This document shows, in pieces, positions 1 through 64,000 of a stretch of DNA of 64,000 bases. Location of the stretch: the NCBI GenBank assembly GCA_965222955.1, contig OZ244974.1, positions 1,536,226-1,600,225 on the forward strand, written 5' to 3'. A program made the position numbers and the translations under genes. Each line of letters opens with the position of its first letter. Positions within the stretch are counted from its first letter, which is position 1. Source of the DNA: Hyphomicrobiales bacterium (lineage in GTDB: Bacteria > Pseudomonadota > Alphaproteobacteria > Rhizobiales > CBDCVD01). Below the pieces are notes generated by a model. The model saw nothing but the letters and a program-made list of their open reading frames with translations. It made no database searches and was not told the DNA's origin.

Positions 1-267
1 ATTGGGATACAGGCCATAGGACTGAAAGACCATCGCCACGTCACGGTCCTTCGGATCGAGATCGTTGACAACCCGATCGCCAATGAGAATCTCGCCCTCG
101 CTGACGTCCTCAAGACCGGCCACCATGCGCATCGTTGTCGTCTTGCCGCAGCCCGATGGCCCCAGTAAAACCAGAAATTCCCGATCCGCTATTTCAAGAT
201 TGGCGTTGTCGACGCCGACAAAGCTACCCCAGCGCTTGGTAACGCCGCGCAGTGCAATTTCAACCAT
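1..267 (-). CDS. ABC transporter ATP-binding protein, N-terminal part (gene runs off the left edge)
   Basis: Hand translation of the minus strand from the ATG at 267 gives [53 protein letters not shown]...[13 protein letters not shown]. It has Walker A GPSGCGKT and looks MalK/UgpC-like. It is absent from the ORF track because it is truncated by the window. Confidence 0.8.
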
Positions 268-412
268 CAGTCCCTCCCCGATGCGATCGGCCTCGTGGCG
301 GCCGGCTTCGATGTGAGGGGCCGCCAATGCACCTTGCTTGCGGTAGTCCGGCGCCGCCACTGGTCTGGCGGAGCACATCCCGGGCGCGATCCTGGTAGAT
401 ATTGACAAAAAA

Positions 413-426
413 TGAATACGTATTCA
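413..426. promoter_or_regulatory. Perfect 14-bp palindrome TGAATACGTATTCA in the divergent intergenic region; candidate LacI-type operator
   Basis: The palindrome is read directly. It follows the TG-AA-NCGN-TT-CA shape typical of LacI-family operators. It sits just after a TTGACA hexamer (402-407), between the sugar-type ABC ATPase and the next gene. Confidence 0.35.
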
Positions 427-450
427 AGATAAATCTGCGATGGCCGGTTC

Positions 451-1572
451 TTGCAACCTCACGTCCGACCCCCGTCGGTGAAACCGGGTGATCGCCGCCC
501 CCTGGCAATAACGGAGAATGCAACAGTCGTGGCCGATCAAAACCTTCATCTCGATAACAAGAAGCGGCTCTTTGGCGCACTCGGCAAACTGGCCGGCGCA
601 ACGCCGGGAACCCTCATGAGCCGCCTTTCGGCCATCTACGCCAGGACCGCCGCGTGGCGTGGATCGCACCCCCTGAATGAATTGCATGGCATTGATGCGC
701 TTGCCGAGATTGTCTGGCGGCCGTTGCTGCGGGCCTGCCCGGATTTGGAACGGCGCGATCTGATCTTCGTCGCCGGACACTACGCGGGACGTGATTATGT
801 GGCCGCCATGGGCCATTATTGCGGTACATTCGAACGAGGCTGGCTGAACATTCCGCCCAGCGCCCAGGCGCTGTATATCCGCTACGGCGAAGTCCATCAG
901 GTAGCAGACGGACAGATCGTGCAAAGCACCTGCCTGTGGGACATTCTCGATGTGATCCGCCAGGCGGGGTTCTGGCCCATTGCGCCGAGCCTGGGGGCGG
1001 AAGGCCTGTGGCCGGGGCCGATCAGCGGTGACGGGATTGTTCTGCGCCCTACCGATGCGCGGGAATCGGCACGTAACATACAAGCCACCCTCGCCATGCA
1101 CAAAGCCCTGGCGGATTATGACGATCACAAGGACCTGAGCCGCGACAGTCTTCTGCGCATGCCGCAAAAGACCCATTGGCACAGGAAAATGATGTGGTAC
1201 GGTCCCAGCGGCATCGGCACGACGCGCGGCCTGCGCGGTTTTGTCGACTATCACCAGCTTCCCTTTCGTATTGCCTTTCCCAATCGCCAGGGCGGCGCCC
1301 AGATCACCGATCCGGCGCAAGGCGGGCACTATATTCGCATCGGTGATGGTGCTTACTCGGTGACTGGCGGGTGGCCCAGCGTGCGGGCGCGCCATTTGGG
1401 GGGCGGCTTCCTCGGCACCTCGCCCACGGGTCGCGAGGTTACCATGCGGGTGATGGACTTCTACCACCATCACGAGGGACGAATCCGCGAAAACTGGGTG
1501 CCTCTCGATATTATCGATCTGCTGCGGCAAATGGATATCGACGTTTTTGATCGCCTGGCACGTCAGGTGTGA
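451..1572 (+). CDS. Tandem SnoaL/NTF2-like (ester-cyclase-like) domain protein
   Basis: The ORF is 373 aa. The C-terminal half ends ...GTSPTGREVTMRVMDFYHHHEGRIRENWVPLDIIDLLRQMDIDVF, a typical SnoaL-like pattern. An N-terminal half carries the same motif logic (NIPPSAQALYIRYGEVHQVADGQIV...WDILDVIRQAGF). The true start is uncertain. Confidence 0.55.
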   Translation: MQPHVRPPSVKPGDRRPLAITENATVVADQNLHLDNKKRLFGALGKLAGATPGTLMSRLSAIYARTAAWRGSHPLNELHGIDALAEIVWRPLLRACPDLERRDLIFVAGHYAGRDYVAAMGHYCGTFERGWLNIPPSAQALYIRYGEVHQVADGQIVQSTCLWDILDVIRQAGFWPIAPSLGAEGLWPGPISGDGIVLRPTDARESARNIQATLAMHKALADYDDHKDLSRDSLLRMPQKTHWHRKMMWYGPSGIGTTRGLRGFVDYHQLPFRIAFPNRQGGAQITDPAQGGHYIRIGDGAYSVTGGWPSVRARHLGGGFLGTSPTGREVTMRVMDFYHHHEGRIRENWVPLDIIDLLRQMDIDVFDRLARQV

Positions 1573-1647
1573 TCTTTTCGCCGGTGGTGTCCGCGGCGGC
1601 AAAACCCGAAGGTATCCCTCTTGCGGCCCGGCGGACCGATACCAGGC

Positions 1648-1700
1648 TGATCATGAAGAAAAGTGCCTCGCTCCGCTTGCGTGTACTTTTCCCATTCAAC
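1648..1700. repeat. Family I palindromic mini-element (copy 1 of 3)
   Basis: The sequence is tgatcatgaagaaaagtgcctcgctccgcttgcgtgtacttttc... The same ~54-bp unit occurs at 29413-29466 and 55718-55771. Confidence 0.6.
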
Positions 1701-2602
1701 TACACAGTGTGCGGCGCCTTTTTACCCATCACTTCAAGCAATCCGGCACAGGCGATACATATGGCTCCAAGCAGTTCGCGCAATCCAAACGGCTCGCCGC
1801 TCACCAGCGCCGCCGAAATAACGCCGACAACCACCTCGCTCATAAGCAACAGCCCAACGCGCGCCGGCGAGAGCACCGTCGCCGGCCAGATGGTCAGAAC
1901 GATCATCGGCAGACCAAAAGCGGCGGTAAACAGCAGGATCGGCAAAAGGCGCGTCAGGGGCGGCCAGGGTGAGGGTGCCTCGGCGAACGCGCCGCCAAAG
2001 GCAATGGCGATCATCGATACAAAAACCACACCAAAGGAAAATACCGCCACCTGCTCCACAATATCCGTCTGACCGCTGCGGTAAAGGCAAAATGTGCCAT
2101 ACGCCCAGGCAACGCCGGCGAGAAAGGCGAGCACATCGCCGGTGTTGCGCGGCCAGGGAAACTGCACCCCGGCGCCGAGGATGATCAAAAGGCCGCAAAA
2201 GCCCAGCGCCAGCGCCATAACGCGCGAAAGTGTAAGCCGTTCACCAAGAAAGCACAGGCCAAGAAGGGTGCTCCATACCGGCGTCATGTAAAAGAGCAGG
2301 ATCACCCGCACCACATCGGTCATGAACAGGCTGACGGCATAAAGCGAGAAGGCCGCTCCGGTGCAAAGCCCGCACCACGCCAGGGTCCACCAGCGAGCGT
2401 CAAAACGGCTGCCGCGCGCAATCAGCGCTACCAGCAACACAACGGCAATTACGGAAAACACCAGCATTCCCGGCCAGGCGCCTTTAAGGCCCGTATTGCC
2501 AATGGCGCGCAAGGGGATCCAGAACAGTCCCCACATGGCGCCGCCGATGACCAGCGCACCGCTGGCCATGGAAGAGTTGCGCATCGAAAAGTTCATCGCC
2601 AT
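1700..2602 (-). CDS. EamA/DMT-family transporter
   Basis: The ORF track gives 1700..2749. I trimmed the start to the internal MAMNFSMRNSS (ATG at 2602) so it clears the neighbouring permease. The protein is polytopic and hydrophobic with two EamA-like halves. Confidence 0.7.
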   Translation of the reverse strand: MAMNFSMRNSSMASGALVIGGAMWGLFWIPLRAIGNTGLKGAWPGMLVFSVIAVVLLVALIARGSRFDARWWTLAWCGLCTGAAFSLYAVSLFMTDVVRVILLFYMTPVWSTLLGLCFLGERLTLSRVMALALGFCGLLIILGAGVQFPWPRNTGDVLAFLAGVAWAYGTFCLYRSGQTDIVEQVAVFSFGVVFVSMIAIAFGGAFAEAPSPWPPLTRLLPILLFTAAFGLPMIVLTIWPATVLSPARVGLLLMSEVVVGVISAALVSGEPFGLRELLGAICIACAGLLEVMGKKAPHTV

Positions 2603-2633
2603 CCCCCGCCATCCCGCCCCTACACCGCTGGTA

Positions 2634-4700
2634 TCAGGGCTCCAGCCCCAGGGCGCGGCGCTGTTCTCGGGCAAACCCCTGCACCAGGCGATCCGCCACA
2701 AGCGCCAATATGGCCATCGCCGCACCCGCCGCCAGGCCCAGGCCGACATCGGCCTGTCCCAGCGCCAGAAAAATAGATTGTCCCAGACCCGTCGTGCCGA
2801 TCAGGGCGGCAATAACCAGCATCGCAAAGGCATACAGAATGGTTTGATTCAAGCCAAGAAGGATTGTCGGCAGGGCGTAGGGAATGCGTATCTCGCGCAT
2901 GATCTGCCAGGGCGCTGCGCCACAGGCGACCGCCGCCTCCATTAACGTATCAGGCGTGTTGATCAGACCATGGCGCGTATAGCGTATCATGGGTACGATC
3001 GCATAGGCGATAATGGCGAGAAAGGCGGAAAATTCACCGATCTGGAAAAACATCAAAATCGGGATCAGAAACACAAAAAGGGGAATGGTTTGCAGCATGT
3101 CGCACACCGGACGGATAACCCGCCACGCCGTTGCATTGAGCGCACAGAGCAGACCAAACAATCCCCCCAGAACCGCACAGGCGAAAACAGCCGCACCGCA
3201 CAGATAAAGGGACAACAACGCGCGATCCCATAACCCCATCAGGCCGACGGCAATGAGCAGGGCAACGCACAAAAGGGCAAGGCGCCGGCCGCCGGACGCC
3301 CAGCCGATACTGCCAATGCCGATCAAAACGAACGGCCAGGGTAACTGCGATACGCCCGTATGAACGATCCCGGCAAGGATGATCACAACAATGCCCGTGA
3401 CAGCGCTTGAGCGTCTGCCCAGCCACACGCCCGCCAACACGGCGGCGGCCATGAAGGCCGCGGTCATCGTGAGAGTCCAGTCGAAGCCCCAGGTGAAGGT
3501 GAGTACCGCATCATCAAGACCGATACGCAAGGGCAGCAGGAAATAAAACATGGCGCTGTTCTTGATCTGATCAAGGGCGGCGCCGTTTTTCGCTGTAAAC
3601 GCCCCCAGGGCCGTATCGACGCTCTGCGCCATTGAGGCAAAAAATTCATGTGCCGCAGTGGGTTGCACGTTCCAGTTCAAAAGCGCCGCAATAGCCGACA
3701 AGGCGATCAGAACCAGTAAAACGCGCCGGTCACGGGTTTTTCGCGGGCGCGCCAGGGCGGCGCTCATGCGATCGATCACCACCGCAAAGACAACGATCAC
3801 CAGCCCGGCCAGAAACGCCTGGCCGAATTGCGCCTTGCGCATGGTCAGCAGAACCTCCCAGCCGATATCGTTGAACCCGCCAATGACCGCCGCGATGATA
3901 ACCATGGAAAGCGCCGCCATCAGACACTGGTTGACACCGACCATGATCTGTTGCCCGGCGGTGGGGATTTCCACCAGGAACAATTGTTGCAGGCGCGTCC
4001 CGCCGCTCATGATGGCGGCTTCGCGCACTTCTCCATCCACCCGCTCAAGCGCCAGGATGACATTGCGCGCCATGGGCGGCGCCGCAAAGATAGCCGATGC
4101 GATAAGCCCCACCACGGGGCCGAACCCGAACAACGCCAGCAGCGGCGTCAGATAGGCGAAGGTGGGAATGGTCTGCATGATATCGAGAACGGTCTGAATG
4201 GCGCCCCTGGTCCGGGGAAATTCGTTGGCAAGGAGCGCCACACCGCCGCCGCTCAGAAGCGCCAGGGGCACCGAGACGGCCACAAGCGCCAGGGTATTCA
4301 TACTCTGCGGCCAATAGCCCGAGGCCAGGACAAAGCCGAAGCCAAGGGCTCCCAGCGCCGCCATGCGCAGACCGCCGATGTGCCAGCCCAGGGCGGTCAC
4401 CAGCCCGATGGTCAGCGGCCAGGGGGTGTTTACAAGCGCGCTGCGTGTCCATTCCATAGGATAGCCAAGAACGAACGCAACCAGGCGGCCGACAGGTTTG
4501 AGCGTCTCGATCACGGCAGTGGCGCCGGCGCCGACCCAGGCGGTAACTGGCAGTGTCCATGCCATGGGCCACTGCACAAGCCACGGCAACCAGGGGGCAA
4601 GGAGGAGGCACAATACGCCGCTGGCAAGGGTTATCAGCGCCAGCCAGGTTCCGGCAGAAACATGAAAGGAACGGTGTTCCACCGCGCTATCGCCCATCAA
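2634..4700 (-). CDS. Fused double ABC permease, glycine betaine/proline (ProW/OpuAB) type
   Basis: The protein is 688 aa with two permease cores (…IPTFAYLTPLLALFGFGPVVGLIA… and …IPLFVFLIPILMFFQIGEFSAFLAI…). It overlaps the ATPase stop by 14 nt. Confidence 0.8.
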   Translation of the reverse strand: MMGDSAVEHRSFHVSAGTWLALITLASGVLCLLLAPWLPWLVQWPMAWTLPVTAWVGAGATAVIETLKPVGRLVAFVLGYPMEWTRSALVNTPWPLTIGLVTALGWHIGGLRMAALGALGFGFVLASGYWPQSMNTLALVAVSVPLALLSGGGVALLANEFPRTRGAIQTVLDIMQTIPTFAYLTPLLALFGFGPVVGLIASAIFAAPPMARNVILALERVDGEVREAAIMSGGTRLQQLFLVEIPTAGQQIMVGVNQCLMAALSMVIIAAVIGGFNDIGWEVLLTMRKAQFGQAFLAGLVIVVFAVVIDRMSAALARPRKTRDRRVLLVLIALSAIAALLNWNVQPTAAHEFFASMAQSVDTALGAFTAKNGAALDQIKNSAMFYFLLPLRIGLDDAVLTFTWGFDWTLTMTAAFMAAAVLAGVWLGRRSSAVTGIVVIILAGIVHTGVSQLPWPFVLIGIGSIGWASGGRRLALLCVALLIAVGLMGLWDRALLSLYLCGAAVFACAVLGGLFGLLCALNATAWRVIRPVCDMLQTIPLFVFLIPILMFFQIGEFSAFLAIIAYAIVPMIRYTRHGLINTPDTLMEAAVACGAAPWQIMREIRIPYALPTILLGLNQTILYAFAMLVIAALIGTTGLGQSIFLALGQADVGLGLAAGAAMAILALVADRLVQGFAREQRRALGLEP

Positions 4701-5823
4701 CCTGTAACGCCGCCGCCAGATCGCTGGGCGCTACCATGCCAATGACGACGCCCTGCCCATCGACGACGGGAACCGGCGCGGTACTCTCGATACACGTGGC
4801 CAGGGCCTCATCAAGGGTCATGCGGGCGCGCAGAACGGCGCCATGACCGGTGTTTCGCACCAGCGTGGTATCGGTTTTCATGACGGAACTTACCCGCGCA
4901 TGGCGCCCTCTGGCCACGTCGCGGGAGAACTCGCGCACATAGGCATCAACAGGATTGAGAACGATCTGCGCCGGTGTGCCGATCTGGATGATTTCCCCAT
5001 CGCGCATGATCGCAATCCGGTCCGCAAGTTTAAGCGCCTCGGCAATGTCATGGGTGATAAACACGATGGATTTCTTAAGGCGTTTCTGGATGTCGAGAAA
5101 CTCGTCCTGCAATTGCCGCCTGATAAGCGGATCAAGAGCCGAGAACGGCTCGTCAAGAAACCAGATCTGCGGATCGGCCGCCAGGCTGCGGGCGATTCCC
5201 ACCCGTTGGCGCTGGCCGCCGGAGAGCTCGCGCGGATACGCCGCCTCGCGCCCCTCAAGGCCCACCAGGCGGATGACCTCAAGGGCGCGCGCGCGGCATT
5301 CACGTCGTTCGCGCCCCTGCATTTTCAGGGGAAACGCCACATTGTCCGCAACACACATATGGGGAAACAGGCCAAAGTGCTGGAACACCATGCCAAGGGT
5401 GGTACGGCGCAACTCGATCAGCCGCTTTGCGCTGGCGGCCAGGACGTCTTCGCCGTTGATGGCAATGGAGCCGGCCGAGCTTTCCATCAAGCGCGAAAGG
5501 CACCGTACCAGGGTCGATTTGCCCGAGCCGGACAGCCCCATGATAACGAAGATCTCAACGCGGCCCACCGAAAAGGTGGCATCGCAAACCGCCGGAATGG
5601 AGCCGGCCCGGCGAAGCGATGCGGCGGCCTGCTGTCGATCGCCCTGACACGCCTGCAATGCCGCCTTTGTGGCGGCCGGGGCGTTGTCGCCGAAAACCTT
5701 CCACAGCCCCCTGCAGGCAATAGCCGGACTGGCAATATCCGAAGTGGCGGCGGGATCGGGATCGTTCACTGCGTTGCAGCATCCACAACCGGCTTCCAGA
5801 CCGCTTCGTTGTCGGCCATCCAC
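4687..5823 (-). CDS. Glycine betaine/proline-type ABC ATPase (ProV-like) with C-terminal CBS pair
   Basis: It has Walker A GLSGSGKST, signature LSGGQRQRV and Walker B IWFLDEPFSALD, plus a CBS-like tail. A GTG at 5769, overlapping the upstream stop as GTGA, is an equally plausible start. Confidence 0.85.
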   Translation of the reverse strand: MDGRQRSGLEAGCGCCNAVNDPDPAATSDIASPAIACRGLWKVFGDNAPAATKAALQACQGDRQQAAASLRRAGSIPAVCDATFSVGRVEIFVIMGLSGSGKSTLVRCLSRLMESSAGSIAINGEDVLAASAKRLIELRRTTLGMVFQHFGLFPHMCVADNVAFPLKMQGRERRECRARALEVIRLVGLEGREAAYPRELSGGQRQRVGIARSLAADPQIWFLDEPFSALDPLIRRQLQDEFLDIQKRLKKSIVFITHDIAEALKLADRIAIMRDGEIIQIGTPAQIVLNPVDAYVREFSRDVARGRHARVSSVMKTDTTLVRNTGHGAVLRARMTLDEALATCIESTAPVPVVDGQGVVIGMVAPSDLAAALQVDGR

Positions 5824-6716
5824 GCCGCCACAACGTCCTCGACCTTCTTGCCGTCGACATCCACCGCCCCCATGAGGGGCTGCTGTTGTGCTGTGGACAA
5901 GCGGAAACGGGTCAGGATTTCATGCGCCGCGGGCCACTTCTTTTGCAGACCGGGCCATGCCGCCTTGAAAATGCGTGACGGGGCAAAATCGCAATCATTG
6001 ATCGCATCGGGGTTTGAACCCCAGGCGGGGTCCTCATAGCAGGCCGGCTCGCCGGGCGGCAGGGTGACAAACTGCAAGTCAAACGCCGCCATCGCCCAAT
6101 GGGGTTGCCAGAAAACCACCAAAAGCGGGCTTTTCTTTTCCGTCGCGGCGCGAATTTCGGTAATCAGCGCGCCCTCGGAGCCCGCCGGAACCGCCTTGAA
6201 CGGCAACTTCAGACCCGCGATCCTGTCCGCTCCCGGCGTGCCCCAGTCGGCCGGATAATCCAGCAGGCGGCCCGCCGGCAGGGTTTCCGCCGTCGCAAAC
6301 GTTGCCGCGCAACCCTTCAGCGCCTCCCATTGGGGAAGCCCCGGACACAACGCCGCCACATGGGCCGGATAGGCAAACCCCTCGCGCGCCTCCAGGCCCA
6401 GATCGGACAGTTCCTCCAGCTTGCCCGCCGCCTTTAGCTTGCCGTACTGATCGGAGACATTGGAGCTCCAGATTTCCACCGCCGCATGCAGATCTCCATC
6501 GGCCATGGCCTGGTACATGTTCATATAGCCAGCGGTCGTATATTCAACCTTGTAGCCGGCCGCCTTTAGCATCTCGCCGGCGATATGGGTCGTGACATGC
6601 TGCCCCGTCCATTCATTGATCGCCAGTTTGATCGGCTCATCGACGGCGCCCATGTCGGCCGCTTGCGCGTGACTGAACACGGCCAGAAACGCCGTTCCAA
6701 GTAAAAGTTTTTTCAT
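5766..6716 (-). CDS. Glycine betaine/choline-type ABC substrate-binding protein (OpuAC family)
   Basis: The ORF track gives 5766..7061. I trimmed the start to MKKLLLGTAFLAVFSHAQA (signal peptide, ATG at 6716). The upstream 115 codons run through a MITE. Confidence 0.8.
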   Translation of the reverse strand: MKKLLLGTAFLAVFSHAQAADMGAVDEPIKLAINEWTGQHVTTHIAGEMLKAAGYKVEYTTAGYMNMYQAMADGDLHAAVEIWSSNVSDQYGKLKAAGKLEELSDLGLEAREGFAYPAHVAALCPGLPQWEALKGCAATFATAETLPAGRLLDYPADWGTPGADRIAGLKLPFKAVPAGSEGALITEIRAATEKKSPLLVVFWQPHWAMAAFDLQFVTLPPGEPACYEDPAWGSNPDAINDCDFAPSRIFKAAWPGLQKKWPAAHEILTRFRLSTAQQQPLMGAVDVDGKKVEDVVAAWMADNEAVWKPVVDAATQ

Positions 6717-6980
6717 TGGCGAGTTCCTTTTCTTGCGCCTTACCTGGCGTCGTGATCGAAAACGGGAAGCTGGAGCCCTTTTGCTTTTTCGGCCATTGCA
6801 CGGTATCCGCTTCATCATATATTGTGGCGAATTGCGGCTGTCTGCGTATGCCACCGGAACGAACCCTGCATTCGAGCGCTGGATTTCAAACCGCAACCGT
6901 TTATGCAAATATGCCCCGTACAGCGATCTTTGTCGAGTCCCGCAGGGGATCGGGAGAACCGGGGAAACACTTGTGGCTAG

Positions 6981-7764
6981 ATGTGATCTTTCAGCGGGTT
7001 GTTCCCGGGACGGGCAAACCTGAAGGTACATCTCTTGCGCCCTTGCCCCCAGGGAGGCCATACCGGGCCGTCCATCTGATCATCGCTTCTTTTCGATTTT
7101 TCCAGCGTTGTCAAGGGTTTAAGAACCGCCAGAGGCGGCGCGAAACGCCCTTGACAACGCTAGCGGTTCGGTTCCAACATTTGCTTTTTTTACCGCACAC
7201 TTGCATGCAAACGTTGCAATCAAAGAACCACTGGCAGCAATAACATTCCGGTGGAACTTTGAATTTGACATTTGAGAACGGGCCCGGCAACAAACGGGGC
7301 TCAAATGTCAAATTCGTTCCACTAGTGCGTCGGGCGTTTAAATTGCACCAATAACCCCGGTTATGGATAAGGACCTTTTTCTCATGCTTTATCGGTTCCT
7401 TCTCATCGAGCCGGACGTTCCGGTGTAAAGGCGGATCCAGCCATTTATCTGATCATTGCTTTTTTCCGGCGGCTCCCGCGGAGTGTCAAGGGTTTAGGAA
7501 CCGCTGGAAGCGGCGCGAAGCGCCCTTGACACACCGCAGCCGCCGGTTATGGCTTATGGTCAGATAAATGGCTTCACAGGCTGAAAAAGGATAGCGAGAC
7601 CACTTTCCAGGGCCCCATTTTAAGCTTTCTCTTATCCGGAACCGGGGTTATTGTTGCAACTTAAACGCCCGACGCTCTAGTGAAATCGAACACCTCCAAT
7701 GATCAGATGAATGGCCAGCAGCACCCGATAGGTTTACCAGGGACAACCTGTTGAAATTGCACAG
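6981..7764. mobile_element. Family C MITE carrying nested D, K-like and J elements (composite, ~780 bp)
   Basis: The left end is atgtgatctttcagcgggttgttcccggg and the right end is ccagggacaacctgttgaaattgcaca; these are inverted. The uninterrupted relative at 32371-32640 is 270 bp. The extra ~500 bp consists of other repeat families. Confidence 0.65.
7322..7680. mobile_element. Family J MITE nested inside D, which is nested inside C
   Basis: The TIRs are ctagtgcgtcgggcgtttaaattgcaccaataaccccgg and ccggggttattgttgcaacttaaacgcccgacgctctag. The element contains its own D-like hairpin (gtgtcaagggtttaggaaccgctggaagcggcgcgaagcgcccttgacac). A partial second copy lies at 60975-61080. Confidence 0.6.
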
Positions 7765-7935
7765 CTGGAGCATAATCTTAAAACAAGCGTGGCTCCACTC
7801 GCAAATCGAGAAACAGAATGGTTCTGTTAAGACATGATACGTTCTGAATGTCCGTTACAGGGAATTGCGTTCCGGCCGATCGTGCGGCGGACAGGTGATA
7901 CACAGTTCTTGCTTTCAGGAAGAGGCAACAGATAA

Positions 7936-9480
7936 ATGACACAACGGCCGAACATCGTGATCATCATGGCGGATCAGTTGGCGCCGCAGTTTACCGGCGC
8001 CTATGGGCACCCGCTTGTCAAAACGCCGCATATGGACGCGATTGCTGCGCGCGGTATGCGCTTTGATGCGGCCTATTGCAATGCGCCGCTTTGTGCACCG
8101 TCGCGTTTTTCGTTCATGTCGGGGCAGTTGGTGACGCGCATCGCCGCCTATGACAACGCCAGTGAATTTCCTGCATCTGTTCCCACATTTGCCCATTATC
8201 TGCGCCAGATGGGGTATCGCACGTGCCTGTCGGGGAAAATGCACTTTGTCGGTCCCGACCAGTTGCACGGCTTTGAGGAACGCCTTACGACCGATGTCTA
8301 TCCTGTCGATCACGCCTGGACCCCCGATTGGGAAGCGCCGGATGAACGGATCGACAAATGGTACCACAATATGGATTCGGTGCGCGAGGCCGGCGTCACG
8401 GCGACAACATTTCAAATCGAATACGATGAGGAAACCTGCTTTTTCGCCCGCCGCCGCATTTTCGAATACGCCATGCATCGCATTACCCCGTTCGCCATGG
8501 TCGTCGGCTTTATCCACCCCCATGATCCGTATGTGGCGCGGCCCGAATGGTGGGATCTGTACGATCACAATGACATCGACATGCCGCAGACCGGCCCTGC
8601 CGATGACCCGCATACCCGCCGCCTGATGCGCGGCATCGAAGCCGATACGGTCAGCGTTACCGCCGAACAGGTGCGCAATGCGCGTCATGCGTATTATGCC
8701 AATGTGAGCTATTTCGACAGCAAGATCGGTGTGATCGTGCAAGCCCTCAGGGAAGCCGGACAACTGGACAACACCATCGTTATGGTGACCTCGGATCACG
8801 GCGACATGCTGGGCGAGCGCGGTCTTTGGTACAAGATGAACCTGTTTGAACACGCCGCCCGTATCCCGCTCGTTATGGCGGGTCCGCAGGTTGCCCGCGG
8901 CCAGGTTGCGGCGCCGGTTTCTCTGGTTGACATCCTGCCCACCCTGACCGCGATCGCACAGGACGAGGCGCATCCCGAACCCCCAAGAGGCATGCCCCTG
9001 GATGGACGCTCGTTGTGGCCATTGGCCAGGGGTGAAAGCACGAACGAGGAAAGCGACAATGCTGTAGCGATGGCGGAATATTGCGCTGAATGCGTCGGGC
9101 ATCCGCTTTTCATGATCCGCCGCGGGCGCCTGAAATACATCCACTGCGAGGTCGATCCGCCGCAGTTGTTCGATGTGATTGCCGATCCCCTGGAGCGTAA
9201 CAATCTTGCCGCGCATCCTGATTATCGCGAGCAGGGGGCGGCATTCGCGGCCGAGGCGGCGCGGCGCTGGAACAGTGAGGCCATCCGCCGCGATGTGATT
9301 GCCACGCAAAAACAAAGGCGCGCAGTACACGCAGCGATGGAGGCGGGCCTGCTCACCTCCTGGGATTACCAGCCTAAGCGCGATGCAACCAATGAATACG
9401 TGCGCAATCATATGGACTGGACGGTTGTTGCGGAAAAGACTCGCTTTCCCCCCTTTGGCAAGTCGAAAGAGGATGCCTGA
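7936..9480 (+). CDS. betC: Choline-sulfatase
   Basis: The N-terminus is MTQRPNIVIIMADQL...APLCAPSRFSFMSGQ, containing the sulfatase C-x-P-x-R motif. The protein is 514 aa and sits next to a betaine/choline-type ABC system. Confidence 0.85.
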   Translation: MTQRPNIVIIMADQLAPQFTGAYGHPLVKTPHMDAIAARGMRFDAAYCNAPLCAPSRFSFMSGQLVTRIAAYDNASEFPASVPTFAHYLRQMGYRTCLSGKMHFVGPDQLHGFEERLTTDVYPVDHAWTPDWEAPDERIDKWYHNMDSVREAGVTATTFQIEYDEETCFFARRRIFEYAMHRITPFAMVVGFIHPHDPYVARPEWWDLYDHNDIDMPQTGPADDPHTRRLMRGIEADTVSVTAEQVRNARHAYYANVSYFDSKIGVIVQALREAGQLDNTIVMVTSDHGDMLGERGLWYKMNLFEHAARIPLVMAGPQVARGQVAAPVSLVDILPTLTAIAQDEAHPEPPRGMPLDGRSLWPLARGESTNEESDNAVAMAEYCAECVGHPLFMIRRGRLKYIHCEVDPPQLFDVIADPLERNNLAAHPDYREQGAAFAAEAARRWNSEAIRRDVIATQKQRRAVHAAMEAGLLTSWDYQPKRDATNEYVRNHMDWTVVAEKTRFPPFGKSKEDA

Positions 9481-9947
9481 TGGCGCTTCTTCGCTATTTG
9501 CGCCAGATGCTTCTGGGCGAGAACGATACGGCGTCGGCACCGGTCGCGTTTGAAGATGACGATATTCGGCTGGCGGTTGCGGTTCTGCTGGTGCATATGC
9601 TGCGTGTGGACGGCGTATCGGCGCCCCAGGAGCAGGAGGCGATGCGCGCGCTATTGACATCGGAGTACGAACTAAAGGCCGATCAGGTTGACGATCTGAT
9701 TGATCTGGCGATTGATCGGGACAACGAGGCGATCGATATTTACCGCTTTACGTCGCTGATCAAGGCGCGCACGCAACCCGAACAACGCCTGCGTATTGTG
9801 GAAATGCTCTGGCAGATCAGTTATGCCGATAATGCGTTGCACGAATTCGAGGATAATCTGGTCTGGCGGGTGGCCGAACTCCTGGGAGTCTCGTCGCGCG
9901 ATCGTATGCTGCTGAAACAAAAGGTTCGCGCCAGGCACGACGCCTAA
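9480..9947 (+). CDS. TerB-family (tellurite-resistance-like) protein
   Basis: The protein is 155 aa with ...RLRIVEMLWQISYADNALHEFEDNLVWRVAELLGVSSRDRMLLKQKV. Its ATG overlaps the betC TGA, suggesting translational coupling. Confidence 0.65.
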   Translation: MALLRYLRQMLLGENDTASAPVAFEDDDIRLAVAVLLVHMLRVDGVSAPQEQEAMRALLTSEYELKADQVDDLIDLAIDRDNEAIDIYRFTSLIKARTQPEQRLRIVEMLWQISYADNALHEFEDNLVWRVAELLGVSSRDRMLLKQKVRARHDA

Positions 9948-9952
9948 GGCAG

Positions 9953-9964
9953 CCTGACACGCTC
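9953..9964. repeat. Solo family-A terminus abutting a full A copy
   Basis: The sequence cctgacacgctc-cta-gagcgtgtcagg forms 12-bp arms with a 3-nt loop, immediately after the TerB-family gene stop. Confidence 0.6.
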
Positions 9965-9967
9965 CTA

Positions 9968-10238
9968 GAGCGTGTCAGGTCTTAATAGAAGCAATTCTGT
10001 TTCTCGATTGGCGAGGCGAACCACGCTCAAGGCGATCGAAGAGCGATGGCGACCCATCTCTCGAGAGCGGCTTGGGCGTGGGCGTCCGCCAATCGGAAAC
10101 CCGAAGGGACGGGCGCTTTTGCACCAATATGAACCTTAAGTCTCTTGAAAATAGCCCCACTATATCCTGCGAGATTTAAGGTTCATCTTGTCGCAAAATC
10201 GCTCCGTCAGAATGGTTCTATTAAGACCTGACACGCTC
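9968..10238 (+). mobile_element. Family A MITE (271 bp), reference copy
   Basis: The TIRs are GAGCGTGTCAGGTCTTAATAGAA and TTCTATTAAGACCTGACACGCTC, flanked by TA on both sides. The interior contains long imperfect hairpins (cgattggcgaggcg...cgtccgccaatcg; atgaaccttaagtctc...gagatttaaggttcat). Confidence 0.85.
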
Positions 10239-10342
10239 TAGAGCCGCTGAACGGTGCAAATTCGATGGATTCAACGATGTCACAATCAATGCGTTTGGCT
10301 CTCGACACCGGGAAAACACATGACCGTGAAGCGATTTAATCA

Positions 10343-11251
10343 ATGACACAATCGGTTCTCAAGGAGATTCGCAAAGCGGTATTTCCCGTGGCCGGGCTGG
10401 GAACGCGTTTTCTGCCGGCCACCAAGGCCATGCCAAAGGAAATGCTGACCATCGTCGACCGGCCGATTATCCAGCACGTTGTAGCGGAAGCGATGCAGGC
10501 GGGAATCGAACATTTTGTCTTCGTGACCGGGCGCAACAAGGGGGTCATCGAGGATCATTTCGATCGCCAGTTCGAACTCGAGGAGACCCTTAAAGGAAGA
10601 AACAAGCGCGCCGAGTTGGAAATGCTCGTTAACGATCTTCCCCTTGCGGGCCAGTTCAGCTTTACCCGCCAGCAGTCACCACGCGGCCTCGGGCACGCCA
10701 TCTGGTGTGCCCGCCATATCATCGGCAATGAGCCCTTTGCGGTACTCCTGCCCGACGTCATTACCATGGGCGCGAACAGGGGATGTCTGCGCCAGCTTGT
10801 GGACGTTTACGGCCAGACCGGCGGTAACGTTATCGCCTTGCACGAAGTCGCGCCGGCGCAGGCCCATCAATACGGCATTGCCGCCATTTCACCCTGTGAA
10901 CAGACAAATGCGGAAGATGTCGTGAGCGTAACCGATATGATCGAAAAACCGCCCATAGGAACGGCACCTTCGGCGTTTGCCATTTTGGGACGCTATATTC
11001 TCCAGCCGGAGATTTTTCATCATCTGGCTGCCCAGTCACCTGGCGCCGGCGACGAAATCCAGCTCACCGATGCCATGAAAACCCTGTTGCGTTCGCATCC
11101 GTTCTTCGGCGTGGCATTTGCCGGCGAGACGTTCGATTGCGGTACAAAACGGGGGTTTCTGGAGGCCAATATCGCCCTTGGGCTGGCGCACGAGGACCTG
11201 CGCCCGGCGCTACTGAAGGTCCTCAAAAAGCATATCGCCCGCGATTGGTAA
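10343..11251 (+). CDS. galU: UTP--glucose-1-phosphate uridylyltransferase
   Basis: The N-terminal motif [34 protein letters not shown] is present; the protein is 302 aa. Confidence 0.9.
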
Positions 11252-11276
11252 CCACTCCCGCCATGGCACGCTCTAT

Positions 11277-12524
11277 ATGCCTGCACACGATCAAACAGGA
11301 GGTTCCATGAATGCCCCGGCCACCCATCCGACATCCGATGATGCGTTTGCTTCTTTCGACTGGGCGGATCCGTTTCTTCTCGATACCCGGCTAAGCGAGG
11401 AAGAGCGTCTGGTGCGCGATGCCGCGCGCGGTTACGCGCAAGAGCGTCTTCTGCCGCGCATCCTGACGGCATTTCGCAACGAGCACTTCGACCGCGCCAT
11501 TATGCGCGAGATGGGGGATCTCGGCTTGCTTGGCGCCACGATCCCGTCGGAATACGCCGGCGCCGGCGCCAGTTATACTGTCTATGGCCTTGTGGCGCGC
11601 GAGATCGAGCGGGTTGACAGCGGTTATCGGTCCGCCATGAGCGTGCAGTCATCGCTCGTGATGCACCCGATCCATGCCTATGGCGATGAGGCGCAACGGC
11701 AAAAGTATCTTCCCAGGCTGGTCCGTGGCGTGTGGATTGGCTGTTTTGGTCTTACCGAACCCGATCACGGTTCTGATCCGGGGGGGATGCTCAGCCGCGC
11801 CCGCAAGGTCTCCGGCGGCTATTGTTTGAGCGGCCGCAAGATGTGGATCACCAACGCGCCCATCGCCGATGTCTTTATTGTCTGGGCGAAATCCGATGCC
11901 CATGACGGCAGCATCAGGGGCTTTATTCTGGAAAAGGGAATGAAGGGCCTCTCGGCGCCGGCGATACAGGGCAAGATTTCCTTGCGCGCCTCGATTACCG
12001 GCGAGATTGTAATGGACGATGTTTTCGTGCCTGACGAAAATGTTCTGCACGGTGCGAGCGGTCTTAAGGGGCCGTTCGGCTGTCTGAACCGGGCGCGGTT
12101 CGGCATTGCCTGGGGGGCCATGGGGGCCGCCGAGGCGTGCTGGCACGCAGCGCGGCAATATGTGCTTGATCGCAAGCAGTTCGGCAGGCCCCTTGCGGCC
12201 AACCAGTTGATACAGAAAAAACTTGCCGATATGCAGAGTGAAATCGCTCTCGGGCTGTTGGGGGCATTGCACCTGGGGCGCATGATGGACGCTGGCATTG
12301 CCTCTCCGGAGGCGATCTCGCTGATGAAGCGCAATAACTGTGGCAAGGCCCTTGATATCGCCCGTATGGCGCGCGACATGCATGGTGGCAACGGGATCGC
12401 CGACGAATTTCACGTCATGCGTCATATGGTCAATCTTGAAACGGTCAACACCTATGAGGGGACGCACGACATTCATGCGCTTATTTTGGGTCGCGCGCAG
12501 ACCGGCTTGCAGAGTTTCGCCTAG
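11277..12524 (+). CDS. gcdH: Glutaryl-CoA dehydrogenase (acyl-CoA dehydrogenase family)
   Basis: The pattern [36 protein letters not shown]...[14 protein letters not shown]...[14 protein letters not shown] is GCDH-like. The stop TAG coincides with the TA flank of a mini A-type palindrome. Confidence 0.8.
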
Positions 12525-12552
12525 AGCCTTTCACTTAAGAACTGAAAGGCTC
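12524..12552. repeat. Miniature A'-type palindrome (two variant TIRs back to back)
   Basis: The sequence is gagcctttcacttaagaactgaaaggctc. The same variant end (ttaaaaactgaaaggctc) closes the short A copies at 27940 and ~53510. Confidence 0.5.
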
Positions 12553-12965
12553 CAAAACCGGCTGCGGCCGGCCCCGGTATGGCCTCCTCAAGGCAAGGGC
12601 CGCAATGGCCGCAATGGCCGCAATAACCCTGACTTCAGACCTGCCGTCCCGGGCGCGGGCGGCTGAAGGGTTACAATCAGCTTTTTGATTCTTGTTTGTT
12701 CTGCGTTTGATTCGATTTTGTTCACTATTCTGGTAGTTTTTGTCGGAATCCTTCAAGGATTTAATCGCGGGTTTCTTTTGAGAGTTGTTTATCGGATTTT
12801 TGATATAAACTTAATAAAGTGCTCTATACTGAAAACGATGGTGCGTTAGGTATTTTATCTCTTGACGTGTATTATAGCACCGTATTATCTTGACAAATTA
12901 TCTGCATTTTTACACATCACTACTTAATTTACATGCTTTCGGTAGCTGTGCGGTGAAAAGGACTC

Positions 12966-14522
12966 ATGACGAAAAACCTCGTGTCTCAGTTTCATCGGCT
13001 CGAAGAGCAGATCACCACGCATTTCCAGGCCCAGCGGGACGCCGAGAATGCGTTGAAAAAAAAGAACAGCGCGCTTCTTGACAATAACCGAGCCCTGGTC
13101 GCCGCCTACGATGCGTTGAGCGAGCGGCTGAAGAACATCAGCACCCGATTGGCAAGCGAGCACAATCGCTTGCTGCAGGCATCGCGCCACGATGGTTTAA
13201 CCGGCCTGCCCGGGCGTGCCGGATTTCACAACTATCTGAAGGAAGCCGCCACAACCGCCAGAAACGATCGCACCAGTTTTGCCCTGATCAGCATCAATCT
13301 GAGGGATTTCAACGCCATCAACACCACGTTCGGCCATGTCGTTGGCGATGGGGTGTTGAAAATCATTGCCGCGCGCCTGGCAAGGGCAATGGCCGCCACC
13401 GGTTATGTGGCGCGCGTCGGCGGCGACGAATTCGCCGTTATCGTCAACGGGATCGCCGATACCCAAACGGCCGAAGACGAAGCCGAACGCATCCTTTCGC
13501 TTATCCGGGCGCCAATCACGTATAAAGAACGAACGCTGCGCATCGGCGCCTCCATCGCCGTCGTGACGTGTCCGCAACAGGCGGACAATGTTCATGATCT
13601 GCAGCGCTTTGCCGATCTGGCGCTACATCGCGCCAAGGCCTCCACGGGCGAGCGGGTGATCGCCTTCAGCCCGACCATGATGCAGGCGCATACGCTACGC
13701 AAATCCATGGGCCGGTACATGCACAGCGCCATGCTCGATGCGATCGATCAGGGAAAGATTCGCATGCTGTTTCAGCCGGTGATCGATCTGACCGACTACC
13801 GGCCGGCGGGTCTTGAGGCGCTCATGCGCTGGCATCACCGCGAACACGGCTGGATCGCGCCGCTTGACGTTCTGGCGATCGCCAACGATACCGGCCTGTT
13901 GCCCATCCTGACCCGCCATATTTTTGAAAAGAGCATTCGCGAGGCGCGCGCCAGTCTGCATAGCGGACAGATCCGCTGGCTGGCGCTGAACCTGACCGCC
14001 AGCGATCTGCACGATCCCGAACTCGGCGATTTCCTTCTCGATTGCCTCAAACGCTATGCCGTGGACCCGCGGCACATAAAGCTGGAGATCACCGAACATA
14101 CGGTCATCGGCGACACCCAGGGCGCCAAACGGGTCATGACACGGCTGGCCGAACACGGTATCCGCTTTGCCATTGACGACTTCGGTACCGGCTATTCGAA
14201 CCTGCTCATTCTCAACCGGCTGCCCTTTCACAGTCTGAAGATCGATCGCTCCTTCATTACCGACATCGCCCGCAATAATCATGTCAGTACTATCGTGAAG
14301 GCCATGATCAATCTTGCCCATGCGCTGAAACTGTCGGTCATTGCGGAAGGGATCGAAGACCGCGGGCAGTTTGACATCGCCCGCTCGCTGGGATGCGAAT
14401 ACGGCCAGGGGTTCCTGTTCGGCCGCCCGCAACCGCTTGCCCATCTGCAAAAAACCAATCTGTTCCGGCGGGCGGCGAGCCATGTCCTGGACCGGGACAA
14501 GCCCGCCCGCCGCTCCGCCTAG
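12966..14522 (+). CDS. GGDEF-EAL diguanylate cyclase/phosphodiesterase with N-terminal coiled coil
   Basis: It contains RVGGDEFAVIV, LEALMRW and DDFGTGYSNL. The protein is 518 aa. The stop TAG is the TA flank of MITE A2. Confidence 0.9.
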   Translation: MTKNLVSQFHRLEEQITTHFQAQRDAENALKKKNSALLDNNRALVAAYDALSERLKNISTRLASEHNRLLQASRHDGLTGLPGRAGFHNYLKEAATTARNDRTSFALISINLRDFNAINTTFGHVVGDGVLKIIAARLARAMAATGYVARVGGDEFAVIVNGIADTQTAEDEAERILSLIRAPITYKERTLRIGASIAVVTCPQQADNVHDLQRFADLALHRAKASTGERVIAFSPTMMQAHTLRKSMGRYMHSAMLDAIDQGKIRMLFQPVIDLTDYRPAGLEALMRWHHREHGWIAPLDVLAIANDTGLLPILTRHIFEKSIREARASLHSGQIRWLALNLTASDLHDPELGDFLLDCLKRYAVDPRHIKLEITEHTVIGDTQGAKRVMTRLAEHGIRFAIDDFGTGYSNLLILNRLPFHSLKIDRSFITDIARNNHVSTIVKAMINLAHALKLSVIAEGIEDRGQFDIARSLGCEYGQGFLFGRPQPLAHLQKTNLFRRAASHVLDRDKPARRSA

Positions 14523-14796
14523 AGCGTGTCCGGTCTTAATAGAAGCAATTTTCGTTTCCCGATTGGCGAGGCGATACCCAGGCTCAAGGCGATCGAAGAG
14601 CGATGTTTATCCATCTCTCGAGAGCGGCTTGGGCGTGGACGTCCGCCAATCGGCAAACCCGAAGGGACGGGCGCTTTTGCACCAAGATGGGCCTTAAGTC
14701 TCTTGCAAATAGCCCCACTATATCCTGCGAGACTTAAGGCCCATCTTGTCGCAAAATCGCTCCGTCAGAATGGTTCTATTAAAACCTGACACGCTC
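14522..14796 (+). mobile_element. Family A MITE (copy 2)
   Basis: The ends are gagcgtgtccggtcttaatagaagc... and ...ttctattaaaacctgacacgctc, flanked by TA/TA. Confidence 0.85.
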
Positions 14797-14798
14797 TA

Positions 14799-14909
14799 GG
14801 ACAAGCAAACCGGAAAGTGTTACCCCTTAACACCCTTGCCGCCAGAAAGGCCATACCGGGTAATCCATCTGCACCCGATGGGTTTACCAGGGACATCCTG
14901 TTGAAATGA
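14799..14909. repeat. Family C element (compact, left end missing)
   Basis: The sequence is gacaagcaaaccggaaagtg...ggccataccgggtaatccatctgcacccgatgggtttaccagggacatcctgttgaaatga. Confidence 0.5.
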
Positions 14910-15010
14910 TACCAGCGGTATTGGCTTGTTGTACACGCTGACTTGTGTATCGTGTTGATAAGACAACGGTTTTTAACCAAGCAAAGAGTCAAACGCAAAG
15001 GCCCTTGGTA
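14910..15010. mobile_element. Family B MITE (101 bp)
   Basis: The ends are taccagcggtattggc... and ...aaaggcccttggta, giving termini of the form TACCARSGG / CCBYTGGTA. Confidence 0.8.
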
Positions 15011-15154
15011 TGACACACCTGGATGTGGCCTTTCCGCCGGTCGTTTTCAGGGCGGAAAAATCTGACATTGTTTTCCCTCTGTCCTTGCAATCCTTGCCGC
15101 CGGCAGCCCCCGATGGGTTCACCAGGAACGCGCTGTTGCCATGACACATCCAGG
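15011..15154. repeat. Family C-like element upstream of potF
   Basis: It has inverted ends tgacacacctggatgtg and catgacacatccagg, with the interior ...cccccgatgggttcaccaggaac... Confidence 0.45.
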
Positions 15155-15276
15155 CCGCGATTACGCGCCCGACACTTCCTTGCGTGCCCTGGGTGAAAAC
15201 AAATCCATTGCCCCGTCACGTCCGTGGCGCTATTCTGCGCGCAATGGTCGTTAACATTCGCAAGGGAGAAAAATGC

Positions 15277-16377
15277 ATGCGCGTCTTTAAACATATGGTG
15301 GCGGTCGTCACGACAACGCTGATGGCATCAATGATGAGCCTGGCCTTCGCCCAGGACAAGGTCGTTCACGTCTACAACTGGTCCGACTATATTGATGAGT
15401 CGATCCTGGAGGATTTCGAACGCGATACCGGCATCAAGGTCGTCTATGACGTTTTCGACTCCAATGAAGTGCTGGAGACAAAACTGCTTGCCGGCGGTAC
15501 GGGCTATGATGTTGTGGTCCCCTCGGCGAGCTTTATGGCGCGGCAAATACAGGCCGGCGTGTTTCAAAAACTCGACAGGACAAAATTGCCGAACGCCAGG
15601 CACCTGTGGGACGATATCGCGCAGCGCACCGCCATCTATGATCCGGGCAACGCCTACTCCGTCAACTACATGTGGGGAACCACCGGCATTGGTTATAACG
15701 TCGATGAGATCAAGGCGCGTATGGAGAATGCGCCGGTGGATTCGTGGGATCTGATTTTCAAGCCGGAGATCATCGCCAAATTCGCCGATTGTGGTATCTA
15801 CGTGCTGGACGCCCCTTCCGAGCTTATCCCGGTGGTCCTGCTGTACCTTGGCTTCGATCCCAACTCGCTCGATAGAAGCGAGATGGAAAAGGCGCAGGAG
15901 CTTTTATTGGAAATTCGCCCCCATATCCAGAAATTCAACAGTTCCGACTATATCAACGCCCTGGCCAACGGCGATATCTGTCTCGCGATCGGCTGGTCCG
16001 GCGACGTGCTGCAGGCGCGCGACCGCGCCGATGAGGCCGGCAACGGCGTTACCATCGCCTACACAATTCCGCGCGAGGGAACTACCATCTGGTTCGATCA
16101 GATGGCCATACCGGCCGATGCGCCAAACCCCGATCTGGCGCATCAGTTCATCAACTATATCATGGACCCGCAAGTGATCGCCAGGGCCTCCAATTATGTT
16201 CAGTTCGCCAACGGCAACTGGAGTTCTCTTGAGCATATCGATGAAGAAGTGATCATGAACAAGGGTGTGTTCCCCGACGAGGAGACCATGGGCAAACTGT
16301 TCGTGCACCGCACCTGGCCGCCGAACGTACAGCGTATCGCCACACGCATCTGGACGCGGGTAAAGAGCGGCACGTAG
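15277..16377 (+). CDS. potF: Putrescine/spermidine ABC substrate-binding protein
   Basis: I trimmed the start to MRVFKHMVAVVTTTLMASMMSLAFAQDKVVHVYNWSDYI (signal peptide; RBS aagggagaa upstream). The family is PotF/PotD. Confidence 0.85.
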   Translation: MRVFKHMVAVVTTTLMASMMSLAFAQDKVVHVYNWSDYIDESILEDFERDTGIKVVYDVFDSNEVLETKLLAGGTGYDVVVPSASFMARQIQAGVFQKLDRTKLPNARHLWDDIAQRTAIYDPGNAYSVNYMWGTTGIGYNVDEIKARMENAPVDSWDLIFKPEIIAKFADCGIYVLDAPSELIPVVLLYLGFDPNSLDRSEMEKAQELLLEIRPHIQKFNSSDYINALANGDICLAIGWSGDVLQARDRADEAGNGVTIAYTIPREGTTIWFDQMAIPADAPNPDLAHQFINYIMDPQVIARASNYVQFANGNWSSLEHIDEEVIMNKGVFPDEETMGKLFVHRTWPPNVQRIATRIWTRVKSGT

Positions 16378-16457
16378 ATCGAAAACGCATCGTCTGGCGG
16401 CGGGTTGTCGGTCTGTCCCGCGCCAGACACGATCCTGTGCCAACAGGCGAGTAATAT

Positions 16458-17630
16458 GTGATGGTCTCTTCCACATCCGTTGCGGCAGGTGCGTCGTTGG
16501 GCCCCTCTGCGAAGGCCCGGACCCGGGCCGCGCCGCTCATTGTCTTTGAAAATATCACCAAGAAATTTGGCGCGTTTACCGCCCTCGATTGCGTCGATCT
16601 GGCGATCTATCCCAACGAGTTCTTTGCTCTGCTCGGCCCTTCCGGCTGCGGCAAGACAACCCTGATGCGCCTGCTTGCGGGCTTCGAGACCCCCACGCGG
16701 GGACGCGTCATCCTCGATGGGCAGGATTTGGCCGGGATCCCCGCCCATCAGCGCCCCATCAATATGATGTTTCAGTCCTACGCGCTGTTTCCCCATATGA
16801 GTGTGGAAAAGAACATCGCCTTTGGCTTAAAGCAGGACCGCCTGCCCAGAAACGAAATCAGTCAGCGGGTGGCGCGTATTCTGGCTCTGGTGCAGCTTGA
16901 GCCGTTTGCCAGGCGAAAACCCCACCAGTTATCGGGTGGCCAGCGCCAGCGGGTAGCGCTGGCGCGCGCGCTGGCCAAACAGCCCAAGGTCCTGCTTCTC
17001 GATGAGCCGCTGGCGGCGCTTGACAAGAAGCTGCGCGAGGAGACCCAGTTCGAGTTGATCAATATTCAGGAGGAATTGGGGATTACCTTCATGATCGTTA
17101 CCCACGATCAGGAGGAAGCCATGACGGTGGCGGACAGAATGGCGGTCATGCGCGCTGGCAAACTGGCCCAGGTGGGCTCGCCGCGAACCCTCTATGAGGC
17201 ACCGGCCAGCCGCTATGTGGCTGAATTCGTCGGCGATATCAACATGCTTGAAGGGCGTGTGAACGCCGCGACCCGGGCTGGCGAGGCGGTTACCATCGCC
17301 GTCGACGGGATCGCCATCAGGGCGGTGGCGCCGGCGCCGCTTGAGGCGGGGGCGTCCGTACAGTTCGCGATTCGGCCGGAAAAAATCGCGATTGTCAAAA
17401 GCGCATCCGCGGCGAATGCGAACCAGACAGACGGCAACACGCTCTCGGGCACGGTGGAGGAAATCGCCTACAGGGGCGGCGCCTCCCTGTTTCAGGTGCG
17501 TATCGAGACTGGCCAGAGGCTTCAGATCATCCAGACCAATCGCGCCCGCGCCACCCGGGACACGATCACCTGGGATGATCCGGTCACCCTGCAGTGGCCC
17601 GCCCAGGCAGGCATCGTATTGACACAATAA
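16458..17630 (+). CDS. potG: Polyamine ABC transporter ATP-binding protein
   Basis: It contains [24 protein letters not shown] and LLLDEPLAALD, followed by a C-terminal TOBE-like tail. Confidence 0.9.
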   Translation: MMVSSTSVAAGASLGPSAKARTRAAPLIVFENITKKFGAFTALDCVDLAIYPNEFFALLGPSGCGKTTLMRLLAGFETPTRGRVILDGQDLAGIPAHQRPINMMFQSYALFPHMSVEKNIAFGLKQDRLPRNEISQRVARILALVQLEPFARRKPHQLSGGQRQRVALARALAKQPKVLLLDEPLAALDKKLREETQFELINIQEELGITFMIVTHDQEEAMTVADRMAVMRAGKLAQVGSPRTLYEAPASRYVAEFVGDINMLEGRVNAATRAGEAVTIAVDGIAIRAVAPAPLEAGASVQFAIRPEKIAIVKSASAANANQTDGNTLSGTVEEIAYRGGASLFQVRIETGQRLQIIQTNRARATRDTITWDDPVTLQWPAQAGIVLTQ

Positions 17631-17672
17631 GCACACCGGCGCTTTTGCAAACATTGATCGGAGGACAGGGCG

Positions 17673-18590
17673 TTGAACACGGCAGGGCGGAACAGGAATC
17701 TAAGCCAGCGCATGATTGTGGCCATTCCCTATGCGTGGTTGCTGATTTTCTTCCTGGTGCCGTTTTTCATCGTTTTCAAGATTTCCTTTTCCCAGATCGC
17801 GGTTGCCATTCCGCCCTATGCGCCGACCTTCGGTTTAAGCGATGGCTGGCAGGCGCTATCAGCGGCCTTTGCTGAATTCTCGTTCGTCAACTACGCGTTT
17901 TTGACCGAAGACGCCCTGTACTGGAAGTCGTATCTGTCGAGCGTACAGGTCGCCGCCATTTCCACCCTGGTGGCGTTGCTGATCGGTTATCCCATCGCCT
18001 ATGCCATGGCGCGGGTTAGCCCGGCGTGGCGTTTTCTGTTTGTCATGCTCGTGATCCTGCCGTTCTGGACATCGTTTCTCATTCGCGTTTATGCGTGGAT
18101 TGGTATCCTGAAAAAAGAGGGGCTGCTTAACCAGTTGCTGCTGTTCATTGGCCTGATTGATGCGCCGCTGACGATCCTCAACACCAATTGGGCGGTCTAT
18201 ATCGGCATCGTCTATTCGTATTTGCCATTCATGATTTTGCCGCTTTACGCCGCCCTTGAGCGCGCCGATCACACCCTTTTGGAGGCGGCGGCGGATTTGG
18301 GCAGTCCGCCGCTACGGTCCTTTTGGCAGATCACCCTGCCGCTGTCGTTTCCGGGAATTGTCGCCGGGTGTTTTCTTGTCTTTATTCCGGCGGTGGGGGA
18401 ATTTGTCATTCCCGATCTGCTGGGCGGCTCGCGCACGCTCATGATCGGCAAGACCTTGTGGACCGAGTTCTTCAACAACCGCGACTGGCCCGTATCGTCG
18501 GCCATAGCGGTAATTCTGTTGTTGATCCTTGTGGTACCGATTGTGCTTTTCCAGCGCCAGAGCATGGCGCGTCGGGAGAATGATGCATGA
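17673..18590 (+). CDS. potH: Polyamine ABC permease
   Basis: The start is a TTG preceded by GGAGGA. The protein has six TM-like segments and is PotB/PotH-like. Confidence 0.8.
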   Translation: MNTAGRNRNLSQRMIVAIPYAWLLIFFLVPFFIVFKISFSQIAVAIPPYAPTFGLSDGWQALSAAFAEFSFVNYAFLTEDALYWKSYLSSVQVAAISTLVALLIGYPIAYAMARVSPAWRFLFVMLVILPFWTSFLIRVYAWIGILKKEGLLNQLLLFIGLIDAPLTILNTNWAVYIGIVYSYLPFMILPLYAALERADHTLLEAAADLGSPPLRSFWQITLPLSFPGIVAGCFLVFIPAVGEFVIPDLLGGSRTLMIGKTLWTEFFNNRDWPVSSAIAVILLLILVVPIVLFQRQSMARRENDA

Positions 18591-19387
18591 AGCGCGGCTT
18601 GAGTTCTTTCAATATTGTTTCCATGGTGATCGGGTTTTCGTTTCTGTACCTGCCGATCGTGCTGTTGGTCATCTATTCGTTCAACGCCTCCCGTCTGGTC
18701 ACGGTCTGGGCGGGCTTTTCGACGAAATGGTACAGCGCGTTGTGGCAGAACGAGGCGCTTCTCAATGCCGCCTGGGTGACGTTTCGCGTTGCCCTCATCT
18801 CGGCCACCGCCGCCGCTGTTCTGGGTACCCTGGCGGCGCTGGCGCTGGTGCGCGTTGGCCGCTTTCGCGGCCGCATGCTCTTTTCGGGCATGGTCTATGC
18901 GCCTCTGGTGATGCCCGAGGTCATTACCGGGCTATCCCTGCTGCTGTTGTTTGTCGCCATGGGGTTCGGGCGCGGCTTTGTCACCCTCACCATCGCCCAT
19001 ATCACGTTTTCCATGTGCTTTGTCGCGGTGGTGGTGCAATCGCGGCTGGTCAGTTTTGACGCCTCCCTGGAAGAGGCGGCGCAGGATCTGGGCTGTCCGC
19101 CCTGGAAGACGTATCTGACTATCACCCTGCCCATTATTGCGCCGGCTATTGTGGCGGGCTGGATGCTGGCCTTTACCTTGTCGCTGGATGATCTGGTGAT
19201 CGCCAGCTTTACCACCGGCCCCGGCGCGACGACCCTGCCCATGAAGATATACTCCCAGGTGCGTCTTGGGGTAACACCGGAAATCAACGCGGTCTGTACG
19301 ATCCTGATTGCGCTGGTGACGGTAGGGGTTCTGGCTGTTTCGATTGCCGGCAAGTTCCGCGAGGCCGCACGCAGTTCCCAGGTGTGA
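18587..19387 (+). CDS. potI: Polyamine ABC permease
   Basis: It overlaps potH by 4 nt and is PotC/PotI-like (…LSLDDLVIASFTTGPGATTLPMKIYS…). Confidence 0.8.
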   Translation: MKRGLSSFNIVSMVIGFSFLYLPIVLLVIYSFNASRLVTVWAGFSTKWYSALWQNEALLNAAWVTFRVALISATAAAVLGTLAALALVRVGRFRGRMLFSGMVYAPLVMPEVITGLSLLLLFVAMGFGRGFVTLTIAHITFSMCFVAVVVQSRLVSFDASLEEAAQDLGCPPWKTYLTITLPIIAPAIVAGWMLAFTLSLDDLVIASFTTGPGATTLPMKIYSQVRLGVTPEINAVCTILIALVTVGVLAVSIAGKFREAARSSQV

Positions 19388-19416
19388 TCTTTCAACACGC
19401 TCCAGAGCGTCGGGCA

Positions 19417-22400
19417 CTACCAGGTAAAGCGGCCGCCGATCTTGCCGTTGAAACCACGAATGCGCTCGCCAAAGCGAAAGCCCACATCAAAGAACGCCGT
19501 TACCCCCAAGGAGCTGATCTGCCCGCCAAGGCCGACCTCACCGTAGCCGCCGACATAGCTGTCGGAAATCGGCGTATTGATGAGCGTGACTTTCGATTTG
19601 CCGTTGGATTCAAATGTATAGGAGCCGCTGATATAGGCCTTGTAATCCACTTCGTTGATCAGCAGGCCATGATAGCCGCCGCGCGCGCCAACGCTTGCCT
19701 GAAGAGAGATATCGTCGTCGATGGCCACGTGCTGGGTGCCCTTTGAGAAGGCCTGTGTGTCTGTTTGCACCACGGAGATCTCTGCCGACGGTTCAAGGAA
19801 GAAGTCCTTGCCGCTCGGCTTGATGTACAGACCCGTGACGGCGGTCATGCCGAGGGCGAGGATGTCGGACGACTCCTGGCCGTAGTCCGCATCGTATTCG
19901 GCCGTGATCCAGTCCGCCTTGGCGAGCAGTCCCACATAGAGCGGGCCGTGGTAGTAATTTGCATAGGCGCCGGCGTTTTTGCCACTGTATTTGATCTTGG
20001 TTCCGGTGGTTTCCATCTTCAGGGTTGCATGGGCGACACCGGCGGTCACACCGCCGACGAGGGTGCCGCCGCGGGCGTTCTCGTAGACGGCCAGGGCGAT
20101 GCCGCCCTGCACGCCGCTGATTGCCTGATCGGCGTTGATACCGTTCTTTGAATTGTGATCGTAAAAGCCGCCAAAGCCGCTCAGCCAGGCCGCCGAATGG
20201 ATGGGCATGGGGCGGCCATCGTTATAGACGGTGCGGGGCAGGCCGCCCCCCAAGGGATCGCCAAAGCCATCCGATGCATGGCTGCCGAGAAGCACATCGT
20301 CTCCGTAGCGGTGGCCGCGATTGTAGCGATTGAGAACGTCCGGGTCCGACGACCAGGCGTGCCAGGGCAGGCTGGAGGCGCGCCACAATTCCTGGGCTCC
20401 GACGGCGATGATGGGCAATTCCTGCGCCAGGGGGTTTATCTGCCCCTCCAGTATCCATCGCTTGGCGGTACTGCTGGCATCAGGATCGTCTTTTTGCTTC
20501 AGATAGTAGTCGTAGAACCCGTCGCGCAGATACTCCTGCGACATTTTAAAGCTGGTATCACTGCTGCTGCCCTGTTTGTCTTCAACGAGCAGGATGCCGT
20601 TCTTGATGGGAGCAAGGAATTTTGGCACAAAGCGCACATTGATGGTCGTGGTTCCGCTGATCGAGCCGCGCAGAAGCAGCTTGTCGGCGCCACTGCTTGT
20701 TGCGTCCAGCGCCAACGTGCCGCCGCCGTTATAGGCGCCCGATGCCAACTCAAGGCTGTCGCCGAAGGTGCCGTTTTGCATCGTAATCGTACCGCTGCTG
20801 TTGTCGAGCGTCTCAAGGTTTGTAAAGACGGCGTGGTGGGTGCCGTTTGTTTTATGCGGTGTCGCGTCGTCCAGACCCAGCAGCCCGGTGTTGGTGAACG
20901 TATCATCACCCTCGCCGAAATCGCTGACGCCATCGGCAAGAAAACGCCCTGCGTTCATGAACGTATCATTTCCGGCTCCCAGATCAACGCGCCCGACGAT
21001 GGTGCCGGAATTGTCGCTGGCGCCGGCGCCGGCGCCTTCGTTTTTTATCGTGTCGTTGTTATCGCTGCCCTTGATGGCAAGACCGGGCGTATCGGCGCTG
21101 TTAGCGCTTGTGGTCCTGGTAACGCCGGCCCTGATGGTTCCCTTGTTGATGATCTCATTGTCATCGGTACCGCCGTCGAGAACGATGGCGGCGCCGTCCG
21201 TGCCCGAGCCGCCCTGGATGGTACCGGTACCGTTGTCGATCCGGATTTTTCCTCTTGCCCGCACGTGGATCGCGACGCCGCCCTTACCCGTCGCCGAGAT
21301 CGTATTGCCGCCTCCGGTAAGATTGAGGGTGACATCGCCGTTTCGGGAATCGATCTCGATCGCCTTTCCGTCCTCACCGTCGGCTTTCAGGGTGCTTTCA
21401 GTTGCAACAACATTCATGGCGCCCCCGCTGCTCGAGTCGTGCTCCATCTTGAGCGCCGTACCATCGCTGTTATCGGCCTCGACAACCGCCTTGGTTAACG
21501 TGACGGTTGTCGGGCCGTCGGACTTGGTATGAATGCCAATGCCGTTCGCGCCGCTGGCTTTTACCCTGCTGTTCTTTACGTCCACATCGGCTTGCGTTTT
21601 TGCCGTCAGGCCGATGCCGACACCCCTCGTGCCGCTCGCGGAAACTGAGGTGCCTTCGACACTAATGCTGGCTGTCGTCATTGCGTCGGCGCGTAATGCG
21701 ACGCTGTCGGTGCCGCCAACCGTTACGCTAGCGTAGTTTTTTATTTCAACATCGGCATCGGTCGAGTGACCAAAAATACCGTGAGCGGCGCTACCGGATG
21801 TGCTTATGAGACCTGCGCTGCTGCCGTTATGGGTAATTGTTACTTTTTGCCTGGCCTTACCATAGATGCCGTGAGAGTCCTTTGTTGCCGTTATAATTCC
21901 CGTATTTTCTTCTTTTACGATCGTCACAGTGCCGTTCACGGACTCGGCAAAAATGCCGTGGGATTGTTCGCCAGGTGTCCTGGGTGCCCCGGGTGCCCCG
22001 GGAGTTCCAGTTGTCGCCTGGCCCGTCCAGATTAAGCTGCCTACGCCTTCAAGAGTCACATTTACCGCTCCATCCGCATAGGCGCGAAGCGCGTGCGCTT
22101 CTCCGCCTCTGGTTACTATGTTGCCGGAGAATGTCAGTGTGGCGGTCGCGCCCGTGCCGGGCGCGGATACGCGCACGCCGTAACCGTGGTCAATGCCCGT
22201 GGAATCGGTTTCGGTTGTTATCGTATAATTGTCGGTGCGGACGGTCAGGTCGAGCGAACTCGCTAGGTGTTTCAGATCAACGCCGGGCGTTCCCGCAGGC
22301 GGCTGGATATTGCCCTGAAATGCATCGACGATGAGCGTCGCTACGCCATTGGTTACATTAACGCCGTCATTGCATCTTGTTTGTGTTTGGCCATTGACAT

Positions 22401-22587
22401 TGCAAGCGACGTCCGGCGCCGGCGCCGGCCCCGGCGCTTGCCCGTGACCCGGCACGGACGCCAGCGCAAGGACAAGGGCGATGAAGGCGGGGACAAGGCC
22501 GTGTTTCAGGCATTTGTCGACATAAAAACCGAGCGGCGCCATGACGCTGGCGCGTTTGTTCGGGCGCGTGACTGTTTGTTCTATCAC
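19417..22587 (-). CDS. Autotransporter (type Va) with repetitive passenger and C-terminal beta-barrel
   Basis: The protein is 1056 aa with an N-terminal signal-like region. The passenger is rich in G/T/S/N/D repeats. The C-terminus ...GFRFGERIRGFNGKIGGRFTW ends in an aromatic residue, typical of outer-membrane barrels. Confidence 0.8.
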   Translation of the reverse strand: MIEQTVTRPNKRASVMAPLGFYVDKCLKHGLVPAFIALVLALASVPGHGQAPGPAPAPDVACNVNGQTQTRCNDGVNVTNGVATLIVDAFQGNIQPPAGTPGVDLKHLASSLDLTVRTDNYTITTETDSTGIDHGYGVRVSAPGTGATATLTFSGNIVTRGGEAHALRAYADGAVNVTLEGVGSLIWTGQATTGTPGAPGAPRTPGEQSHGIFAESVNGTVTIVKEENTGIITATKDSHGIYGKARQKVTITHNGSSAGLISTSGSAAHGIFGHSTDADVEIKNYASVTVGGTDSVALRADAMTTASISVEGTSVSASGTRGVGIGLTAKTQADVDVKNSRVKASGANGIGIHTKSDGPTTVTLTKAVVEADNSDGTALKMEHDSSSGGAMNVVATESTLKADGEDGKAIEIDSRNGDVTLNLTGGGNTISATGKGGVAIHVRARGKIRIDNGTGTIQGGSGTDGAAIVLDGGTDDNEIINKGTIRAGVTRTTSANSADTPGLAIKGSDNNDTIKNEGAGAGASDNSGTIVGRVDLGAGNDTFMNAGRFLADGVSDFGEGDDTFTNTGLLGLDDATPHKTNGTHHAVFTNLETLDNSSGTITMQNGTFGDSLELASGAYNGGGTLALDATSSGADKLLLRGSISGTTTINVRFVPKFLAPIKNGILLVEDKQGSSSDTSFKMSQEYLRDGFYDYYLKQKDDPDASSTAKRWILEGQINPLAQELPIIAVGAQELWRASSLPWHAWSSDPDVLNRYNRGHRYGDDVLLGSHASDGFGDPLGGGLPRTVYNDGRPMPIHSAAWLSGFGGFYDHNSKNGINADQAISGVQGGIALAVYENARGGTLVGGVTAGVAHATLKMETTGTKIKYSGKNAGAYANYYHGPLYVGLLAKADWITAEYDADYGQESSDILALGMTAVTGLYIKPSGKDFFLEPSAEISVVQTDTQAFSKGTQHVAIDDDISLQASVGARGGYHGLLINEVDYKAYISGSYTFESNGKSKVTLINTPISDSYVGGYGEVGLGGQISSLGVTAFFDVGFRFGERIRGFNGKIGGRFTW

Positions 22588-23090
22588 CTTATTGCTCCGT
22601 TAACCGGCTCTACTCGCTTCGATACGCGCCGATAAGGTGTACTGTCTTGACAAGATACATCCTTGACGCAAATGATGGATCACGGGCGAAGCGCTGGGGA
22701 CACGGCGCGTCCTTGAAACAGGGCGCCGGCCGGCCGATGCACGATTGCCGGCACCAGGGATACGGCTTAACTGATGAACGACGTACACACAGCGCTTTAC
22801 TAAAAAAGAACCATGTGACTTAAGTATTGATTAACGATAAAATTTCTCTTAATAAAAATTAATTCCAATGCATTGGCGCACTATGACATTCAAATAATTA
22901 TAACTTGTCTTAAATTGGCATATACATGCATTATTTACTTTAACAATTTCGTAATATATTTTTATTTTTGGTTAAGAAGCAGCACGCAATGAAGTCCGCG
23001 AATGTACTTGGCGACTTTGGCGCTTTCCGTTACAATCGCGCTCGACAATATCTGCCAGTCGCACCGCCAATCACACCGGTTATCTCGTGT

Positions 23091-23339
23091 ATGCCCATAG
23101 CCCTTCCCGAGCACATCGAGCGTGAGAAAGAACTGGAAACGCCCTGCCAGCGCATTTGCGTGCTTGATGAGACGAGCGGCCTGTGTATTGGTTGCGGGCG
23201 AACCCGCGATGAGGTCAGCCATTGGCCTGACTATACACCCCATGAACGGCGCGTTATCATGGCCGGGCTGGCGGCGCGTCTGGGCCAAATGAAGGCCGCA
23301 CGAAAAAAAGCCGCCCGTAAAAGGCGGCGCCGGAAATAA
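23091..23339 (+). CDS. DUF1289-like small Cys-rich protein
   Basis: It contains ETPCQRICVLDETSGLCIGCGRTRDEVSHWPDYTPHERRVIMAGL. The ORF track begins at 22968, in an AT-rich region, but Met42 (23091) is more plausible as the start. Confidence 0.55.
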   Translation: MPIALPEHIEREKELETPCQRICVLDETSGLCIGCGRTRDEVSHWPDYTPHERRVIMAGLAARLGQMKAARKKAARKRRRRK

Positions 23340-23360
23340 TTAGATGGGAAAAAGTCCCCA

Positions 23361-23736
23361 GAGCGTGTCAGGTCTTATACCAGCGGTATTGGCGTTTTGT
23401 ACGCGTTGACTTGTGTATCGTGCTGATAAGACAACGGTTTTAAACCGGGCCAGGAGTCAAACGCAAAGCCCCTTGGTATTAATAGAATTAATTTTCGTTT
23501 CTCGATTGGCGAGGCGGACCACGCCCAAGGCGATCGAAGAGCGATGTTTACCCATCTCTCGAGAGCGGCCTGGGCGTGGACGTCCGCCAATCGGAATCCC
23601 GAAGGGACGGGCGCTTTTGCACCAATATGGGCCTTAAGTCTCTTGAAAATAGCCCCACTATATCCTGCGAGACCTAAGGCCCATCTTGTCGCAAAATCGC
23701 TCCGTCAGAATGGTTCTATTAAAACCTGACACGCTC
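23361..23736 (+). mobile_element. Family A MITE (copy 3) carrying a nested B element, itself inserted in an F element
   Basis: The junctions read ggtcTTA|taccagcgg...ccttggta|TTAatagaa, so TTA is duplicated. The F halves (gggaaaaagtcccca / ggcttcgcctcgatccactttttccc) flank the A copy. Confidence 0.8.
23378..23478. mobile_element. Family B MITE nested in A3
   Basis: It is a 101-bp B unit with a TTA duplication of the A sequence on both sides. Confidence 0.8.
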
Positions 23737-23824
23737 TAGGCTTCGCCTCGATCCACTTTTTCCCAACAATACCAGCGGTATTAGCGTTTTGTACACGCTC
23801 AACGAAATAAACTCCGATACCCCG

Positions 23825-24463
23825 TCACGCGCCGTTCTCGCGCCAGTTCCTGTCGGCATGGGTGCCATCGCAATAGGGCTTGTTGGCTGATAACCCGCAG
23901 CGGCACAGAACATATTTGTGTTTCGTGGAGCCCTCAAAAGTCCGCCCGCCAACAAGATCCACATTGCTCACGCGATAAGGGCCGTTCTCTTCAATAACGA
24001 TCCTGCAATCGCGCGGTTCGATCTGTTGCGCCTCGCCCCCTTTGCGCGACAGGCGCAGCGCTCCGGACGGGCACGCCGCCACAACCGCCTCAATCGCCTC
24101 CGCGGACGCCGCATCCGGATCAACCCAGGGCTGCCTTGAGGGATCGAACACCGCCTTCAGGCGCTTGCCGCATTCGCCGGCATGGGAACACAACAGCTTG
24201 TTATAATAAACGGTCGTGTCCTTGCCGGCATAAGAATAGACCCGGTCGCGCCCCGATACATCCGCGGGCTTGCTGGAAAATCCCGTGTCATTGTGAGAGC
24301 CATCGCAAAACGGCTTGTCTTGTGATTTGCCGCAGCGGCACAATGCCATGACCGGCTTGATCTCAAGCGCGGTACCGTCCTGACGCTCCAGCCGGGGGAC
24401 GTTCTTTACCACAAGCGGGCCGTCCTCGCGCTCCTCAATGGTGATTTGCGTATTCTCTGCCAT
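23825..24463 (-). CDS. CDGSH iron-sulfur domain protein (two CDGSH motifs flanking a Cys-rich middle domain)
   Basis: I trimmed the start to MAENTQITIEE (ATG at 24463, GGAGGAAG upstream). It contains CRCGKSQDKPFCDGSH and CRCGLSANKPYCDGTH. Confidence 0.75.
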   Translation of the reverse strand: MAENTQITIEEREDGPLVVKNVPRLERQDGTALEIKPVMALCRCGKSQDKPFCDGSHNDTGFSSKPADVSGRDRVYSYAGKDTTVYYNKLLCSHAGECGKRLKAVFDPSRQPWVDPDAASAEAIEAVVAACPSGALRLSRKGGEAQQIEPRDCRIVIEENGPYRVSNVDLVGGRTFEGSTKHKYVLCRCGLSANKPYCDGTHADRNWRENGA

Positions 24464-24590
24464 GACCGCTTCCTCCTTGCCAATAAGTAACAGGCCCTGA
24501 AACAACCCCTGCCGACGCTCTAGCGGATTATCCGGCAAACATCAATACGGGTCCGCCGCGCACCGCCGGCAATCACGGTGCCGATGATTT

Positions 24591-26039
24591 TCACGACCGC
24601 CAGAAACTGGGCAGAAACAACACCAGCACCGTAAACACCTCCAGGCGGCCAATGAGCATACCGGCCGTCAATATCCACTTTGCAGTATCGGAAAGGGCAT
24701 GAAATGTGCCGGCCGGGCCTATGATCTCGCCCAGACCGGGCCCCACATTGCAGATCGCCGTCGCCGCGCCCGAGACGGCAGTAAGCGGATCCAGTCCGGT
24801 CAACGCCAAAAGCACCGCCAGCACACCAAATATGACCATGTACAAAAAGAAAAAATTCATCACCGAAACCGATACACTCTCCTCCATGGCACGGCCGTTA
24901 AAGCGTTTGACAAACACCCCGCTGGGATAAACCAGTTGGTTGATGTGCTGGCGGATGTTCTCAAACAATACCTGATAGCGAAATATCTTTATGCTGCAGG
25001 CGGTCGAGCCGGCGCAGCCGCCGATAAACATCAGAATCAAAAACAGACCGACGGCAAACGGTCCCCATGTGTTGTAGTCAGCGGTCGCATAGCCGGTTCC
25101 GGTCAGAATAGACGTGACGTTAAAGGCGGCAAAGCGAAGGGCGGCACCGCCATCATAGGTGCCGCTAAAGAGTACATAAATCCACATGATGAAAATCAGC
25201 ACGGCGAGAACGATAAAAAACATGCGCACCTGCCCGTCGCGCCACAACTCGCCGGCACGCCCCTGCACCGCCTTGTAGTACAGAATGAATGGCAGACTGC
25301 CGATGATCATGAAGATAATCGCCACCGTATCGATGGCGGCGCTGTCAAAACTGCCGATCGAGGCGTTGCGCGACGAAAATCCGCCGGTCGCCACCGTCGT
25401 CATGGCGTGATAGACGGCTTCGTCAAACGTCATGCCGGCAACAATATAGGCGATGCAAGCGGCCAGGGTGGCGATCAGATAGACCGAAATGATGGCCCCC
25501 GAGATCTGCGTCGCCCGTGGCAGGATTTTATCGGCCGTATCAAAGGCCTCCGCCTTGAACAATTGCATGCCACCGATCTGTAGCATCGGCAGGACGGCAA
25601 CGGCCATGACAATAATCCCCAGTCCCCCCAGCCATTGCAGCATCGATCGCCACAGCAGAACGCCCGGCGAAGCGTCGTTCAGATTGTCAATGACGGTCGC
25701 GCCGGTCGTTGTCAGTCCCGACATGGACTCAAAAAATGCATCCGTATAGCTTAAGTCGATCGATGACCAGTACAACGGCATCGCGCCAAACGCCACGCCG
25801 ACAATCCAGACCAATACGGTCATGATAAACGCCTGACGCAGGCTCAAGCCGGTCTGCGCGCCGCGCGCCGAAAGCCACAGGCTCAATCCGATAAGCGTTG
25901 TTACGGCGCAGGCCAGGGCGAACACGCGCCATTCCGCATTGCCGCCCGCCAGATCGACAAGCGCCGGCACGATCATCGCCGCACCGATCACGGTAACGAT
26001 CGCTCCCAGTACAAGCATGATGGGCCGAAGCAATATCAT
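24591..26039 (-). CDS. trkH: Trk-type potassium uptake protein TrkH
   Basis: I trimmed the start to MILLRPIMLVLGAIV (ATG at 26039). The 50 upstream codons in the ORF track lie within a C element. The pattern is polytopic and TrkH-like (…TTGATV…, …TGTGYAT…). Confidence 0.8.
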   Translation of the reverse strand: MILLRPIMLVLGAIVTVIGAAMIVPALVDLAGGNAEWRVFALACAVTTLIGLSLWLSARGAQTGLSLRQAFIMTVLVWIVGVAFGAMPLYWSSIDLSYTDAFFESMSGLTTTGATVIDNLNDASPGVLLWRSMLQWLGGLGIIVMAVAVLPMLQIGGMQLFKAEAFDTADKILPRATQISGAIISVYLIATLAACIAYIVAGMTFDEAVYHAMTTVATGGFSSRNASIGSFDSAAIDTVAIIFMIIGSLPFILYYKAVQGRAGELWRDGQVRMFFIVLAVLIFIMWIYVLFSGTYDGGAALRFAAFNVTSILTGTGYATADYNTWGPFAVGLFLILMFIGGCAGSTACSIKIFRYQVLFENIRQHINQLVYPSGVFVKRFNGRAMEESVSVSVMNFFFLYMVIFGVLAVLLALTGLDPLTAVSGAATAICNVGPGLGEIIGPAGTFHALSDTAKWILTAGMLIGRLEVFTVLVLFLPSFWRS

Positions 26040-26080
26040 GGATGGGCGATCAGAGTATTCATGAGCCGGCAACCTGCTGG

Positions 26081-26206
26081 ATGTGTCATTTCGATAGGTT
26101 GTTTTCGAAAAACCCATCGGGTTCTGCTGGCCATCCTGGCGGCAGGGGCGTAAGAGATGTATCCTCAGGTTTGTTAGTCCCGGGAACAACCCGCTGAAAA
26201 ATTACA
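26081..26206. mobile_element. Family C MITE, 41 nt upstream of the trkH start
   Basis: The ends are atgtgtcatttcgataggttgttttcgaaaaaccc... and ...cccgggaacaacccgctgaaaaattaca. Confidence 0.65.
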
Positions 26207-26234
26207 ACCAGGGCATGGTATCAAATATGACCAA

Positions 26235-26505
26235 GAGCGTGTCAGGTCTTAATAGAATCAATTCTGTTTCCCGATTGGCGAGGCGAACCACGCCCAAGGC
26301 GATCGAAGAGCGATGTTTATCCATCTCTCGAGAGCGGCTTGGGCGTGGACGTCCGCCAATCGGAAACCCGAAGGGACGGGCGCTTTTGCACCAATATGGA
26401 CCTTAAGTCTCTTGAAAATAGTCCCACTATATCCTGCGAGACTTAAGGCCCATCTTGTCACAAAATCGCTCCGTCAGAATGGTTCTATTAAGACCTGACA
26501 CGCTC
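26235..26505 (+). mobile_element. Family A MITE (copy 4)
   Basis: It is 271 bp with both TIRs intact. Its right end supplies the last codons and the stop of metZ. Confidence 0.85.
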
Positions 26506-27681
26506 TAGAGCCGTCGAGAGATCGTCGCACAGATCGTCCACATGCTCCAGGCCGACCGAAAGGCGTACCATGGCGTCGGTAATGCCCTGTTCGGCGCGCT
26601 GTTGCGGGCCAAGCCGCTGGTGGGTTGTCGTCGCGGGATGGGTGACAAGGCTTTTCGCATCGCCAAGATTATTGGAAATACGGACAATCTCCAGGGCATT
26701 GAGAAAACGAAAACATGCCGCGCGATCGCCCTTGACATCGAATGTCACCAGGGTTCCGCCGTGGTGCATTTGCCTGGCGACGATATTGCTCTGGGGATGG
26801 TCCGCGCGGGTAGGGTACCAGACCCGGCGCACCGCTTCATGCGCGGCGAGAAAATCCGCCAGCCTGGACGCGGTGCGCTCCTGGCGGGCGACACGCACCG
26901 CCAGCGTCTCAAGACCCTTTAGCATCACCCATGCATTGAAGGGGCTCATGCAGGGGCCCGTCTGGCGCAGAAAATCATGGACATATTCATCGATATACGC
27001 CTTGCTCGCCAACAGAACCCCTCCCAGACAACGTCCCTGTCCGTCGATATGTTTGGTCGTCGAGTAGATGACCACATCGGCGCCAAGGGCCAGGGGCTGC
27101 TGTCCCAGGGGAGTGGCGAAGACGTTATCGACAATCAGCACCGCGCCATGTGCCCGGGCGATCTGCGCCACGGCGGCGATATCGATCACATCAAGACGCG
27201 GATTGGTCGGCGATTCGAGAAAACAAACGCGGGTCTGCGGTCGCATGGCCGCCTCCCAGGCGCCCGGATCGCATCCGTCGATAAGCGTGTAGTCGATACC
27301 GAAACGCGGCGCCAGGTCCTCAATGATGTAGCGGCACGAGGCAAACAGCGCCCGCGGCGCAACGATGTGATCGCCGGCGCTGGCGCGCGAAAGGATGGCG
27401 GCAGTGACCGCTGCCATGCCCGAGGCGGTCGCGCGTGCGTCCTCAGCCCCTTCCAGGGCGGCCATGCGCTGCTCGAACATCGCGACGGTTGGATTGGAGA
27501 AACGCGAATAGATAAAGCCGTCGCTCTCGCCCTTAAAGCGCGCCTCGGCCTGTTCCGCCGTCTCATACACAAAGCCCTGGGTCAGGAACAGGCTTTCGCT
27601 GTTTTCGTTGAATGCACTGCGCAGCACCCCTGCATGAACGAGCGTCGTATCCGCATGCCAGTCTGTCTTTGTCTTGACCAT
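26488..27681 (-). CDS. metZ: O-succinylhomoserine sulfhydrylase (Cys/Met PLP family)
   Basis: I trimmed the start to MVKTKTDWHADTTLVHAGVLRSAFNENSESLFLTQGFVY...FIYSRFSNPTV. The C-terminus ...STALERVRS* reads into MITE A4. Confidence 0.8.
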   Translation of the reverse strand: MVKTKTDWHADTTLVHAGVLRSAFNENSESLFLTQGFVYETAEQAEARFKGESDGFIYSRFSNPTVAMFEQRMAALEGAEDARATASGMAAVTAAILSRASAGDHIVAPRALFASCRYIIEDLAPRFGIDYTLIDGCDPGAWEAAMRPQTRVCFLESPTNPRLDVIDIAAVAQIARAHGAVLIVDNVFATPLGQQPLALGADVVIYSTTKHIDGQGRCLGGVLLASKAYIDEYVHDFLRQTGPCMSPFNAWVMLKGLETLAVRVARQERTASRLADFLAAHEAVRRVWYPTRADHPQSNIVARQMHHGGTLVTFDVKGDRAACFRFLNALEIVRISNNLGDAKSLVTHPATTTHQRLGPQQRAEQGITDAMVRLSVGLEHVDDLCDDLSTALERVRS

Positions 27682-27700
27682 TGTTGCTTTCCCGGCCAGT

Positions 27701-27765
27701 TGTGATCTTTCTGCAGGTTGTTCTCGAAAAACCCATCGGGTGCCGCTGGCCATTCATCTGATCAT
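27701..27765. repeat. Family C half-element, 19 nt upstream of the metZ start
   Basis: The sequence is tgtgatctttctgcaggttgttctcgaaaaacccatcgggtgccgctggccattcatctgatcat. It is cut off by MITE A5 at a TA. Confidence 0.6.
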
Positions 27766-27767
27766 TA

Positions 27768-27940
27768 GAGCGTGTCAGGTCTTAATAGAAGCAATTTTCG
27801 TTTCCCGATTGGCGAGGCGACACCGAAGCTCAAGGCGATCGAAGAGCGATGGCGACCCATCTCTCGAGAGCGGCCTGGGTGTGGGTATCGCCTCGCCAAT
27901 CGGGAAACGAAAATTGCTTCACTTAAAAACTGAAAGGCTC
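27768..27940. mobile_element. Family A short variant (173 bp, symmetric arms, variant right end)
   Basis: The ends are gagcgtgtcaggtcttaatagaagcaattttcgtttcccgattggcgaggcg... and ...cgcctcgccaatcgggaaacgaaaattgcttcacttaaaaactgaaaggctc. Confidence 0.75.
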
Positions 27941-28158
27941 TAGCAAGTTGTTTTACGTGGCTGCAAGCCGGCCGGCTCAAATGACCACAAGGGGCGCCAT
28001 ACGCCAATAGTTACAGCATCGGAGTTGTGAGTTTATATAATCGCGGTGTTGGCGTCAATCGCCAGATCGTTTAAGCAGATACGGTCGCCTGCGCAGTCAG
28101 ATCGACCGCCGGGTGCCCTGGCGACAGAAAACGCCCCAGATACGGAACAGGTACAACG

Positions 28159-29265
28159 ATGCATTCACCCCGGGGTATCCTACCCTCCCAGACCCTTCGC
28201 GAACTGGTCGAAAAAGGTGCGATACGGGCCGCCGCGGCGCTGGACGATGATCAGATACAACCGGCCAGTCTGGACTTGCGGCTGGGCGATACGGCGTATC
28301 GCGTCCGCGCCAGCTTTTTGCCGGGCCCGGATACGCCCGTTCGCACCCGTCTTGCGGATTTGACCCTGCACCAGATGGATCTGAGGGATGGTGCGGTTCT
28401 GGAGACCGGATGCGTCTATATCGTGCCGCTGCAGGAGGCGTTGGACTTGCCCCGTGATCTGGCCGGCGTGGCCAATCCCAAGAGCTCCACCGGGCGTGTG
28501 GACGTCTTTACCCGGGTGATTACCGATGGCAGCCGTGCATTCGACAAAATCGTCAGCGGATACGCCGGGCCCCTCTATCTGGAAATCAGCCCGCGGACAT
28601 TTTCCATACTGGTGCGCAACGGAACGCGGCTGTCGCAATTGCGCCTGCGGCACGGCTCGGAGGTCCTCGACGATGAGGCCTTGCGCGCGTTACACGATGC
28701 CCAGGGCCTGACCGGTGCGCATGCGCCGGTTATCGCCGATGGCCTCTGCGTTGGTGTCGATTTGCGCGGTCGCGGCGAGGACCGTCTTGTCGGTTACCGT
28801 GCCAGACGCCATACAGGACTGATCGACATGGACCGGCGGCATGCCCACACGATCGATGCGTTTTGGGAGCCGGTTTATCGTCAGGCGCTGGCGCATGGTA
28901 GCGATAGGGGGGCGTTTATTCTGGATCCCAACGAGTTCTATATACTGGTATCGGCACAAGCGGTTCAGGTGCCGCCGGATTATGCCGCCGAAATGGTACC
29001 GTTCGATCCGCTTGTGGGCGAGTTTCGCGTTCACTATGCGGGATTTTTTGATCCCGGTTTTGGTCATGGGGCGACGGGTGGCACGGGCAGTCGAGCGGTT
29101 TTGGAGGTGCGTAGCCATGAAGTGCCTTTTATTCTCGAACACGGCCAGATTGTCGGGCGTCTGGTGTACGAGCGCTTGACGGCGCGCCCGCAGACACTCT
29201 ATGGTTCGCATATGGGTTCGCACTACCAGGCGCAGGGGCTGAAACTGTCAAAACACTTCTGCTGA
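28159..29265 (+). CDS. dcd: 2'-deoxycytidine 5'-triphosphate deaminase (long form)
   Basis: The protein is 368 aa with MHSPRGILPSQTLRELVEKGAIRAAAALDDDQIQPASLDLRLGDTAYRVRASFLPG. Confidence 0.75.
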   Translation: MHSPRGILPSQTLRELVEKGAIRAAAALDDDQIQPASLDLRLGDTAYRVRASFLPGPDTPVRTRLADLTLHQMDLRDGAVLETGCVYIVPLQEALDLPRDLAGVANPKSSTGRVDVFTRVITDGSRAFDKIVSGYAGPLYLEISPRTFSILVRNGTRLSQLRLRHGSEVLDDEALRALHDAQGLTGAHAPVIADGLCVGVDLRGRGEDRLVGYRARRHTGLIDMDRRHAHTIDAFWEPVYRQALAHGSDRGAFILDPNEFYILVSAQAVQVPPDYAAEMVPFDPLVGEFRVHYAGFFDPGFGHGATGGTGSRAVLEVRSHEVPFILEHGQIVGRLVYERLTARPQTLYGSHMGSHYQAQGLKLSKHFC

Positions 29266-29330
29266 TATACAGGAACGTGCCCAACAGCAAGCGGGACACA
29301 AATGTCAAATGCGTCCCACTGGCATGCGAT

Positions 29331-29405
29331 GCGGGTGTAGCTCAGTGGTAGAGCAGTAGCTTCCCAAGCTACGTGTCGAGGGTTCGATTCCCTTCACCCG
29401 CTCCA
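29331..29405 (+). tRNA. tRNA-Gly (anticodon CCC)
   Basis: I folded the cloverleaf by hand. The parts are acceptor GCGGGTG/CACCCGC, D arm GCTC-AGTGGTA-GAGC, anticodon arm GTAGC-TTCCCAA-GCTAC and T arm GAGGG-TTCGATT-CCCTT. CCA is encoded. Confidence 0.93.
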
Positions 29406-29412
29406 GAACGCG

Positions 29413-29466
29413 TTGATCATAAAAAAAGTACATGGAGCGGAGCGAAGCACCTTTCTTCACGATCAA
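29413..29466. repeat. Family I palindromic mini-element (copy 2), 8 nt after tRNA-Gly and overlapping the radA stop
   Basis: The sequence is ttgatcataaaaaaagtacatggagcggagcgaagcacctttcttcacgatcaa. The radA TGA lies in its terminal ttgatc. Confidence 0.6.
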
Positions 29467-30875
29467 CCAGAGCGAAGCGCCCTGGCAGGCGAATCGGCCT
29501 TCCCGGCCAGTATGGCCGCGACCATATCGCCAAGAAGGCCGATGCCGTTGCAGTGAACGGCAAGCGGCCTGGTATCCGGGGTGATTTGCACCGCCGGCAT
29601 ATGGGCGGCGGTAAACCCCAGCTTGGCCGCCTCGCGCAGACGCAGGACTGGCTGCGGGACGCCACGAACCGCACCCGAAAGGCTGATCTCGCCAAAATAA
29701 ACGTTCTGGCTGGAAAGGCTTGAGTCGGCAAGCGACGATACCAGAGCTGCTGCCACAGCAAGATCGGCGGCCGGTTCACTGATACGATAGCCGCCGGCGA
29801 CGTTCAGATAAACATCCCTGGCGCCAAAGCGCACCGCGCAGCGGGTCTCCAGCACGGCGATGATCATCGCCAGGCGGTTGTGGTCCCAGCCGACCACAGC
29901 GCGCCGCGGCGTCGCCAGCGAGGAGGGCGAAACAAGGGTCTGGATTTCCACCAGAACCGGGCGGGAACCTTCCAGGCCGGCAAACACGGCCGCGCCGGGA
30001 CTGCACGCGGTGCGCTCGCCAAGAAACAACTCGGAAGGGTTCGCAACCCCGAACAGCCCGGCGCTGCGCATCTCGAACACACCGATTTCATCAGTGGGGC
30101 CAAAGCGGTTCTTCAACGCCCGCAACAGGCGAAAGGCGTGGCCGCCGTCGCCCTCAAACGAGAGCACGCCATCGACCATGTGCTCCACCACGCGCGGGCC
30201 TGCAATCGCTCCGTCCTTGGTGACATGACCCACCAGAACCACCGCGGTGCCGCTCGCCTTGGCGTGAGCGATGAGGCGCTGCGCCGACAGCCGTACCTGG
30301 GTGACGGTGCCGGGTGCCGGATCGCTCTCGCGCGACCACAATGTCTGGATGGAGTCGATGATAACCATGGTGGCCGGACCATGGGATCTGTCCTGGGATT
30401 TCAGTGTGGAGAGGATATTTTCCACATTGGTTTCGCAGGCCAGTCGCACACTCGCCTCGCCCAGCCCCAGGCGGCGGGCGCGCAACTGCACCTGGGCGAT
30501 GGATTCCTCTCCCGATACGTAGATCACATCGTGTCCGCGCTGGGCCAGGGTGGCGCTTGCCTGCAACAGCAGGGTAGACTTGCCGATGCCCGGATCGCCT
30601 CCCAGAAGCAGGACCGAGCCGGGCACAAGCCCCCCGCCGAGAACGCGGTCGAACTCGTCTATGCCGCTTGGCGTGCGCGGTGCGGTGGCGATATCGCCGG
30701 CCAGACCGGTGAGTGCCATGGGGCTGCCGGCGCGCTGGCCCAGACGGTGGGCGGCGGGGCCGGTCTGCTCCTGGACCAGGGTGTTCCAGCCGTTACAGGA
30801 ATCGCAGCGCCCGGACCATTGCGCATAAGCAGCGCCGCACGACTGGCAGATGTATTGTGTTTTCGTTCTGGCCAT
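29463..30875 (-). CDS. radA: DNA repair protein RadA/Sms
   Basis: I trimmed the start to MARTKTQYICQSCGAAYAQWSGRCDSCNGWNT (zinc finger). It has Walker A GGDPGIGKST and a Lon-like C-terminal domain. Confidence 0.9.
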   Translation of the reverse strand: MARTKTQYICQSCGAAYAQWSGRCDSCNGWNTLVQEQTGPAAHRLGQRAGSPMALTGLAGDIATAPRTPSGIDEFDRVLGGGLVPGSVLLLGGDPGIGKSTLLLQASATLAQRGHDVIYVSGEESIAQVQLRARRLGLGEASVRLACETNVENILSTLKSQDRSHGPATMVIIDSIQTLWSRESDPAPGTVTQVRLSAQRLIAHAKASGTAVVLVGHVTKDGAIAGPRVVEHMVDGVLSFEGDGGHAFRLLRALKNRFGPTDEIGVFEMRSAGLFGVANPSELFLGERTACSPGAAVFAGLEGSRPVLVEIQTLVSPSSLATPRRAVVGWDHNRLAMIIAVLETRCAVRFGARDVYLNVAGGYRISEPAADLAVAAALVSSLADSSLSSQNVYFGEISLSGAVRGVPQPVLRLREAAKLGFTAAHMPAVQITPDTRPLAVHCNGIGLLGDMVAAILAGKADSPARALRSG

Positions 30876-30916
30876 GAATGCCGTCCAAACCCCTGGCGTG
30901 CCTTGCACGTAGCCTT

Positions 30917-31037
30917 TGATGACCTTTCAGCAGGTTGTCCTCGAAAAACCCACCGGGTGCTGCTGGACATTCATCTGATCATGAGAGATGAACCTTCAGG
31001 TTTGCCCGTCCCGGGAACAACCTGTTGAAAGATCACA
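30917..31037. mobile_element. Family C MITE between the radA start and alr stop
   Basis: The ends are tgatgacctttcagcaggttgtcctcgaaaaaccc...catctgatcat and gagagatgaaccttcaggtttgcccgtcccgggaacaacctgttgaaagatcaca. Confidence 0.65.
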
Positions 31038-31061
31038 TCCAGCCACGCTCCAAGTCCCGGT

Positions 31062-32186
31062 CTAAACATAGTGCCGCCTGTAGCGCTGTCCCAGCCGGGT
31101 AAGGACTTCGTAGCCGATGGTTTGCGCATTCGCAGCGAAGGCGTCAATACCGATATGGCGCCCAAGAAGCTCCACCGCCGGCAGGGTGCCCACTTTTGCA
31201 TGAAAGTCAACGCCGCTCACATCACTCACATCAAGCATAAGCATGTCCATGGTAACGCGCCCGATGATCGGCGCCTGCTGGCCGTTGAGGATAGCGTAGC
31301 CTTGATCGCCGGCAGCACGTGGAATACCGTCCGCATAGCCGGCGCCGACCACGGCGACGAGCGTATCGCGCTGGCACGTATAGGTTGCGCCATAGCTTAT
31401 CGTATCCCCTGCCTTCAGGCGACGAACATCTAAAACAGGCGCGTGAACGGCCACGACTGCATCCATGGGATTGGTCGCATGAGGCGTTGGATTGCCACCG
31501 TAAAGGGCATAACCCGGGCGCACCAGATCGAAATGATACGCCCCTCCCAGAGCAATGCCGGAAGAATTGGCAAGGGAGGCGGGAACCCGGGGCAGTTTTT
31601 GCGCAGCGGCCGCAAAACGCTCCAACTGGATGCGGTTCAAGGGATGCGTCGCCTCCTCGGCGCACGCCAGATGACTCATAAGCAGGGCGATGGAAAGATC
31701 GCTCCCCAAAAGCATATCAGCCGTCTCGGCGAATGCCTCAAAAGGCAGCCCCAGCCGGTTCATTCCCGTATCCACGTGAAGGGCCACCCCGGGCGTACCG
31801 CCGTAAGGCGCGGCCTCGCTTTGCCAGGCATGAATTTCTTCCATACTGCCAAGCACGGCACGCAGATCAAGGCGGATATAGTCGCCGATAGTGCCGGCGC
31901 GATACCCGTTCAGGATATAGATCGTCGCCTGCGCGCTCAGGCGGCGCAAAGCGGCTCCCTCGGCCACATGGGCAACGAAGAATGTATCGCACCCCGCCTG
32001 GCACAGGCGCGGCACTGTATGCGCCATGCCAAGACCATAGCTGTCCGCCTTGACAACCGCCCCGCAGCGTGCCGGCGCGGCAGTTGCGCGCAATGTTTGC
32101 CAGTTGGCGGCCAGCGCGTCCAGATTGATGCGCAGTCGCGCCGCCCCGCCGGCCTCTCCAGGATCGCTTTGGTGCTGATTGTTCAT
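31062..32186 (-). CDS. alr: Alanine racemase
   Basis: It contains …AVVKADSYGLGM… (PLP lysine context) and …YADGIPR…; the protein is 374 aa. Confidence 0.85.
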   Translation of the reverse strand: MNNQHQSDPGEAGGAARLRINLDALAANWQTLRATAAPARCGAVVKADSYGLGMAHTVPRLCQAGCDTFFVAHVAEGAALRRLSAQATIYILNGYRAGTIGDYIRLDLRAVLGSMEEIHAWQSEAAPYGGTPGVALHVDTGMNRLGLPFEAFAETADMLLGSDLSIALLMSHLACAEEATHPLNRIQLERFAAAAQKLPRVPASLANSSGIALGGAYHFDLVRPGYALYGGNPTPHATNPMDAVVAVHAPVLDVRRLKAGDTISYGATYTCQRDTLVAVVGAGYADGIPRAAGDQGYAILNGQQAPIIGRVTMDMLMLDVSDVSGVDFHAKVGTLPAVELLGRHIGIDAFAANAQTIGYEVLTRLGQRYRRHYV

Positions 32187-32248
32187 GGTAGCCGGCAGGG
32201 TCTAATTGTGATCTTTCAATCGTTTGTTCTTGAAAAAAACATCTCTGG

Positions 32249-32369
32249 GAGCGTGTCGGATTTGTTAGCTAAGTCATTGATTTTATTGAATTCCTTATTC
32301 TTCCAAAAGACATGTTTCGTAGTAAAATCAACGACTTGGGCAGTTGGCACCCGTAAACCTGACACGCTC
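32249..32369. mobile_element. A-type termini around an unrelated AT-rich 100-bp core
   Basis: The left end is gagcgtgtcgg and the right end is cctgacacgctc. The interior (atttgttagctaagtcattgattttattgaattcc...) has no similarity to other A copies. Confidence 0.55.
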
Positions 32370-32370
32370 C

Positions 32371-32640
32371 AGATGTGTCATTTCAACAGGTTGTTCCCAA
32401 GACAGGCAAACCGGAAAGTACATCTCCTGCGCCCTTGCCGCCAGCGAGGCCATACCGGGCCATTTACCTGATCATCGCTTTTTTTCGATTTATCCTGCGT
32501 TGTCAAGGGTTTAAGAACCGCCAGGGGCGGCGCGAAGCGCCCTTGACAACGCTGGATAAATCGAACACCTCTAATGATCAGGTGAATGGCCCCCTCTACC
32601 CGATGGATTTATCTGGGACAACCTGTTGAAATTACACATC
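32371..32640. mobile_element. Family C MITE with a nested D hairpin element (reference for the C+D architecture)
   Basis: The C ends are atgtgtcatttcaacaggttgttccc and gggacaacctgttgaaattacacat. The D core is gttgtcaagggtttaagaaccgccaggggcggcgcgaagcgcccttgacaac, at ~32468-32572. Confidence 0.7.
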
Positions 32641-32643
32641 TAG

Positions 32644-32744
32644 TGATCAGATGGATGGCCCGAACCGGCCTTGCCGTGGCAGGAGCGGCAAGCGGTGTCA
32701 CTTCAGACCTGCCGCCTTTAGAACACCCTGCTGAATGGTCACAT
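32644..32744. repeat. Family C half-element ending exactly at the dnaB stop codon
   Basis: The sequence runs tgatcagatggatggcccgaaccggcc...ctgctgaatggtcacat and is followed by cta, the TAG stop of dnaB on the minus strand. Confidence 0.6.
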
Positions 32745-34232
32745 CTAATCCATAACATCCGGTATTCGCTCAGGCTTGGCCAGATTGGAAAAGCGTGTAA
32801 ATGTATCGTCAAAATGCAACTCAACGGTGCCCGTCGGCCCGTGACGCTGCTTGCCGATAATCACTTCGGCGCGGCCCATGATCTCTTCCATCTCCGCCTG
32901 CCAGGTAAAGAACGCATCGGTGCCCTCCTTGGGTTTGGCGTTCTTTTTGTAATATTCCTCGCGGTAGATGAACATGACCACATCAGCGTCCTGTTCGATG
33001 GAGCCGGATTCGCGCAAATCGGCCAGTTGCGGGCGCTTGTCCTCGCGGGACTCGACCTGGCGCGAGAGCTGCGACAGGGCGATAATCGGGACATCGAGTT
33101 CCTTCGCCAGCGCCTTTAAACTGGTGGTGATCTCGGTGATTTCCTGCACCCGCCCCTGATCGGCGCGGCGGCGCGAGCCTTGCAGCAATTGCAGATAATC
33201 GACGATCATCAGATCCATCCCGCGCTGGCGCTTGACGCGCCGGGCGCGTGCGGCAAGCTGGGCGATCGATATACCGCCGGTATCGTCGATAAAAAGGGGA
33301 ATGTCCTGGATTTCGCGCGAGACATCGACCAGTCGCTCAAACTGCCCGGCATCGATACGGCCGCGGCGCACATCGGCGGAAGAAATGCGCGTTTGCTCCG
33401 AGATCAACCGCGTCGCCAGTTGCTCGCACGACATCTCAAGGGAGAAAAACGCCACAACACCACCATCGACAGTACGATGGGTGCCATCGGCCAGGACCTC
33501 AAAGCGATAGTTACGCGCCGCGTGAAAGGCAATATTGGTGGCAAGCGCGGTTTTCCCCATGGCCGGGCGCGCCGCGATAATGACCAGATCCGATGCTTGC
33601 AGGCCCCCCAGCAGGCGATCGAGATCGTATAGTCCGGTCGCCAGGCCGGACAGGTGACTGTCGCGCTGGTAGGCCTTGGCGGCCATATCGACGGCAACCG
33701 CAATGGCATCGGAAAAGCCGATAAAGCCACTCTCGCTGCGGCCGCTCTCGGCCAGTTCATAGAGGCGCCGTTCGGTCTCCTCGATCTGTTCGCGCGGCGT
33801 GTGATCAACGGGGGCGGCGAAGGCGGTATTGACCATGTCCTCGCCGATGCCGATAAGTTGACGGCGAAGGGCGGCGTCGCGAATGACGTGGCCGTAATCA
33901 AGCGCATTGATGATCGTCGTCGCCTCGCCGGCCAGACGCGCCAGATATTGCGCCACGGTAATTTCACCGATGCGCTCATCGGCCGGCAGAAACGTCTTGA
34001 TGGTGATCGGCGTTGCGCTTTTGCCGGCGCGCACGATCCTGGCCAGTGTCTCGTAAATGGTGCGGTGCAGCGGCTCGTAAAAATGGTCCGCCTCAAGAAA
34101 GTCCGAAACCCGGTAAAACGCCTCGTTATTGACCAGTATGGCGCCAAGTAACGCCTGCTCCGCCTCGATATTGTTGGGAACAACCCGCTCAAGCGCAGGA
34201 TCGAACGTTTCCTTGTGTGCCGGCAGTGCCAT
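32745..34232 (-). CDS. dnaB: Replicative DNA helicase DnaB
   Basis: It contains PNNIEAEQALLGAIL and Walker A ARPAMGKTA; the protein is 495 aa. Confidence 0.92.
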   Translation of the reverse strand: MALPAHKETFDPALERVVPNNIEAEQALLGAILVNNEAFYRVSDFLEADHFYEPLHRTIYETLARIVRAGKSATPITIKTFLPADERIGEITVAQYLARLAGEATTIINALDYGHVIRDAALRRQLIGIGEDMVNTAFAAPVDHTPREQIEETERRLYELAESGRSESGFIGFSDAIAVAVDMAAKAYQRDSHLSGLATGLYDLDRLLGGLQASDLVIIAARPAMGKTALATNIAFHAARNYRFEVLADGTHRTVDGGVVAFFSLEMSCEQLATRLISEQTRISSADVRRGRIDAGQFERLVDVSREIQDIPLFIDDTGGISIAQLAARARRVKRQRGMDLMIVDYLQLLQGSRRRADQGRVQEITEITTSLKALAKELDVPIIALSQLSRQVESREDKRPQLADLRESGSIEQDADVVMFIYREEYYKKNAKPKEGTDAFFTWQAEMEEIMGRAEVIIGKQRHGPTGTVELHFDDTFTRFSNLAKPERIPDVMD

Positions 34233-34475
34233 TGCTTGCCCTTGGATTTATGCTGCGATTCGTGCTGCTTTTCGCATCAACTGCAGGCGAACATCGCTTG
34301 TAGACGAATAATGTCGATCACGTATCGTTATTGGAACTGCGCCTGCGCCAGCGCAATGGTGCGGTCGCCGCCATCCTCGTTATTCACAGCCAGGCGGTGG
34401 ATCATTTGCCATGCGATGGTGCAGCGCCGTGCCATTACCCCAAAAGGGGTCTAAAAAAGGGTGCGCAACCTGCCT

Positions 34476-35906
34476 TTAGCGCGATTTGCGCTTGCCTTTT
34501 TTCGCCTTTACCGCCGCCTGCGGGCGAATCATTTTCTCCGGCCGCACGATAGCATCGAATTCGGCCCCCGTGACCATACCAAGGGCAATGGCTTCGTGCT
34601 TTAATGTCGTGCCGTTTTTGTGCGCCGTCTTGGCGAGCCTGGTGGCATTGTCGTAGCCAATGTGGGGCGCCAGGGCGGTCACCAGCATCAGCGAACGCGC
34701 CATCAGATCCGCAATACGCGCCTCGTCCGCCCGGATGCCGACAACGCATTTATCGGCAAAGCTGCGCGATGCGTCGCTCAGCAGGCGAATGGACTGAAGC
34801 ATGTTGTAGGCCAGCACCGGCTTGTAGACGTTCAACTCGAAATGCCCCTGGCTGCCGCCTGAAGTGATCGTCGTGTGATTGCCGAAGACCTGTGTGCATA
34901 CCATGCTCAGCGCCTCGCACTGGGTGGGATTGACCTTGCCGGGCATGATGGAGGAGCCGGGTTCGTTTTCCGGCAGGATCAACTCGCCCAGCCCCGAGCG
35001 CGGGCCCGAGGCGAGAAAACGGATGTCATTGGCGATCTTGAACAGCGAAACGGCGATGGTGTTCAGGGCGCCGTGGACGTAAACATAGGAATCGTGCGCC
35101 GCCAGGGCCTCGAACTTGTTGGCGGCGGTCACGAACGGCAGGCCCGTCAGCTTGGCGACGCGGGCAGCGAAAAGCCGATCGAACCCGGGGCGGGTGTTCA
35201 GCCCCGTGCCCACCGCCGTGCCCCCTTGCGCAAGGGGGTAGAGGTGCCTGACCGCCTCGCGAAGGCGGGAAATACCCAGTTTGATCTGCTGCGCGTAGCC
35301 GGAAAACTCCTGTCCCAGGGTAAGCGGCGTTGCGTCCTGGGTGTGGGTGCGGCCGATTTTGATGATTTTGGAAAACGCATGCGCCTTGTCGTGCAGGGCG
35401 TCGTGCAAATGGACAAGCGCGTCCAAAAGCCGCTTGTCGATCTCTTCGGCCGCGGCGATATGCATGGCCGTCGGAAATGTGTCATTGGACGACTGGCTGC
35501 GATTGACATGATCGTTGGGATGGATCGGGTGTTTGCTGCCCAGGGTGCCGCCGAGCATCTCGATGGCGCGATTGGCGATGACCTCATTGGCATTCATATT
35601 GGTCTGGGTGCCGGAGCCGGTCTGCCAGATTACGAGGGGGAAGTGGCTGTCGTGCTTGCCCGCCATGACTTCGCGCGCCGCCCTGGCGATGACATTGGCA
35701 AGGCGCGGGCTTAACGTCTTTTGCTCCTTATTGGTGATGGCAGCGGCATATTTGATAATGCCCAGGGCGCGGATTATCCCGGGGGGCATGGTCTCGGAGC
35801 CGATTTTGAAATTCATCAGCGAGCGCTGGGTCTGCGCCCCCCAGTACTTCTGCGCCGGAACTTTCAGGGTGCCGAAACTATCGGTTTCCTTGCGTGTGGC
35901 CGCCAT
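34476..35906 (-). CDS. fumC: Class II fumarate hydratase
   Basis: It contains …[16 protein letters not shown]… (the fumarate lyase signature); the protein is 476 aa. Confidence 0.92.
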
Positions 35907-36094
35907 TTTCCCCCTCCTTTGGATGTGTCATAACAATCGGGTGCTCTCAAGAACAACCCGGTGAGGTTACAAACCCGGAGTCCAGGCGAGAGGACCGTCC
36001 GCCGCCGCTTGCCTGTCAGCCGAAAAGGGCGCCGCGTAGCTGTCATGTCGTCGCATCTATTACCCCTGGCGTGCGTATAAGGCACCACAGACGC

Positions 36095-36673
36095 CTACTT
36101 TTGCCGAAACGTATCGATGGAGATGACGTTCTCGCCGCTGGCCGGCTCGCCGGCATCTTTACCGTCGTCGCGAGCGCTCTCCGGTGTATCCTTGCTGGCG
36201 TTCTCCGTCTTGTCCCTGGCCGGTTGTTGTAAAGCCTCCCGGGTGTCTGGCATCACGGGAGCGGTATCGTTTGCCTGTCTGGGAGAAGAGGACTTTGCCG
36301 TTTGTTCCATATCATCGCGGGGCATCTCGAACTGTAAGCCGAACTGGACGGAAGGATCGTAAAACCCCTTGATCGACTCAAAGGGAACAACCAGCTTTTC
36401 CGGTACACCGTTGAAAGCGAGCCCCACCTCAAAGCGATCCTCGTGCACCTCAAGGTCCCAAAACTGGTGCTGCAACACAATGGTCATCTCGCCCGTGTGC
36501 TGGGCACGCAGGCGATCCGACAACTCAACCCCCGACGTCTCCATATCAATGGTGATATAAAGATGGTGCTCCCCGGGCAGACCGGTCGTGGCAATTTCGC
36601 TGATTACCGTGCGAACCACGCCGCGAAGCGCTTCCTGGGTGAGAATATCGTAGCGTATCAGATCCTGAACCAT
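36095..36673 (-). CDS. sspB: SspB-like ClpXP adaptor (alphaproteobacterial type)
   Basis: I trimmed the start to MVQDLIRYDILTQEALRGVVRTVISEIATTGLPGEHHLYITI...TIVLQHQFWDLEV, followed by an acidic disordered tail. Confidence 0.65.
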   Translation of the reverse strand: MVQDLIRYDILTQEALRGVVRTVISEIATTGLPGEHHLYITIDMETSGVELSDRLRAQHTGEMTIVLQHQFWDLEVHEDRFEVGLAFNGVPEKLVVPFESIKGFYDPSVQFGLQFEMPRDDMEQTAKSSSPRQANDTAPVMPDTREALQQPARDKTENASKDTPESARDDGKDAGEPASGENVISIDTFRQK

Positions 36674-36800
36674 GGCACGGGCTTCTTGATTAAACGGGCT
36701 CGAAAATACTGTATTGCAGGGTAATTGACTCGGTGTTCCAGAGCAACACGCGTTTTCGCCTCCTCCCATGGATCTTTTCGGTTCGGAGGCGAAAGCGGCA

Positions 36801-37391
36801 CTATAACATAATAACCATTACCAGGGATGCAACCAGCAGGGCGGCGACGATCCTGTTGAGCCATCCGGCCTTTTTCCGATCGGCCAGCAAGGCGGCAAGC
36901 TGCTGGCCAAAGAAACTCCAGCTTGACGCCGCAAAAGGCGAAACGATAAGAAAAATCAGGGCAATACTCAAAACATCCGCAAGATGGCTCTCTTGACGCG
37001 CATAGGTCACAATCGCGCCGGATATTACCAGCCACGCCTTGGGGTTGATCCATTGAAACGCGGCGCTTTCAAGGAACGTCATGGGCCGTTTGCGCGCCGC
37101 GCGCTGCCCGGGCCTTGCGTCGAGAAGGATCCAGGCCAGATAAAGAAAATATATCACAAAGGCCGTTTTCATTATCGGTTGCAAAAGCGGCAGACGGTCG
37201 AATATCTCTCCAAGACCAAAGCCAACCACAACAACCAGAAACGGAAAACCAAAAGTGATGCCGATGACATGGGGCAGGGTGCGGCGAAACCCAAACGAAA
37301 TTCCTGACGCCATCAGCAACAGATTGTTCGGCCCCGGCGTAAAGGAGGCGGCGATGGCAAAAAGGATGACGGGTAATAAAAACTCGATCAT
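36801..37391 (-). CDS. LysE/RhtB-family amino-acid exporter
   Basis: I trimmed the start to MIEFLLPVILFAIAASFTPGPNNLLLMASG, the typical LysE N-terminus. Confidence 0.75.
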   Translation of the reverse strand: MIEFLLPVILFAIAASFTPGPNNLLLMASGISFGFRRTLPHVIGITFGFPFLVVVVGFGLGEIFDRLPLLQPIMKTAFVIYFLYLAWILLDARPGQRAARKRPMTFLESAAFQWINPKAWLVISGAIVTYARQESHLADVLSIALIFLIVSPFAASSWSFFGQQLAALLADRKKAGWLNRIVAALLVASLVMVIML

Positions 37392-37511
37392 CTGCGGCGC
37401 GCCTCCGTGGCGCCGGCGAAAAACCGTATCGGTAAATCGGTAATTGGAGCGTGTCATGTCTTGACAGAATTGCTTCTATTAAGACATGACACACTCTAAT
37501 AATAATCCCCT

Positions 37512-37538
37512 CAACAAAAAGGGCTCCGAAGAGCCCTT
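37512..37538 (-). terminator. Rho-independent terminator of ssrA
   Basis: The minus strand reads aaagggctc-ttcg-gagcccttt followed by TTGTTG. A T-run is present only on the minus strand. Confidence 0.65.
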
Positions 37539-37544
37539 TAAGGG

Positions 37545-37935
37545 AGTGTTCTGTTGCCAGGTTCTCCATGACCCCGCCCCATCCTTGCAGGGATGGGGGC
37601 TAAAGTTCGAGGCGTCGCGCCTTAAGCGGCGAGACGGACCTCTGCGTAGTTGTCATTTGCAACTATCAAAACGGCCCGATAACGGTGGATACCATACCGA
37701 ACGAAAACGCGTTCTTTACACCTTCGTCGATCCTGTTTCGCCCCCATCACAGACGGGCCTTGTGGCGTGCTGCGCTGCATTGTGCTACAAACCTGTCAGG
37801 TACAGATTTGCGATAAAGCGCAACACGAACCCCGCCGACACAACCAGGGCCGGTCTGTGGTGGAGGCGCCGGGTACCGCCCCCGGGTCCGAACAGCTTAT
37901 TGCAACGGTCATTTATCGTCATAGCCGGCAAGGCC
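37545..37935 (-). ncRNA. ssrA: Two-piece (circularly permuted) tmRNA
   Basis: All elements are on the minus strand. The acceptor piece ends ...ccgggggcggtacccggCGCCTCCACCA, with its 3' end at ~37858. The coding piece starts GGGGGCGAAACAGGATCGACG at ~37744, which allows a G3:U70 pair with the acceptor strand. The tag ORF GCA AAT GAC AAC TAC GCA GAG GTC CGT CTC GCC GCT TAA encodes ANDNYAEVRLAA* (37622-37660). The outer ends are approximate. Confidence 0.88.
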
Positions 37936-38024
37936 GGCACGTGACTATAACATAGTCACGCCCCTTACGCCAGACAATAGGTGATATCGGGACTGACCAG
38001 GAGAGTTTTGCTTTTCTTTGACTA

Positions 38025-38297
38025 GAGCGTGTCAGGTCTTAATAGAATCATTCTGACGGAGCGATTTTGCGACAAGATGAGCCTTAAGTCTCACAGGATA
38101 TAGTGGGGCTATTTTCAAGAGACTTAAGGTTCATCTTGGTGCAAAAGCGCCCGTCCCTTCGGGTTTGCCGATTGGCGGACGCCCACGCCCAAGCCGCTCT
38201 CGAGAGATGGGTCGCCATCGCTCTTCGATCGCCTTGGGCGTGGTTCGCCTCGCCAATCGAGAAACGAAAATTGCTTCTATTAAGACCTGACACGCTC
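38025..38297 (-). mobile_element. Family A MITE (copy 6, inverted orientation)
   Basis: The ends are gagcgtgtcaggtcttaatagaatcattctgacggagcg... and ...ttgcttctattaagacctgacacgctc, flanked by TA/TA. Confidence 0.85.
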
Positions 38298-38344
38298 TAA
38301 TCAGAGGTTTGCCGGTCTTAACGGATACGAGATATGAGCAGCAT

Positions 38345-39013
38345 ATGGCGGCCAGCAACAGATTAAAGCCCGGGCGCAAGCGTACAACCTCATCGCGCCG
38401 ATGGTTGCAGCGCCAGTTGCGCGATCCTTATGTGGCGCGCGCACAACAGCAAGGTTGGCGCTCGCGCGCCGCCTTTAAGCTGCTGGAGATCGATGCGAAA
38501 TACAAGCTCCTGCGGCCAAAGCGGCGCATTATCGACCTGGGTTGCGCGCCAGGGGGCTGGTGCCAGGTGGCGGCCCGCGCGGTGGGTTCGCAAGGCCCGG
38601 CGCCGCCGGTCGTCGGGCTTGACATTACCGAGATGGCTCCCATTCCCGGCGTGACGTTCATTTGCGCCGATTTTACTACCGAAGACACTCTGGAGATGTT
38701 ATCGCAACACGTTGCGGGCGGTGTCGATGTGGTTCTCAGCGATATGGCGCAAAAGGCGACGGGCCATCGCAAGACCGATCATTTGCGTATCATGCACCTT
38801 TGCGAGCTGGCAGCCGATTTTGCCGCGCAAGTGCTTGATCCAGGTGGCGATTTTCTCGCCAAGGTGCTCAAAGGAGGCACCGAGGGAGCGCTTTTGGCGC
38901 AGCTTAAGCGCGACTATCGTACCGTGCGCCATGTTAAACCGCCGGCCAGCCGCAAGGAGTCCGCAGAAGGATATGTGCTGGCGCAAGGGTTTCGCCGCGC
39001 CCGTGGAACGTAA
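38345..39013 (+). CDS. rlmE: 23S rRNA (uridine-2'-O)-methyltransferase RlmE/FtsJ
   Basis: It contains …SSRRWLQRQLRDPYV…RSRAAFKLLEIDAKYKLL…DLGCAPGGW… The start is set at MAASN (38345); the ORF track begins at 38309. Confidence 0.85.
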   Translation: MAASNRLKPGRKRTTSSRRWLQRQLRDPYVARAQQQGWRSRAAFKLLEIDAKYKLLRPKRRIIDLGCAPGGWCQVAARAVGSQGPAPPVVGLDITEMAPIPGVTFICADFTTEDTLEMLSQHVAGGVDVVLSDMAQKATGHRKTDHLRIMHLCELAADFAAQVLDPGGDFLAKVLKGGTEGALLAQLKRDYRTVRHVKPPASRKESAEGYVLAQGFRRARGT

Positions 39014-39110
39014 GGCCTTGCGCGAATCGAATGCGCCGTGATAATCACCTCAATTCATCGGCATTTGCGTTCACCGCAGGCCGATTTCGTTCTATTGAGG
39101 AAAAGGGGCG

Positions 39111-40592
39111 ATGGCGCGCATCATCGACGAAGCAGCCAGGGACGTGGCGTTGACCTTTGACGATGTATTGCTTAAACCGCGCGCTTCGTCGGTGTTGCCG
39201 TCGCAAGCCGATCTGCGCAGCCGCCTGACGTCAACCCTGCCCCTAAACCTGCCCATCCTGTCCGCCGCCATGGATACGGTCACCGAAGCCCCCATGGCAA
39301 TTGCCATGGCGCAGGCGGGCGGCATTGGCGTCATCCACCGCAACTGGAGTATCAGGGAACAGGCGGATGCGGTGCGGCAGGTCAAGAAGTTCGAATCCGG
39401 CATGGTGGTCAACCCCCTGACCATCGCCCCCGACGCGCCTCTTAGCGAGGCCCTGGCGTTGATGGATCGGCACGGTATTTCCGGTATTCCTGTGGTCGAG
39501 CGCGACCATCGCCTCGTGGGCGTCCTGACGAACCGCGATGTGCGCTTTGCCGCTGATACGCAAATCCCCGTTGCGCAACTAATGACCGCAGACGGTCTGG
39601 TGACGGTGCGCGAACACGTTGGACAGGACGAGGCGCGGCGACTGTTGCACCAGTATCGTATTGAAAAGCTGCTGGTTGTTGACGGGCAGGGGCGCTGCGT
39701 CGGGCTGATTACGGTCAAGGATATGGAAAAGGCGCAACAGCACCCCCACGCGGCCAAGGACAGCCGCGGGCAGCTTTGCGTTGCCGCCGCCTCAAGTGTC
39801 GGCGAGAAGGGGCTGGAGCGTACCCGCGCGCTCATCGCGGCGGGGGCCGATTGTATCGTCATCGATACCGCCCACGGGCATTCGCAGCAGGTGATCGAGG
39901 CCATCGGCGCCACCAAGCGGCTCTCCAATGCGGTGCAGGTGATCGCTGGCAATGTGGCGACCGGCGAGGGCACACGGGCGGTCATCGATGCCGGCGCCGA
40001 TGCGGTTAAAGTGGGGATCGGTCCCGGTTCCATCTGTACAACGCGCATGATCGCGGGTGTTGGCGTGCCGCAGCTATCGGCTATTCTTGCCGCAGTCGAT
40101 GCGGCGCAAGCGAGCGATACCCCCGTTATCGCCGATGGCGGCATGAAATTCTCCGGCGATATTGCCAAGGCGCTGGCGGCGGGCGCCTCGTGTGTCATGG
40201 TCGGCTCGCTTCTTGCGGGCACCGATGAAAGCCCGGGCGAAGTGTATCTCTATCGCGGCCGTTCCTACAAGGCCTATCGCGGCATGGGGTCGGTTGCCGC
40301 CATGGCGCGTGGCTCGGCCGATCGCTACTTTCAGGCCGATGTCAACGAAGACCTTAAACTTGTACCCGAGGGTATCGAGGGCCAGGTCGCCTACAAGGGA
40401 CCCGTCGCGGCCATATTGCACCAGTTGCAGGGGGGCGTGCGCGCCGCCATGGGCTATGTGGGAGCACAAACCCTGAGGCAGTTTCGCCAGCGCGCCGAGT
40501 TCGTGCGTATCACCCCCGCGGCGTTGCGCGAAAGCCATGTCCATGACGTCACAATTACCCGCGAGAGTCCCAATTATCCGGGTGGCGCGTAA
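39111..40592 (+). CDS. guaB: IMP dehydrogenase
   Basis: It has a CBS pair inside a TIM barrel and the motif …[11 protein letters not shown]…; the protein is 493 aa. Confidence 0.95.
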
Positions 40593-40608
40593 GGTGCCCG
40601 TTGCCGCG

Positions 40609-41964
40609 ATGCGGAAACGGGCCGAGAGACACGGTATGAAAGCAAACGGGCGCGTGGCGGCGGCAATTGAAGTCCTGGCTTATCTGAACGAGCGGCACGA
40701 TCCGGCGAGCGTTGCCCTTGGCGCGTGGGGGCGGGCCCATCGCTATGCGGGATCGGCGGACCGGGCGGCGATTGGCAACCTTGTTTATGATACGCTGCGC
40801 AACCAAAGCGCTGCCGCACAGCACATGGAGGACGATAGCCCCCGCGCGTGCGTTCTGGGAACGCTTTTGCAGGTCTGGGAACTGGACGGGCAGGGGATCG
40901 AGGCGCTGTTTGACGGGGGGCGATACGCGCCCGCTGCCTTGAGCGTACACGAGCGTCGATGTATTGAGCGCCCCGTATCTGCCGGACAGGTGCCGGCGGA
41001 CCCGGTTGCGGCGAATATCCCCCCCTGGCTATGGCCTTCCTTCAGGCGCGCCTTTGGCGAGACAGCGGGGCGGCAGGGGCAGGCGCTGGCGCAGCGGGCG
41101 CCTGTGGACCTCCGGGTCAATACCCTGAAGGCCGACCGGCAGCGGCTTATGGGTGCGCTGGCGCGCTTTTCGCCTGTACGGACGCCCTTGTCGCCTCTGG
41201 GGGTGCGCTTTGCCCCCGCATCGGGCTGGCGCCGGCCGCCGGCGATTGCGCCGGAGCCGGCTCTGAAACGGGGCTGGGCACAGGTGCAGGACGAGGGCTC
41301 GCAATTGGCCGCGCTGTTGTGCGATGCGCGATCCGGCCAGCAGGTGTTCGATTACTGTGCCGGTGCCGGCGGCAAGACCCTCGCCCTTGCCGCCATGATG
41401 GAGAATCGCGGCCAGATCTTTGCAGCGGATGTGGATCGACATCGTTTGGCGGCTATCTTTGAGCGTTTGCGTGTGGCTGCCACCCGCAACGTGCAGGTTC
41501 TCGCCGTCGGTGATGGGGCCTCGCGGCGTTCATTGCGCGCGAGAATGGATATTGTGGTGGCGGATGTGCCCTGTTCGGGCTCGGGTGCGTGGCGGCGGAA
41601 TCCTCAGGGCAAGTGGCGGCTGCGGCCGGAGCATTTAAAGCAGCGCCTTAAGGAACAGCAGGAGATACTTGATAACGCATGTCTTTACGTAAAGACCGAT
41701 GGCGTCTTGCTATATATCACCTGCTCGCTACTATGCGAGGAAAACGAAGATCAGATCAGCGCTTTTTTAGCCCGCCGGAATGACTTTGAACTACAATCCC
41801 TTCGCCAGCGATGGCAGGCCGTATGTCCAGAAACCCCGATGCCCTGTAGCGAACAGATGCCTGCTGCTATTCGTCTGTCGCCCTGGCAAACCCACACCGA
41901 CGGTTTTTTTATCGCCAGTCTGCGCCGTCGCCGCGCCGGGGTAGAACAACATCGGGGGACATAA
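40609..41964 (+). CDS. RsmB/NOP-family SAM-dependent RNA m5C methyltransferase
   Basis: It contains …[10 protein letters not shown]…, …[14 protein letters not shown]… and …LLYITCSL… The start is either ATG 40609 or 40636. The ORF-track start at 40537 overlaps guaB. Confidence 0.75.
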
Positions 41965-41974
41965 GCGGGACACC

Positions 41975-43519
41975 ATGGATACAATTCTGATTGTTGATTT
42001 CGGCTCCCAGGTAACGCAGCTTATCGCCCGCCGGGTGCGCGAGGCGGGGGTGTACTGCGAAATCCATCCCGTTCAAAAGGCCCGGGCGGCGTTTGCGGCT
42101 TTACAGCCAAAGGGGCTAATTCTCTCGGGCAGTCCGGCCAGCGTTGTCGATGGGCAGAGCCCGCGCGTCCCCGCCGTGTTTTTCGAATCGGGTCTGCCGG
42201 TCCTTGGCATCTGCTACGGGGAGCAATTGTTGTGCGCGCAGTTGGGCGGCACGGTTGCCGCCGGCGGACAGCGCGAATTCGGCCGCGCCGAAGTGGAAGT
42301 GATCGCTCCCTGTCGACTGTTTGCAGGGGTATGGGAGCCAGGGGGGCGGTATCCGGTATGGATGAGCCATGGCGACGAGATCACGGCGCTTGGCCCCGGC
42401 TTCAGCGCGGTTGCGACGTCTGCCGAGGCGCCTTTTGCCGCCATCGCCGACGAGACGCGGCGCTATTACGGAGTTCAGTTTCATCCAGAGGTCGTACATA
42501 CGCCGGACGGGGCGCGGTTGTTGGCCAACTTCGTGGGCCATATCGCCGGCTGTGCCGGCGACTGGACCATGGCTGCGTATCGCGCCGAGGCGGTGCAGCG
42601 TATTCGCGCGCAGGTGGGTGCGGGGCGGGTGATTTGCGGGCTGTCGGGGGGCGTTGATTCGGCGGTTGCGGCGCTTTTGCTACACGAAGCGATCGGTGAC
42701 CGGCTTCACTGTATTCTCGTTGATCACGGCCTGATGCGCGCGCGCGAGGCGCAGGATGTGGCGGAGTTGTTTCGTCATCACTATCGTATTCCCCTTGACG
42801 TGGTTGATGCCTCGCAGCGATTTTTGCAGGCGCTCGCGGGCGTTACCGATCCTGAGGCCAAGCGCAAGATAATCGGCGGATTGTTTGTCGAAGTATTCGA
42901 GGCACAGGCGCAGGCCTGTGAGGACGCGGATTTTTTGGCGCAGGGCACCTTATACCCGGATGTAATCGAGAGTGTCTCGTATACCGGCGGGCCCAGCGTT
43001 ACCATAAAGTCACACCACAATGTGGGGGGCTTGCCGGATCGCATGAAGCTGCAGCTTGTGGAGCCGTTGCGCGAGTTGTTCAAGGACGAGGTTCGCGCCC
43101 TTGGCCGCGAACTCGGTCTTGAGCGGGCGTTTCTGGATCGCCATCCGTTTCCCGGTCCCGGCCTGGCCATTCGCTGCCCTGGCGCAGTGACGGCGGAGAA
43201 ACTCGCTATTTTGCGCCAGGCGGATGACATCTATCTTGACGAGATCCGCAAAAGTGGTCTGTATGATGCCATTTGGCAGGCATTTGCCGTGCTGCTTCCG
43301 GTGCGCAGTGTTGGCGTGATGGGGGATGCGCGCACCTATGACTATGTGTGTGCCTTGCGCGCGGTAACCGCAACGGATGGTATGACGGCCGATTTTTATC
43401 CCTTTGAGGCGGACTTTCTGGCGCGCACGGCAACAAGAATTGTTAACGAGGTGGCGGGCATTAATCGCGTTGTTTATGATATTACCGCCAAGCCGCCTGG
43501 CACCATTGAGTGGGAGTGA
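41975..43519 (+). CDS. guaA: GMP synthase (glutamine-hydrolysing)
   Basis: It has a GATase domain (…LGICYGEQL…) and an ATP-PPase domain (…[10 protein letters not shown]…), and ends …KPPGTIEWE. Confidence 0.95.
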
Positions 43520-43651
43520 TCGGGGGCGTGGGTTTGCGTTTGTCATGACAACGGGGACACTCGGCTTGCGCCGTGGTTTCCCTACCGATTTCCCTATGGT
43601 ATCGTACCACGGGCGTAAGGTATTGAAAAAAATAAAGTATCCCGTTTTGTA

Positions 43652-43957
43652 TCAAAGCAGAACCAGTTGTTCTGTGCCTGTTTTTTCATGTTTTTTTCGT
43701 TTTCCGACGAGAATCACCATGCGCGCATATTGCTTGTCCGTGATCTGGAATACACGAACGCCACCCTCCTCAGGCACATTACCCCTTAGACGCTCAATAT
43801 GTTTGTCCACAGCCGCCTGACCGCGGCAAATGCGCGTATAGACAGAGAATTGCAGCATATCATACCCGTCTTTTTTCAGAAAGTTGCGGAATTGTGTCGC
43901 GGCACGGCGCTCGGCCTTACTGCCAACGGGCAGATCAAAGATAACAAACAGATACAT
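43652..43957 (-). CDS. cas2: CRISPR-associated endoribonuclease Cas2 (type II)
   Basis: The 101-aa protein reads MYLFVIFDLPVGSKAERRAATQFRNFLKKDGYDMLQFSVYTRIC..., a typical Cas2 ferredoxin-fold N-terminus. Its frame is intact. Confidence 0.85.
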   Translation of the reverse strand: MYLFVIFDLPVGSKAERRAATQFRNFLKKDGYDMLQFSVYTRICRGQAAVDKHIERLRGNVPEEGGVRVFQITDKQYARMVILVGKRKKHEKTGTEQLVLL

Positions 43958-43961
43958 ATAA

Positions 43962-44084
43962 TACTAACGGTCATAAAGAATGACCGTTATCGTTCAAACG
44001 CCACTAAGGCTTACGCGCCATAAGGCGCGGCGGCCGGTCGGCCTTGCCAACGGCTTTATGAGTCAACCACAAGAGCCGTTGGTA
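43962..44084. mobile_element. Family E MITE (123 bp) between the cas1 stop and cas2 start
   Basis: The ends are tactaacggtcataaagaatgaccgtta... and ...ccaacggctttatgagtcaaccacaagagccgttggta. It is flanked by TAA/TAA and starts 4 nt from the cas2 ATG. Confidence 0.8.
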
Positions 44085-44486
44085 TAACGCACCCTTTCGC
44101 CCGTCATGCTACCATGCCTGCGGGAAAAGCAGTTGCCCGCCTCTCTGCTGTTTTACGGCGCGGCGCAAACTGTCGGCGGTTCTCTCGCTCGCATTTAACA
44201 GGGAAAGCTGCTCTCGCTCCAACACGACATCTCTGAAAAGAACACCCGCCATTGCCCGGCGATCATCCTGCACAAGGGCATCGCCTTGCGCGGTACGGTC
44301 CTTGAGATATTCGATTGCATGCCAGTCCACCACCGCCCGATAGGGTTCAATTAAATCATCAACCAGATTGAAGGCGTTCAGATGCCCGTCGTGATGAAGA
44401 CCGACGCAAGGTAAAAAGCCGCATCCGACGACAGCCCGGGCAAGGGCCGCCCGGATACAGGCATACCCATAGTTTAGAGCGTGTCA

Positions 44487-44609
44487 TACTAACGGTCATA
44501 AAGAATGACCGTTATCGTTCAAACGCCACTAAGGCTTACGCGCCATAAGGCGCGGCGGCCAGTCGGCCTTGCCAACGGCTTAATGAGTCAACCATAAGAG
44601 CCGTTGGTA
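44487..44609. mobile_element. Family E MITE nested in the TIR of A7
   Basis: The junctions read gtgTCA|tactaacgg...ccgttggta|TCAggtc, so the 3-bp TCA is duplicated. It is near-identical to the copy at 43962-44084. Confidence 0.85.
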
Positions 44610-44664
44610 TCAGGTCTTAATAGAACCATTCTGACGGAGCGCTTTTGCGACAAGATGAACCTTA

Positions 44665-44765
44665 TACCAAGGGACTTTGCGTGTGACTCCTAACGCAGAT
44701 TAAAACCGTTGTCTTATCAGCACGATACACAAGTCAGCATGTACAAAGCGCCAATACCGCTGGTA
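44665..44765. mobile_element. Family B MITE nested in A7
   Basis: The junctions read aaccTTA|taccaaggg...ccgctggta|TTAagtctc, so the 3-bp TTA is duplicated relative to uninterrupted A copies. Confidence 0.85.
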
Positions 44766-45492
44766 TTAAGTCTCGCAGGATATAGTGGGGCTATTTTCAA
44801 GAGACTTAAGGTTCATCTTGGTGCAAAAGCGCCCGTCCCTTCGGGTTTCCGATTGGCGGACGCCCACGCCCAGGCCGCTCTCGAGAGATGGGTCGCCATC
44901 GCTCTTCGATCGCCTTGGGCGTGGTTCGCCTCGCCAATCGAGAAACAGAATTGCTTCTATTAAGACCTGACACGCTCTAGAAGCGCATTGCGCAGATCCC
45001 CGTCATCGGAACGTTGGAAACCGTCAAAAATCCGACTCCAATAGTAGCGCGCCGCCCGTGCCTCGACATTTTTGGGATCCCCCGATTGCACCCGCGAGGC
45101 CATGGCCGATAATACCGTCTCATCCCCGTGCTGCATTAAATGAAGATTTTCTGCCTGATTGCGGATTTTGGCTTTAACGATGTTTTTCCAGCAACGCTTT
45201 TTGAAAGGCTTGCTCAAAGCCAGTTGCTGGCGCGCCACTTCCGCCTGTGCATGATAGGTATGAAAGGAAAGGGCCAGCCCGCACGGATGGTGACGCTGGT
45301 CGGAAAAGACAATAGGCGTGCCGGCCTCCATACAGGCGGCAATCAGCCGCGCCGAGAGCGTGGCCTTGTTCGTATCAAGGATGATCCAGGCCGCATCTTC
45401 CAGGGGAAAGAACAAGGGCTCGGCTGCTGCATCCCCTTCAAGGTCGCAAACCCTGATACGGCCCTTGTCCAGCGACAAGGACGCCGCCCGGC

Positions 45493-48213
45493 TTATGTGC
45501 AGACCACGCCATGCCATGTACGCTTTTCCGATTTGATTTCACTTTTGCGACCAAGGCGGTCAACCTGAAATTTGCTGAACGAAAGAAGTGTCCGGCAACC
45601 GATACCACGGATCTGCCGTTGCCGGCTGACCTCCTCCGAGAGGGTAATGCTGGCGGTGGAACGGTCGACGCCGCGATAATAGCCCTGAATGATCTCGCCG
45701 TCTCTCTTCGCAACTTCCACCCAGGAAAACGGATAAAGGCTGAACCTGAATGAATACGTCTCGTTCATCTCAGGCCATTCTTTTTCTGTTTTCCCGGCTG
45801 TTGTCGCCTTGTTGGGCGGTTTGGGCCATTGCGCCCGATCGGCAATCTGATGAACATAGATCGGGACGATGTAGAACTTTCCGCTTTTTTCAAAAACATC
45901 AAGGCGAACGATGTTGCCGTTGTCCACATGGCCATTATTGACCTCAAAACCGGAGCGCTCGGTGGTTGGATTTTTTTCCGAGCGCACTGTCACTTTACGG
46001 ATCAAATGGCCGTTATTGCGCCGGGGCAGCTTGTCAGCCGGCGCTCCGGCGTCGAGCCAGTCGGACACTGCCCTGTAGACATCCTTATTGCGATCAGGAT
46101 CCTTTAACCTTTCAGGAGCGGCCCTGGTAATTTTTTCGATCGATTTACGCTCATAGATAATGCGCTTGCCATTCTCGATACGAGACTTTCTGATTGTAGC
46201 CTCGTGTCCTGCGCCGCGCCCGCGCCGGTTTTCACTACGTGCAACCGGTGCGGCGTCGCGGGCGGCAATCACATCTTCGGTAAAGCGCTCCCAGGGCTTG
46301 TCGACCTTGAGTTTTTTTATCGATTGCAGGCCTTTTTCCTCGCGCTCCTGAATGGCTTCGGTCAATTGTCGCAGTTGGCTTTCCGTGCAGACGGCCACGA
46401 TAATTGCATCGACCGCGTGATGGCGGTCATCTTCGATGCGTTTTTTCTTACCATCCTTGTCAGGCAGATATTTGAGCCGCTCAAGTCCCCATTTCTGCCT
46501 GAGTATTGCGATGATCTGGCCGGAACGGGCCCATATGCGCTTGCGCCGCCCGCCTTTCGCTTCTTCGGGCGTGTATATGCGCTCGATTTCCGTATGCGCC
46601 ACCCGTGCGGCGTAACGCATATCGTTCAAATTGCGTGCACTAAAGTTCTTTTTGCGATCGCTGAAATCCTTTATCGTTAAATTGCGGATTTTGAAGCCTT
46701 TTATCTTCTTGTTCTTGTGCATGTTCTTAACCCGCTGCTCAAACATATGCCATCGCTCGCGATTGTGGCCAAGCCATTCAAATGGCGTTTGGTCTTTCTT
46801 GTCGCGATTCTCCTTAACCCGGGCCAGGGCCTTGTTGTGCCAGGAATTGTCATAAGAACGGGAGAGGGGAAGAATATGGTCGATTTCTACCGCGTGTTCG
46901 CCGTCACACAGTTCATTGACGTCAATACACGTCGGCGGATGAGAGTACATACAATATTTATCCTGTTCTTTCCAAAGTTCGTAGCGCATTAGTTCTTGAT
47001 CCAAGCAATGTTCTTTATCGGTTAACTTGCAAAAATTCTTTCGTGCCTCGCGCCGGGCTTTTGTTCTCTTTTCGATACCCTTTCTAATTTCATCACGCGT
47101 TTTGGCGCCTTTGCCAACGTCACGGCCCGGTTCCAAATAAACCGCACCCGGCCGCTCACCCAAATGGTGTATCAGTGCCTTGACTTGTTTTAAGGTCTCC
47201 AGCACGGCGCGTTTGGCGACCGGATTGCTGATATTGGCAAGTTTGGCCTCATTTTGCCGAGTATGATCATAGCCGGCCTGTTTGCAGGCCTTGTCATAGG
47301 TCTTGCCCGCCACCAGACCGGGAAGAATATTGCGTGCCGCTTTTGTCGAAATATGTCCGGCCTTGGAAAATTTGGCAAACGCGCCTGTTTCAACACCCTC
47401 CATGAGTGCTGCCAACACCGCCGGCTCAAGTTCAAGGGTTTCAAGGCCCTGGCGGATACGTTCGATATCCTCGCGAAAGGTCAGCACGTGGGCAATCCGG
47501 TCAAGCTGCGCAGGGGTCTGTACTAGATGGTTCCAGGCGGCCTCACCGATCACCTTATAAAGCGTCGCAGAGCCAAAGGCGCTACCCTTGGAGGCGCGTG
47601 CCAAATCCTCGCCCGTGCTGTCATCACTTACACCAGCAAAGCTGGTATCCTTTGGCAACTTGCATAGCGAAATCAGTTTTTCCCGGGTGATCGATTTTGC
47701 ACCTTTGCCAAAGCCGGTGATCGCCATGGCCAACTCGTCGGGCGTCAAGCGCCGGCCCGAATAGGAGTCATCAACTATCCTGATATTGTTGAGTTTTGAT
47801 AGAAAACGGAACCGCTCAAAAGAATAGGCAAGGCTGCTTGCGCGTTTTTCTTCCGGCTCAAAGGGGCAATTGCCAAGCAGTATTTCCGAATCCTGCAAGG
47901 GTAATTGATCAAAGGCAAAACGGGCGTATTCCTCCTCCATCTCCCGCTCGGCATATTCTGATCCCAGGGCGCGCTGGCGCTTAAACAGTATTTTGACTTC
48001 GCTTTCATGCAAGCACCGAAAAAACGTATGAGAGTAATCCCCATGGCGATTGCGTTTTTTCCCGGCAAATTCCGGATCCCTGGCAAACATCTCGCCAACA
48101 GTGATGTATCTGGCCGCTTTCTCTTTGATCGACGCTGCGCCTTGCAGAACTTTTTTCTTTTCCGATGGCGCGTTGGAGGATTTGTCGGATCCTGTCGGGG
48201 ATACCTTTTCGAA
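45493..48213 (-). pseudogene. cas9: cas9 (type II-C), 5'-truncated; lacks RuvC-I and the bridge helix
   Basis: The open frame is 906 codons, with the first ATG at 48090 (865 aa). It aligns by eye to Neisseria-type Cas9 from ~residue 140 onward. Matching segments are GDYSHTF, RuvC-II (VYLEPGRDVGKG), HNH (VEIDHILPLSRSYDNSWHNKAL), RuvC-III (DDRHHAVDAIIVA) and the PI region (VRLDVFEKSGKFYIVPIYVHQIA). An in-frame TAA at 48214-48216 leaves only 109 nt before the next gene, so no room remains for the N-terminus. Confidence 0.88.
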
Positions 48214-48325
48214 TTAATACCGATTCAATCTGACACGCTCCAGCGCCTGGCCGGGTTCGGGTTTCGCTTTCCGGTCTAACTTGAGGCGGGCGGATTATCC
48301 ATTGTCCATGCGCCGGCCCTGGCGC

Positions 48326-49270
48326 TCACGGTCGCGTTCCAGGCGCAAATGCCCGGCCTTCCCCAGCCTGTTGATCGATTTCCATTTGCCCTGTCAACCA
48401 TGCCCGAAAGGCGTTTGCCGGCGCGTAATCACTCGCCTCGGCCGGGATCATCAGGTAGTAGGCGGATCGGGTGGGAAGTGGCTTGTCGAAGAGAACGACA
48501 AGTTCACCACGCTCAATCTCCCTGGCGATCAGAAAATTCGGCAGCAGCGCAATGCCAATACCGGCGGCGGCGGCCTGGGCTGCGGTGGAAAACTGCTCGA
48601 ATAACAGCCCCGGTCTTTCGGCCGCGCAGGCAAGATGGGCCGCAAACCAGGCGCGCCAGCTTTGCGGGCGACTGGCAAGGTGGAGGAGTGGCAGTTCGGC
48701 AAGATCCTCCAGGCGTTCGATTCTATGGCGCGCGATAAACGCCGGCGACGCAACGGGTACAGATTCCTCGCGCATCAGAAAGGTGGCTTCGGCTTGCGGC
48801 CAGTCGGGCCGTCCAAAGTGAATCGCCCCATGAACGCCTTCGCTGCTCAAATCAAAGGGCGATAGCCTGGTGACGAAGTGGACGGTGATCTCCGGGTTTT
48901 CCTCAAGAAAGGACGGAAAGCGTGGCATCAGCCAACGGGTGCCGAAGGTGGGCAGGATGGCGATATTGAGCTGCCCGGCCCGCGGGTTCATTCTGATGGC
49001 AAGGGATGCTGCCTGAATGCGCGATAGCGCCGGCTGAATTTCCCGGACATAGGCGTGGCCGGCTTCCGTTAAGGTGATTTTCCTGTTTGCCCGGTGAAAC
49101 AGGGCAACCCCCAACTGCTCCTCCAGCGCCCGCACCTGGCGGCTGATTGCCCCTTGCGTAAGGCTCAGCGCACGGGCTGCTGCGGTAAAGCTGCCGGTTC
49201 TTGCCGATACATCGAACGCGATCAACATACTGGTGCTTGGCAGAAACCGTCTCTGATAAGGTTCATCCAT
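48326..49270 (-). CDS. LysR-family transcriptional regulator
   Basis: It has an N-terminal HTH (LIAFDVSARTGSFTAAARALSLTQGAISRQVRALEEQLGVALFHR). It is divergent from the KamA-like gene. Confidence 0.85.
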   Translation of the reverse strand: MDEPYQRRFLPSTSMLIAFDVSARTGSFTAAARALSLTQGAISRQVRALEEQLGVALFHRANRKITLTEAGHAYVREIQPALSRIQAASLAIRMNPRAGQLNIAILPTFGTRWLMPRFPSFLEENPEITVHFVTRLSPFDLSSEGVHGAIHFGRPDWPQAEATFLMREESVPVASPAFIARHRIERLEDLAELPLLHLASRPQSWRAWFAAHLACAAERPGLLFEQFSTAAQAAAAGIGIALLPNFLIAREIERGELVVLFDKPLPTRSAYYLMIPAEASDYAPANAFRAWLTGQMEIDQQAGEGRAFAPGTRP

Positions 49271-49483
49271 TACATTTTGTACTGCATTGATGAGAAGAAT
49301 TCGTTTGTCTCAACGGCTTTCACAATAGACGATTGGCGGCGTTTCGGACAAGGCATATATACCTGAAAGAGCGCACTTTTGGGTTCACACAGGTATCCGA
49401 TGGTCGGCGTAATGTGCGATATCCGCAACACAGATGAGATCTGAAACGAGCGATATGCAGCCAGAAACAGGATAAATGGTAAT

Positions 49484-50920
49484 ATGGCAAGCCCTGAAAA
49501 ATATACCCCTTCCGCCCGGGAAAAGGGATTTCTGGATCAGGTCCGGAACGGAAAATACAATCGCGAAATCATTACCGGATTGAAGAAATTTATCTCCGGC
49601 GATGTCCCCGATGAGATGAAGGACTTCTACAGTCGCAAGGAGTTGGACGCGCTGGTGGCGCTCGATGGCTCAAGGCGCGACGTCCAGAGCCGCATGCCGG
49701 TGAAACTCACCCGGCACTACTTCGCGCAAGCCAGGAACAGCCGGGCGATGCAGGTGCTGATCAAGGCAAGCCCGAAGGAAACCGTAGACCTCGATGGTGC
49801 CGAGGATCCGGGCAAGCAAATGGATTATAGCCCGATTGAAGGGTTAATCCACAAATACGAGTTGGGTCTCATCTACGTCGCCTCCACCTGTTCGGCCCAT
49901 TGCCGGTTCTGCTATCGTGAGGAACTGATTGCCAAAAAGGAGATAGCCCGCCCCGATGGCACCGTAGCGCCAAAAGGCCTGGCGCGGATTGGCGAGATCG
50001 TTGCCTATATCCGCGAGCACAACCGCCTGGTCGCGGGAAACGGTGGCCGGCATCCCGAAACGGGGCGCGAGAAGCTGCGCGAAATCCTGATGTCGGGGGG
50101 CGATCCGATGGTGCTCGGCAACAGGAACATCGCGCAATGGCTGGCGGCGCTGGCCGAGGCCGGTATCGAATCAATTCGTATCGGCACCAAGGAACTGGCA
50201 TTCTTTCCGGATCGCTTTGACGATACCTTTGTCGATATGCTCGACCGGTTCCACGAGACCTATCCCGAAACCAATTTGCGCCTTATGGTGCATTTCAACC
50301 ATCCGGACGAATTTCTGAAAAAGGATAGGGACGGTAACTATATCGAACACCCCCGGGGTGGCCTGGTGTGGCTTGAAAATACCCGTGCTGCGGTGAAGCG
50401 TTTGCGCCGCCGCAACTGGATCAATATGGACAACCAGGCACCGATCATCGCCGATATCAACAATGACGCGGAAGCACTCAGGATCATGCAGCGCGAGTTG
50501 AAGCGCAATGGCATTGAGAACCACTATTTCTTCTGCGGCCGTGATATCGTTGGGCACAAGGCGTTCAACGTGCCGATTGAGGAGGCCTGGCAGGTTCTCA
50601 ATGAATCGCAAAAGGGGCTTTCCGGTGTTGAGGCCCATGCCCGCCTTTCGATCACCCATTACAAGGGCAAGACGGAAGTCGCCGCTGTGACCGATGCGCC
50701 GGTCGCGGGTCTGGCGGGCGCGGAAAATGGTGTCGTGATCTTCAAACTGCTGCGCTCGGCCGCCGATGCGCCGGAGCGAGCCAGGGTGACGATCGTTGGG
50801 CGAAACCCCGAGGCCATCTGGTTCTCCGGCTATGACGATCGGGTGCTGTTCGATGAGGCCGGGCTGTATTCGATGTATGGTATCGGCCTGAGACAGGAAA
50901 AAACGGACAAGGCCGCCTGA
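49484..50920 (+). CDS. KamA-family radical SAM aminomutase-like protein
   Basis: It contains CSAHCRFCYR (CxxxCxxC) and LMSGGDPM. At 478 aa it is longer than canonical lysine 2,3-aminomutase or EpmB. Confidence 0.75.
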   Translation: MASPEKYTPSAREKGFLDQVRNGKYNREIITGLKKFISGDVPDEMKDFYSRKELDALVALDGSRRDVQSRMPVKLTRHYFAQARNSRAMQVLIKASPKETVDLDGAEDPGKQMDYSPIEGLIHKYELGLIYVASTCSAHCRFCYREELIAKKEIARPDGTVAPKGLARIGEIVAYIREHNRLVAGNGGRHPETGREKLREILMSGGDPMVLGNRNIAQWLAALAEAGIESIRIGTKELAFFPDRFDDTFVDMLDRFHETYPETNLRLMVHFNHPDEFLKKDRDGNYIEHPRGGLVWLENTRAAVKRLRRRNWINMDNQAPIIADINNDAEALRIMQRELKRNGIENHYFFCGRDIVGHKAFNVPIEEAWQVLNESQKGLSGVEAHARLSITHYKGKTEVAAVTDAPVAGLAGAENGVVIFKLLRSAADAPERARVTIVGRNPEAIWFSGYDDRVLFDEAGLYSMYGIGLRQEKTDKAA

Positions 50921-50959
50921 TCCTCCTCGCCGACAGCCCGATTGCGCAGGGCTGTGGAG

Positions 50960-51011
50960 TTGAATGTGAAAAAGTCCCCCGGCTTCGCCTCGGTCCACTT
51001 TTTCCCAATAA
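50960..51011. repeat. Family F palindromic element
   Basis: The sequence is ttgaatgtgaaaaagtcccccggcttcgcctcggtccactttttcccaataa. Further copies lie at 55362-55413 and 55986-56036, and one is split around A3 at 23345/23739. Confidence 0.6.
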
Positions 51012-51210
51012 TACCAGCGGTATTGGCGTTTTGTACGCGCTGACTTGTGTGTCGTGCTGACAAGACAACGGTTTTAATCTGCGCCGGGAGCCAAACGCAA
51101 GTCCCTGTATACCAGCGGTATTGGCGTTTTGTACGCGCTGACTTGTGTGTCGTGCTGACAAGACAACGGTTGCAAACCAGGTCAGGAGTCAAACGCAAAG
51201 CCCCTTGGTA
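51012..51210. mobile_element. Two head-to-tail family B MITEs
   Basis: The units are 51012-51109 and 51110-51210. The junction reads ...gtccctgta|taccagcgg... Confidence 0.8.
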
Positions 51211-51241
51211 TTACGCGCAAATGCGCCAAAACCTTGCAATA

Positions 51242-51409
51242 GAGCGTGTCAGGTCTTAATAGAAGCAATTCTGTTTTCCGATTGGCGGACGCCCTCGCCC
51301 AAGCCGCTCTCGAGAGATGGGTCGCCATCGCTCTTCGATCGCCTTGAGCGTGGGTATCGCCTCGCCAATCAAGAAACGAAAATTGCTTCTATTAAGACCT
51401 GACACGCTC
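51242..51409. mobile_element. Family A short variant (168 bp)
   Basis: Both ends read gagcgtgtcaggtcttaatagaagcaatt / aattgcttctattaagacctgacacgctc. It lacks the second-hairpin module. Confidence 0.8.
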
Positions 51410-51411
51410 CA

Positions 51412-51519
51412 GGACGGGCAAGCCTGACGTGACATCTCTTGCGACCGTTGCCGTGGCCATGGCCGCAGGAGGTGTCACTTCGGACCTGCCGCTTGAAAAC
51501 AGCCTGCGGTAAAATCACA
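51412..51519. repeat. Family C-like element upstream of the ALDH gene
   Basis: The sequence is ggacgggcaagcctgacgtgacatctcttgcg...gtcacttcggacctgccgcttgaaaacagcctgcggtaaaatcaca. Confidence 0.45.
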
Positions 51520-51586
51520 ACCAGAGTACCAGAGTATATGAGGGACACATTTCACCTGTATTGGTGAGCATACAAAGGAGCCGGTA

Positions 51587-53110
<1,524 letters not shown>

Positions 53111-53577
53111 TACCAGCGGTATTGGCTTCTTGTTCACGCTGGCTTGTGTATCGTGCTGATAGAGCGTGTCAGTTCTTAAGTGAACATTCTGACGGAGCGA
53201 TTTTGTGACAAGGCCAAGCAAAGTCTCGCAGGATATAGTGGGGCTATTTGCAAGAGACTTAAGGTTCATATTAGATCAGCCTGGCGTTAGCTGTACCCAT
53301 TTTGCCAAGGGTAAAGCTAACGCCATAAAGCTGATCGCCCCGAAATCCATAGCAAAAGCGCCCGTCCCTTCGGGTTTGTCGATTGGCGGGCGCCGACGCT
53401 CAAACCGATCTCATGAGATGCGCCCACATCGCATGTCGATCGGCTCAAACGTGGGTCATCTCGCCAATCGGGAAACGAAAATTGCTTCAGTTAAAAACTG
53501 AAAGGCTCCAAGACCTGACACGCTCCAGGACAGCGGTTTTAAACCGGGTCAGGAGTCAAACGCGAAGCTCCCTGGTA
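53111..53577. mobile_element. Family B MITE split by a family A insertion, starting right after the ALDH stop codon
   Basis: The left part of B (taccagcggtattggcttcttgttcacgctggcttgtgtatcgtgctga) is followed by A9. The right part of B (ggacagcggttttaaaccgggtcaggagtcaaacgcgaagctccctggta) comes after it. Confidence 0.75.
53162..53525 (-). mobile_element. Family A MITE (copy 9, divergent, with an extra internal palindromic insert)
   Basis: The ends are gagcgtgtcagttcttaagtgaacattctgacggagcg... and ...ctgaaaggctccaagacctgacacgctc. The extra segment is gatcagcctggcgttagct...agctaacgccataaagctgatc. Confidence 0.7.
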
Positions 53578-53593
53578 AGAGAAAGCAAAAGAC

Positions 53594-54661
53594 ATGACCA
53601 TCCAGACAATCGCTGTACTCGGCCTTGGCAAGGTCGGCAGGCTTGCTGCCAAATTGCTTCATGAAAACGATTTCGCCGTCACGGGCTACGATTTGCGTGC
53701 GCCGCGCGAACGTCTGCCCTTTACCATCGACAACATCGATCTTTCCTCCCATGAAGTGATGACGGGCGCGTTCGCCAGGGTCGATGCGGTTCTGTCCTGT
53801 CTTCCCTATTCCCTGAACAAGGGTGTGGTCAAGGCGGCCCATGATGTCGGCATCCACTATTTCGATCTGACCGAGGACGTGCCGACGACAAAGGCGATTA
53901 TCGAAATGGCGCAAACCTCGAAAGGCCTGATGGCGCCGCAATGCGGCCTGGCGCCTGGCTTTGTCGGTATTGTCGGCGCCGATCTGATCGGCTATTTCGA
54001 CACCTGCCGATCCTGTCGCATGCGGGTCGGTGCTTTGCCGCAGCACCCTTCGGGGCTTTTGGGCTACGCTTTCAACTGGTCGCCGGAGGGTGTTGTTAAC
54101 GAATATCTCAACGATTGCGAGGTGATCGAAGAGGGTGAGCGTAAATGGGTCTCGGCCATGGAGTGGCTGGAGACCATCTACATCGACGGGGTGAAGCTGG
54201 AAGCCTTTACCACCTCGGGCGGCCTTGGCACCATGTGCGACACCTATCTCGGCCGGGTCGCCAATATCGATTACAAGACCATGCGCTATCCCGGTCATGC
54301 GGATCTGATGAATTTCTTCTTCCATGAACTGTTGATGCGCGAGCGCCGCACCGTTGCAGGTGAAATTCTCACCCATGCCAAGCCACCGGTTGATGACGAT
54401 ATCGTCTATGTCCATGTGTCCGCCGAGGGCGAGATCGATGGCCAGCTGGAACGCAAGGAGTTCGTACGCAGCTACAGACCGATCAGCATTGCCGGGCGGC
54501 AACAGACCGCCATCGCCTGGACCACGGCGGGTTCCGTCGTTGCCGTCATCGAGATGGTGCGCGCTGGCACGCTGCCCGCCCGAGGCTTTCTCAAACAGGA
54601 GGATATCCCGCTCAAGGCCTTCCTGAAGACCGGAACCGGTGGGCTGTACGGCAATCGCTAG
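53594..54661 (+). CDS. Saccharopine dehydrogenase-family protein (possible L-lysine 6-dehydrogenase)
   Basis: It has an N-terminal Rossmann motif IAVLGLGKVGRLAA. The protein is 355 aa and lies adjacent to the ALDH7-type gene. Confidence 0.65.
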   Translation: MTIQTIAVLGLGKVGRLAAKLLHENDFAVTGYDLRAPRERLPFTIDNIDLSSHEVMTGAFARVDAVLSCLPYSLNKGVVKAAHDVGIHYFDLTEDVPTTKAIIEMAQTSKGLMAPQCGLAPGFVGIVGADLIGYFDTCRSCRMRVGALPQHPSGLLGYAFNWSPEGVVNEYLNDCEVIEEGERKWVSAMEWLETIYIDGVKLEAFTTSGGLGTMCDTYLGRVANIDYKTMRYPGHADLMNFFFHELLMRERRTVAGEILTHAKPPVDDDIVYVHVSAEGEIDGQLERKEFVRSYRPISIAGRQQTAIAWTTAGSVVAVIEMVRAGTLPARGFLKQEDIPLKAFLKTGTGGLYGNR

Positions 54662-54693
54662 CGTGTTTGTTGCGATCGCGCGGCCGATCCTGG

Positions 54694-54825
54694 ATGTGAC
54701 TTCTCAGCCGGTTGTGCTCAGGATGATCAGATGGATGGCCCGGTATGGCCTTTCTGGCGGCAAGAGTGTTAAGAGGTGTCACGTCCGCGTTGCCTGTCCT
54801 GGGAACAACCTGCTGAAAGATCACA
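54694..54825. mobile_element. Family C MITE
   Basis: The ends are atgtgacttctcagccggttgtgctcaggatgatcagatggatggcccggtatggcc... and ...cctgggaacaacctgctgaaagatcaca. Confidence 0.65.
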
Positions 54826-54826
54826 A

Positions 54827-55320
54827 CCAGGGGACTTGCGTTTGTTTCCTGACCTGGTTTACAACCGTTGTCTTATCAGCACGACACACAAGTCAGCGCG
54901 TACAACAGCCGATACCGCTGGTATACAGGGGCGTTGCGTTTGACTCCTGGGCCGGTTTAAAACCGTTGCCTTATCAGCACGACACACAAGTCAGCGCGTA
55001 CAAAACGCCGATACCGCTGGTATACAGGGGCGTTGCGTTTGACTCCTGGGCCGGTTTAAAACCGTTGCCTTATCAGCACGACACACAAGTCAGCGCGTAC
55101 AAAACGCCAGTACCGCTGGTATACAAGGGGCGTTGCGTTTGACTCCTGAACTGGTTTACAACCGTTGTCTTATCAGCACGACACACAAGTCAGCGCGTAC
55201 AAAACGCCAATACCGCTGGTATACAAGGGACTTGCGTTTGACTCCTGACCCGGTTTACAACCGTTGTCTTATCAGCACGACACACAAGTCAGCGCGTACA
55301 AAACGCCAATGCCGCTGGTA
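54827..55320. repeat. Head-to-tail array of five family B MITEs (period 99-100 bp)
   Basis: The unit junctions ...ccgctggta|tacaRgggg... sit at 54921, 55020, 55119 and 55219. The array ends with gctggta at 55320, about 180 bp before tRNA-Lys. Confidence 0.85.
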
Positions 55321-55413
55321 CCAGTCCGCCGGGCTGCCCCAAGGACTGATTTGTCCTTGTTTTATTGGGAAAAAGTGGATCGAGGCTAAGCCGAGGGACT
55401 TTTTTACATTCAA
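55321..55413. repeat. H+F composite repeat
   Basis: The sequence is ccagtccgccgggctgccccaaggactgatttgtccttgttttattgggaaaaagtggatcgaggctaagccgagggacttttttacattcaa. A second copy at 55843-56036 is interrupted by a B element with a TTA duplication. Confidence 0.6.
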
Positions 55414-55500
55414 TGATGTAGCGGACAGCGGCAGTATTATGGGACACCAGGCCCGAATATCGTCAGACGAGTATCTGTTTTATATGTGAAATATTTTGTA

Positions 55501-55576
<76 letters not shown>

Positions 55577-55717
55577 ATAAAATCAATCACTTATGTGACA
55601 CCTATGTGATTTTTTGAGAACCGTAGAGACACTTTTGCCAGGTGTGTAGACAAATTAACACCGACACCGGCCTTTTGCAGATATGGCCTTGCTGCGGACC
55701 ATTCATCCGATCATTAG

Positions 55718-55771
55718 TTGATCGTGAAGAAAGATGCTTCGCTCCGCTTGCGCGCACTTTTCTTCATTTAA
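55718..55771. repeat. Family I palindromic mini-element (copy 3), ~140 nt after tRNA-Lys
   Basis: The sequence is ttgatcgtgaagaaagatgcttcgctccgcttgcgcgcacttttcttcatttaa. Confidence 0.6.
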
Positions 55772-55884
55772 TACCGCTGGTATTACCTTGCGATTTCCGA
55801 TCATGACCAGCGGTCATGATCGGTCAATATGAATGCCAAATCAGTCCGCCGGGCCGCCCCAGGAACTGATTTGTCCTTATTTTA

Positions 55885-55985
55885 TACCAAGGGGCTTCGC
55901 GTTTGACTCCTGACCCGGTTTAAAACCGTTGTCTTGTCAGCACGATACACAAGTCAGCGTGTACAAAACGCCAATACCGCTGGTA
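55885..55985. mobile_element. Family B MITE inserted in an H+F element
   Basis: The junctions read tatttTA|taccaagggg...ccgctggta|TTAttggg. Confidence 0.8.
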
Positions 55986-56039
55986 TTATTGGGAAAATTA
56001 GACCGAGGCGAAGCCAAGGGACTTTTTCACATTCAACGA

Positions 56040-56500
56040 AGGAAGCCCTTGGAAAAATGCGTTAAGGCCGTCTCAGAGGAAAGAGATGGCCGGAAATGCG
56101 GTGCAAAAGCGTGGGGGCAGCATCGCGCTGGCCTGTCGTATTTTTCACATCAGCAAGACGTGTTATCGGTATGAACGCAAGCTCAGCGATGAGAACGCCG
56201 GGATTGCAGCCTGGCTGGTGCGATTGACTTCCACTCGCAGATCATGGAGTTTTGGTCTGTGTTTCCTGTATCTGCGCAACGTCAAAGGCTTCGAATGGAA
56301 CCACAAACGGGTTTACCGGATCCACTGTGAACTGGAGTTGCACCTTCGAATCAAGCCCAGGAAGCGCTTGAAGCGGCACAAACCTGACGAGCTGGTGGTG
56401 CCGGCTGCGCCAAACCAAACCTGATCGATGGGCTTCATGGCGGATCAACTGGCGGATGGGCGGTCGTTCCGAACGCTGAACGTGTTGGATGACTTCCAAA
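56040..56500 (+). pseudogene. IS3-family (IS407-like) transposase OrfB remnant
   Basis: It reads …SIALACRIFHISKTCYRYERK…FEWNHKRVYRIHCELELHLRIKPRKRLKR…APNQT. A TGA sits where W is expected, and the frame then continues SMGFMADQLADGRSFRTLNVLDDFQ. The catalytic DDE core is absent. Confidence 0.7.
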
Positions 56501-56722
56501 CGCCAGATGAGACGAAGGGCAGCAATTGAGCCGGTGATTGGGCATCTCAAGTCAGGGCATCGCATGGATCGGAACTATCTTGCTCATGAACAAGGCGATG
56601 CCATCAACCCGATCCTTGCGGCCGTGGGCTACAACTTCCACCTTATCCTCAAATGGATCAAGGCTTTTTGGTTCAAAATCCGGATTATGTGGATATTCAA
56701 TCAATCAGCCAAAATCGCGTAG
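56500..56722 (+). pseudogene. IS5-family (DDE_Tnp_1) transposase C-terminal remnant fused to the IS3 remnant
   Basis: The stretch RRRAAIEPVIGHLKSGHRMDRNYLAHEQGDAINPILAAVGYNFHLILKWI is the typical C-terminal block of IS5-family transposases. Nothing upstream of it survives. Confidence 0.7.
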
Positions 56723-56815
56723 TCCACAATCGACTCATCGATGCGCGCCCGTCGCGGCGGCAGGCCGGACTGGAGGATTTTTTCCGGATCGAGATTTTGC
56801 GTCGCCTTTGCCACC

Positions 56816-59800
56816 TTACCCTGGGGGGTCACCGCGCAAAGCCTCGCGCACCAGATCGGGACGATAGAGCGTATCGTGGAAATTGTCTATGGACAGGACT
56901 TCCAGGCCACGCACGACGTTGAGGTGTTTGGCGGCCTCCGGGCTTGAGGCATTGAAAAACCCTTCCGGGGTTATCACAAGCCAGGTACCATCTTTAAAGG
57001 CGATAAAGCGGGCCAGTTCCTTACCCGTCGCCACATCCCACAGGCGCGTCGTATCATCACCAGAGCCGGTGAGAACGGTGCGTCCGTCGGGGGAAAAGGC
57101 AATGCTCCTCACGTTTACGGAATGCCCCTCAAAGCGCTGGATTTCCTTACCCGTAGCCGCGTCCCACAGCCGGGCGGTGTCGTCCCCGGACCCGGTGAGA
57201 ACGGTGCCCCCGTCGGGGGAAAAGGCAACGCTGTTCGGGTTTCCGGAATGCCCTTCAAAGCGCCGGATCTCCTTACCCGTAGCCGCGTCCCACAGCCGGG
57301 CGGTGTCGTTCCAAGAGCCGGTGAGCATGGTGCGCCCGTCGGGGGAAAAGGCAACGCTGAACACAGCACCGGCATGCCCTACAAAGCGCCGGATCTCCTT
57401 ACCGGTGGCCGCGTCCCACAGCCGGGCGGTCTCGTCCTCGGCCCCGGTGAGAACGGTGCGGCCGTCGGGGGAAAAGGCAACGCTGGTCACATCGCGGGAA
57501 TGCCCTTCAAAGCGCCGGATCTCCTTGCCGGTGGTCGCGTCCCACAGCCGGGCGATGTGGTCCCAAGAGCCGGTGAGAACGGTGCGTCCGTCGGGGGAAA
57601 AGGCAACGCTGGTCACATAACCGGAATGCCCTTCAAAGCGCCTCAGTTCCTTACCCGTGACCGCGTCCCACAGCCGGGTGGTGTCGTCTACCGAGCCGGT
57701 GAGAACGGTGCCCCCGTCGGGGGAAAAGGCAACGCTCCGCACAGTATCGGCATGCCCTTGAAAGCGCCGAATCTCCTCACCGGTGGCCGCATCCCACAGC
57801 CAGGCGGTGTTGTCTACCGAGCCGGTGAGAACGGTGCGGCCGTCGGGGGAAAAGGCAACGCTGAACACAGCACCAGCATGCCCTTCAAAGCGCCGGATCT
57901 CCTTACCGGTGGCCGCGTCCCACAGCCGGGCGATGTTGTCAAACGAGCCGGTGAGAACGGTGCGGCCGTCGGGGGAAAAGGCAGCACTGGACGCAGGACG
58001 GGAATGCCCTTCAAAGCGCCGGATCTGCTTACCCGTGGCCGCGTCCCACAGCCGGGCGGTGTCGTCCCAAGAGCCGGTGAGAACGGTGCGGCCGTCGGGG
58101 GAAAAGGCAACGCTGGTCACGTCATAGGCATGCCCTTCAAAGCGCCGGATTTCCTTACCGGTGGCCGCGTCCCACAAACGGGCGGTGTTGTCCCAAGCGC
58201 CGGTGAGAACGGTGCGCCCGTCGGGGGAAAAGGCAACGCTGGTCACGTCATAGGCATGCCCTTCAAAGCGCCGGATTTCCTTACCGGTGGCCGCGTCCCA
58301 CAAACGGGCGGTGTTGTCCCAAGCGCCGGTGAGAACGGTGCGCCCGTCGGGGGAAAAGGCAACGCTGGACACAACATGGGAATGCCCTACAAAGCGCCGG
58401 ATCTCCTTACCGGTGGCCGCGTCCCACAGCCGGGCGGTGTTGTCTACCGAGCCGGTGAGAACGGTGCGCCCGTCGGGGGAAAAGGCAACGCTGGTCACAT
58501 CGCGGGAATGCCCTTCAAAGCGCCGGATCTCTTCACCGGTGGCCACGTCCCACAGCCGGGCGGTGCTGTCCCGGGATCCGGTGAGGACGGTGCCCCCGTC
58601 GGGGGAAAAGGCAACACTGGACACATAATCGGCATGCCCTTCAAAGCGCCGGATCTCCTTACCGGTAGCCGCGTCCCACAGCTGGGCGGTGTTGTCCCAA
58701 GAGCCGGTGAGAACGGTGCGCCCGTCGGGGGAAAAGGCAACGCTCCACACACCTTCGGCATGCCCTTCAAAGCGCCGGATCTCCTTACCCGTGGCCGCAT
58801 CCCACAGCCGCGCGGTATTGTCCATAGAGTTGGTAAAAACGGTGCGCCCGTCGGGGGAAAAGGCAACACTGGACACATAATCGGCATGCCCTTCAAAGCG
58901 CCGGATCTCCTTACCCGTGGCCGCGTCCCACAAACGGGCGGTCTTGTCCATAGAGCCGGTGAGAACGGTGCCCCCTTCGGGGGAAAAGGCAACACTGTAC
59001 ACCCCATCGGCATGCTCCACAAAGCGATCGGCATGCCCCACAAAGCGCTGGATCTCCTTACCCGTAGCCGCGTCCCACAGCCGGGCGGTGTTGTCCCGGG
59101 ACCCGGTGAGAACGGTGCCCCCGTCGGGGGAAAAGGCAACGCTCCAAACATTATCGGCATGCCCTTCAAAGCGCCGGATCTCCTTACCCGTGGCCGCGTC
59201 CCACAAACGGGCGGTCTTGTCCATAGAGCCGGTGAGAACGGTGCCCCCTTCGGGGGAAAAGGCAACACTGTACACCCCATCGGCATGCTCCACAAAGCGA
59301 TCGGCATGCCCCACAAAGCGCTGGATCTCCTTACCCGTAGCCGCGTCCCACAGCCGGGCGGTGTTGTCCCGGGACCCGGTGAGAACGGTGCCCCCGTCGG
59401 GGGAAAAGGCAACGCTCCAAACATTATCGGCATGCCCTTCAAAGCGCCGGATCTCCTTACCCGTGGCCGCGTCCCACAAACGGGCGGTCTTGTCCATAGA
59501 GCCGGTGAGAACGGTGCCCCCTTCGGGGGAAAAGGCAACACTGTACACCCCATCGGCATGCTCCACAAAGCGATCGGCATGCCCCACAAAGCGCTGGATC
59601 TCCTTACCCGTAGCCGCGTCCCACAGCCGGGCGGTGTTGTCCCGGGACCCGGTGAGAACGGTGCCCCCGTCGGGGGAAAAGGCAACGCTCCAAACATTAT
59701 CGGCATGCCCTTCAAAGCGCCGGATCTCCTTACCCGTGGCCGCGTCCCACAAACGGGCGGTCTTGTCCATAGAGCCGGTGAGAACGGTGCCCCCTTCGGG

Positions 59801-60874
59801 GGAAAAGGCAACACTGTACACCCCATCGGCATGCTCCACAAAGCGATCGGCATGCCCCACAAAGCGCTGGATCTCCTTACCCGTAGCCGCGTCCCACAGC
59901 CGGGCGGTGTTGTCCCGGGACCCGGTGAGAACGGTGCCCCCGTCGGGGGAAAAGGCAACGCTCCAAACATTATCGGCATGCCCTTCAAAGCGCCGGATCT
60001 CCTTACCCGTGGCCGCGTCCCACAAACGGGCGGTCTTGTCCATAGAGCCGGTGAGAACGGTGCCCCCTTCGGGGGAAAAGGCAACACTGTACACCCCATC
60101 GGCATGCTCCACAAAGCGATCGGCATGCCCCACAAAGCGCTGGATCTCCTTACCCGTAGCCGCGTCCCACAGCCGGGCGGTGTTGTCCCGGGACCCGGTG
60201 AGAACGGTGCCCCCGTCGGGGGAAAAGGCAACGCTCCAAACATTATCGGCATGCCCTTCAAAGCGCCGGATCTCCTTACCCGTGGCCGCGTCCCACAAAC
60301 GGGCGGTCTTGTCCATAGAGCCGGTGAGAACGGTGCCCCCTTCGGGGGAAAAGGCAACACTGTACACCCCATCGGCATGCTCCACAAAGCGATCGGCATG
60401 CCCCACAAAGCGCTGGATCTCCTTACCCGTAGCCGCGTCCCACAGCCGGGCGGTGTTGTCCCGGGACCCGGTGAGAACGGTGCCCCCGTCGGGGGAAAAG
60501 GCAACGCTGGTCACCCAAAAGGCATGCCCCAATTGGGCAAAGACGCGAATGTCGTCCGCGGCCGCTTGTGCAATGAGGGCATTGCCGGTGCCATTTGAGC
60601 CACCGGATGCCGCTATCAAATATTTATTATTCACCCAGGCTTCCTCGCCTGAGGCAAGACGCACCCGGCTCCAGTCCCCGTCGCGGGCCAACTCCTCCAC
60701 CACGGCGCCCGGGGGCAGCACATCGACTTTATCGTACTCCGGTCCCGGCCCTTGCCGCACGTTCAACTCTGTATCCGGCCTGACCTTGTATGTCGCGGCA
60801 AAAGCGGCCTCGCCCCACAACAATAGAGCGGCAACAAAACAAACAATAAAACCAATAACACGCCGTTCACGCAT
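56816..60874 (-). CDS. Secreted SH3-domain + 27x WD40-repeat protein (1352 aa)
   Basis: It has a signal-like N-terminus MRERRVIGFIVCFVAALLLWGEAAFAA. A bacterial SH3-like segment follows (YKVRPDTELNVRQGPGPEYDKVDVLPPGAVVEELARDGDWSRVRL). After that come 27 units of the form GH..V.SVAFSPDG.TVLTGS.D.TARLWDAATGKEIRRFE. The large antisense ORFs are shadows. Confidence 0.85.
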   Translation of the reverse strand: MRERRVIGFIVCFVAALLLWGEAAFAATYKVRPDTELNVRQGPGPEYDKVDVLPPGAVVEELARDGDWSRVRLASGEEAWVNNKYLIAASGGSNGTGNALIAQAAADDIRVFAQLGHAFWVTSVAFSPDGGTVLTGSRDNTARLWDAATGKEIQRFVGHADRFVEHADGVYSVAFSPEGGTVLTGSMDKTARLWDAATGKEIRRFEGHADNVWSVAFSPDGGTVLTGSRDNTARLWDAATGKEIQRFVGHADRFVEHADGVYSVAFSPEGGTVLTGSMDKTARLWDAATGKEIRRFEGHADNVWSVAFSPDGGTVLTGSRDNTARLWDAATGKEIQRFVGHADRFVEHADGVYSVAFSPEGGTVLTGSMDKTARLWDAATGKEIRRFEGHADNVWSVAFSPDGGTVLTGSRDNTARLWDAATGKEIQRFVGHADRFVEHADGVYSVAFSPEGGTVLTGSMDKTARLWDAATGKEIRRFEGHADNVWSVAFSPDGGTVLTGSRDNTARLWDAATGKEIQRFVGHADRFVEHADGVYSVAFSPEGGTVLTGSMDKTARLWDAATGKEIRRFEGHADNVWSVAFSPDGGTVLTGSRDNTARLWDAATGKEIQRFVGHADRFVEHADGVYSVAFSPEGGTVLTGSMDKTARLWDAATGKEIRRFEGHADYVSSVAFSPDGRTVFTNSMDNTARLWDAATGKEIRRFEGHAEGVWSVAFSPDGRTVLTGSWDNTAQLWDAATGKEIRRFEGHADYVSSVAFSPDGGTVLTGSRDSTARLWDVATGEEIRRFEGHSRDVTSVAFSPDGRTVLTGSVDNTARLWDAATGKEIRRFVGHSHVVSSVAFSPDGRTVLTGAWDNTARLWDAATGKEIRRFEGHAYDVTSVAFSPDGRTVLTGAWDNTARLWDAATGKEIRRFEGHAYDVTSVAFSPDGRTVLTGSWDDTARLWDAATGKQIRRFEGHSRPASSAAFSPDGRTVLTGSFDNIARLWDAATGKEIRRFEGHAGAVFSVAFSPDGRTVLTGSVDNTAWLWDAATGEEIRRFQGHADTVRSVAFSPDGGTVLTGSVDDTTRLWDAVTGKELRRFEGHSGYVTSVAFSPDGRTVLTGSWDHIARLWDATTGKEIRRFEGHSRDVTSVAFSPDGRTVLTGAEDETARLWDAATGKEIRRFVGHAGAVFSVAFSPDGRTMLTGSWNDTARLWDAATGKEIRRFEGHSGNPNSVAFSPDGGTVLTGSGDDTARLWDAATGKEIQRFEGHSVNVRSIAFSPDGRTVLTGSGDDTTRLWDVATGKELARFIAFKDGTWLVITPEGFFNASSPEAAKHLNVVRGLEVLSIDNFHDTLYRPDLVREALRGDPPG
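58883..60513. repeat. Six tandem 273-bp units inside the WD40 gene, identical by eye
   Basis: The string gcccttcaaagcgccggatctccttacccgtggccgcgtcccacaaacgg recurs at 58888 and 59161, and the pattern continues every 273 bp. Each unit encodes two WD repeats (42 + 49 aa). An additional 126-bp duplication lies at ~58131-58382. Confidence 0.85.
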
Positions 60875-60974
60875 CGCATCCCTGCCAGCTTGTTTGTCGA
60901 ATATAGCCCTTTGGCAATGTCTCCGGCAATATCTGTTTTACTACGGTATCTATTTTACTACGGTTCCCTCCAGA

Positions 60975-61080
60975 CTAGAGCATCGGACGCTTAAGTTGCA
61001 ACAATAACCCCGGTTATGGCTTATGATCAGATAAATGGCTTCACAGGCTGAAAAAGGATAGCGAGACCACTGTCCAGGGC
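60975..61080. repeat. Family J partial copy
   Basis: The sequence ctagagcatcggacgcttaagttgcaacaataaccccggttatggcttatgatcagataaatggcttcacaggctgaaaaaggatagcgagaccact matches the right half of the element at 7322-7680. Confidence 0.6.
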
Positions 61081-61087
61081 CGCGACC

Positions 61088-61274
61088 GCAGCACCCGATG
61101 GTTTTTTCGAGAACAACCTGTTGAGCTTACACATCCAGATGTGTAACTTCAAAAGGTTGTCCCTGGTACACGTATCAGAGGGATGGCCCGGTATGGCCTC
61201 TCTGACGGCAGGCGTGCAGGAGATGTACCCTCGAACCTGCCTGTCCCGGGAACAACGTGCTGAAAGATCACATC
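61088..61274. mobile_element. Family C elements (two halves back to back), 25 nt upstream of the argH ORF
   Basis: One half reads ...cacccgatggttttttcgagaacaacctgttgagcttacacat. The other reads ccagatgtgtaacttcaaaaggttgtccc...cccgggaacaacgtgctgaaagatcacat. Confidence 0.6.
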
Positions 61275-61299
61275 CGCACCGTTTTGGCATACGCGAATA

Positions 61300-62733
61300 G
61301 TGGAACAATACGTGAAAAAGAAAACCCCGGCAAAAAGGCGCGAACTGGCGCGCAATATGATGTGGGGCGGTCGCTTTAGCGGCGCTCCCGACAGGCTTAT
61401 GGAAGAAATCAACGCCTCGATTGCAATCGACAAGCGGTTGTATCGCGAGGACATCGCCGGCTCCATCGCCCATGCACACATGCTGGCGGACCGCGAAATC
61501 ATCTCGGCGGCGGATGCGCGCCGTATCATCGGCGGATTGCGCCGCATCGAAAAGGAAATCGCCGCGCAGGACTTCTCCTATAGCAATGCTCTTGAAGATA
61601 TTCACATGCACATCGAGGCGCGGCTGTCCGAACTGATCGGACCGGCGGCGGGGCGCCTGCACACGGCGCGCTCGCGCAACGATCAGGTGGCGCTCGACTT
61701 TCGTCTGTGGGTAAAGTCATGCTGTCAGGAGATTGTAAGTGCCATTGATCATCTGCTCAAGGCGCTTGTCATCCAGGCCGAGGCGGGTGCGGCGCTGGTC
61801 ATGCCCGGCTTTACCCATTTGCAGGTGGCACAACCGATCACATTCGGCCATCATCTGCTCGCCTATGCAGAGAGTCTTCAGCGCGACCGCAGCCGTTTTA
61901 CGGATGCGCTCCGGCGTATGGACGAATCGCCTCTGGGCGCTGCCGCCCTGGCCGGAACCTCCTTTCCCATCGATCGCAAGGCAACCGCCAGGGCGCTTGG
62001 TTTTCGCGCGCCCATGGCAAACTCCATCGATAGTGTCTCGGCGCGCGATTTTGCCCTGGAATTTCTGTCGGCGGCGGCGATTTGCGCGAGCAATCTGTCG
62101 CGCCTGGCGGAAGAGATCGTAATCTGGTCATCGGCGCAATTCGCCTTTGTCACCTTGTCGGACAGCTTTTCCACCGGCTCGTCCATCATGCCGCAAAAGC
62201 GCAATCCCGATGCTGCCGAACTGGTGCGCGCCAAGGCCGGGCGCATCATCGGCGCGCTGAATACCCTGCTGATTGTCATGAAGGGCCTGCCGCTGGCCTA
62301 TTCAAAAGACATGCAGGAGGACAAGGCGCCGGTCTTCGATGCCGGCGATACGCTTCTTCTCGCCCTGGCCGCCATGAGCGGTATGATCACGGATTTGCGG
62401 CCAAACGCGCGCGCCATGGCCGCCGCATCCGCCGTCGGCTACTCGACGGCGACCGATCTGGCCGACTGGCTGGTGCGGGTCGGCGGTCTTACCTTTCGTC
62501 ATGCCCATCATGTGACGGGCCGTATTGTCGCCCTTGCCCAGCATGAGGGGGTCGGTCTTGCCGAAGTGCCCCTTGAGCAGATGCAAAAAATCGAGGAATG
62601 TATCACGGCGGACATTTTCTCGGTGCTTGACGTGCAAAGTTCTGTTAAAAGCCGTAACAGCTATGGGGGTACTGCTCCCTCCAATGTGCGCGCCCAGGTG
62701 CGTCGCTGGAAGCGGCGCCTGGGATTGAAATAG
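61300..62733 (+). CDS. argH: Argininosuccinate lyase
   Basis: It contains …[22 protein letters not shown]… and …[18 protein letters not shown]… (the lyase signature). The start may be Met20 (61357) instead. Confidence 0.9.
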
Positions 62734-62823
62734 AGCCCCCGCCGTCGCGCCGGGACGGCACAACGGGCTGCCTGGTAATGGGCTGCATATTGGAGTGCCG
62801 GGTTTGCAATACAGGGGAAGCAT

Positions 62824-63204
62824 GTGAGCGTATTTTCAGGACAGCGGGCAAATGCGCTGACGCGCCGCGCGATGATCGCCGCGTTGGGGTTAACGGGCCT
62901 GGGACTGACAGGGTGCGGCCGGCGCGGTGCGCTGGAGGCGCCGCCGACAGCGGCGGCGCGCAAGGCGCGGGCCGTGGACGCCGGTACGATGGCGCCGGCA
63001 ACATCCGCCACGGCGCCCGTAAATCCACCCCAGGGGCCTCCTGTTGTCATCGAGCCGGTCGATGCGGACAGGCCCACCGGCTGGGCCGGAAAAGACGATG
63101 AGGACGACAGATCAACCGATACCAACGTGGGAACGCGACCGCGCGCCAGGGGCGCCGGTTCGGATCGCAGAACAAAACCCTTCATTCTCGATTGGCTGTT
63201 ATAG
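62824..63204 (+). CDS. Small putative lipoprotein between argH and lysA
   Basis: It has a lipobox-like LGLTGCG after a hydrophobic segment, a Pro/Ala-rich body and the C-terminus KPFILDWLL. The function is unknown and the call is weak. Confidence 0.45.
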   Translation: MSVFSGQRANALTRRAMIAALGLTGLGLTGCGRRGALEAPPTAAARKARAVDAGTMAPATSATAPVNPPQGPPVVIEPVDADRPTGWAGKDDEDDRSTDTNVGTRPRARGAGSDRRTKPFILDWLL

Positions 63205-63238
63205 AGCCGCTCTTTAATCCTGACAGCGTTGAGCCTCC

Positions 63239-64000
63239 ATGGTCCATCATTTTCACTACAGGAATGCGCGGCTGTGCGCCGAGGACGTGGATATTGCCAC
63301 CCTTGCTGATGACGTCGGTACGCCGTTCTATTGTTATTCAAGTGCGACGCTAAGGCGTCACTATCGCGTTCTTTGCGAGGCTTTTGGCGCGCTTGATCAT
63401 ATGATCTGCTATTCCGTGAAGGCGAACTCGAATCAGTCGGTGATCGCCACCCTGGTGCAGGCGGGCGCCGGGGTGGATGTGGTTTCACAAGGGGAGTTGC
63501 AGCGCGCCCTCGCAGCCGGTGCGCGGGCCGATCGCATTGTCTTTTCCGGCGTCGGCAAGCGCGGTGACGAGATGCGCGCGGCGTTGGAGGCGCAAATATA
63601 CTGCTTTAACGTCGAATCCGCCGCCGAGCTGGAAACCCTGGACCGCATCGCCACACAGATGGGTGTACAGGCGCCGGTATCGATACGCATCAACCCCGAT
63701 GTGGACGCACAGACCCACGCCAAGATCACCACCGGCAGGGCGGAGAATAAATTTGGCGTTGCCTTCTCGCAGGTGCGCAACATGTATCGGCGCGCCGCCG
63801 CGCTCAGTGGTATCGATGTGCGTGGCATCGATATGCATATCGGCAGCCAGGTCAGCGAACTGGCGCCATTTGATGACGCCTTTGCCCGTTTGCGTGAAAT
63901 GGTATTGCTGTTACGAAACGATGGCCACACAATCACCCATGTCAATCTTGGCGGTGGTCTGGGCATTCCCTATGGCCCCTGTGACGATGACGATACGCCT
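63239..64000 (+). CDS. lysA: Diaminopimelate decarboxylase, N-terminal part (runs off the right edge)
   Basis: Hand translation gives MVHHFHYRNARLCAEDVDIATLADDVGTPFYCYSSATLRRHYRVLCEAFGALDHMICYSVKANSNQSVIATLVQAGAGVDVVSQGEL... The YSVKAN stretch supplies the PLP-lysine context. The frame is open to the window end. Confidence 0.9.
   Translation, partial: MVHHFHYRNARLCAEDVDIATLADDVGTPFYCYSSATLRRHYRVLCEAFGALDHMICYSVKANSNQSVIATLVQAGAGVDVVSQGELQRALAAGARADRIVFSGVGKRGDEMRAALEAQIYCFNVESAAELETLDRIATQMGVQAPVSIRINPDVDAQTHAKITTGRAENKFGVAFSQVRNMYRRAAALSGIDVRGIDMHIGSQVSELAPFDDAFARLREMVLLLRNDGHTITHVNLGGGLGIPYGPCDDDDTP

Follow-up and report, generated by a model that had tools for sequence, protein, structure and literature searches.

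Inactivation of cas genes by IS elements and MITEs, together with CRISPR loss, has already been documented: 163 natural cases of IS insertion in cas genes were reported from 57 genera, and MITEs inside cas genes follow a pattern similar to that of IS elements (Nat Commun 2023;14:4366, PMC10359306). The locus described here is a new example of this phenomenon and not a new system. Its insertion in cas1 and the element within the ribosome-binding site of cas2 are lesions of the same kind. In contrast to the documented cases, the cas1 insertion is triple-nested, i.e. three successive transpositions took place at one site, a deletion and the loss of spacers were added with no sign of MITE involvement, and selection for the loss is only hypothetical.

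Among functional systems, the closest described ones are those of type II-C with a Cas9 of the Neisseria meningitidis type, with which the locus shares the gene order cas9-cas1-cas2, 36-nt repeats and, judged by its intact relatives, a Cas9 size of ~1050 aa. The cas9 remnant aligns with solved II-C Cas9 chains (e.g. 6JDQ and 6JE3) from their residue ~133 on. However, RuvC-I, the bridge helix, the anti-repeat and the spacers are missing and cas1 is interrupted. The clade to which the locus belongs also differs from the N. meningitidis type, as its tracrRNA lies upstream of cas9 in divergent orientation and there is a 25-nt overlap between cas9 and cas1.

A type II-C island downstream of guaA

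We searched a window of 64 kb, i.e. the whole stretch of DNA analysed, from a 3.39-Mb genome. The minus strand of the guaA-lysR interval carries a real type II-C cas9-cas1-cas2 block. All three products matched the respective Pfam and NCBIfam models (TIGR01865 for Cas9, TIGR03639 for Cas1 and TIGR01573 for Cas2), confirming the original prediction in this respect. The Cas9 signature was found with 472 bits (cut-off 100), the match being limited to model positions 139–1070, along with Pfam HNH_4, RuvC_III and Cas9_a. The adaptation module within the cas9-guaA interval consists of cas1 and cas2 alone, with neither csn2 (II-A) nor cas4 (II-B), and the remainder of this interval is made up of MITE elements, a 46-nt stretch and a CRISPR repeat.

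On one side, the island is bordered by its native flank guaA (GMP synthase; 41975..43519, plus strand; Pfam GMP_synt_C and GATase), the final gene of a conserved guaB-rsmB-guaA block with IMPDH and RsmB upstream, which is also present in the nearest genome (L006). A LysR-family regulator (48326..49270, minus strand; Pfam HTH_1 and LysR_substrate) forms the opposite flank. The GC content of the island is 52.7 %, compared to 58.7 % in the rest of the window and 62.7 % in guaB-rsmB-guaA, and no CRISPR was found after guaA in L006. Both observations point to a foreign origin. The collections searched contained no genome with more than 78 % guaA identity and no Cas9 with more than 61 % identity, and the search for an intact version of the locus at the guaA-lysR junction, which the original prediction had proposed, returned none. 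Taken together, the locus is best explained, and with high probability, as a horizontally acquired type II-C island downstream of guaA that was fully inactivated by at least six separate events.

For comparison, six related intact loci were used, with Cas9 identities of 58–61 % in five and 56 % in the sixth. All six encode a Cas9 of 1046–1076 aa, a Cas1 of 299–306 aa whose gene overlaps the end of cas9 and a Cas2 of 101–109 aa, and all have a match to the tracrRNA model 70–300 nt upstream of cas9 on the opposite strand. An array of 36-nt repeats starts ~45 nt past cas2 in five of the six; the repeat-core pattern detected no array in L007.

A single repeat in place of the array

The gap of 132 bp between cas2 and guaA had been described as containing no repeat-spacer array. 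This is correct, but the gap does hold one complete CRISPR repeat of 36 nt without spacers (43570..43605, minus strand), which reads ACGATACCATAGGGAAATCGGTAGGGAAACCACGGC in the orientation of the cas genes and GCCGTGGTTTCCCTACCGATTTCCCTATGGTATCGT in the crRNA sense on the plus strand. It has 1–5 differences from the array repeats of the relatives, i.e. one from L005, two from L001 and five each from L002 and L004. Side by side, the 46 nt that separate the cas2 stop from the repeat (43606..43651, minus strand) equal in length the interval preceding the first L001 repeat, and a CAAYACCTT motif is common to both. Allowing up to 10/33 mismatches, no further copy of the repeat was found in the 64-kb window, nor was an array.

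Most likely, the single repeat represents an array that collapsed by recombination between repeats; the loss of the spacers could not be attributed to any MITE. Alternatively, a spacer-bearing array may never have been present in this lineage, a naive or already defective island having arrived with one repeat. Such an arrival would fit with exactly one repeat being present at the canonical site next to cas2 and with the lack of a degenerate second one further downstream, and no relative is available at the guaA site for comparison. We nevertheless consider this unlikely: the relatives have arrays with many repeats (counts of 10, 13 and 27 were obtained for three of them, and at least 8 and at least 21 repeat-core matches for two more), and the perfect repeat together with the conserved cas genes argues that the system worked until recently.

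MITE-like elements in cas1 and in front of cas2

The cas1 gene is split into a 5′ fragment (codons 1–180; 44978..45517, minus strand; Pfam Cas_Cas1) and a 3′ fragment (codons 181–301 plus the stop; 44109..44476, minus strand), as reconstructed by removing a nested insertion of exactly the predicted 501 bp (44477..44977), which is bordered by a TA duplication at 44475-6 and 44978-9. Excision of the insertion in silico yields a Cas1 of 301 aa that is colinear with those of the relatives (61–64 % identity), matches the type II model TIGR03639 with 256 bits and carries the RNALLNYGYA motif. The cas1 start overlaps the cas9 end by 25 nt, exactly as in L001, L002 and L004. The insertion consists of an outer element A (271 nt), which hosts element B (101 nt; 44665-44765) with a TTA duplication and copy 2 of element C (44487-44609) with a TGA duplication, the lengths adding up precisely (271 + 104 + 126 = 501).

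The core of the other copy of element C (copy 1; 43959..44087, with the 123-nt core at 43962-44084 and a TTA target duplication) ends 4 nt before the ATG of cas2 (43652..43957, minus strand; Pfam CRISPR_Cas2 and TIGR01573). As predicted, cas2 itself is an intact ORF of 101 aa; its product is full length and 73–82 % identical to those of the relatives. Alignment with the cas1-cas2 junctions of the relatives shows that the element separates the conserved Shine-Dalgarno sequence (AAAGGG) from the ATG. The Shine-Dalgarno is thereby displaced by 126 nt, and a 10-bp hairpin within the element directly precedes the ATG. Therefore, cas2 is an intact ORF without its translation signal, and its expression has probably been lost.

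All three elements show the hallmarks of MITEs. Element A has terminal inverted repeats of ~30 nt (GAGCGTGTCAGGTCTTAATAGAA), duplicates TA within a YTAR-like target and lacks coding capacity. It is present in at least eight copies in the 64 kb, its terminus giving 22 matches (with one mismatch at most) versus 0.9 expected. We take it to be a TA-duplicating MITE like those derived from IS630/Tc1-like or IS5 (IS427-group) elements, which it resembles in its inverted repeats, its TA target and the lack of coding capacity. Elements B (101 nt) and C (123 nt) have termini of the TACCA.../...TGGTA type and 3-nt TNA duplications (TTA, TGA and TTA in the insertions described here). Since they share these termini and duplications, B and C were probably moved by a transposase different from that of A. 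No autonomous IS or transposase partner was found in the 64-kb window. Element B occurs in at least 12 copies in the window, including tandem runs, while element C is limited to its two copies within the cas locus and is therefore not among the families seen elsewhere in the window.

The original prediction held that the locus had been destroyed by the same MITE families that saturate the rest of the window. Indeed, MITE-like elements broke cas1 and parted cas2 from its ribosome-binding site; element C, however, is absent from the remainder of the window, and neither the deletion described below nor the loss of spacers could be linked to a MITE. Nor is the window saturated: repeats account for 14.6 %, of which 3.5 kb is a tandem repeat inside one gene, and MITE-like patches for ~9 %, i.e. 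they are dense. The other patches lie between long ORFs or at ORF margins, cas1 being the only clear mid-gene insertion in the window.

Loss of the cas9 5′ end and of the tracrRNA

The cas9 remnant (45493..48189, minus strand) is homologous to residues ~152 to the end of the ~1046-aa relatives. In tblastn with relatives of 1045–1047 aa, the match begins at their residue 148–150 and runs as one HSP without frame change; nucleotide comparison places the breakpoint at codon ~151–152 (window ~48189). The predicted N-terminal loss is thus real, and ~151 rather than ~140 codons are missing. The remnant retains HNH, RuvC-II/III, part of REC and the PAM-interacting regions but no longer has RuvC-I, the Arg-rich bridge helix or the HRGY motif. 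The lost segment comprises 28 columns conserved at 97 % or more, including GLDIGxxSxGWA and an arginine cluster, so that the catalytic and guide-binding core is incomplete (GLDIG contains D25 in P0002 numbering). The N-terminal part was not found elsewhere in the 64-kb window by tblastn.

According to the original prediction, there was no candidate tracrRNA. This holds for the anti-repeat, none being found in the 64 kb, but not for the 3′ end, of which a stub of 16 nt remains (GTCGGGGATACCTTTT; 48194..48209, plus strand) that corresponds to the 3′ half of the terminal hairpin and the T run. It is divergent from cas9, as in the relatives, and marks the other end of the deletion. Thirteen nucleotides (16 with the T run) match the invariant tracrRNA 3′ end of the relatives exactly, at a distance of 4 nt from the cas9 codon with which the homology begins. 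In L001, L002 and L004, no local match is better than this exact 13-mer, which L008 also contains; variants occur in L007 and L009. A tracrRNA profile built from three relatives, which recognizes all six intact loci with E values of 1e-16 to 1e-30, matched only the single CRISPR repeat and the 3′ stub in the 64-kb window, the latter at 48190-48209 by nhmmer. Because the stub adjoins the cas9 breakpoint, a single deletion of ~0.6–0.75 kb, the largest of the lesions, would have taken the anti-repeat of the tracrRNA together with the promoter region and the first ~151 codons of cas9.

No MITE sequence was found at the deletion junction. An isolated 11-mer (GAGCGTGTCAG; 48230..48240, minus strand) matches the terminal inverted repeat of element A without a mismatch but is not joined to the body of an element. 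It was rejected as a junction mark, since it lies 20 nt past the tracrRNA remnant on the side away from cas9 and hence cannot mark the breakpoint; no other repeat of the window matched 48080-48330.

Probable course and recency of the decay

The lesions with their boundaries and target duplications can be read directly from the DNA, as can the homology to intact loci; from these, we infer the following course. The original layout would have been a divergent tracrRNA, cas9, cas1, cas2 and the array, directly downstream of guaA. A deletion reaching from mid-way through the terminal hairpin of the tracrRNA into cas9, up to codon ~151, would have eliminated the anti-repeat, the tracrRNA-cas9 intergenic region with the expected cas9 promoter, the bridge helix and the catalytic motif of RuvC-I. 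Element A entered cas1 at codon 180/181, after which B, duplicating TTA, and C, duplicating TGA, would both have entered A. A second copy of C inserted between the cas2 Shine-Dalgarno and ATG, and the array was most likely reduced to one repeat by inter-repeat recombination. In its present state, the locus would yield neither a guide RNA nor a Cas9 able to bind one, and no Cas1 either.

Despite these lesions, the surviving frames are free of point-mutational erosion, which supports an inactivation that is recent when measured by sequence evolution. No stop or frameshift was found in 3.9 kb, none of the three cas reading frames has an internal stop, and cas9 aligns in one HSP over 903 positions without frame change. 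Moreover, 114 of the 116 highly conserved Cas9 columns are kept, functional relatives deviating at a median of one and a maximum of six. As 3.96 % of the possible substitutions in 3,903 nt would create a stop, the stops alone limit the neutral divergence since the loss of constraint to <2 %, and stops and indels together to <~0.3–0.9 % (95 % bound, assuming an indel-to-substitution ratio of 0.05–0.2). The term 'early stage of decay' used originally is thus apt for the erosion of the sequence, but not functionally, as all four modules (effector, tracrRNA, adaptation genes and array) have been knocked out by at least six events.

It is conceivable, albeit rather doubtful, that the loss was selected and not neutral, as an escape from autoimmunity during a burst of MITEs and IS elements. 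If so, spacers matching the host's own elements or chromosome would have made the II-C system autotoxic, the array would have been purged to one repeat, and the effector and the tracrRNA deleted together, leaving MITEs free to land in the dead genes. In a weaker variant, the single repeat might still drive an antisense transcript across cas2: it ends, at 3′, in a sequence similar to an extended -10 element (TGGTATCGT), reminiscent of the repeat-embedded promoters of Neisseria.

Very improbable is the retention of the truncated Cas9 and/or the intact Cas2 for a non-immune function. The open frame across 900 homologous cas9 codons, with nearly all conserved residues present, and the intact cas2 ORF would be expected in this case, but young decay leaves open frames by chance as well. 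The first start codon of cas9 (ATG at 48090, giving a longest ORF of 865 aa) has no spaced Shine-Dalgarno, and no promoter-like site was seen upstream of the remnant on its strand. Among 5.8 billion protein clusters, the 865-aa Cas9 forms a singleton, its next relative being a full-length protein with 61 % identity. Furthermore, guide binding needs the bridge helix and the tracrRNA, both of which have been lost, and the Shine-Dalgarno of cas2 lies 126 nt away, with a hairpin before the ATG.

Least probable of all is that some lesions arose during the assembly of a circular contig from a metagenome, e.g. by collapse of the array or by a chimeric join at the 5′ end of cas9. As the nearest relative genome is a contig from an ENA long-read metagenome, the source may be one too, but each of the four MITE insertions has a proper target-site duplication, with lengths that sum exactly, and assemblers do not normally cut an array to one repeat with intact unique flanks. 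The features joined by the deletion adjoin in intact loci in the same relative orientation, as expected of a real deletion and not of a chimeric join.

Significance

With base-pair boundaries for every lesion, the decayed island offers a fully dissected example of the death of a Cas9 system. As the lesions are bounded and the coding sequence is uneroded, the ancestral locus could be rebuilt in silico save for ~600–750 bp. It may be useful in teaching and for calibrating pseudogene callers and CRISPR annotation tools, which would list an 865-aa 'Cas9' along with an 'intact' Cas2 but overlook the lone repeat. In addition, the comparison yields a definition of the tracrRNA and the repeat for a little-studied alphaproteobacterial II-C clade with a Cas9 of ~1046 aa. 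The locus itself is an ordinary yet unusually well-preserved wreck of a Cas9 immune system, whose surviving genes still look freshly functional.

Gene content and family assignment

The interval 43520-48325, flanked by guaA (41975-43519, plus strand) and a LysR-family gene (48326-49270, minus strand), holds three cas ORFs on the minus strand, i.e. a cas9 remnant (45493-48090, 865 aa; Pfam HNH_4, RuvC_III and Cas9_a), a cas1 ORF (44960-45517, 185 aa; the N-terminal half of Pfam Cas_Cas1) and a cas2 ORF (43652-43957, 101 aa; Pfam CRISPR_Cas2). The NCBIfam profiles assign the Cas9 remnant to TIGR01865 (472 bits, model positions 139-1070 only), Cas2 to TIGR01573 and the repaired Cas1 to the type II model TIGR03639 (256 bits), and the original prediction of a cas9-cas1-cas2 block of type II-C is thereby borne out for all three products. 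From cas9 to guaA, the interval consists of cas1, cas2, MITE elements and one repeat, with the same three cas genes found in relatives, and this gene order and content define a type II-C layout.

The exact Cas9 sequence is a singleton, the next relatives being 56-61% identical and 1045-1076 aa long. In all six intact loci fetched for comparison, cas9 is followed by cas1 (299-306 aa), which overlaps the cas9 end, and then by cas2 (101-109 aa); the 25-nt cas9-cas1 overlap of these loci is also found in the window. An array of 36-nt repeats starts around 45 nt past cas2 in five of the six, with 27 repeats counted in L001, 13 in L002 and 10 in L004, while the arrays of L008 and L009 were seen as repeat-core matches; the repeat-core pattern search detected no array in L007. 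L004 also harbours, just upstream of its II-C locus, another array with a repeat of its own, GTTGCGGTTGGCCCACGTTTTCTAATCAGCTATAAC, along with an additional cas2 (L004 positions 141-703 and 777-1082).

The locus in the window thus has the architecture and proteins of type II-C, yet lacks the array, the tracrRNA and the complete Cas9 core on which function depends, and we therefore regard it as a degenerate member of this type. Outside the 64-kb window, the source genome might formally still carry an orphan array or another cas9.

Loss of the cas9 start and the tracrRNA

When full-length relatives were compared with the window by tblastn, a single unbroken HSP was obtained, beginning at residue 148-150 of the relatives. 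Nothing similar to the cas9 N-terminus was found elsewhere in the 64 kb, ruling out its survival in another frame or at another place in the window. At the nucleotide level, homology begins with the codon for residue ~152, at window position ~48189. The truncation had been predicted at about 140 codons; the truncation itself stands, but its extent is codons 1 to ~151. Based on 60 homologs, the lost segment comprises 28 columns conserved at ≥97%, including the RuvC-I motif GLDIGxxSxGWA with the catalytic Asp, the arginine-rich bridge helix and HRGY. In solved II-C Cas9 structures, the part that aligns with the remnant begins at about residue 133.

In the comparator loci, the strand opposite to cas9 carries an anti-repeat 70-300 nt upstream of the gene. 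A strongly conserved RNA of ~90 nt begins with this anti-repeat, terminates with a hairpin and a run of T, and represents the tracrRNA. A profile made from three of these RNAs (anti-repeat GGGAAATCGGTNGGGAAGCCACGGT plus tail) matches 6/6 loci with E values of 1e-16 to 1e-30, i.e. at L001 9833-9927, L002 9697-9791, L004 1543-1640, L007 2835-2929, L008 2692-2786 and L009 252-360, all on the minus strand. The tracrRNA of this alphaproteobacterial II-C clade is divergent from cas9, and its core, which spans anti-repeat and terminal hairpin, is near-invariant.

No anti-repeat is present anywhere in the 64-kb window, and to this extent the original statement that there is no candidate tracrRNA holds. 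A 3' stub nevertheless exists at 48194-48209 (plus strand), four nt beyond the first homologous cas9 codon, and reads GTCGGGGATACCTTTT. The 13-mer GTCGGGGATACCT within it is the invariant tracrRNA 3' end of L001, L002, L004 and L008, with close variants in L007 and L009, is correctly oriented relative to cas9, and constitutes the single best local match between the region upstream of cas9 in the window and each of L001, L002 and L004. In the consensus fold, the stub makes up the T tail and, before it, the 3' half of the terminal hairpin. Searched against plasmids, the stub gave no match.

Since the stub abuts the first homologous cas9 codon, we conclude that one deletion took away the anti-repeat with the rest of the first ~78 nt of the tracrRNA, the stretch between the tracrRNA and cas9, and cas9 codons 1 to ~151, amounting to 603 bp on L001, 659 bp on L004 and 745 bp on L002. 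The deletion junction is free of MITE sequence. An isolated 11-mer, GAGCGTGTCAG, which matches the terminus of the MITE-like element A exactly, lies at 48230-48240 (minus strand), 20 nt past the tracrRNA remnant and without a TA flank. As a mark of an IS-mediated deletion it was ruled out: the tracrRNA remnant lies between the 11-mer and cas9 and there is no element body, so that it cannot explain the breakpoint.

Insertions in cas1 and before cas2

The insertion in cas1 is exactly 501 bp long (44477-44977) and flanked by a TA duplication. Excising it together with one TA yields a Cas1 of 301 aa, which reads through the junction as RNALL followed by NYGYA and is colinear with its relatives at 61-64% identity; the predicted split of cas1 by a 501-bp nested MITE is hence confirmed, with three elements nested in it. 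The outermost, element A, is 271 nt long, equal in length to the copy at 9968-10238, and has terminal inverted repeats of ~30 nt starting with the 11-mer described for the cas9 side. Element C (44487-44609, 123 nt, TGA duplication) sits inside one of the A terminal repeats and element B (44665-44765, 101 nt, TTA duplication) elsewhere inside A, so that, including duplications, 271 + 126 + 104 (A, C and B) gives 501. Because the position of B differs in another A copy, B was inserted separately rather than carried within a composite element. A plasmid search with element A returned only matches of ~74% identity, on Phyllobacterium and Aminobacter plasmids and without annotation. Element B (TACCA...TGGTA termini, TTA duplication) also occurs in tandem head-to-tail runs, with five copies at 54828-55320 and two at 51011-51198, of a unit of 98-99 nt; such tandem runs are odd for a MITE-like element.

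The cas2 ORF has its full length and shares 73-82% identity with its relatives, and a second C copy (43962-44084, TTA duplication) ends 4 nt upstream of its ATG, both as originally described. While the cas1-cas2 junction of L001 and L004 reads CAAAGGG, 8 nt, ATG, that of the window reads CGAAAGGGTGCGTTA, element C, TTATATG, which places the element exactly between the Shine-Dalgarno sequence and the start codon of cas2. In addition, the element puts a 10-bp hairpin directly before the ATG. At the sequence level cas2 is intact, but it has probably lost its translation signal.

The same MITE families had been said to saturate the window and to have broken the locus. MITE-like elements did interrupt cas1 and displace the cas2 Shine-Dalgarno sequence, but their patches make up only ~9% of the window, which falls short of saturation, and within the window element C is confined to the cas locus. 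Repeats in total account for 14.6%, of which 3.5 kb is a tandem repeat within one gene. A 1352-aa ORF at 56816-60874 (minus strand) encodes 27 WD40 repeats on ~13 nearly identical tandem units of 273 nt (~90% matches), a beta-propeller repeat array whose youth and regularity are unusual in a bacterium. As the MITE-like patches otherwise lie between long ORFs or at ORF margins, the mid-gene insertion in cas1 is exceptional, which is what one would expect of a gene free of selection.

Rfam matches in the window are limited to a tmRNA, two tRNAs and a SAM riboswitch. The tmRNA gene is of the alphaproteobacterial two-piece (permuted) form (37531-37976, minus strand, and 38025-38297), with an A-type MITE directly adjoining; its alpha type identifies the source of the window as an alphaproteobacterium. 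The SAM_alpha aptamer (27922-27998, minus strand) adjoins an A-type MITE patch (27696-27954), which separates it from the start of the downstream ORF (26488-27753, minus strand) and may uncouple the riboswitch from its gene.

A single repeat in place of the array

The original prediction described the ~130 bp between cas2 and guaA as free of a repeat-spacer array. There are indeed no spacers, but these 132 bp contain one complete 36-nt repeat, GCCGTGGTTTCCCTACCGATTTCCCTATGGTATCGT, at 43570-43605. It begins 46 nt past the cas2 stop, an offset shared with the first L001 repeat; the stretch between cas2 and the repeat likewise has a CAAYACCTT motif in common with L001. The repeat differs from that of L005, a Rhizobiaceae MAG contig, by one mismatch, from L001 by two and from L002 and L004 by five. 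With up to 10/33 mismatches allowed, no other copy occurs in the window. A degenerate second repeat downstream was ruled out, as only ~10/36 positions match by eye. The 3' end of the repeat (TGGTATGGT) resembles an extended -10 box, and may in this be comparable to the promoters embedded in Neisseria repeats.

Most economically, the single repeat is read as what was left of an array that collapsed when its repeats recombined with one another. A locus whose array had never grown would show the same single repeat and is conceivable as a less economical alternative.

Age and origin of the locus

The surviving cas coding sequence (3,903 nt) has zero internal stops and zero frameshifts. Its Cas9 remnant departs from consensus at 2/116 columns conserved at ≥97%, one of the two lying at the junction, where functional relatives show a median of one and a maximum of six deviations in the same columns. 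Stop-creating substitutions represent 3.96% of possible ones, and the absence of disabling mutations limits neutral divergence since the loss of constraint to less than about 0.3-0.9% (95% bound), given an assumed indel-to-substitution ratio of 0.05-0.2; stops alone give a bound of under 2%. Open frames, retained conserved columns and the low divergence bound therefore support a recent inactivation. Of the predicted 'early stage' of decay, it is this recency that survives; in function, decay is no longer early, since every module is already disabled, which took at least six events.

The island has a GC content of 52.7%, the rest of the window 58.7% and guaB-rsmB-guaA 62.7%. In the closest genome by GuaA (78% identity), guaB-rsmB-guaA is present and followed by an AraC-type gene, with neither CRISPR nor lysR after guaA. 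The low GC and the lack of CRISPR at this site in the nearest genome fit horizontal acquisition. A composite transposon bounded by A-type termini was ruled out as the form of the island, since similarity to them on the guaA side is weak and in direct orientation.

A Cas9 peptide-pattern search of genome contigs gave no relative, and the sole match to the exact repeat was the 2.3-kb contig L005, with three repeats at its end and no similarity to cas genes. Metagenome contigs searched with Cas9 and with the unique guaA-repeat flank yielded no match and no sequence of the same species. Known GuaA sequences share no more than 78% identity with that of the window, and those of Chelativorans and Nitratireductor ~75%; this divergence suggests an isolated Hyphomicrobiales-like lineage.

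Inactivation of cas genes through transposition of IS elements is described for 57 genera, and a similar pattern is reported for MITEs (PMC10359306). The locus adds a new example of this known process, one that can be read with unusual clarity.

Follow-up and report, generated by a model that had tools for sequence, protein, structure and literature searches.

MITEs of bacteria that duplicate the dinucleotide TA belong to transposases of the IS630/Tc1-mariner type or to the IS427 group of the IS5 family; the Correia elements of Neisseria and the cyanobacterial Nezha elements are examples. Duplications of the type TNA are produced by the IS1031 group of the IS5 family in bacteria and by the PIF/Harbinger-Tourist MITEs in eukaryotes. 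MITEs that are nested in one another occur in maize and rice. In the type I-E systems of Shigella and E. coli, cas genes of decaying loci were inactivated by insertion sequences. For Haloquadratum walsbyi, insertions of mobile genetic elements into mobile genetic elements have been described, including a MITE inside a spacer of a defunct CRISPR (PMC3119063).

The locus described here is a type II-C CRISPR-Cas locus caught mid-decay. It lies in a 64-kb stretch of DNA from an uncultured alphaproteobacterium, which was analyzed as a whole and is called the window. Its cas1 gene contains a MITE of a family named A, and this copy itself carries one copy each of two further families, E and B. The nested insertion, originally predicted from the DNA letters, was confirmed. 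Element A resembles the TA-duplicating MITEs Correia and Nezha in its small size, its lack of coding capacity, long TIRs, strong folding and high copy number, and also in its CTA/.../TAG-like target bias, its location in or near genes and its TIR-derived ORF tails. It differs from them in its Y-shaped core of two hairpins and its length of 271 nt, and no sequence similarity to a named family was established. Elements B and E always show 3-bp T-N-A duplications like the IS1031 group and the Harbinger-Tourist elements, whereas searches of plasmids and metagenome contigs linked their terminus TACYARSGG to no known IS and the directly abutting head-to-tail arrays of B are atypical. As in Haloquadratum and in plants, nesting serves to read target sites and the sequence of events, and the elements have built up in mobile DNA and in a defunct CRISPR locus. 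The differences are the alphaproteobacterial host, the target cas1 and the presence of three families within 501 nt. Like the type I-E loci of Shigella and E. coli, this CRISPR-Cas system was lost by transposon insertion and deletion while the pieces of its ORFs stayed otherwise intact; unlike them, it is of type II-C, was hit by MITEs instead of full insertion sequences and shows four lesions. A search of the literature on MITEs in cas1 and on nested bacterial MITEs found no description of A, B or E.

Interruption of cas1 and restoration of its reading frame

The positions of all elements and gene parts are listed in Table 1. The two 12-nt ends of the insert in cas1, TA included, are TAGAGCGTGTCA and TGACACGCTCTA with a complementarity of 100%. 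The N-terminal frame of cas1, which lies on the minus strand, reads ...DLRNALLERVRS and then a stop codon. In the sense of cas1, ...DLRNALL is followed by the MITE sequence GAGCGTGTCAGG..., which is translated to ERVRS and a stop. The C-terminal frame resumes after ...CACGCTC-TA as NYGYACIRAAL... and terminates with the stop codon 44109-44111. The predicted limits of the insert, the TA on both of its sides, the N-terminal tail LLERVRS and the resumption at NYGYA were exact. Removal of 44477-44979, that is, of the insert plus one TA, led to an ORF of 301 codons for a protein of 301 amino acids, in which NALLNYGYA is restored in frame as had been foreseen. When neither TA was kept the frame was broken, and when both were kept a stop codon resulted. 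Thus, exactly one TA is needed for closure of the frame, which proves a 2-bp TA duplication.

Table 1. Positions of cas genes, mobile elements and repeat remnants in the 64-kb window.
Feature	Position	Strand	Remarks
cas1, N-terminal part	44978..45517	-	codons 1-180; present ORF reads through into the MITE, stop at 44960 (...NALLERVRS, stop)
cas1, C-terminal part	44109..44474	-	codons 181-301 and stop; begins NYGYACIRAAL; carries conserved HH and DD residues
Composite insert, MITE A bearing E and B	44477..44977	.	501 nt, of which A 271 nt in total; TA at 44475-44476 and 44978-44979
MITE E copy 2	44487..44609	.	123 nt, termini TACTAACGG...CCGTTGGTA; after position 10 of the left TIR of A; TCA at 44484-44486 and 44610-44612
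MITE B in the insert	44665..44765	.	101 nt, termini TACCAAGGG...CCGCTGGTA; within A, 5' arm of an internal hairpin; TTA at 44662-44664 and 44766-44768
MITE E copy 1	43962..44084	.	TAA at 43959-43961 and 44085-44087; 3 of 123 positions differ from copy 2
cas9 remnant	45493..48213	-	906 open codons; homology to intact 1046-aa Cas9 from residue 148; RuvC-I and bridge helix missing
Solo A-type terminus	48204..48240	-	GAGCGTGTCAGATTGAATCGG...; read GAGCGTGTCAGATTG... at 48240-48204; at the 5' breakpoint of cas9
cas2	43652..43957	-	intact ORF of 101 aa; TIGR01573, 84.8 bits
Single CRISPR repeat	43570..43605	-	20-nt exact match to the conserved repeat core of related loci L002 and L003
Clean A copy	9968-10238
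Clean A copy	14522-14796
Clean A copy	26235-26505		in the last codons of metZ
Clean A copy	38025-38297
Fifth other full-length A copy	23361-23736		B in its TIR, TTA duplication

The restored Cas1 matched the profile TIGR03639 (cas1_NMENI, type II Cas1) in a single stretch over profile positions 1-277 of 278 with 256.3 bits, the curated cutoff being 120. It is a type II Cas1 of the NMENI subtype, and the flanking genes are cas9 and cas2. Three intact Cas1 proteins, encoded in MAGs of Robiginitomaculum and Hyphomicrobiales, shared 60-67% identity with it, aligned without a gap at L180/N181 and left N177-C186 (NALLNYGYAC) invariant. The alignment with the solved structure of Cas1 from Enterococcus faecalis (5xvn) was continuous as well. 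The expectation of one continuous type II Cas1 was thus fully borne out. Apart from the insert no other lesion was present in cas1, and every residue that is invariant among the homologues was retained in the alignment. The invariant residue E152 is located on the N-terminal fragment and the invariant residues H207/H208 and D219/D220 on the C-terminal fragment; from knowledge of the Cas1 family we take all of these to be catalytic. Hence, the insertion separates conserved, presumably catalytic residues.

A protein search retrieved the 185-aa Cas1 fragment as an annotated protein (P0023) on a single contig of 3,393,886 bp. The same search yielded no uninterrupted cas1 from the same species, the closest Cas1 being 67% identical, and a scan of genome contigs with the restored Cas1 returned solely relatives with at most 66% identity. 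Since the nearest Cas1 is 67% identical, the empty site in cas1 is deduced from homologues.

Element A and its copies

Element A has a length of 271 nt and TIRs of about 31 nt, the outer 12 nt of which are 100% complementary. Its ends are GAGCGTGTCAGG...CCTGACACGCTC. The terminus GAGCGTGTCAG was found 22 times in the 64-kb window with no more than one mismatch, compared to 0.88 occurrences expected from shuffled sequence. After subtraction of E with TCA and of B with TTA, the copy in cas1 measures 271 nt and is identical to the copy at 9968-10238 at 266 of 271 positions (98.2%) without gaps. A BLAST comparison of the insert with the window, combined with inspection, revealed four other clean full-length copies of 271-275 nt, each with one TCA at TIR positions 8-10 and one TTA in the hairpin arm. 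These four are mostly flanked by TA on both sides. Among 11 A copies, five have TA on both sides, and most of the remaining ones deviate by one base in the TA pair.

As single-stranded DNA, A is predicted to fold into a TIR stem with two hairpins (-94 kcal/mol, z = -15). Rfam detected no family at gathering level over the region of the insert, and the sub-threshold matches to plant miRNA hairpins are meaningless. All ORFs across the insert are shorter than 90 amino acids. A, B and E are short (<~600 bp), have TIRs, fixed-length target-site duplications and dispersed copies and contain no transposase ORF; these are the generic properties of MITEs. A scan of 30 large ORFs of the window, which are housekeeping genes, detected no transposase. 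Consequently, the elements appear to be non-autonomous and mobilized in trans. An autonomous element with matching termini was not found in the 64-kb window.

An exact-pattern scan of JGI metagenome contigs with the TIR of A gave zero matches, and 21 kb of a related 3.50-Mb metagenome contig from ENA contained no A terminus. Searches of plasmids retrieved as relatives only unannotated repeats of about 278 nt on Phyllobacterium and Aminobacter plasmids, with a core 72% identical to that of A and with different TIRs. One of them is located at 1386-1663 of L006 (Phyllobacterium sp. 628 plasmid p_2); like further hits (H3-H8) it has ends of the type CTAGAGCAAGTTTTGC...GCAAATTTTGTTTATTCG. The core that they share with A suggests a larger MITE superfamily of the Hyphomicrobiales that has not yet been described. 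In the window itself a mini-element of 50 nt (37447-37496) is made up almost entirely of two A-type termini (GAGCGTGTCATGTC...GACATGACACACTC) and lies about 45 nt from a gene for an alpha-type tmRNA (37540-37976).

Elements E and B

The junction of A and E reads GAGCGTGTCA/TACTAACGG (junction string GAGCGTGTCATACTAACGG), and that of A and B reads GAACCTTA/TACCAAGGG (junction string GAACCTTATACCAAGGG). Where E is bordered by two TCA triplets, the clean A copies show a single TCA, in agreement with the predicted insertion of E into the TIR of A with a TCA duplication. The TTA duplication around B in a hairpin of A also held. Its assignment to the second hairpin is valid only in the sense of cas1; on the plus strand it is the first internal hairpin. 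Clean duplications of three families, namely TA for A, TCA for E and TTA for B, are therefore found in one place, as had been noticed before.

Both B and E end in TACYARSGG, which is inverted at the two ends (TACYARSGG...CCSYTRGTA). The B/E terminus TACCARSGG occurred 23 times in the window, compared to 1.24 expected. Seven independent copies of B and E are enclosed by TNA duplications (TTA, TCA or TAA). Around further B copies the pairs TCA/TCA, TAA/TAA and TTA/TTA were observed, and E copy 1 has TAA/TAA. B and E share TACYARSGG and duplicate 3 bp (TNA) whereas A duplicates TA, which argues for a transposase of B and E different from that of A. Judging by these common features, a single transposase that cuts TNA with a 3-bp stagger probably moves both B and E. 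From the length of the duplications and general knowledge of transposase families, we infer that A would be of the IS630/Tc1-mariner or IS427-group type and that B and E would be of the IS1031-group or Harbinger type. Relatives of B and E were not found in plasmids, and an exact-pattern scan of JGI metagenome contigs with the core of B yielded zero matches.

B also forms head-to-tail arrays of five units (54826-55320) and of two units (51012-51210) with a period of 98-100 nt. The units abut directly (GGTA/TACAGGGG) and are not separated by a duplication, which is unusual for a MITE. They may have arisen by slippage, unequal recombination or end-targeted insertion.

Order of the insertions

The nesting fixes a part of the history. 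A cannot have arrived later than E and B; it either preceded them or came together with them, and the original prediction had correctly reasoned that A either came loaded or was struck twice afterwards. We favor the latter course, sequential hits on A in place, as the probable one. E interrupts the left TIR of A after position 10; this should impair the binding of a transposase and would be expected to hinder transposition. Moreover, in the other five full-length A copies of the window these positions are free of E and B. The window contains only two copies of E, and these lie 525 nt apart, a proximity with a chance probability of about 1.6% in 64 kb. This fits a local hop of E. The same three observations speak against a nesting that took place earlier and elsewhere, followed by a jump of A with E and B into cas1 as one pre-loaded unit of 501 nt. 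Mobilization of such a unit is conceivable, as the right TIR is intact throughout and the left one over its outermost 10 nt, and the order of events deduced from the nesting would permit it. On balance, we regard such a joint arrival as rather unlikely and keep to sequential hits on the resident A.

Insertion of MITEs into MITEs is common in the window. B is also found in the TIR of the A copy at 23361-23736, and at 53110-53590 a copy of A is located inside a copy of B. The latter A carries a repeat of about 80 nt (53273-53351), which is also present upstream of metZ in the related genome L005. Frequent nesting was considered as proof of targeting and rejected. By our own estimate the three of about nine B/E insertions that are found inside A correspond roughly to what is expected from selection against genic insertions, since A makes up about 4% of the window, while its share of the non-coding, dispensable part is much higher. 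It is doubtful that B and E actively prefer other MITEs as targets, namely the TNA sites of their palindromic TIRs and hairpins, and that, combined with short-range hopping, a lineage-specific burst of MITEs dismantled the CRISPR-Cas system stepwise. If such a target preference did exist, the MITE-on-MITE insertions preserved in the locus would have been targeted and would go beyond neutral build-up in dispensable DNA.

Decay of the type II-C CRISPR-Cas locus

The damage is not confined to cas1. Cas9 lacks residues 1-147 (about 147 N-terminal codons). In the related locus L003 a tracrRNA anti-repeat is located about 90 nt upstream of cas9; no comparable anti-repeat was found in the window. The solo A-type terminus at the breakpoint suggests that the 5' end of cas9 and the tracrRNA were lost in a transposon-associated deletion. 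Between the Shine-Dalgarno-like sequence GAAAGGG and the ATG of the otherwise intact cas2 lies E copy 1. In related loci cas2 is directly followed by an array of 10-30 repeats. Here, a single repeat is followed by the convergent gene guaA, and neither spacers nor a second CRISPR repeat were found in the window.

With a truncated Cas9, an absent anti-repeat, a split cas1 and one repeat, this is not a functional type II-C locus. Four separate lesions are visible, and the locus is degenerate at every component and dead, a point that the original prediction did not contain; it also lacked the second E copy between cas1 and cas2 and the frequency of nesting in the window. The G+C content over 44-48 kb is 53%, compared to 57-61% nearby, which fits a horizontally acquired island. 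The cas9 remnant and both halves of cas1 are free of further lesions, and the decay therefore looks recent. The long ORF remnants that are still open suggest a recent loss of the CRISPR-Cas locus.

Proposed mechanism and alternative explanations

We have high confidence in the overall explanation that A inserted into cas1, that E and B are nested in A and that the locus is being dismantled. A is a non-autonomous DNA transposon (MITE) whose TIRs of about 31 bp enclose two internal hairpins. Its transposase, acting in trans, would have made a 2-bp staggered cut at TA and placed A between codons 180 and 181 of the type II-C cas1. Most probably after A had landed, E would have entered the TIR of A, possibly by a local hop as suggested by the copy 525 nt away, and B would have entered a hairpin. 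The product would be a Cas1 that is cut short after residue 180 and lacks the C-terminal region with the catalytic His and Asp residues, and it should be without function. Further lesions by mobile elements would have deleted the 5' end of cas9 and the tracrRNA at the solo MITE terminus, displaced the ribosome-binding site of cas2 by E and reduced the array to one repeat.

The perfectly clean in-silico excision raises the question of whether removal from the RNA or a programmed, precise excision eliminates the insert, as with an intron-like element or a reversible switch, so that cas1 would be functional. The remaining cas1 shows no lesion and contains all homologue-invariant residues. However, no match to a ribozyme or intron family was obtained, the anatomy of TIRs plus target-site duplication is that of a DNA transposon, and the TIR itself is broken by E. 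In addition, the N-terminus of Cas9, the tracrRNA and the array are gone, and thus no working system is left to switch. Such a function is very improbable. Repetitive elements can also mislead an assembly. The genome, a single contig of 3.39 Mb, probably stems from a long-read metagenome assembly, and the contig of its closest relative comes from a metagenome, which makes repeat-induced misjoining worth considering. Yet three nested insertions, each bordered by an exact duplication of its target site, are not what a misassembly produces, and the host sequence around a misjoin would not close to the base into a conserved ORF. We therefore judge an assembly artefact to be extremely improbable and retain the explanation by transposon insertions into a decaying locus.

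For three MITE families that had not been described before, the locus shows to the base where the elements begin and end, how long their duplications are and which target sites they use. The host is an uncultured alphaproteobacterium, probably a member of the Hyphomicrobiales. These data can be used for annotation of the rest of this MITE-rich genome and in the search for the transposases that move A, B and E. The process itself is ordinary gene decay by mobile DNA. It holds little biological surprise and leaves the understanding of MITEs and of CRISPR loss unchanged.

An empty site in metZ and further features of the window

The A copy in the last codons of metZ (ORF 26488-27753, minus strand) changes the end of the encoded protein to ...DLSTAL/ERVRS and a stop codon, and (L)GHI and a stop codon follow beyond the element. 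The MITE-encoded tail ERVRS is thus common to MetZ and to the Cas1 fragment. In the related 3.50-Mb genome (L005 11090-11230, ENA ERZ25072999; 79% identity) the metZ orthologue ends with ...DLSTALAHI and a stop codon and contains no element. Consequently, L005 offers an orthologous empty site, which indicates that the A family is mobile. A palindromic variant of A with 173 nt is inserted between the aptamer of a SAM_alpha (SAM-II) riboswitch and the start codon of metZ (27768-27940 and 27922-27998). Homology to the relative resumes precisely where this variant ends. The variant may alter the control of metZ by the riboswitch.

Three ORFs of 478, 581 and 392 amino acids (49484-50920, 7915-9660 and 424-1602) showed no Pfam match at the thresholds used and may be either spurious frames or uncharacterized proteins. 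With 27 WD40 matches, a gene at 56816-60874 encodes a WD40-repeat protein of 1352 amino acids. Within this gene a 273-nt repeat occurs about 13 times with about 90% matching positions; it may have expanded recently or may be prone to collapse in the assembly.

Follow-up and report, generated by a model that had tools for sequence, protein, structure and literature searches.

A truncated type II-C cas9 in a decaying CRISPR-Cas locus of a Hyphomicrobiales bacterium is best read as young debris

Translation of the minus strand of the window (the whole 64-kb stretch of DNA analyzed here) revealed a long open frame derived from cas9. As given in the original prediction, this frame holds 906 sense codons between an in-frame TAA (48214-48216, minus strand), which forms its upstream limit and sits in the flank of a tracrRNA remnant, and the stop codon at 45493-45495. 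The cas9-derived sequence begins at ~48193 and thus occupies 45493-48193 on the minus strand (~900 codons plus the stop). It corresponds approximately to orthologue residues 151-1046 and covers REC from its second quarter, RuvC-II, HNH, RuvC-III, and the WED/PI region. Pfam domains Cas9_a (REC), HNH_4, and RuvC_III were identified in the remnant, and the PADLOC Cas9 profile (901 positions) is matched only from position 162 onward. When aligned with 15 full-length orthologues (1045-1076 aa, 54-61% identity), the frame proved colinear to the extreme C-terminus, where the WED/PAM-interacting region is kept and aligns with its relatives without gaps to the final residue (...RTWHGVVCT). The same colinearity of REC, RuvC-II, HNH, RuvC-III, and PI was found with type II-C Cas9s of the NmeCas9/GeoCas9 kind (6JDQ, 8UZA), and the matches to solved type II-C chains had E-values of 1e-95 to 1e-88. 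The start of the frame had been placed at roughly residues 140-200 of a Neisseria-type Cas9. This estimate is right, since query residue 47 aligns with residue 186 of NmeCas9, and query residue 12 is matched by 8uza_A residue 133. The opening ~6-7 codons (F-E-K-V-S-P-T), however, do not belong to cas9 and represent the antisense of the tracrRNA terminator remnant.

The orthologue alignment also confirmed that RuvC-I and the bridge helix are missing. The RuvC-I motif GLDIGIASCGW (GLDIGxxSxGW, with the catalytic Asp) is absent from the remnant, the arginine-rich bridge helix RGQRRRLRRRR has no counterpart in it, and the start of REC is also gone, bringing the total loss to the first ~150 residues. 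A tblastn search of the 64-kb window with the N-termini of six orthologues located these ~150 residues, including RuvC-I, nowhere else, and a displacement of the 5' part of cas9 by a large insertion was rejected for the window. The catalytic residues of the remaining domains are retained, namely E361 (RuvC-II), D445/H446 and N469 (HNH), and H598/H599/D602 (RuvC-III), all of which are conserved with 28 other Cas9s. The first possible start of the remnant is the ATG at 48088-48090 (minus strand), with no ATG, GTG, or TTG in frame between 48213 and 48090, and it yields an 865-aa product (P0001) that gene callers list and that is present in public protein collections. Rather than a newly made start, this ATG encodes an internal Met that is conserved within the 'GEMF' motif. 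No Shine-Dalgarno sequence could be read ahead of it, and a search of 47800-49500 for a sigma-70-like promoter returned none.

Downstream of the remnant, cas1 (44109-45517, minus strand) has a 25-nt overlap with the cas9 stop, which the orthologous locus L005 also shows, and is split by a composite MITE at 44477-44977. The family A backbone of this element (271 nt, TA duplication) carries two nested insertions, a family C unit of ~104 nt and a family B element of 123 nt with a TGA duplication, and it is 98.2% identical to its nearest copy at 9968-10238. In-silico removal of 44477-44979 (503 nt) restored a 301-aa Cas1 that is colinear with the L005 Cas1 (299 aa; 300 codons with the stop). The adjacent cas2 (43652-44107, minus strand) is broken at codon 8 by a 123-nt family B MITE at 43962-44084 (TACCAACGG...CCGTTAGTA, TTA duplication), leaving a residual ORF of 101 aa from the internal Met9 (43652-43957); excising the element in silico gave a 109-aa Cas2 (MTGERVRYMYLFV...), again colinear with that of L005. 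Apart from these insertions, no lesion was found in cas1 or cas2. A lone CRISPR repeat, ACGATACCATAGGGAAATCGGTAGGGAAACCACGGC (43570-43605, minus strand), survives 46 nt past the cas2 stop, the repeat type of the locus being GGGAAATCGGTAGGGAAACCACGGC. A search of the whole window allowing up to three mismatches revealed no second repeat, and no spacers are left. Orthologue arrays begin at the same position and comprise ~10 repeats in L002 and ~29 in both L004 and L005, while the array of L001 is cut by the contig end. The orthologous loci point to an ancestral order of tracrRNA (antisense, upstream), cas9, cas1, cas2, and CRISPR array. On the upstream side of the remnant lies lysR (48326-49270, minus strand), which encodes a LysR-family regulator with Pfam HTH_1 and LysR_substrate domains in the same orientation as cas9. 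Downstream of lysR on the minus strand there is no clear terminator, so that transcription from lysR may read through.

Nucleotide-level mapping placed the deletion junction at 48193/48194, within the terminator hairpin of the native tracrRNA. On the minus strand the junction joins GAAAAGGTATCCCCGAC to AGGATCCGACAAA, of which the left part is the complement of the conserved tracrRNA 3' end and the right part is cas9 from codon ~151. The tracrRNA remnant, GTCGGGGATACCTTTTC (48194-48210, plus strand), consists of the 3' arm of the terminator stem and the U-tract, and the 16-nt motif AARAGGTATCCCCGAC matches it exactly and has no other match in the window. The same sequence forms the 3' end of an antisense tracrRNA upstream of cas9 in L001, L002, L004, L005, and L011, and a diverged form of it ends the tracrRNA of L003. 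A covariance model (R1) describes this conserved tracrRNA, upstream of and antisense to cas9, in 19 related Cas9 loci, 13 of which lay outside the training set of the model and gave a tracrRNA in the same arrangement. Since it combines an anti-repeat with a terminal hairpin showing compensatory changes, the predicted tracrRNA is, on this comparative evidence, genuine and conserved in this Cas9 clade. Within the window, R1 detected no tracrRNA, and an anti-repeat search with up to three mismatches was also negative. An 8-mer in the junction flank, AATCGGTA, also occurs in the CRISPR repeat and near 37440, and this sharing was judged to be at chance level.

The interval equivalent to the deletion measures ~735 nt in both L001 and L005 (locus coordinates). 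The endpoints of the deletion were established by comparison with the orthologous loci, and because the last ~17 nt of the tracrRNA are fused directly to cas9 codon ~151, we infer that one event of ~0.73 kb, running from the tracrRNA terminator stem into cas9, produced the present arrangement. Such a deletion would have taken the tracrRNA, sparing only ~17 nt at its 3' end, along with the promoter and 5' UTR of cas9 and 150 of its codons, which encode the RuvC-I catalytic motif, the bridge helix with its arginine-rich sequence, and the first part of the REC lobe.

A different origin of this deletion had been proposed, in which a MITE-associated event deleted the cas9 5' end with all that lay upstream of it and left a solo family A terminus as its scar. 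The 11-nt terminus, CTGACACGCTC, lies at 48230-48240 (plus strand), with lysR following 85 nt beyond it, as had been stated. It is an exact match, extended to 14 shared nucleotides by a CAG flank that also occurs at the copies at 51399 and 53515, and the window contains 22 copies of it, where 0.8 would be expected, in agreement with its earlier assignment as a genuine family A end. With TIRs GAGCGTGTCAGGTCTTAATAGAA..., a length of ~271 nt, a TA duplication, and many copies, family A, for which no transposase was identified, resembles the TA-duplicating MITEs that are non-autonomous derivatives of Tc1/mariner or IS630-type elements, a putative superfamily assignment based solely on the TA duplication and on general knowledge. 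Unlike such elements, the copy beside the remnant is a mere 11-nt terminus: the inner TIR is missing, CA flanks it in place of a TA duplication, and no partner end lies ~270 nt away. The rest of the element is absent, as was originally noted. Where the inner TIR adjoining the terminus reads …TTCTATTAAGAC in family A, the interior here reads ...CGAATTAATACCGATTCAAT, and when the match was extended inward (48210-48229), just 9 of the 20 bases agreed with the inner TIR, which was treated as no match.

The solo state of this true family A end suggests that some rearrangement shortened a MITE near the locus, and MITEs have demonstrably inserted in cas1 and cas2. However, the terminus is separated from the real junction by 36 nt and is therefore no marker of the break. 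Of these 36 nt, 17 are the 3' end of the native tracrRNA, still in its original place and orientation, and 19 are flank. A single deletion anchored at the MITE would also have taken the tracrRNA terminator. Thus, the loss of both the cas9 5' end and the sequence upstream of it is upheld, whereas its association with a MITE is not, and we consider a MITE-anchored deletion, which the position of the cas9 break contradicts, very improbable.

The persistence of the long frame bears on the age of the remnant. Single-base changes in the cas9 frame would produce a stop in 4.1% of cases, and with modest indel rates the chance that the frame is still open drops under ~10% once neutral divergence reaches 1%, and under ~1% once it reaches 2%. 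Tajima relative-rate tests against 14 orthologues revealed no acceleration (p 0.39-0.99). The remnant carries 17 private substitutions at otherwise invariant sites, comprising 3 junction codons that are not cas9, 3 cysteine positions, and 11 others; these 11 compare with 12-15 in similarly deep-branching orthologues, and in view of this lack of excess, private substitutions were rejected as a sign of decay. The losses of three nearly invariant HNH cysteines (C424S, C465R, C468E) were likewise discarded, as the cysteines are also absent in all 14 outgroup Cas9s and in 8uza_A. The cysteine cluster is therefore a derived trait of the sister clade, and the remnant HNH resembles the outgroup Cas9s and 8uza_A in being without the three extra cysteines of the nearest clade. 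The nearest full-length relative of the remnant shares only 61% identity. A search of 5.8 billion protein clusters found no relative above this value, a metagenome scan for close relatives was empty, and GuaA and GuaB of the same genome are also singletons at 90% identity.

Taken together, we find it very probable that the remnant is a cas9 pseudogene, inactivated recently within a type II-C CRISPR-Cas locus whose every component is in decay. Young debris is the best reading of its long open frame, and as such the finding is an ordinary one. In support of this notion, removal of the insertions restores perfect Cas1 and Cas2 frames, and the decay is therefore recent; this, together with the near-identity of the MITE backbone to its closest copy and the still open frame, bears out the suggestion of very young debris made in the original prediction. 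Separately from the cas9 deletion, one MITE entered cas1 and another codon 8 of cas2, and the array was reduced to one repeat. The open frame probably persists because there has been too little time for stops or frameshifts to build up. Established knowledge of Cas9 structure and function further indicates that neither RNA-guided cleavage nor nicking would be expected of the remnant, because the locus provides no tracrRNA and no crRNA, and the protein would have no bridge helix and only two-thirds of the split RuvC fold. As far as can be read from the sequence, there is also no sign of adaptation to a new role, with no promoter-like site and a conserved internal Met as the sole start.

The original prediction had also raised the alternative of a protein retained for a nuclease-independent or HNH-only role. 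In its fuller form, the truncated protein, although devoid of RuvC-I and bridge helix, would be expressed and selected for a guide-independent, HNH-only, or regulatory role. Such retention would agree with the undamaged frame of ~900 codons, the intact HNH, RuvC-II, and RuvC-III catalytic residues, the lack of both surplus private substitutions and rate acceleration, and the listing of the remnant as a protein by gene callers. However, a long undamaged frame, intact catalytic residues, and an unaccelerated rate are equally expected of a very young pseudogene and are therefore non-discriminating, and youth fully accounts for the intact frame. The partners through which a Cas9 acts are lost or broken (the tracrRNA deleted, the array down to a single repeat, cas1 and cas2 interrupted), and the native cas9 promoter was deleted with no substitute detected and no Shine-Dalgarno sequence ahead of the ATG at 48090. 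Because the bridge helix, which binds RNA, and the first strands of RuvC's RNase H fold both lie in the missing segment, established Cas9 structural knowledge gives no expectation of correct folding or HNH activation. Structure prediction would not separate the two readings, as AlphaFold-type models recover a family's fold from co-variation and are no test of whether a truncated protein is stably folded. We found no positive support for a retained function and regard it as very unlikely. Slimmer still is the chance of one particular route, in which a lysR read-through transcript would be translated from the ATG at 48090 to give a protein with a guide-independent role such as DNA binding or HNH-dependent nicking. 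A mis-assembly of this MITE-dense genome, with the true locus intact, is hardly credible: near-identical repeats abound in the region and CRISPR arrays readily collapse in short-read assemblies, but the cas9/tracrRNA junction lies outside repeated sequence, the source contig of 3.39 Mb is apparently a finished chromosome, and the MITE insertions are flanked by clean target-site duplications.

As a recently dead locus, the present case retains the type II-C gene order of cas9, cas1, cas2, and array and the 25-nt cas9/cas1 overlap of its orthologues. It differs from type II-C systems in that its Cas9 is without the first ~150 residues and the locus is without tracrRNA and spacers. A precedent is given by decaying type II-C loci described in 'Ca. 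Endomicrobium trichonymphae', where cas9 is split and the adjacent array lost, and were read as reflecting relaxed selection for defence (PMC5174739). Disruption of cas9 and loss of the array are common to those loci and the present one. Here, however, a 5' deletion that also took the tracrRNA is found, and MITEs rather than frameshifts interrupt cas1 and cas2; moreover, the 3.39-Mb contig comes from an alphaproteobacterial host, in contrast to the reduced endosymbiont genome of Endomicrobium.

The main value of this locus is that it offers a clean, fully resolved case of the death of a type II-C CRISPR-Cas system, whose pattern combines the joint loss of the tracrRNA and the cas9 5' end, MITEs in cas1 and cas2, and a single remaining repeat, with all surviving frames open. 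The 865-aa product in the public collections, with its Cas9 domains, could be taken during genome mining for a Cas9 that is compact or otherwise unusual, and the integrity of an ORF is, by itself, a poor test of function for young pseudogenes. For this alphaproteobacterial Cas9 clade, the comparison with orthologous loci further defines a conserved tracrRNA that lies upstream of cas9 in antisense orientation.

Re-examination of the minus-strand cas9-derived frame confirmed the factual description given in the original prediction, including the 11-nt string beyond it, the flank of that string and the spacing to lysR. The minus strand stays open over 906 sense codons, between the TAA at 48214-48216 and the stop at 45493-45495, while the earliest possible start codon, the ATG at 48090, yields a predicted product of 865 aa. 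The Pfam matches of the remnant comprise the Cas9 REC segment, HNH_4, and RuvC_III, and the match to the PADLOC Cas9 profile begins only at profile position 162/901. In the public protein collection, the product is a singleton (P0001, on a 3.39-Mb contig), and no relative closer than 61% was found in the searched collections. Its closest full-length relatives are Cas9s of 1045-1076 aa with 54-61% identity, and those with retrieved contigs belong to Robiginitomaculum, Rhodovibrionaceae, Hyphomicrobiales, and unclassified alphaproteobacterial MAGs. Alignment with 15 full-length relatives revealed that the remnant is colinear with them through the last residue, and that nothing in it corresponds to the RuvC-I motif (GLDIGIASCGW), the arginine-rich bridge helix (RGQRRRLRRRR), or the beginning of REC. 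Against solved structures, frame residue 47 corresponds to NmeCas9 residue 186, and residue 12 to residue 133 of 8uza_A. The absent N-terminus was not found at any other place in the window. The remnant is a type II-C Cas9 by descent, but lacks the defining N-terminal features.

The locus is flanked by guaB-rsmB-guaA and lysR on an alphaproteobacterial chromosome, as indicated by the alpha_tmRNA and SAM-alpha riboswitch found in the window. At 90% identity, GuaA, GuaB, LysR, and further proteins encoded in this genome are each a singleton among ~15 billion public proteins, so that the source represents an alphaproteobacterial lineage without sequenced close relatives; the GTDB species representatives that the Cas9 scan reached do not include it. 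The window also holds a 1352-aa ORF (56816-60874, minus strand) with 27 WD40 repeats (Pfam WD40, 1070 bits), the DNA of which consists of tandem repeats with a 126/273-nt period and 85-90% identity, suggesting recent amplification or homogenisation.

Comparison with the orthologous loci located the break. All of them carry, 150-300 nt upstream of cas9, a conserved block that reads AAAGAGGTATCCCCGACG...hairpin...CGCCGGGTAAACCTTCAATTGG...CTTACCGTGG.TTCCC.ACCGATTTCCC on the cas9-sense strand. Its opposite strand is the tracrRNA, in which an anti-repeat is followed by internal stems, a terminal G+C hairpin with compensatory changes, and CUCUUUU; the anti-repeat is complementary to the crRNA if the latter is transcribed antisense to the cas genes. 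This RNA of ~100 nt lies on the minus strand of the fetched loci L001 (8490-8592), L002 (1541-1643), L003 (264-366), L004 (9368-9466), L005 (9248-9348), and L011 (9405-9507). A covariance model built on six loci, R1, recovered this RNA from another 13 Cas9 loci outside the training set (L006-L010, L012, L014-L017, L019, L020, and L022), in each case antisense to cas9 and just upstream. The tracrRNA is therefore a feature of this alphaproteobacterial type II-C clade as a whole, and its orientation implies that the crRNAs must be transcribed antisense to the cas operon.

Across the junction, the minus strand of the window reads ...ATTCGAAAAGGTATCCCCGAC|AGGATCCGACAAATCCTCCAACGCGCCA.... The left side (48210-48194) matches the conserved tracrRNA 3' end exactly and has no second match in the window when two mismatches are allowed (0.08 expected), and the right side codes G-S-D-K-S-S-N-A-P, which aligns with the orthologues' K-S-E-K-A-S-N-A-P at about residue 151. 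This places the junction at 48193/48194, within the terminator stem of the tracrRNA; the codons F-E-K-V-S-P-T of the 906-codon frame belong to antisense tracrRNA and flanking sequence and are no part of cas9. Relative to L001 and L005, ~735 nt are missing, an interval made up of the body of the tracrRNA, the intergenic promoter region, and 150 codons. Spanning the junction is an imperfect direct repeat (ATCCCCGAC / ATCCGAC), which, we infer, is compatible with a microhomology-mediated deletion.

The original prediction had instead attributed the truncation to a MITE-associated deletion, on account of the 11-nt string CTGACACGCTC at 48230-48240, which has a CAG flank and is followed 85 nt later by lysR (HTH_1 and LysR_substrate). 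This string is an authentic end of a MITE family of ~271 nt that makes TA duplications, and it occurs 22 times in the window versus 0.8 expected, mostly in convergent pairs. All that remains at 48230 is the outer 11 nt (or, with the CAG flank included, 14 nt in common with two other copies), with no inner TIR, TA duplication, or partner end. Simple counting gives a chance expectation of ~5e-5 for the terminus in the 110-nt spacer, which makes the solo terminus a genuine relic. It is nevertheless separated from the cas9 break by 17 nt of native tracrRNA 3' end plus 19 nt of flanking sequence; hence, it cannot be the scar of the truncating deletion and records, at most, a second rearrangement, independent of the first, on the side of lysR. 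A MITE-associated origin of the break is not supported.

The MITE family in question (family A; TIR GAGCGTGTCAGGTCTTAATAGAA) is present at approximately one copy per 6-8 kb of the window (9968-10238, 14522-14796, 23361-23736, 26235-26505, 38025-38297, 44477-44977, 51242-51409, and 53162-53525). Its copies are 93-98% identical to one another, several contain nested elements, and no transposase for the family was seen. The 11-nt terminus is also found in a 121-nt element with a different interior (32249-32369), in a mini-element of ~50 nt with two TIRs back to back (~37407-37457) beside the tmRNA gene (37540-37976), and as another solo terminus abutting a full copy (9954-9964). Family C is a repeat unit of ~99 nt that occurs in tandem arrays of 2-5 units or singly within family A MITEs (54828-55320, 51011-51198, 55882-55988, and 44662-44768).

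Damage extends to the remaining components of the system. As in L005, cas1 and the cas9 stop overlap by 25 nt; in the window, cas1 is split by a 503-nt insertion, consisting of the 501-nt element at 44477-44977 and one copy of the TA duplication. The insertion has a family A backbone with a nested family C unit of ~104 nt and a family B MITE (44486-44610, TGA duplication) nested in the right TIR. Its removal yields a 301-aa Cas1, colinear with that of L005 (299 aa; 300 codons with the stop) and with the NALLNYGY motif across the rejoined joint. Similarly, a second family B copy (43962-44084, TTA duplication) disrupts codon 8 of cas2; without it, a 109-aa Cas2 (MTGERVRYMYLFV...) colinear with that of L005 is obtained. 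The two family B copies, 123-nt elements with termini TACCAACGG...CCGTTAGTA and 3-nt target duplications, are 98% identical. A single 36-nt CRISPR repeat (43570-43605), matching the orthologues' repeats, lies 46 nt past the cas2 stop. Orthologue arrays begin at an equal distance from cas2, with ~10 repeats in L002 and ~29 in both L004 and L005, the count in L001 being incomplete as the contig ends within the array. No second repeat or anti-repeat was found in the 64-kb window; a weak R1 match on the minus strand at 43540-43605 (12.5 bits, E 0.16), covering the solo repeat and the next 30 nt, is probably due only to sequence common to repeat and anti-repeat. L002 additionally carries, upstream of cas9 (141-703), a second array with an unrelated 36-nt repeat (GTTGCGGTTGGCCCACGTTTTCTAATCAGCTATAAC). 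The locus in the window has none of what a working type II system requires.

So long an open frame could represent either young debris or a retained protein. The surviving catalytic residues (E361, D445/H446, N469, and H598/H599/D602) are intact. The remnant carries 17 private substitutions at otherwise invariant sites, or 11 when three junction codons and three cysteine positions are set aside, versus 12-15 in similarly deep orthologues. Loss of these three nearly invariant HNH cysteines was considered as a sign of decay and rejected, as 14/14 outgroup Cas9s and 8uza_A also lack them. No acceleration was detected by Tajima relative-rate tests, in which 14 orthologues were compared using 14 outgroups (p 0.39-0.99). 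By these results, the lineage spent nearly all of its history as a working Cas9; they fit very recent loss and continued selection alike.

Retention of the truncated Cas9 as a functional protein is nevertheless highly improbable. The native cas9 promoter is deleted, and no sigma-70-like site was found in 47800-49500 to replace it; the sole start codon encodes the conserved internal Met of 'GEMF', with no Shine-Dalgarno before it. None of the tracrRNA, crRNA, Cas1, and Cas2 survives in intact form. Also missing are the bridge helix, which is central to guide-RNA binding, and RuvC-I, from which the RNase H fold takes its initial strands and its catalytic Asp. HNH activation depends on the guide-target duplex. 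Young debris, in turn, was borne out by the state of the locus. In the frame, 4.1% of single-base changes would yield a stop; with indels assumed at 5-10% of the substitution rate, the neutral-survival estimate leaves a 3-10% chance of the frame still being open at 1% divergence and <=1% at 2%. Since, in addition, the MITE in cas1 shares 98.2% identity with its closest copy, and Cas1 and Cas2 show no lesion beyond their insertions, the whole locus looks to have lost its function over a brief, recent period, and no special explanation is therefore required for the open cas9 frame.

Type II-C loci in decay, with cas9 disrupted and the array lost, have been described, for example in Endomicrobium (PMC5174739), which offers a precedent for the present locus. 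The opposite type, truncated at the 3' end, is seen in an alphaproteobacterial MAG (L072, 9614-10423, on a 2.65-Mb contig), where residues 22-292 are all that is left of a related Cas9. The remnant described here is a well-resolved yet ordinary young cas9 pseudogene.

What the first reader, a model, noticed from the sequence alone, without database searches (positions are those of the whole stretch)
58883..60513. Six identical 273-bp tandem units inside a 4-kb WD40 gene
Each unit encodes two WD40 blades. One carries a 7-aa internal duplication (GHADRFVEHADGVYSV). As far as I can read, the six units are base-for-base identical. The remaining 15 blades of the same gene have diverged at synonymous and non-synonymous positions. 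A further 126-bp duplication (one blade) lies at ~58131-58382. This pattern indicates very recent expansion or ongoing concerted evolution. It predicts copy-number instability through slippage or recombination, so the propeller number of this secreted protein may vary between cells or strains. It is also a prime site for assembly collapse or expansion errors.
Basis: seen in the sequence. Interest (0 to 1): 0.6.

Follow-up and report, generated by a model that had tools for sequence, protein, structure and literature searches.

The report
Freshly amplified two-blade WD40 cassette
A 273-base stretch that encodes two blades of a beta-propeller protein sits six times in a row without a single difference inside a bacterial gene; this is a textbook-quality but already known kind of recent repeat amplification, and the gene has lost its protease end.

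Summary
Window 58880..60508 (1629 nt) has perfect 273-nt periodicity: 5.97 units with no mismatch. It lies in a 4059-nt ORF (56816..60874, minus strand).

The ORF encodes a signal peptide, a bacterial SH3 domain, 27 WD40 blades and a conserved 72-aa tail. Each unit is a 49-aa blade carrying a 21-nt internal duplication, plus a 42-aa blade. The other 15 blades are 75-96% identical at DNA level.

Blade-to-blade variation concentrates in five codons. Four of them are the positions under diversifying selection in fungal HNWD repeats, and three are the canonical WD40 top-face hot spots. Synonymous sites elsewhere are largely homogenised. This matches the known "highly repetitive WD40 / recently amplified propeller" class. 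Only the two-blade unit is unusual.

- The gene is a relic. Relatives continue after the tail into an Ig-like domain and a caspase. Here a G6 run shifts the frame, and homology ends near 56750 beside an IS5 fragment.
- The blade array is about twice the family norm of 14.

I found no orthologue or second strain, so the copy number and its stability remain untested. Assembly error in the count cannot be excluded.

The parts
56816..60874 (-). ORF of 1352 aa: signal peptide, SH3b, 27 WD40 blades, conserved tail. The present stop codon is at 56816-56818.
   Evidence: Alternative-frame ORFs over the repeats have no genuine Pfam match.
60797..60874 (-). Signal-peptide-like N-terminus (aa 1-26, MRERRVIGFIVCFVAALLLWGEAAFA|A)
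   Evidence: Read from the translation. Relatives P0051 and P0080 have equivalent N-termini. This is an inference; no predictor was run.
60617..60769 (-). Bacterial SH3 domain (aa 36-86)
   Evidence: PF08239 SH3_3, E 1e-14. Confidently folded in AF2.
57035..60562 (-). WD40 array of 27 blades (aa 105-1280)
   Evidence: Mean blade identity is 0.79 aa. The DH[S/T]W tetrad is complete in 26 of 27 blades.
58880..60508 (-). Perfect tandem array: 5.97 units of 273 nt. Units are 58880-59152, 59153-59425, 59426-59698, 59699-59971, 59972-60244 and 60245-60508.
59006..59047 (-). 21-nt tandem duplication (RFVGHAD/RFVEHAD, 1 mismatch) inside the 49-aa blade. The same feature recurs at 59279-59320, 59552-59593, 59825-59866, 60098-60139 and 60371-60412.
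   Evidence: AF2 models it as a 12-13-residue low-confidence loop between strands D and A, recurring every 91 aa.
58092..58368 (-). Second, smaller perfect repeat: period 126 nt, 2.2 copies (blades 16-18)
   Evidence: blades 17 and 18 are 96% identical
56819..57034 (-). Conserved 72-aa tail module (..FKDGTWLVITPEGFFNAS..LYRPDLVREALRGDP..) that follows the WD40 array in the family
   Evidence: phmmer against 1.84 billion representatives gave 2002 hits at E<=1e-3 and 597 at E<=1e-10. No Pfam model matches.
56823..56828 (-). G6 (C6 on the coding strand) homopolymer where the frame is lost. Removing one base restores the family reading frame.
56750..56822 (-). Out-of-frame continuation of the family linker (GKVAKATQNLDPEKILQSGLPPR). 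Homology to relatives ends near 56750.
56489..56722 (+). C-terminal fragment of an IS5-family transposase, abutting the truncated gene end
   Evidence: tblastn to plasmids gave 61-78% identity at E about 1e-23, with features annotated as IS5 family transposase. Pfam DDE_Tnp_1_6 match is weak.
56086..56424 (+). IS3-family transposase fragment
   Evidence: megablast hits to annotated IS3 transposases. Pfam HTH_21 match is weak.
55501..55576 (+). tRNA-Lys(CTT), bounding the IS-fragment zone downstream of the gene
60881..60929 (-). Promoter-like hexamers (60929..60900) and an AGGGA ribosome-binding site 6 nt before the ATG
   Evidence: These are consensus matches only.

Best explanation
The array is a very recent intragenic amplification of a two-blade (273-nt) cassette inside a 'highly repetitive' WD40 gene.

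Shown:
- The gene's 27 blades share a DNA scaffold that is homogenised even at synonymous sites.
- Five codons per blade are hypervariable (positions 15, 16, 18, 34 and 36). They cover the three canonical top-face hot spots: R1-2, R1 and D-1.
- One blade acquired a 21-nt duplication that lengthens its top-face D-A loop.
- That blade and its neighbour were then copied to about six tandem units, with no substitution since.

Inferred mechanism: unequal homologous recombination, or replication slippage, between neighbouring blades that are 84-93% identical. Once two identical units exist, further expansion and contraction becomes easy.

Shown for context:
- The gene belongs to a large family of exported proteins. 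The family plan is a signal peptide, a cell-wall-binding domain, about 14 WD40 blades, a conserved tail, an Ig-like domain and a caspase-like protease.
- The window copy stops at the tail. A G6 run shifts the frame, homology ends about 70 nt later next to an IS5 fragment, and no caspase part is left in the window.
- Its blade array is about twice the family norm.

Inferred consequence: the WD40 array was the ligand-sensing part of an envelope protease. After losing that effector it is under relaxed constraint on blade number, and the run-away array is a neutral or nearly neutral by-product of an inherently recombinogenic sequence. The amplified blades are identical, so they add no new binding specificities.
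For: - Perfect 273-nt periodicity over 1629 nt. Other blade pairs are 75-96% identical.
- In 17 unique blades, five codon columns have at least 2 bits of entropy and all others have at most 1 bit. Many scaffold codons are identical in all 17, third positions included.
- NG86 estimates: hypervariable codons dN 0.89; scaffold dN 0.064 and dS 0.236. 42% of nucleotide differences fall in 12% of sites.
- Columns 16, 18 and 34 are R1-2, R1 and D-1 of Wu et al. 2012 (PMC3419727). Columns 16, 18, 34 and 36 have the same spacing, and flank the same conserved V and D, as the four positively selected codons of fungal HNWD repeats (PMC1805685).
- Identical 62-69-nt tracts, including hypervariable codons, are shared by non-adjacent blades at periods 252 and 1008.
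- Mean blade identity is 0.79, above the 0.7 cut-off for 'highly repetitive' WD40 (PMC5587647).
- AF2 folds all blades confidently and places the 7-aa duplication in a loop. The best PDB match is 2YMU, 'highly repetitive propeller'.
- Family architecture and truncation.
- Intact relative P0080 also has near-identical blades (median 80.6% nt, maximum 99.2%).
Against: - Neither the copy number nor the perfect identity can be checked without reads. Short-read polishing can homogenise repeat copies, and assemblers can miscount them.
- The 4-kb ORF is otherwise intact, and it has a plausible promoter and ribosome-binding site. Relaxed constraint is therefore not demonstrated.
- A caspase-less relative with old, diverged blades exists (P0094). 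A truncated protein could thus be functional.
- The G6 frameshift could be a sequencing error, although the loss of homology at about 56750 is not.
- The order of truncation and amplification is unknown.
- No recombination event was observed; the mechanism is inferred from the pattern and from work on other repeat arrays.
Confidence: 0.7

Rival explanations
1. Assembly or polishing artefact. The locus truly has tandem two-blade units, but the number (six) and/or their base-for-base identity were produced by the assembler. This could happen by placing reads from a repeat longer than the read length, or by consensus polishing that copies the majority base into every unit.
For: - A 1.63-kb perfect tandem array cannot be resolved by reads shorter than that.
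- The literature on such propellers warns explicitly that blade counts in 100%-identical arrays are uncertain (PMC9218822).
- 27 blades is not a multiple of seven.
- In AF2, the extra blade of a 15-blade fragment is modelled with low confidence.
- The window gene is far longer than any of 73 complete relatives.
Against: - Short-read assemblers normally collapse such arrays rather than expand them.
- The array is in frame, with clean junctions to diverged flanks on both sides.
- Near-identical adjacent blades also occur in an independent relative (99.2%) and elsewhere in this gene (58092-58368). The biology needs no artefact.
Confidence: 0.15
2. Old duplication kept identical by continuing gene conversion. 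The six units are not young; frequent intra-array conversion erases every new substitution.
For: The whole array shows signs of homogenisation. Scaffold synonymous sites are nearly invariant, and identical tracts are shared by distant blades.
Against: - Conversion in the same gene has left the other 15 blades 4-25% different. It is therefore not efficient enough to keep 1.6 kb free of any difference.
- The one mismatch inside the 21-nt duplication is faithfully present in all six units. This is what copying of a single founder predicts.
Confidence: 0.1
3. Adaptive contingency locus. Unit number is varied on purpose, at population level, to change the size or valency of an exported binding protein, as in length-variable surface proteins.
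For: - The protein is probably exported and wall-associated.
- The unit length is a multiple of three, so every change keeps the frame.
- Comparable WD40 arrays in Podospora change repeat number at high frequency, with phenotypic consequences (PMC2873952).
Against: - No population data exist.
- The amplified blades are identical, so no new surfaces arise.
- The gene has lost its effector part.
- Relatives keep a tight norm of about 14 blades, which argues against free variation being useful.
Confidence: 0.05

Closest known systems
Highly repetitive / recently amplified WD40 beta-propellers (Hu et al. 2017, PMC5587647; Pereira & Lupas 2022, PMC9218822; WRAP domain of Nostoc Npun_R6612, PDB 2YMU)
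   Same: - Tandem WD40 blades with at least 0.7 internal identity (0.79 here).
- Identity extends to the DNA level.
- Complete DH[S/T]W tetrads.
- Variable hot-spot positions on a conserved scaffold.
- More than 14 blades.
- Frequent disruption by frameshifts.
- 2YMU is the best structural match (E 8e-51).
   Different: - The amplified unit is two blades. In the survey of 9,919 proteins this was seen only once, in a fungal NACHT protein.
- One of the two blades carries its own 21-nt duplication.
- The array is 'locally' perfect inside an older, already repetitive array.
- The host protein is exported and SH3b-tagged, not a cytoplasmic STAND or kinase protein.
Fungal HNWD / NLR WD40 repeats with high internal conservation (het-e, het-d, het-r; Paoletti 2007, PMC1805685; Chevanne 2010, PMC2873952)
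   Same: - 42-aa (126-nt) repeats under concerted evolution.
- The same four codons, flanking the conserved V and D, are hypervariable.
- Repeat arrays are prone to deletion and duplication.
   Different: - There is no NACHT/STAND NTPase and no HET effector.
- The organism is bacterial, so RIP does not apply.
- Strain polymorphism is not documented here.
- The protein is extracytoplasmic.
   Same: - Signal peptide, SH3_3, a WD40 array starting at '..QLGH..', and the conserved tail module (58-70% identical).
- The closest WD40 relatives (63-65% identical) are of this type.
   Different: - The window gene has no Big_7, caspase or C-terminal SH3 part.
- It has 27 rather than about 14 blades.
- The serpin/OmpA/caspase neighbours seen next to P0080 are absent here.

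Membership tests
Highly repetitive (HR) WD40 protein (Hu et al. 2017) | WD40 repeats forming beta-propeller blades | tested here: met
   PF00400 matched with 27 stretches. AF2 gives four strands per blade, pLDDT 82-87. Foldseek matches WD40 propellers.
Highly repetitive (HR) WD40 protein (Hu et al. 2017) | Internal repeat identity of at least 0.7 | tested here: met
   Mean pairwise blade identity is 0.79 for all 27 blades and 0.80 for the 15 older blades. The cut-off is quoted.
Highly repetitive (HR) WD40 protein (Hu et al. 2017) | Youth confirmed at DNA level (low synonymous divergence between repeats) | tested here: met
   Scaffold dS is 0.24 among the older blades and 0 among the six units.
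Highly repetitive (HR) WD40 protein (Hu et al. 2017) | Many DH[S/T]W tetrads; hot-spot sites diverse while the rest is conserved | tested here: met
   26 of 27 tetrads are complete. The hypervariable columns are 15, 16, 18, 34 and 36, compared with R1-2, R1 and D-1.
Recently amplified beta-propeller, 'locally repetitive' type (Pereira & Lupas 2022) | A run of near-identical consecutive blades flanked by less similar blades of the same propeller family | tested here: met
   12 blades in six identical units sit next to 15 blades at 75-96% nt identity.
Recently amplified beta-propeller, 'locally repetitive' type (Pereira & Lupas 2022) | Amplification from a single blade | tested here: not met
   The unit is two blades (273 nt). 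The 49-aa and 42-aa blades of a unit are only 84% identical. The paper reports one such case.
Exported SH3b-WD40-caspase family | N-terminal signal peptide plus a cell-wall-binding domain | tested here: met
   SH3_3 at E 1e-14. The signal peptide is read from the sequence. P0051, P0080 and P0126 have the same arrangement.
Exported SH3b-WD40-caspase family | Conserved tail module directly after the last blade | tested here: met
   597 representatives at E<=1e-10. 58-67% identity to P0124, P0125, P0051 and P0080.
Exported SH3b-WD40-caspase family | Ig-like domain and Peptidase_C14 domain after the tail | tested here: not met
   tblastn with three relatives' C-terminal parts finds nothing in the window beyond about 56750. 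In relatives, 85 of 89 with more than 300 aa after the tail have the caspase Cys motif, and Pfam finds Peptidase_C14 and Big_7.
Exported SH3b-WD40-caspase family | About 14 blades (two propellers) before the tail | tested here: not met
   The tail starts at residue 1281 here. In 73 complete relatives the median is 644, with an IQR of 606-687 and a maximum of 1020.
Fungal HNWD / NLR-type recognition repeats | NACHT/STAND NTPase plus effector N-terminal to the repeats | tested here: not met
   Only SH3_3 and WD40 were found.
Fungal HNWD / NLR-type recognition repeats | Four hypervariable codons flanking the conserved V and D of each repeat | tested here: met
   Columns 16/18 and 34/36, compared with codons 7/9 and 25/27. 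The spacing is identical.
Fungal HNWD / NLR-type recognition repeats | Repeat number polymorphic between individuals | not testable with these tools
   No second genome of this lineage was found in any collection.
Phase-variable contingency locus | Repeat-number change switches the reading frame or promoter on and off | tested here: not met
   Unit lengths of 273, 126 and 21 nt are all multiples of three, and the array is internal to the ORF.

The most novel reading that the evidence does not exclude
The locus may be a live snapshot of a propeller array amplifying from a two-blade cassette in a bacterium. More broadly, the family it comes from may be an extracytoplasmic non-self or damage sensor. 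That family combines a signal peptide, a wall anchor, hypervariable concerted-evolution WD40 blades and a caspase, with serpin/OmpA neighbours in a relative. Its recognition repeats would diversify in the same way as fungal NLR repeats, and the six-unit array would then be one step of an active repeat-shuffling process rather than decay.
Probability: 0.1. Interest if true: 0.6.

Novelty: new member of a known kind. Interest (0 to 1): 0.3.

Why it matters
The array adds a clean bacterial example to the catalogue of beta-propellers caught in the act of amplification. It has two rare details: the amplified unit is two blades, and that unit already carried its own micro-duplication. It also shows that the hypervariable positions of a bacterial exported WD40 array coincide with those of fungal allorecognition repeats.

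In practice it is a warning flag for annotation. The blade count depends on the assembly, the gene is a truncated relic that automatic pipelines would call an intact 'WD40 repeat protein', and three long spurious ORFs in other frames overlap the array.

It does not open a new question on its own.

Tried and rejected
**Looking for the same gene in other strains**
- Exact look-ups of the protein and four neighbours found nothing.
- The full-length protein search returned only generic multi-WD40 proteins at 67% identity or less.
- An N-terminus-only search found no homologue.
- The metagenome scan was swamped by the common VAFSPDGG blade motif because I left the first blade in the query. That was a wasted scan.
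- The genome scan with ArgH gave only Alphaproteobacteria at 67% identity or less.
- Megablast against plasmids hit only the IS3 fragment.

**Working out how 27 blades partition into propellers with AF2**
- Only pLDDT and secondary structure are returned, so the partition stays unresolved.
- The hint is that a 15-blade fragment leaves one blade poorly modelled.

**Counting blades in relatives**
- A blade HMM built from this gene was too specific and undercounted.
- I used the position of the tail instead.

**Defence-system and NCBIfam libraries**
- Only sub-threshold or generic propeller matches came back.

**Readings rejected**
- Real genes on the opposite strand or in other frames: the long ORFs are a by-product of stop-free periodic sequence.
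- Horizontal transfer inferred from the 64% G+C of the repeats: the non-repeat 5' part of the gene has the local G+C, and the blade consensus is rich in G/A/R/P codons.


Full report
**1. The observation**

Tandem Repeats Finder reports a period-273 array across the region. A direct test shows that every base from 58880 to 60235 equals the base 273 nt downstream. Window 58880..60508 is therefore perfectly periodic: 1629 nt, 5.97 units, and no mismatch in 1356 comparisons.

The array lies in a 4059-nt ORF on the minus strand (56816..60874, 1352 aa). Cutting the protein after each 'LWD' gives 27 blades. Blade 0 is followed by six alternations of a 49-aa and a 42-aa blade, and then by 15 further 42-aa blades.

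The 49-aa blade contains RFVGHAD/RFVEHAD. This is a 21-nt tandem duplication with one mismatch, and it is found identically in all six units. A second perfect run, of period 126, covers 58092..58368.

**2. The gene**

- Pfam finds 27 WD40 stretches and an SH3_3 domain at aa 36-86.
- The N-terminus (MRERR-hydrophobic-AFA|A) reads as a Sec signal peptide. This is an inference from the sequence.
- The last 72 aa have no Pfam match.
- The other long ORFs over the array, in other frames and on the other strand, have no genuine family match. They are by-products of stop-free periodic DNA.
- A promoter-like site and an AGGGA ribosome-binding site precede the ATG.
- tmRNA and a SAM riboswitch of the alphaproteobacterial types, together with ArgH relatives, place the window in an alphaproteobacterium without a close sequenced relative.

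**3. How the blades differ**

The six units are 100% identical. Pairs among blades 12-26 are 75-96% identical at DNA level, and mean amino-acid identity between blades is 0.79.

In an alignment of the 17 distinct blades, five codon columns (15, 16, 18, 34, 36) each carry 2.0-2.8 bits of entropy. Every other column carries 1 bit or less. Many scaffold codons are the same triplet in all 17 blades. By Nei-Gojobori counting:

| Codon class | dN | dS |
|---|---|---|
| Five hypervariable codons | 0.89 | 0.97 |
| 37 scaffold codons | 0.064 | 0.236 |

Of all pairwise nucleotide differences, 42% fall in these 12% of sites.

Columns 16, 18 and 34 are the R1-2, R1 and D-1 top-face hot spots defined from WD40 complexes (PMC3419727). 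Columns 16/18 and 34/36 flank the conserved V and D. [quoted passage not shown]

Identical 62-69-nt tracts that include hypervariable codons are shared by blades two and eight positions apart. That points to exchange within the array.

The pattern is concerted evolution of the scaffold combined with retained or selected diversity on the binding face. It is the description given for 'highly repetitive' WD40 proteins, whose hot-spot sites are diverse while the rest is conserved (PMC5587647).

**4. Structure**

AF2 models of aa 27-692 (pLDDT 87) and aa 651-1352 (pLDDT 82) fold every blade into four strands.

In the 15-blade model, the first blade and the blade 18/19 region are poorly modelled, and two long blocks are confident. 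This hints at two propellers plus a spare blade. Coordinates are not returned, so the partition of 27 blades is unresolved.

The best PDB match is 2YMU, 'a highly repetitive propeller structure' (E 8e-51), followed by Apaf-1.

**5.

The tail motif occurs in several hits of the first search. P0051 and P0080 (both 1258 aa) have this plan: signal peptide, SH3_3, 14 WD40 blades, the tail, Big_7, Peptidase_C14, SH3. Of the 120 best WD40 hits, 26 carry a caspase Cys motif after the array. These include the most similar ones, at 63-65% identity.

A search of 1.84 billion representatives with the tail alone gives 2002 hits at E<=1e-3 and 597 at E<=1e-10.
- Of 92 hits with a long N-terminal part, 72 continue for more than 300 aa after the tail.
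- Of the 89 hits with more than 300 aa after the tail, 85 have the caspase motif.
- In 73 complete relatives the tail starts at a median residue 644 (IQR 606-687, maximum 1020). That fits about 14 blades. Here it starts at residue 1281.

In the window, homology to the relatives runs past the stop codon in another frame. Deleting one base of the G6 run at 56823-56828 restores a continuous alignment through '..GDPQGKVAKATQNLDPEKILQSGLPP'. Homology then ends near 56750.

Directly beyond lie three features:
- the C-terminal fragment of an IS5-family transposase (56489-56722);
- an IS3 fragment;
- tRNA-Lys.

No caspase-coding sequence is left in the window. The gene is therefore a 5' relic of an SH3b-WD40-caspase gene.

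The truncated form is not necessarily dead. P0094 has the same architecture without a caspase, and its blades are old and diverged. The 4-kb ORF is otherwise intact.

**6. Mechanism**

Shown: the order of events. The 21-nt duplication, and its single mismatch, came first. Amplification of the two-blade cassette came second, and no substitution has occurred since.

Inferred: unequal homologous recombination or replication slippage between neighbouring blades of 84-93% identity created the first duplication of the pair. Identical 273-nt units then recombine readily. Comparable WD40 arrays in Podospora lose, gain and reshuffle repeats at high frequency (PMC2873952).

Also inferred: the array is twice the family norm, the blade total (15 + 2n, with n = 6) is not a multiple of seven, and the effector is gone. 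On this basis I read the expansion as tolerated rather than selected. The alternatives are listed with their tests: an assembly artefact, conversion-maintained old copies, and an adaptive contingency locus.

**7. Comparison with what is known, and novelty**

The locus meets every tested criterion of a highly repetitive WD40 protein. It fits the 'locally repetitive' class of recently amplified propellers (PMC9218822).

It departs in that the amplified unit is two blades. That survey of 9,919 proteins saw this once, in a fungal NACHT protein with 47 blades, and questioned the assembly-derived count there as well.

It is not a full member of the SH3b-WD40-caspase family, because the protease part is missing. 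It is not an NLR, because it has no NTPase. It is a new member of a known kind.

**8. Limits**

No reads, no second strain and no expression data were available. The copy number, its stability and the reality of the G6 frameshift all remain to be tested.

Noticed in passing
window 54827-55321, 55888-55986, 51011-51203 (inverted), 53110-53161 and 53526-53577: A family of roughly 99-nt repeats: five tandem copies, one solitary copy, two inverted copies, and two half-copies that flank about 360 nt. Copies are 79-100% alike. They lie between genes around the aldehyde dehydrogenase and saccharopine-dehydrogenase-like genes and tRNA-Lys. No Rfam family matches at gathering threshold. They may be a REP- or MITE-like element; their nature is unexplained.
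   Followed up: partly
window 54726-54830 and 61174-61277: A direct repeat of about 105 nt (83-92% identical). It brackets the 6.35-kb segment that holds the 99-nt array, tRNA-Lys, the IS fragments and the WD40 gene. One copy follows the saccharopine-dehydrogenase-like gene and the other precedes argH. It could mark the borders of an inserted segment or be another dispersed element.
   Followed up: partly
window 44960-48090, minus strand: Remnants of a type II CRISPR-Cas locus. There is a Cas9-like ORF of 865 aa (HNH_4, RuvC_III, Cas9_a) with no room for the usual N-terminal part before the neighbouring LysR gene. There is also a Cas1 ORF of only 185 aa, matching model positions 7-164 of 283. 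No CRISPR array was found in 38-49 kb. This suggests gene decay in the region.
   Followed up: partly
window 60930-60964: Two tandem copies of a 17-nt motif (TATCTATTTTACTACGG) immediately upstream of the promoter-like site of the WD40 gene. This could be a regulator-binding site.
   Followed up: no
L161 9832-15777 (contig carrying relative P0080): The intact SH3b-WD40-caspase relative is followed by an OmpA+Serpin fusion gene, another OmpA-domain gene and two Peptidase_C14+DUF4384 genes. This suggests an envelope protease/inhibitor module.
   Followed up: no
window 52640-52678: An 18-nt perfect tandem duplication inside the aldehyde-dehydrogenase gene, giving GGRVHGGGRVHGG in the protein.
   Followed up: no
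window 37540-37976 and 27922-27998: A two-piece (permuted) alphaproteobacterial tmRNA and a SAM-alpha riboswitch. Both support an alphaproteobacterial origin for the window.
   Followed up: no
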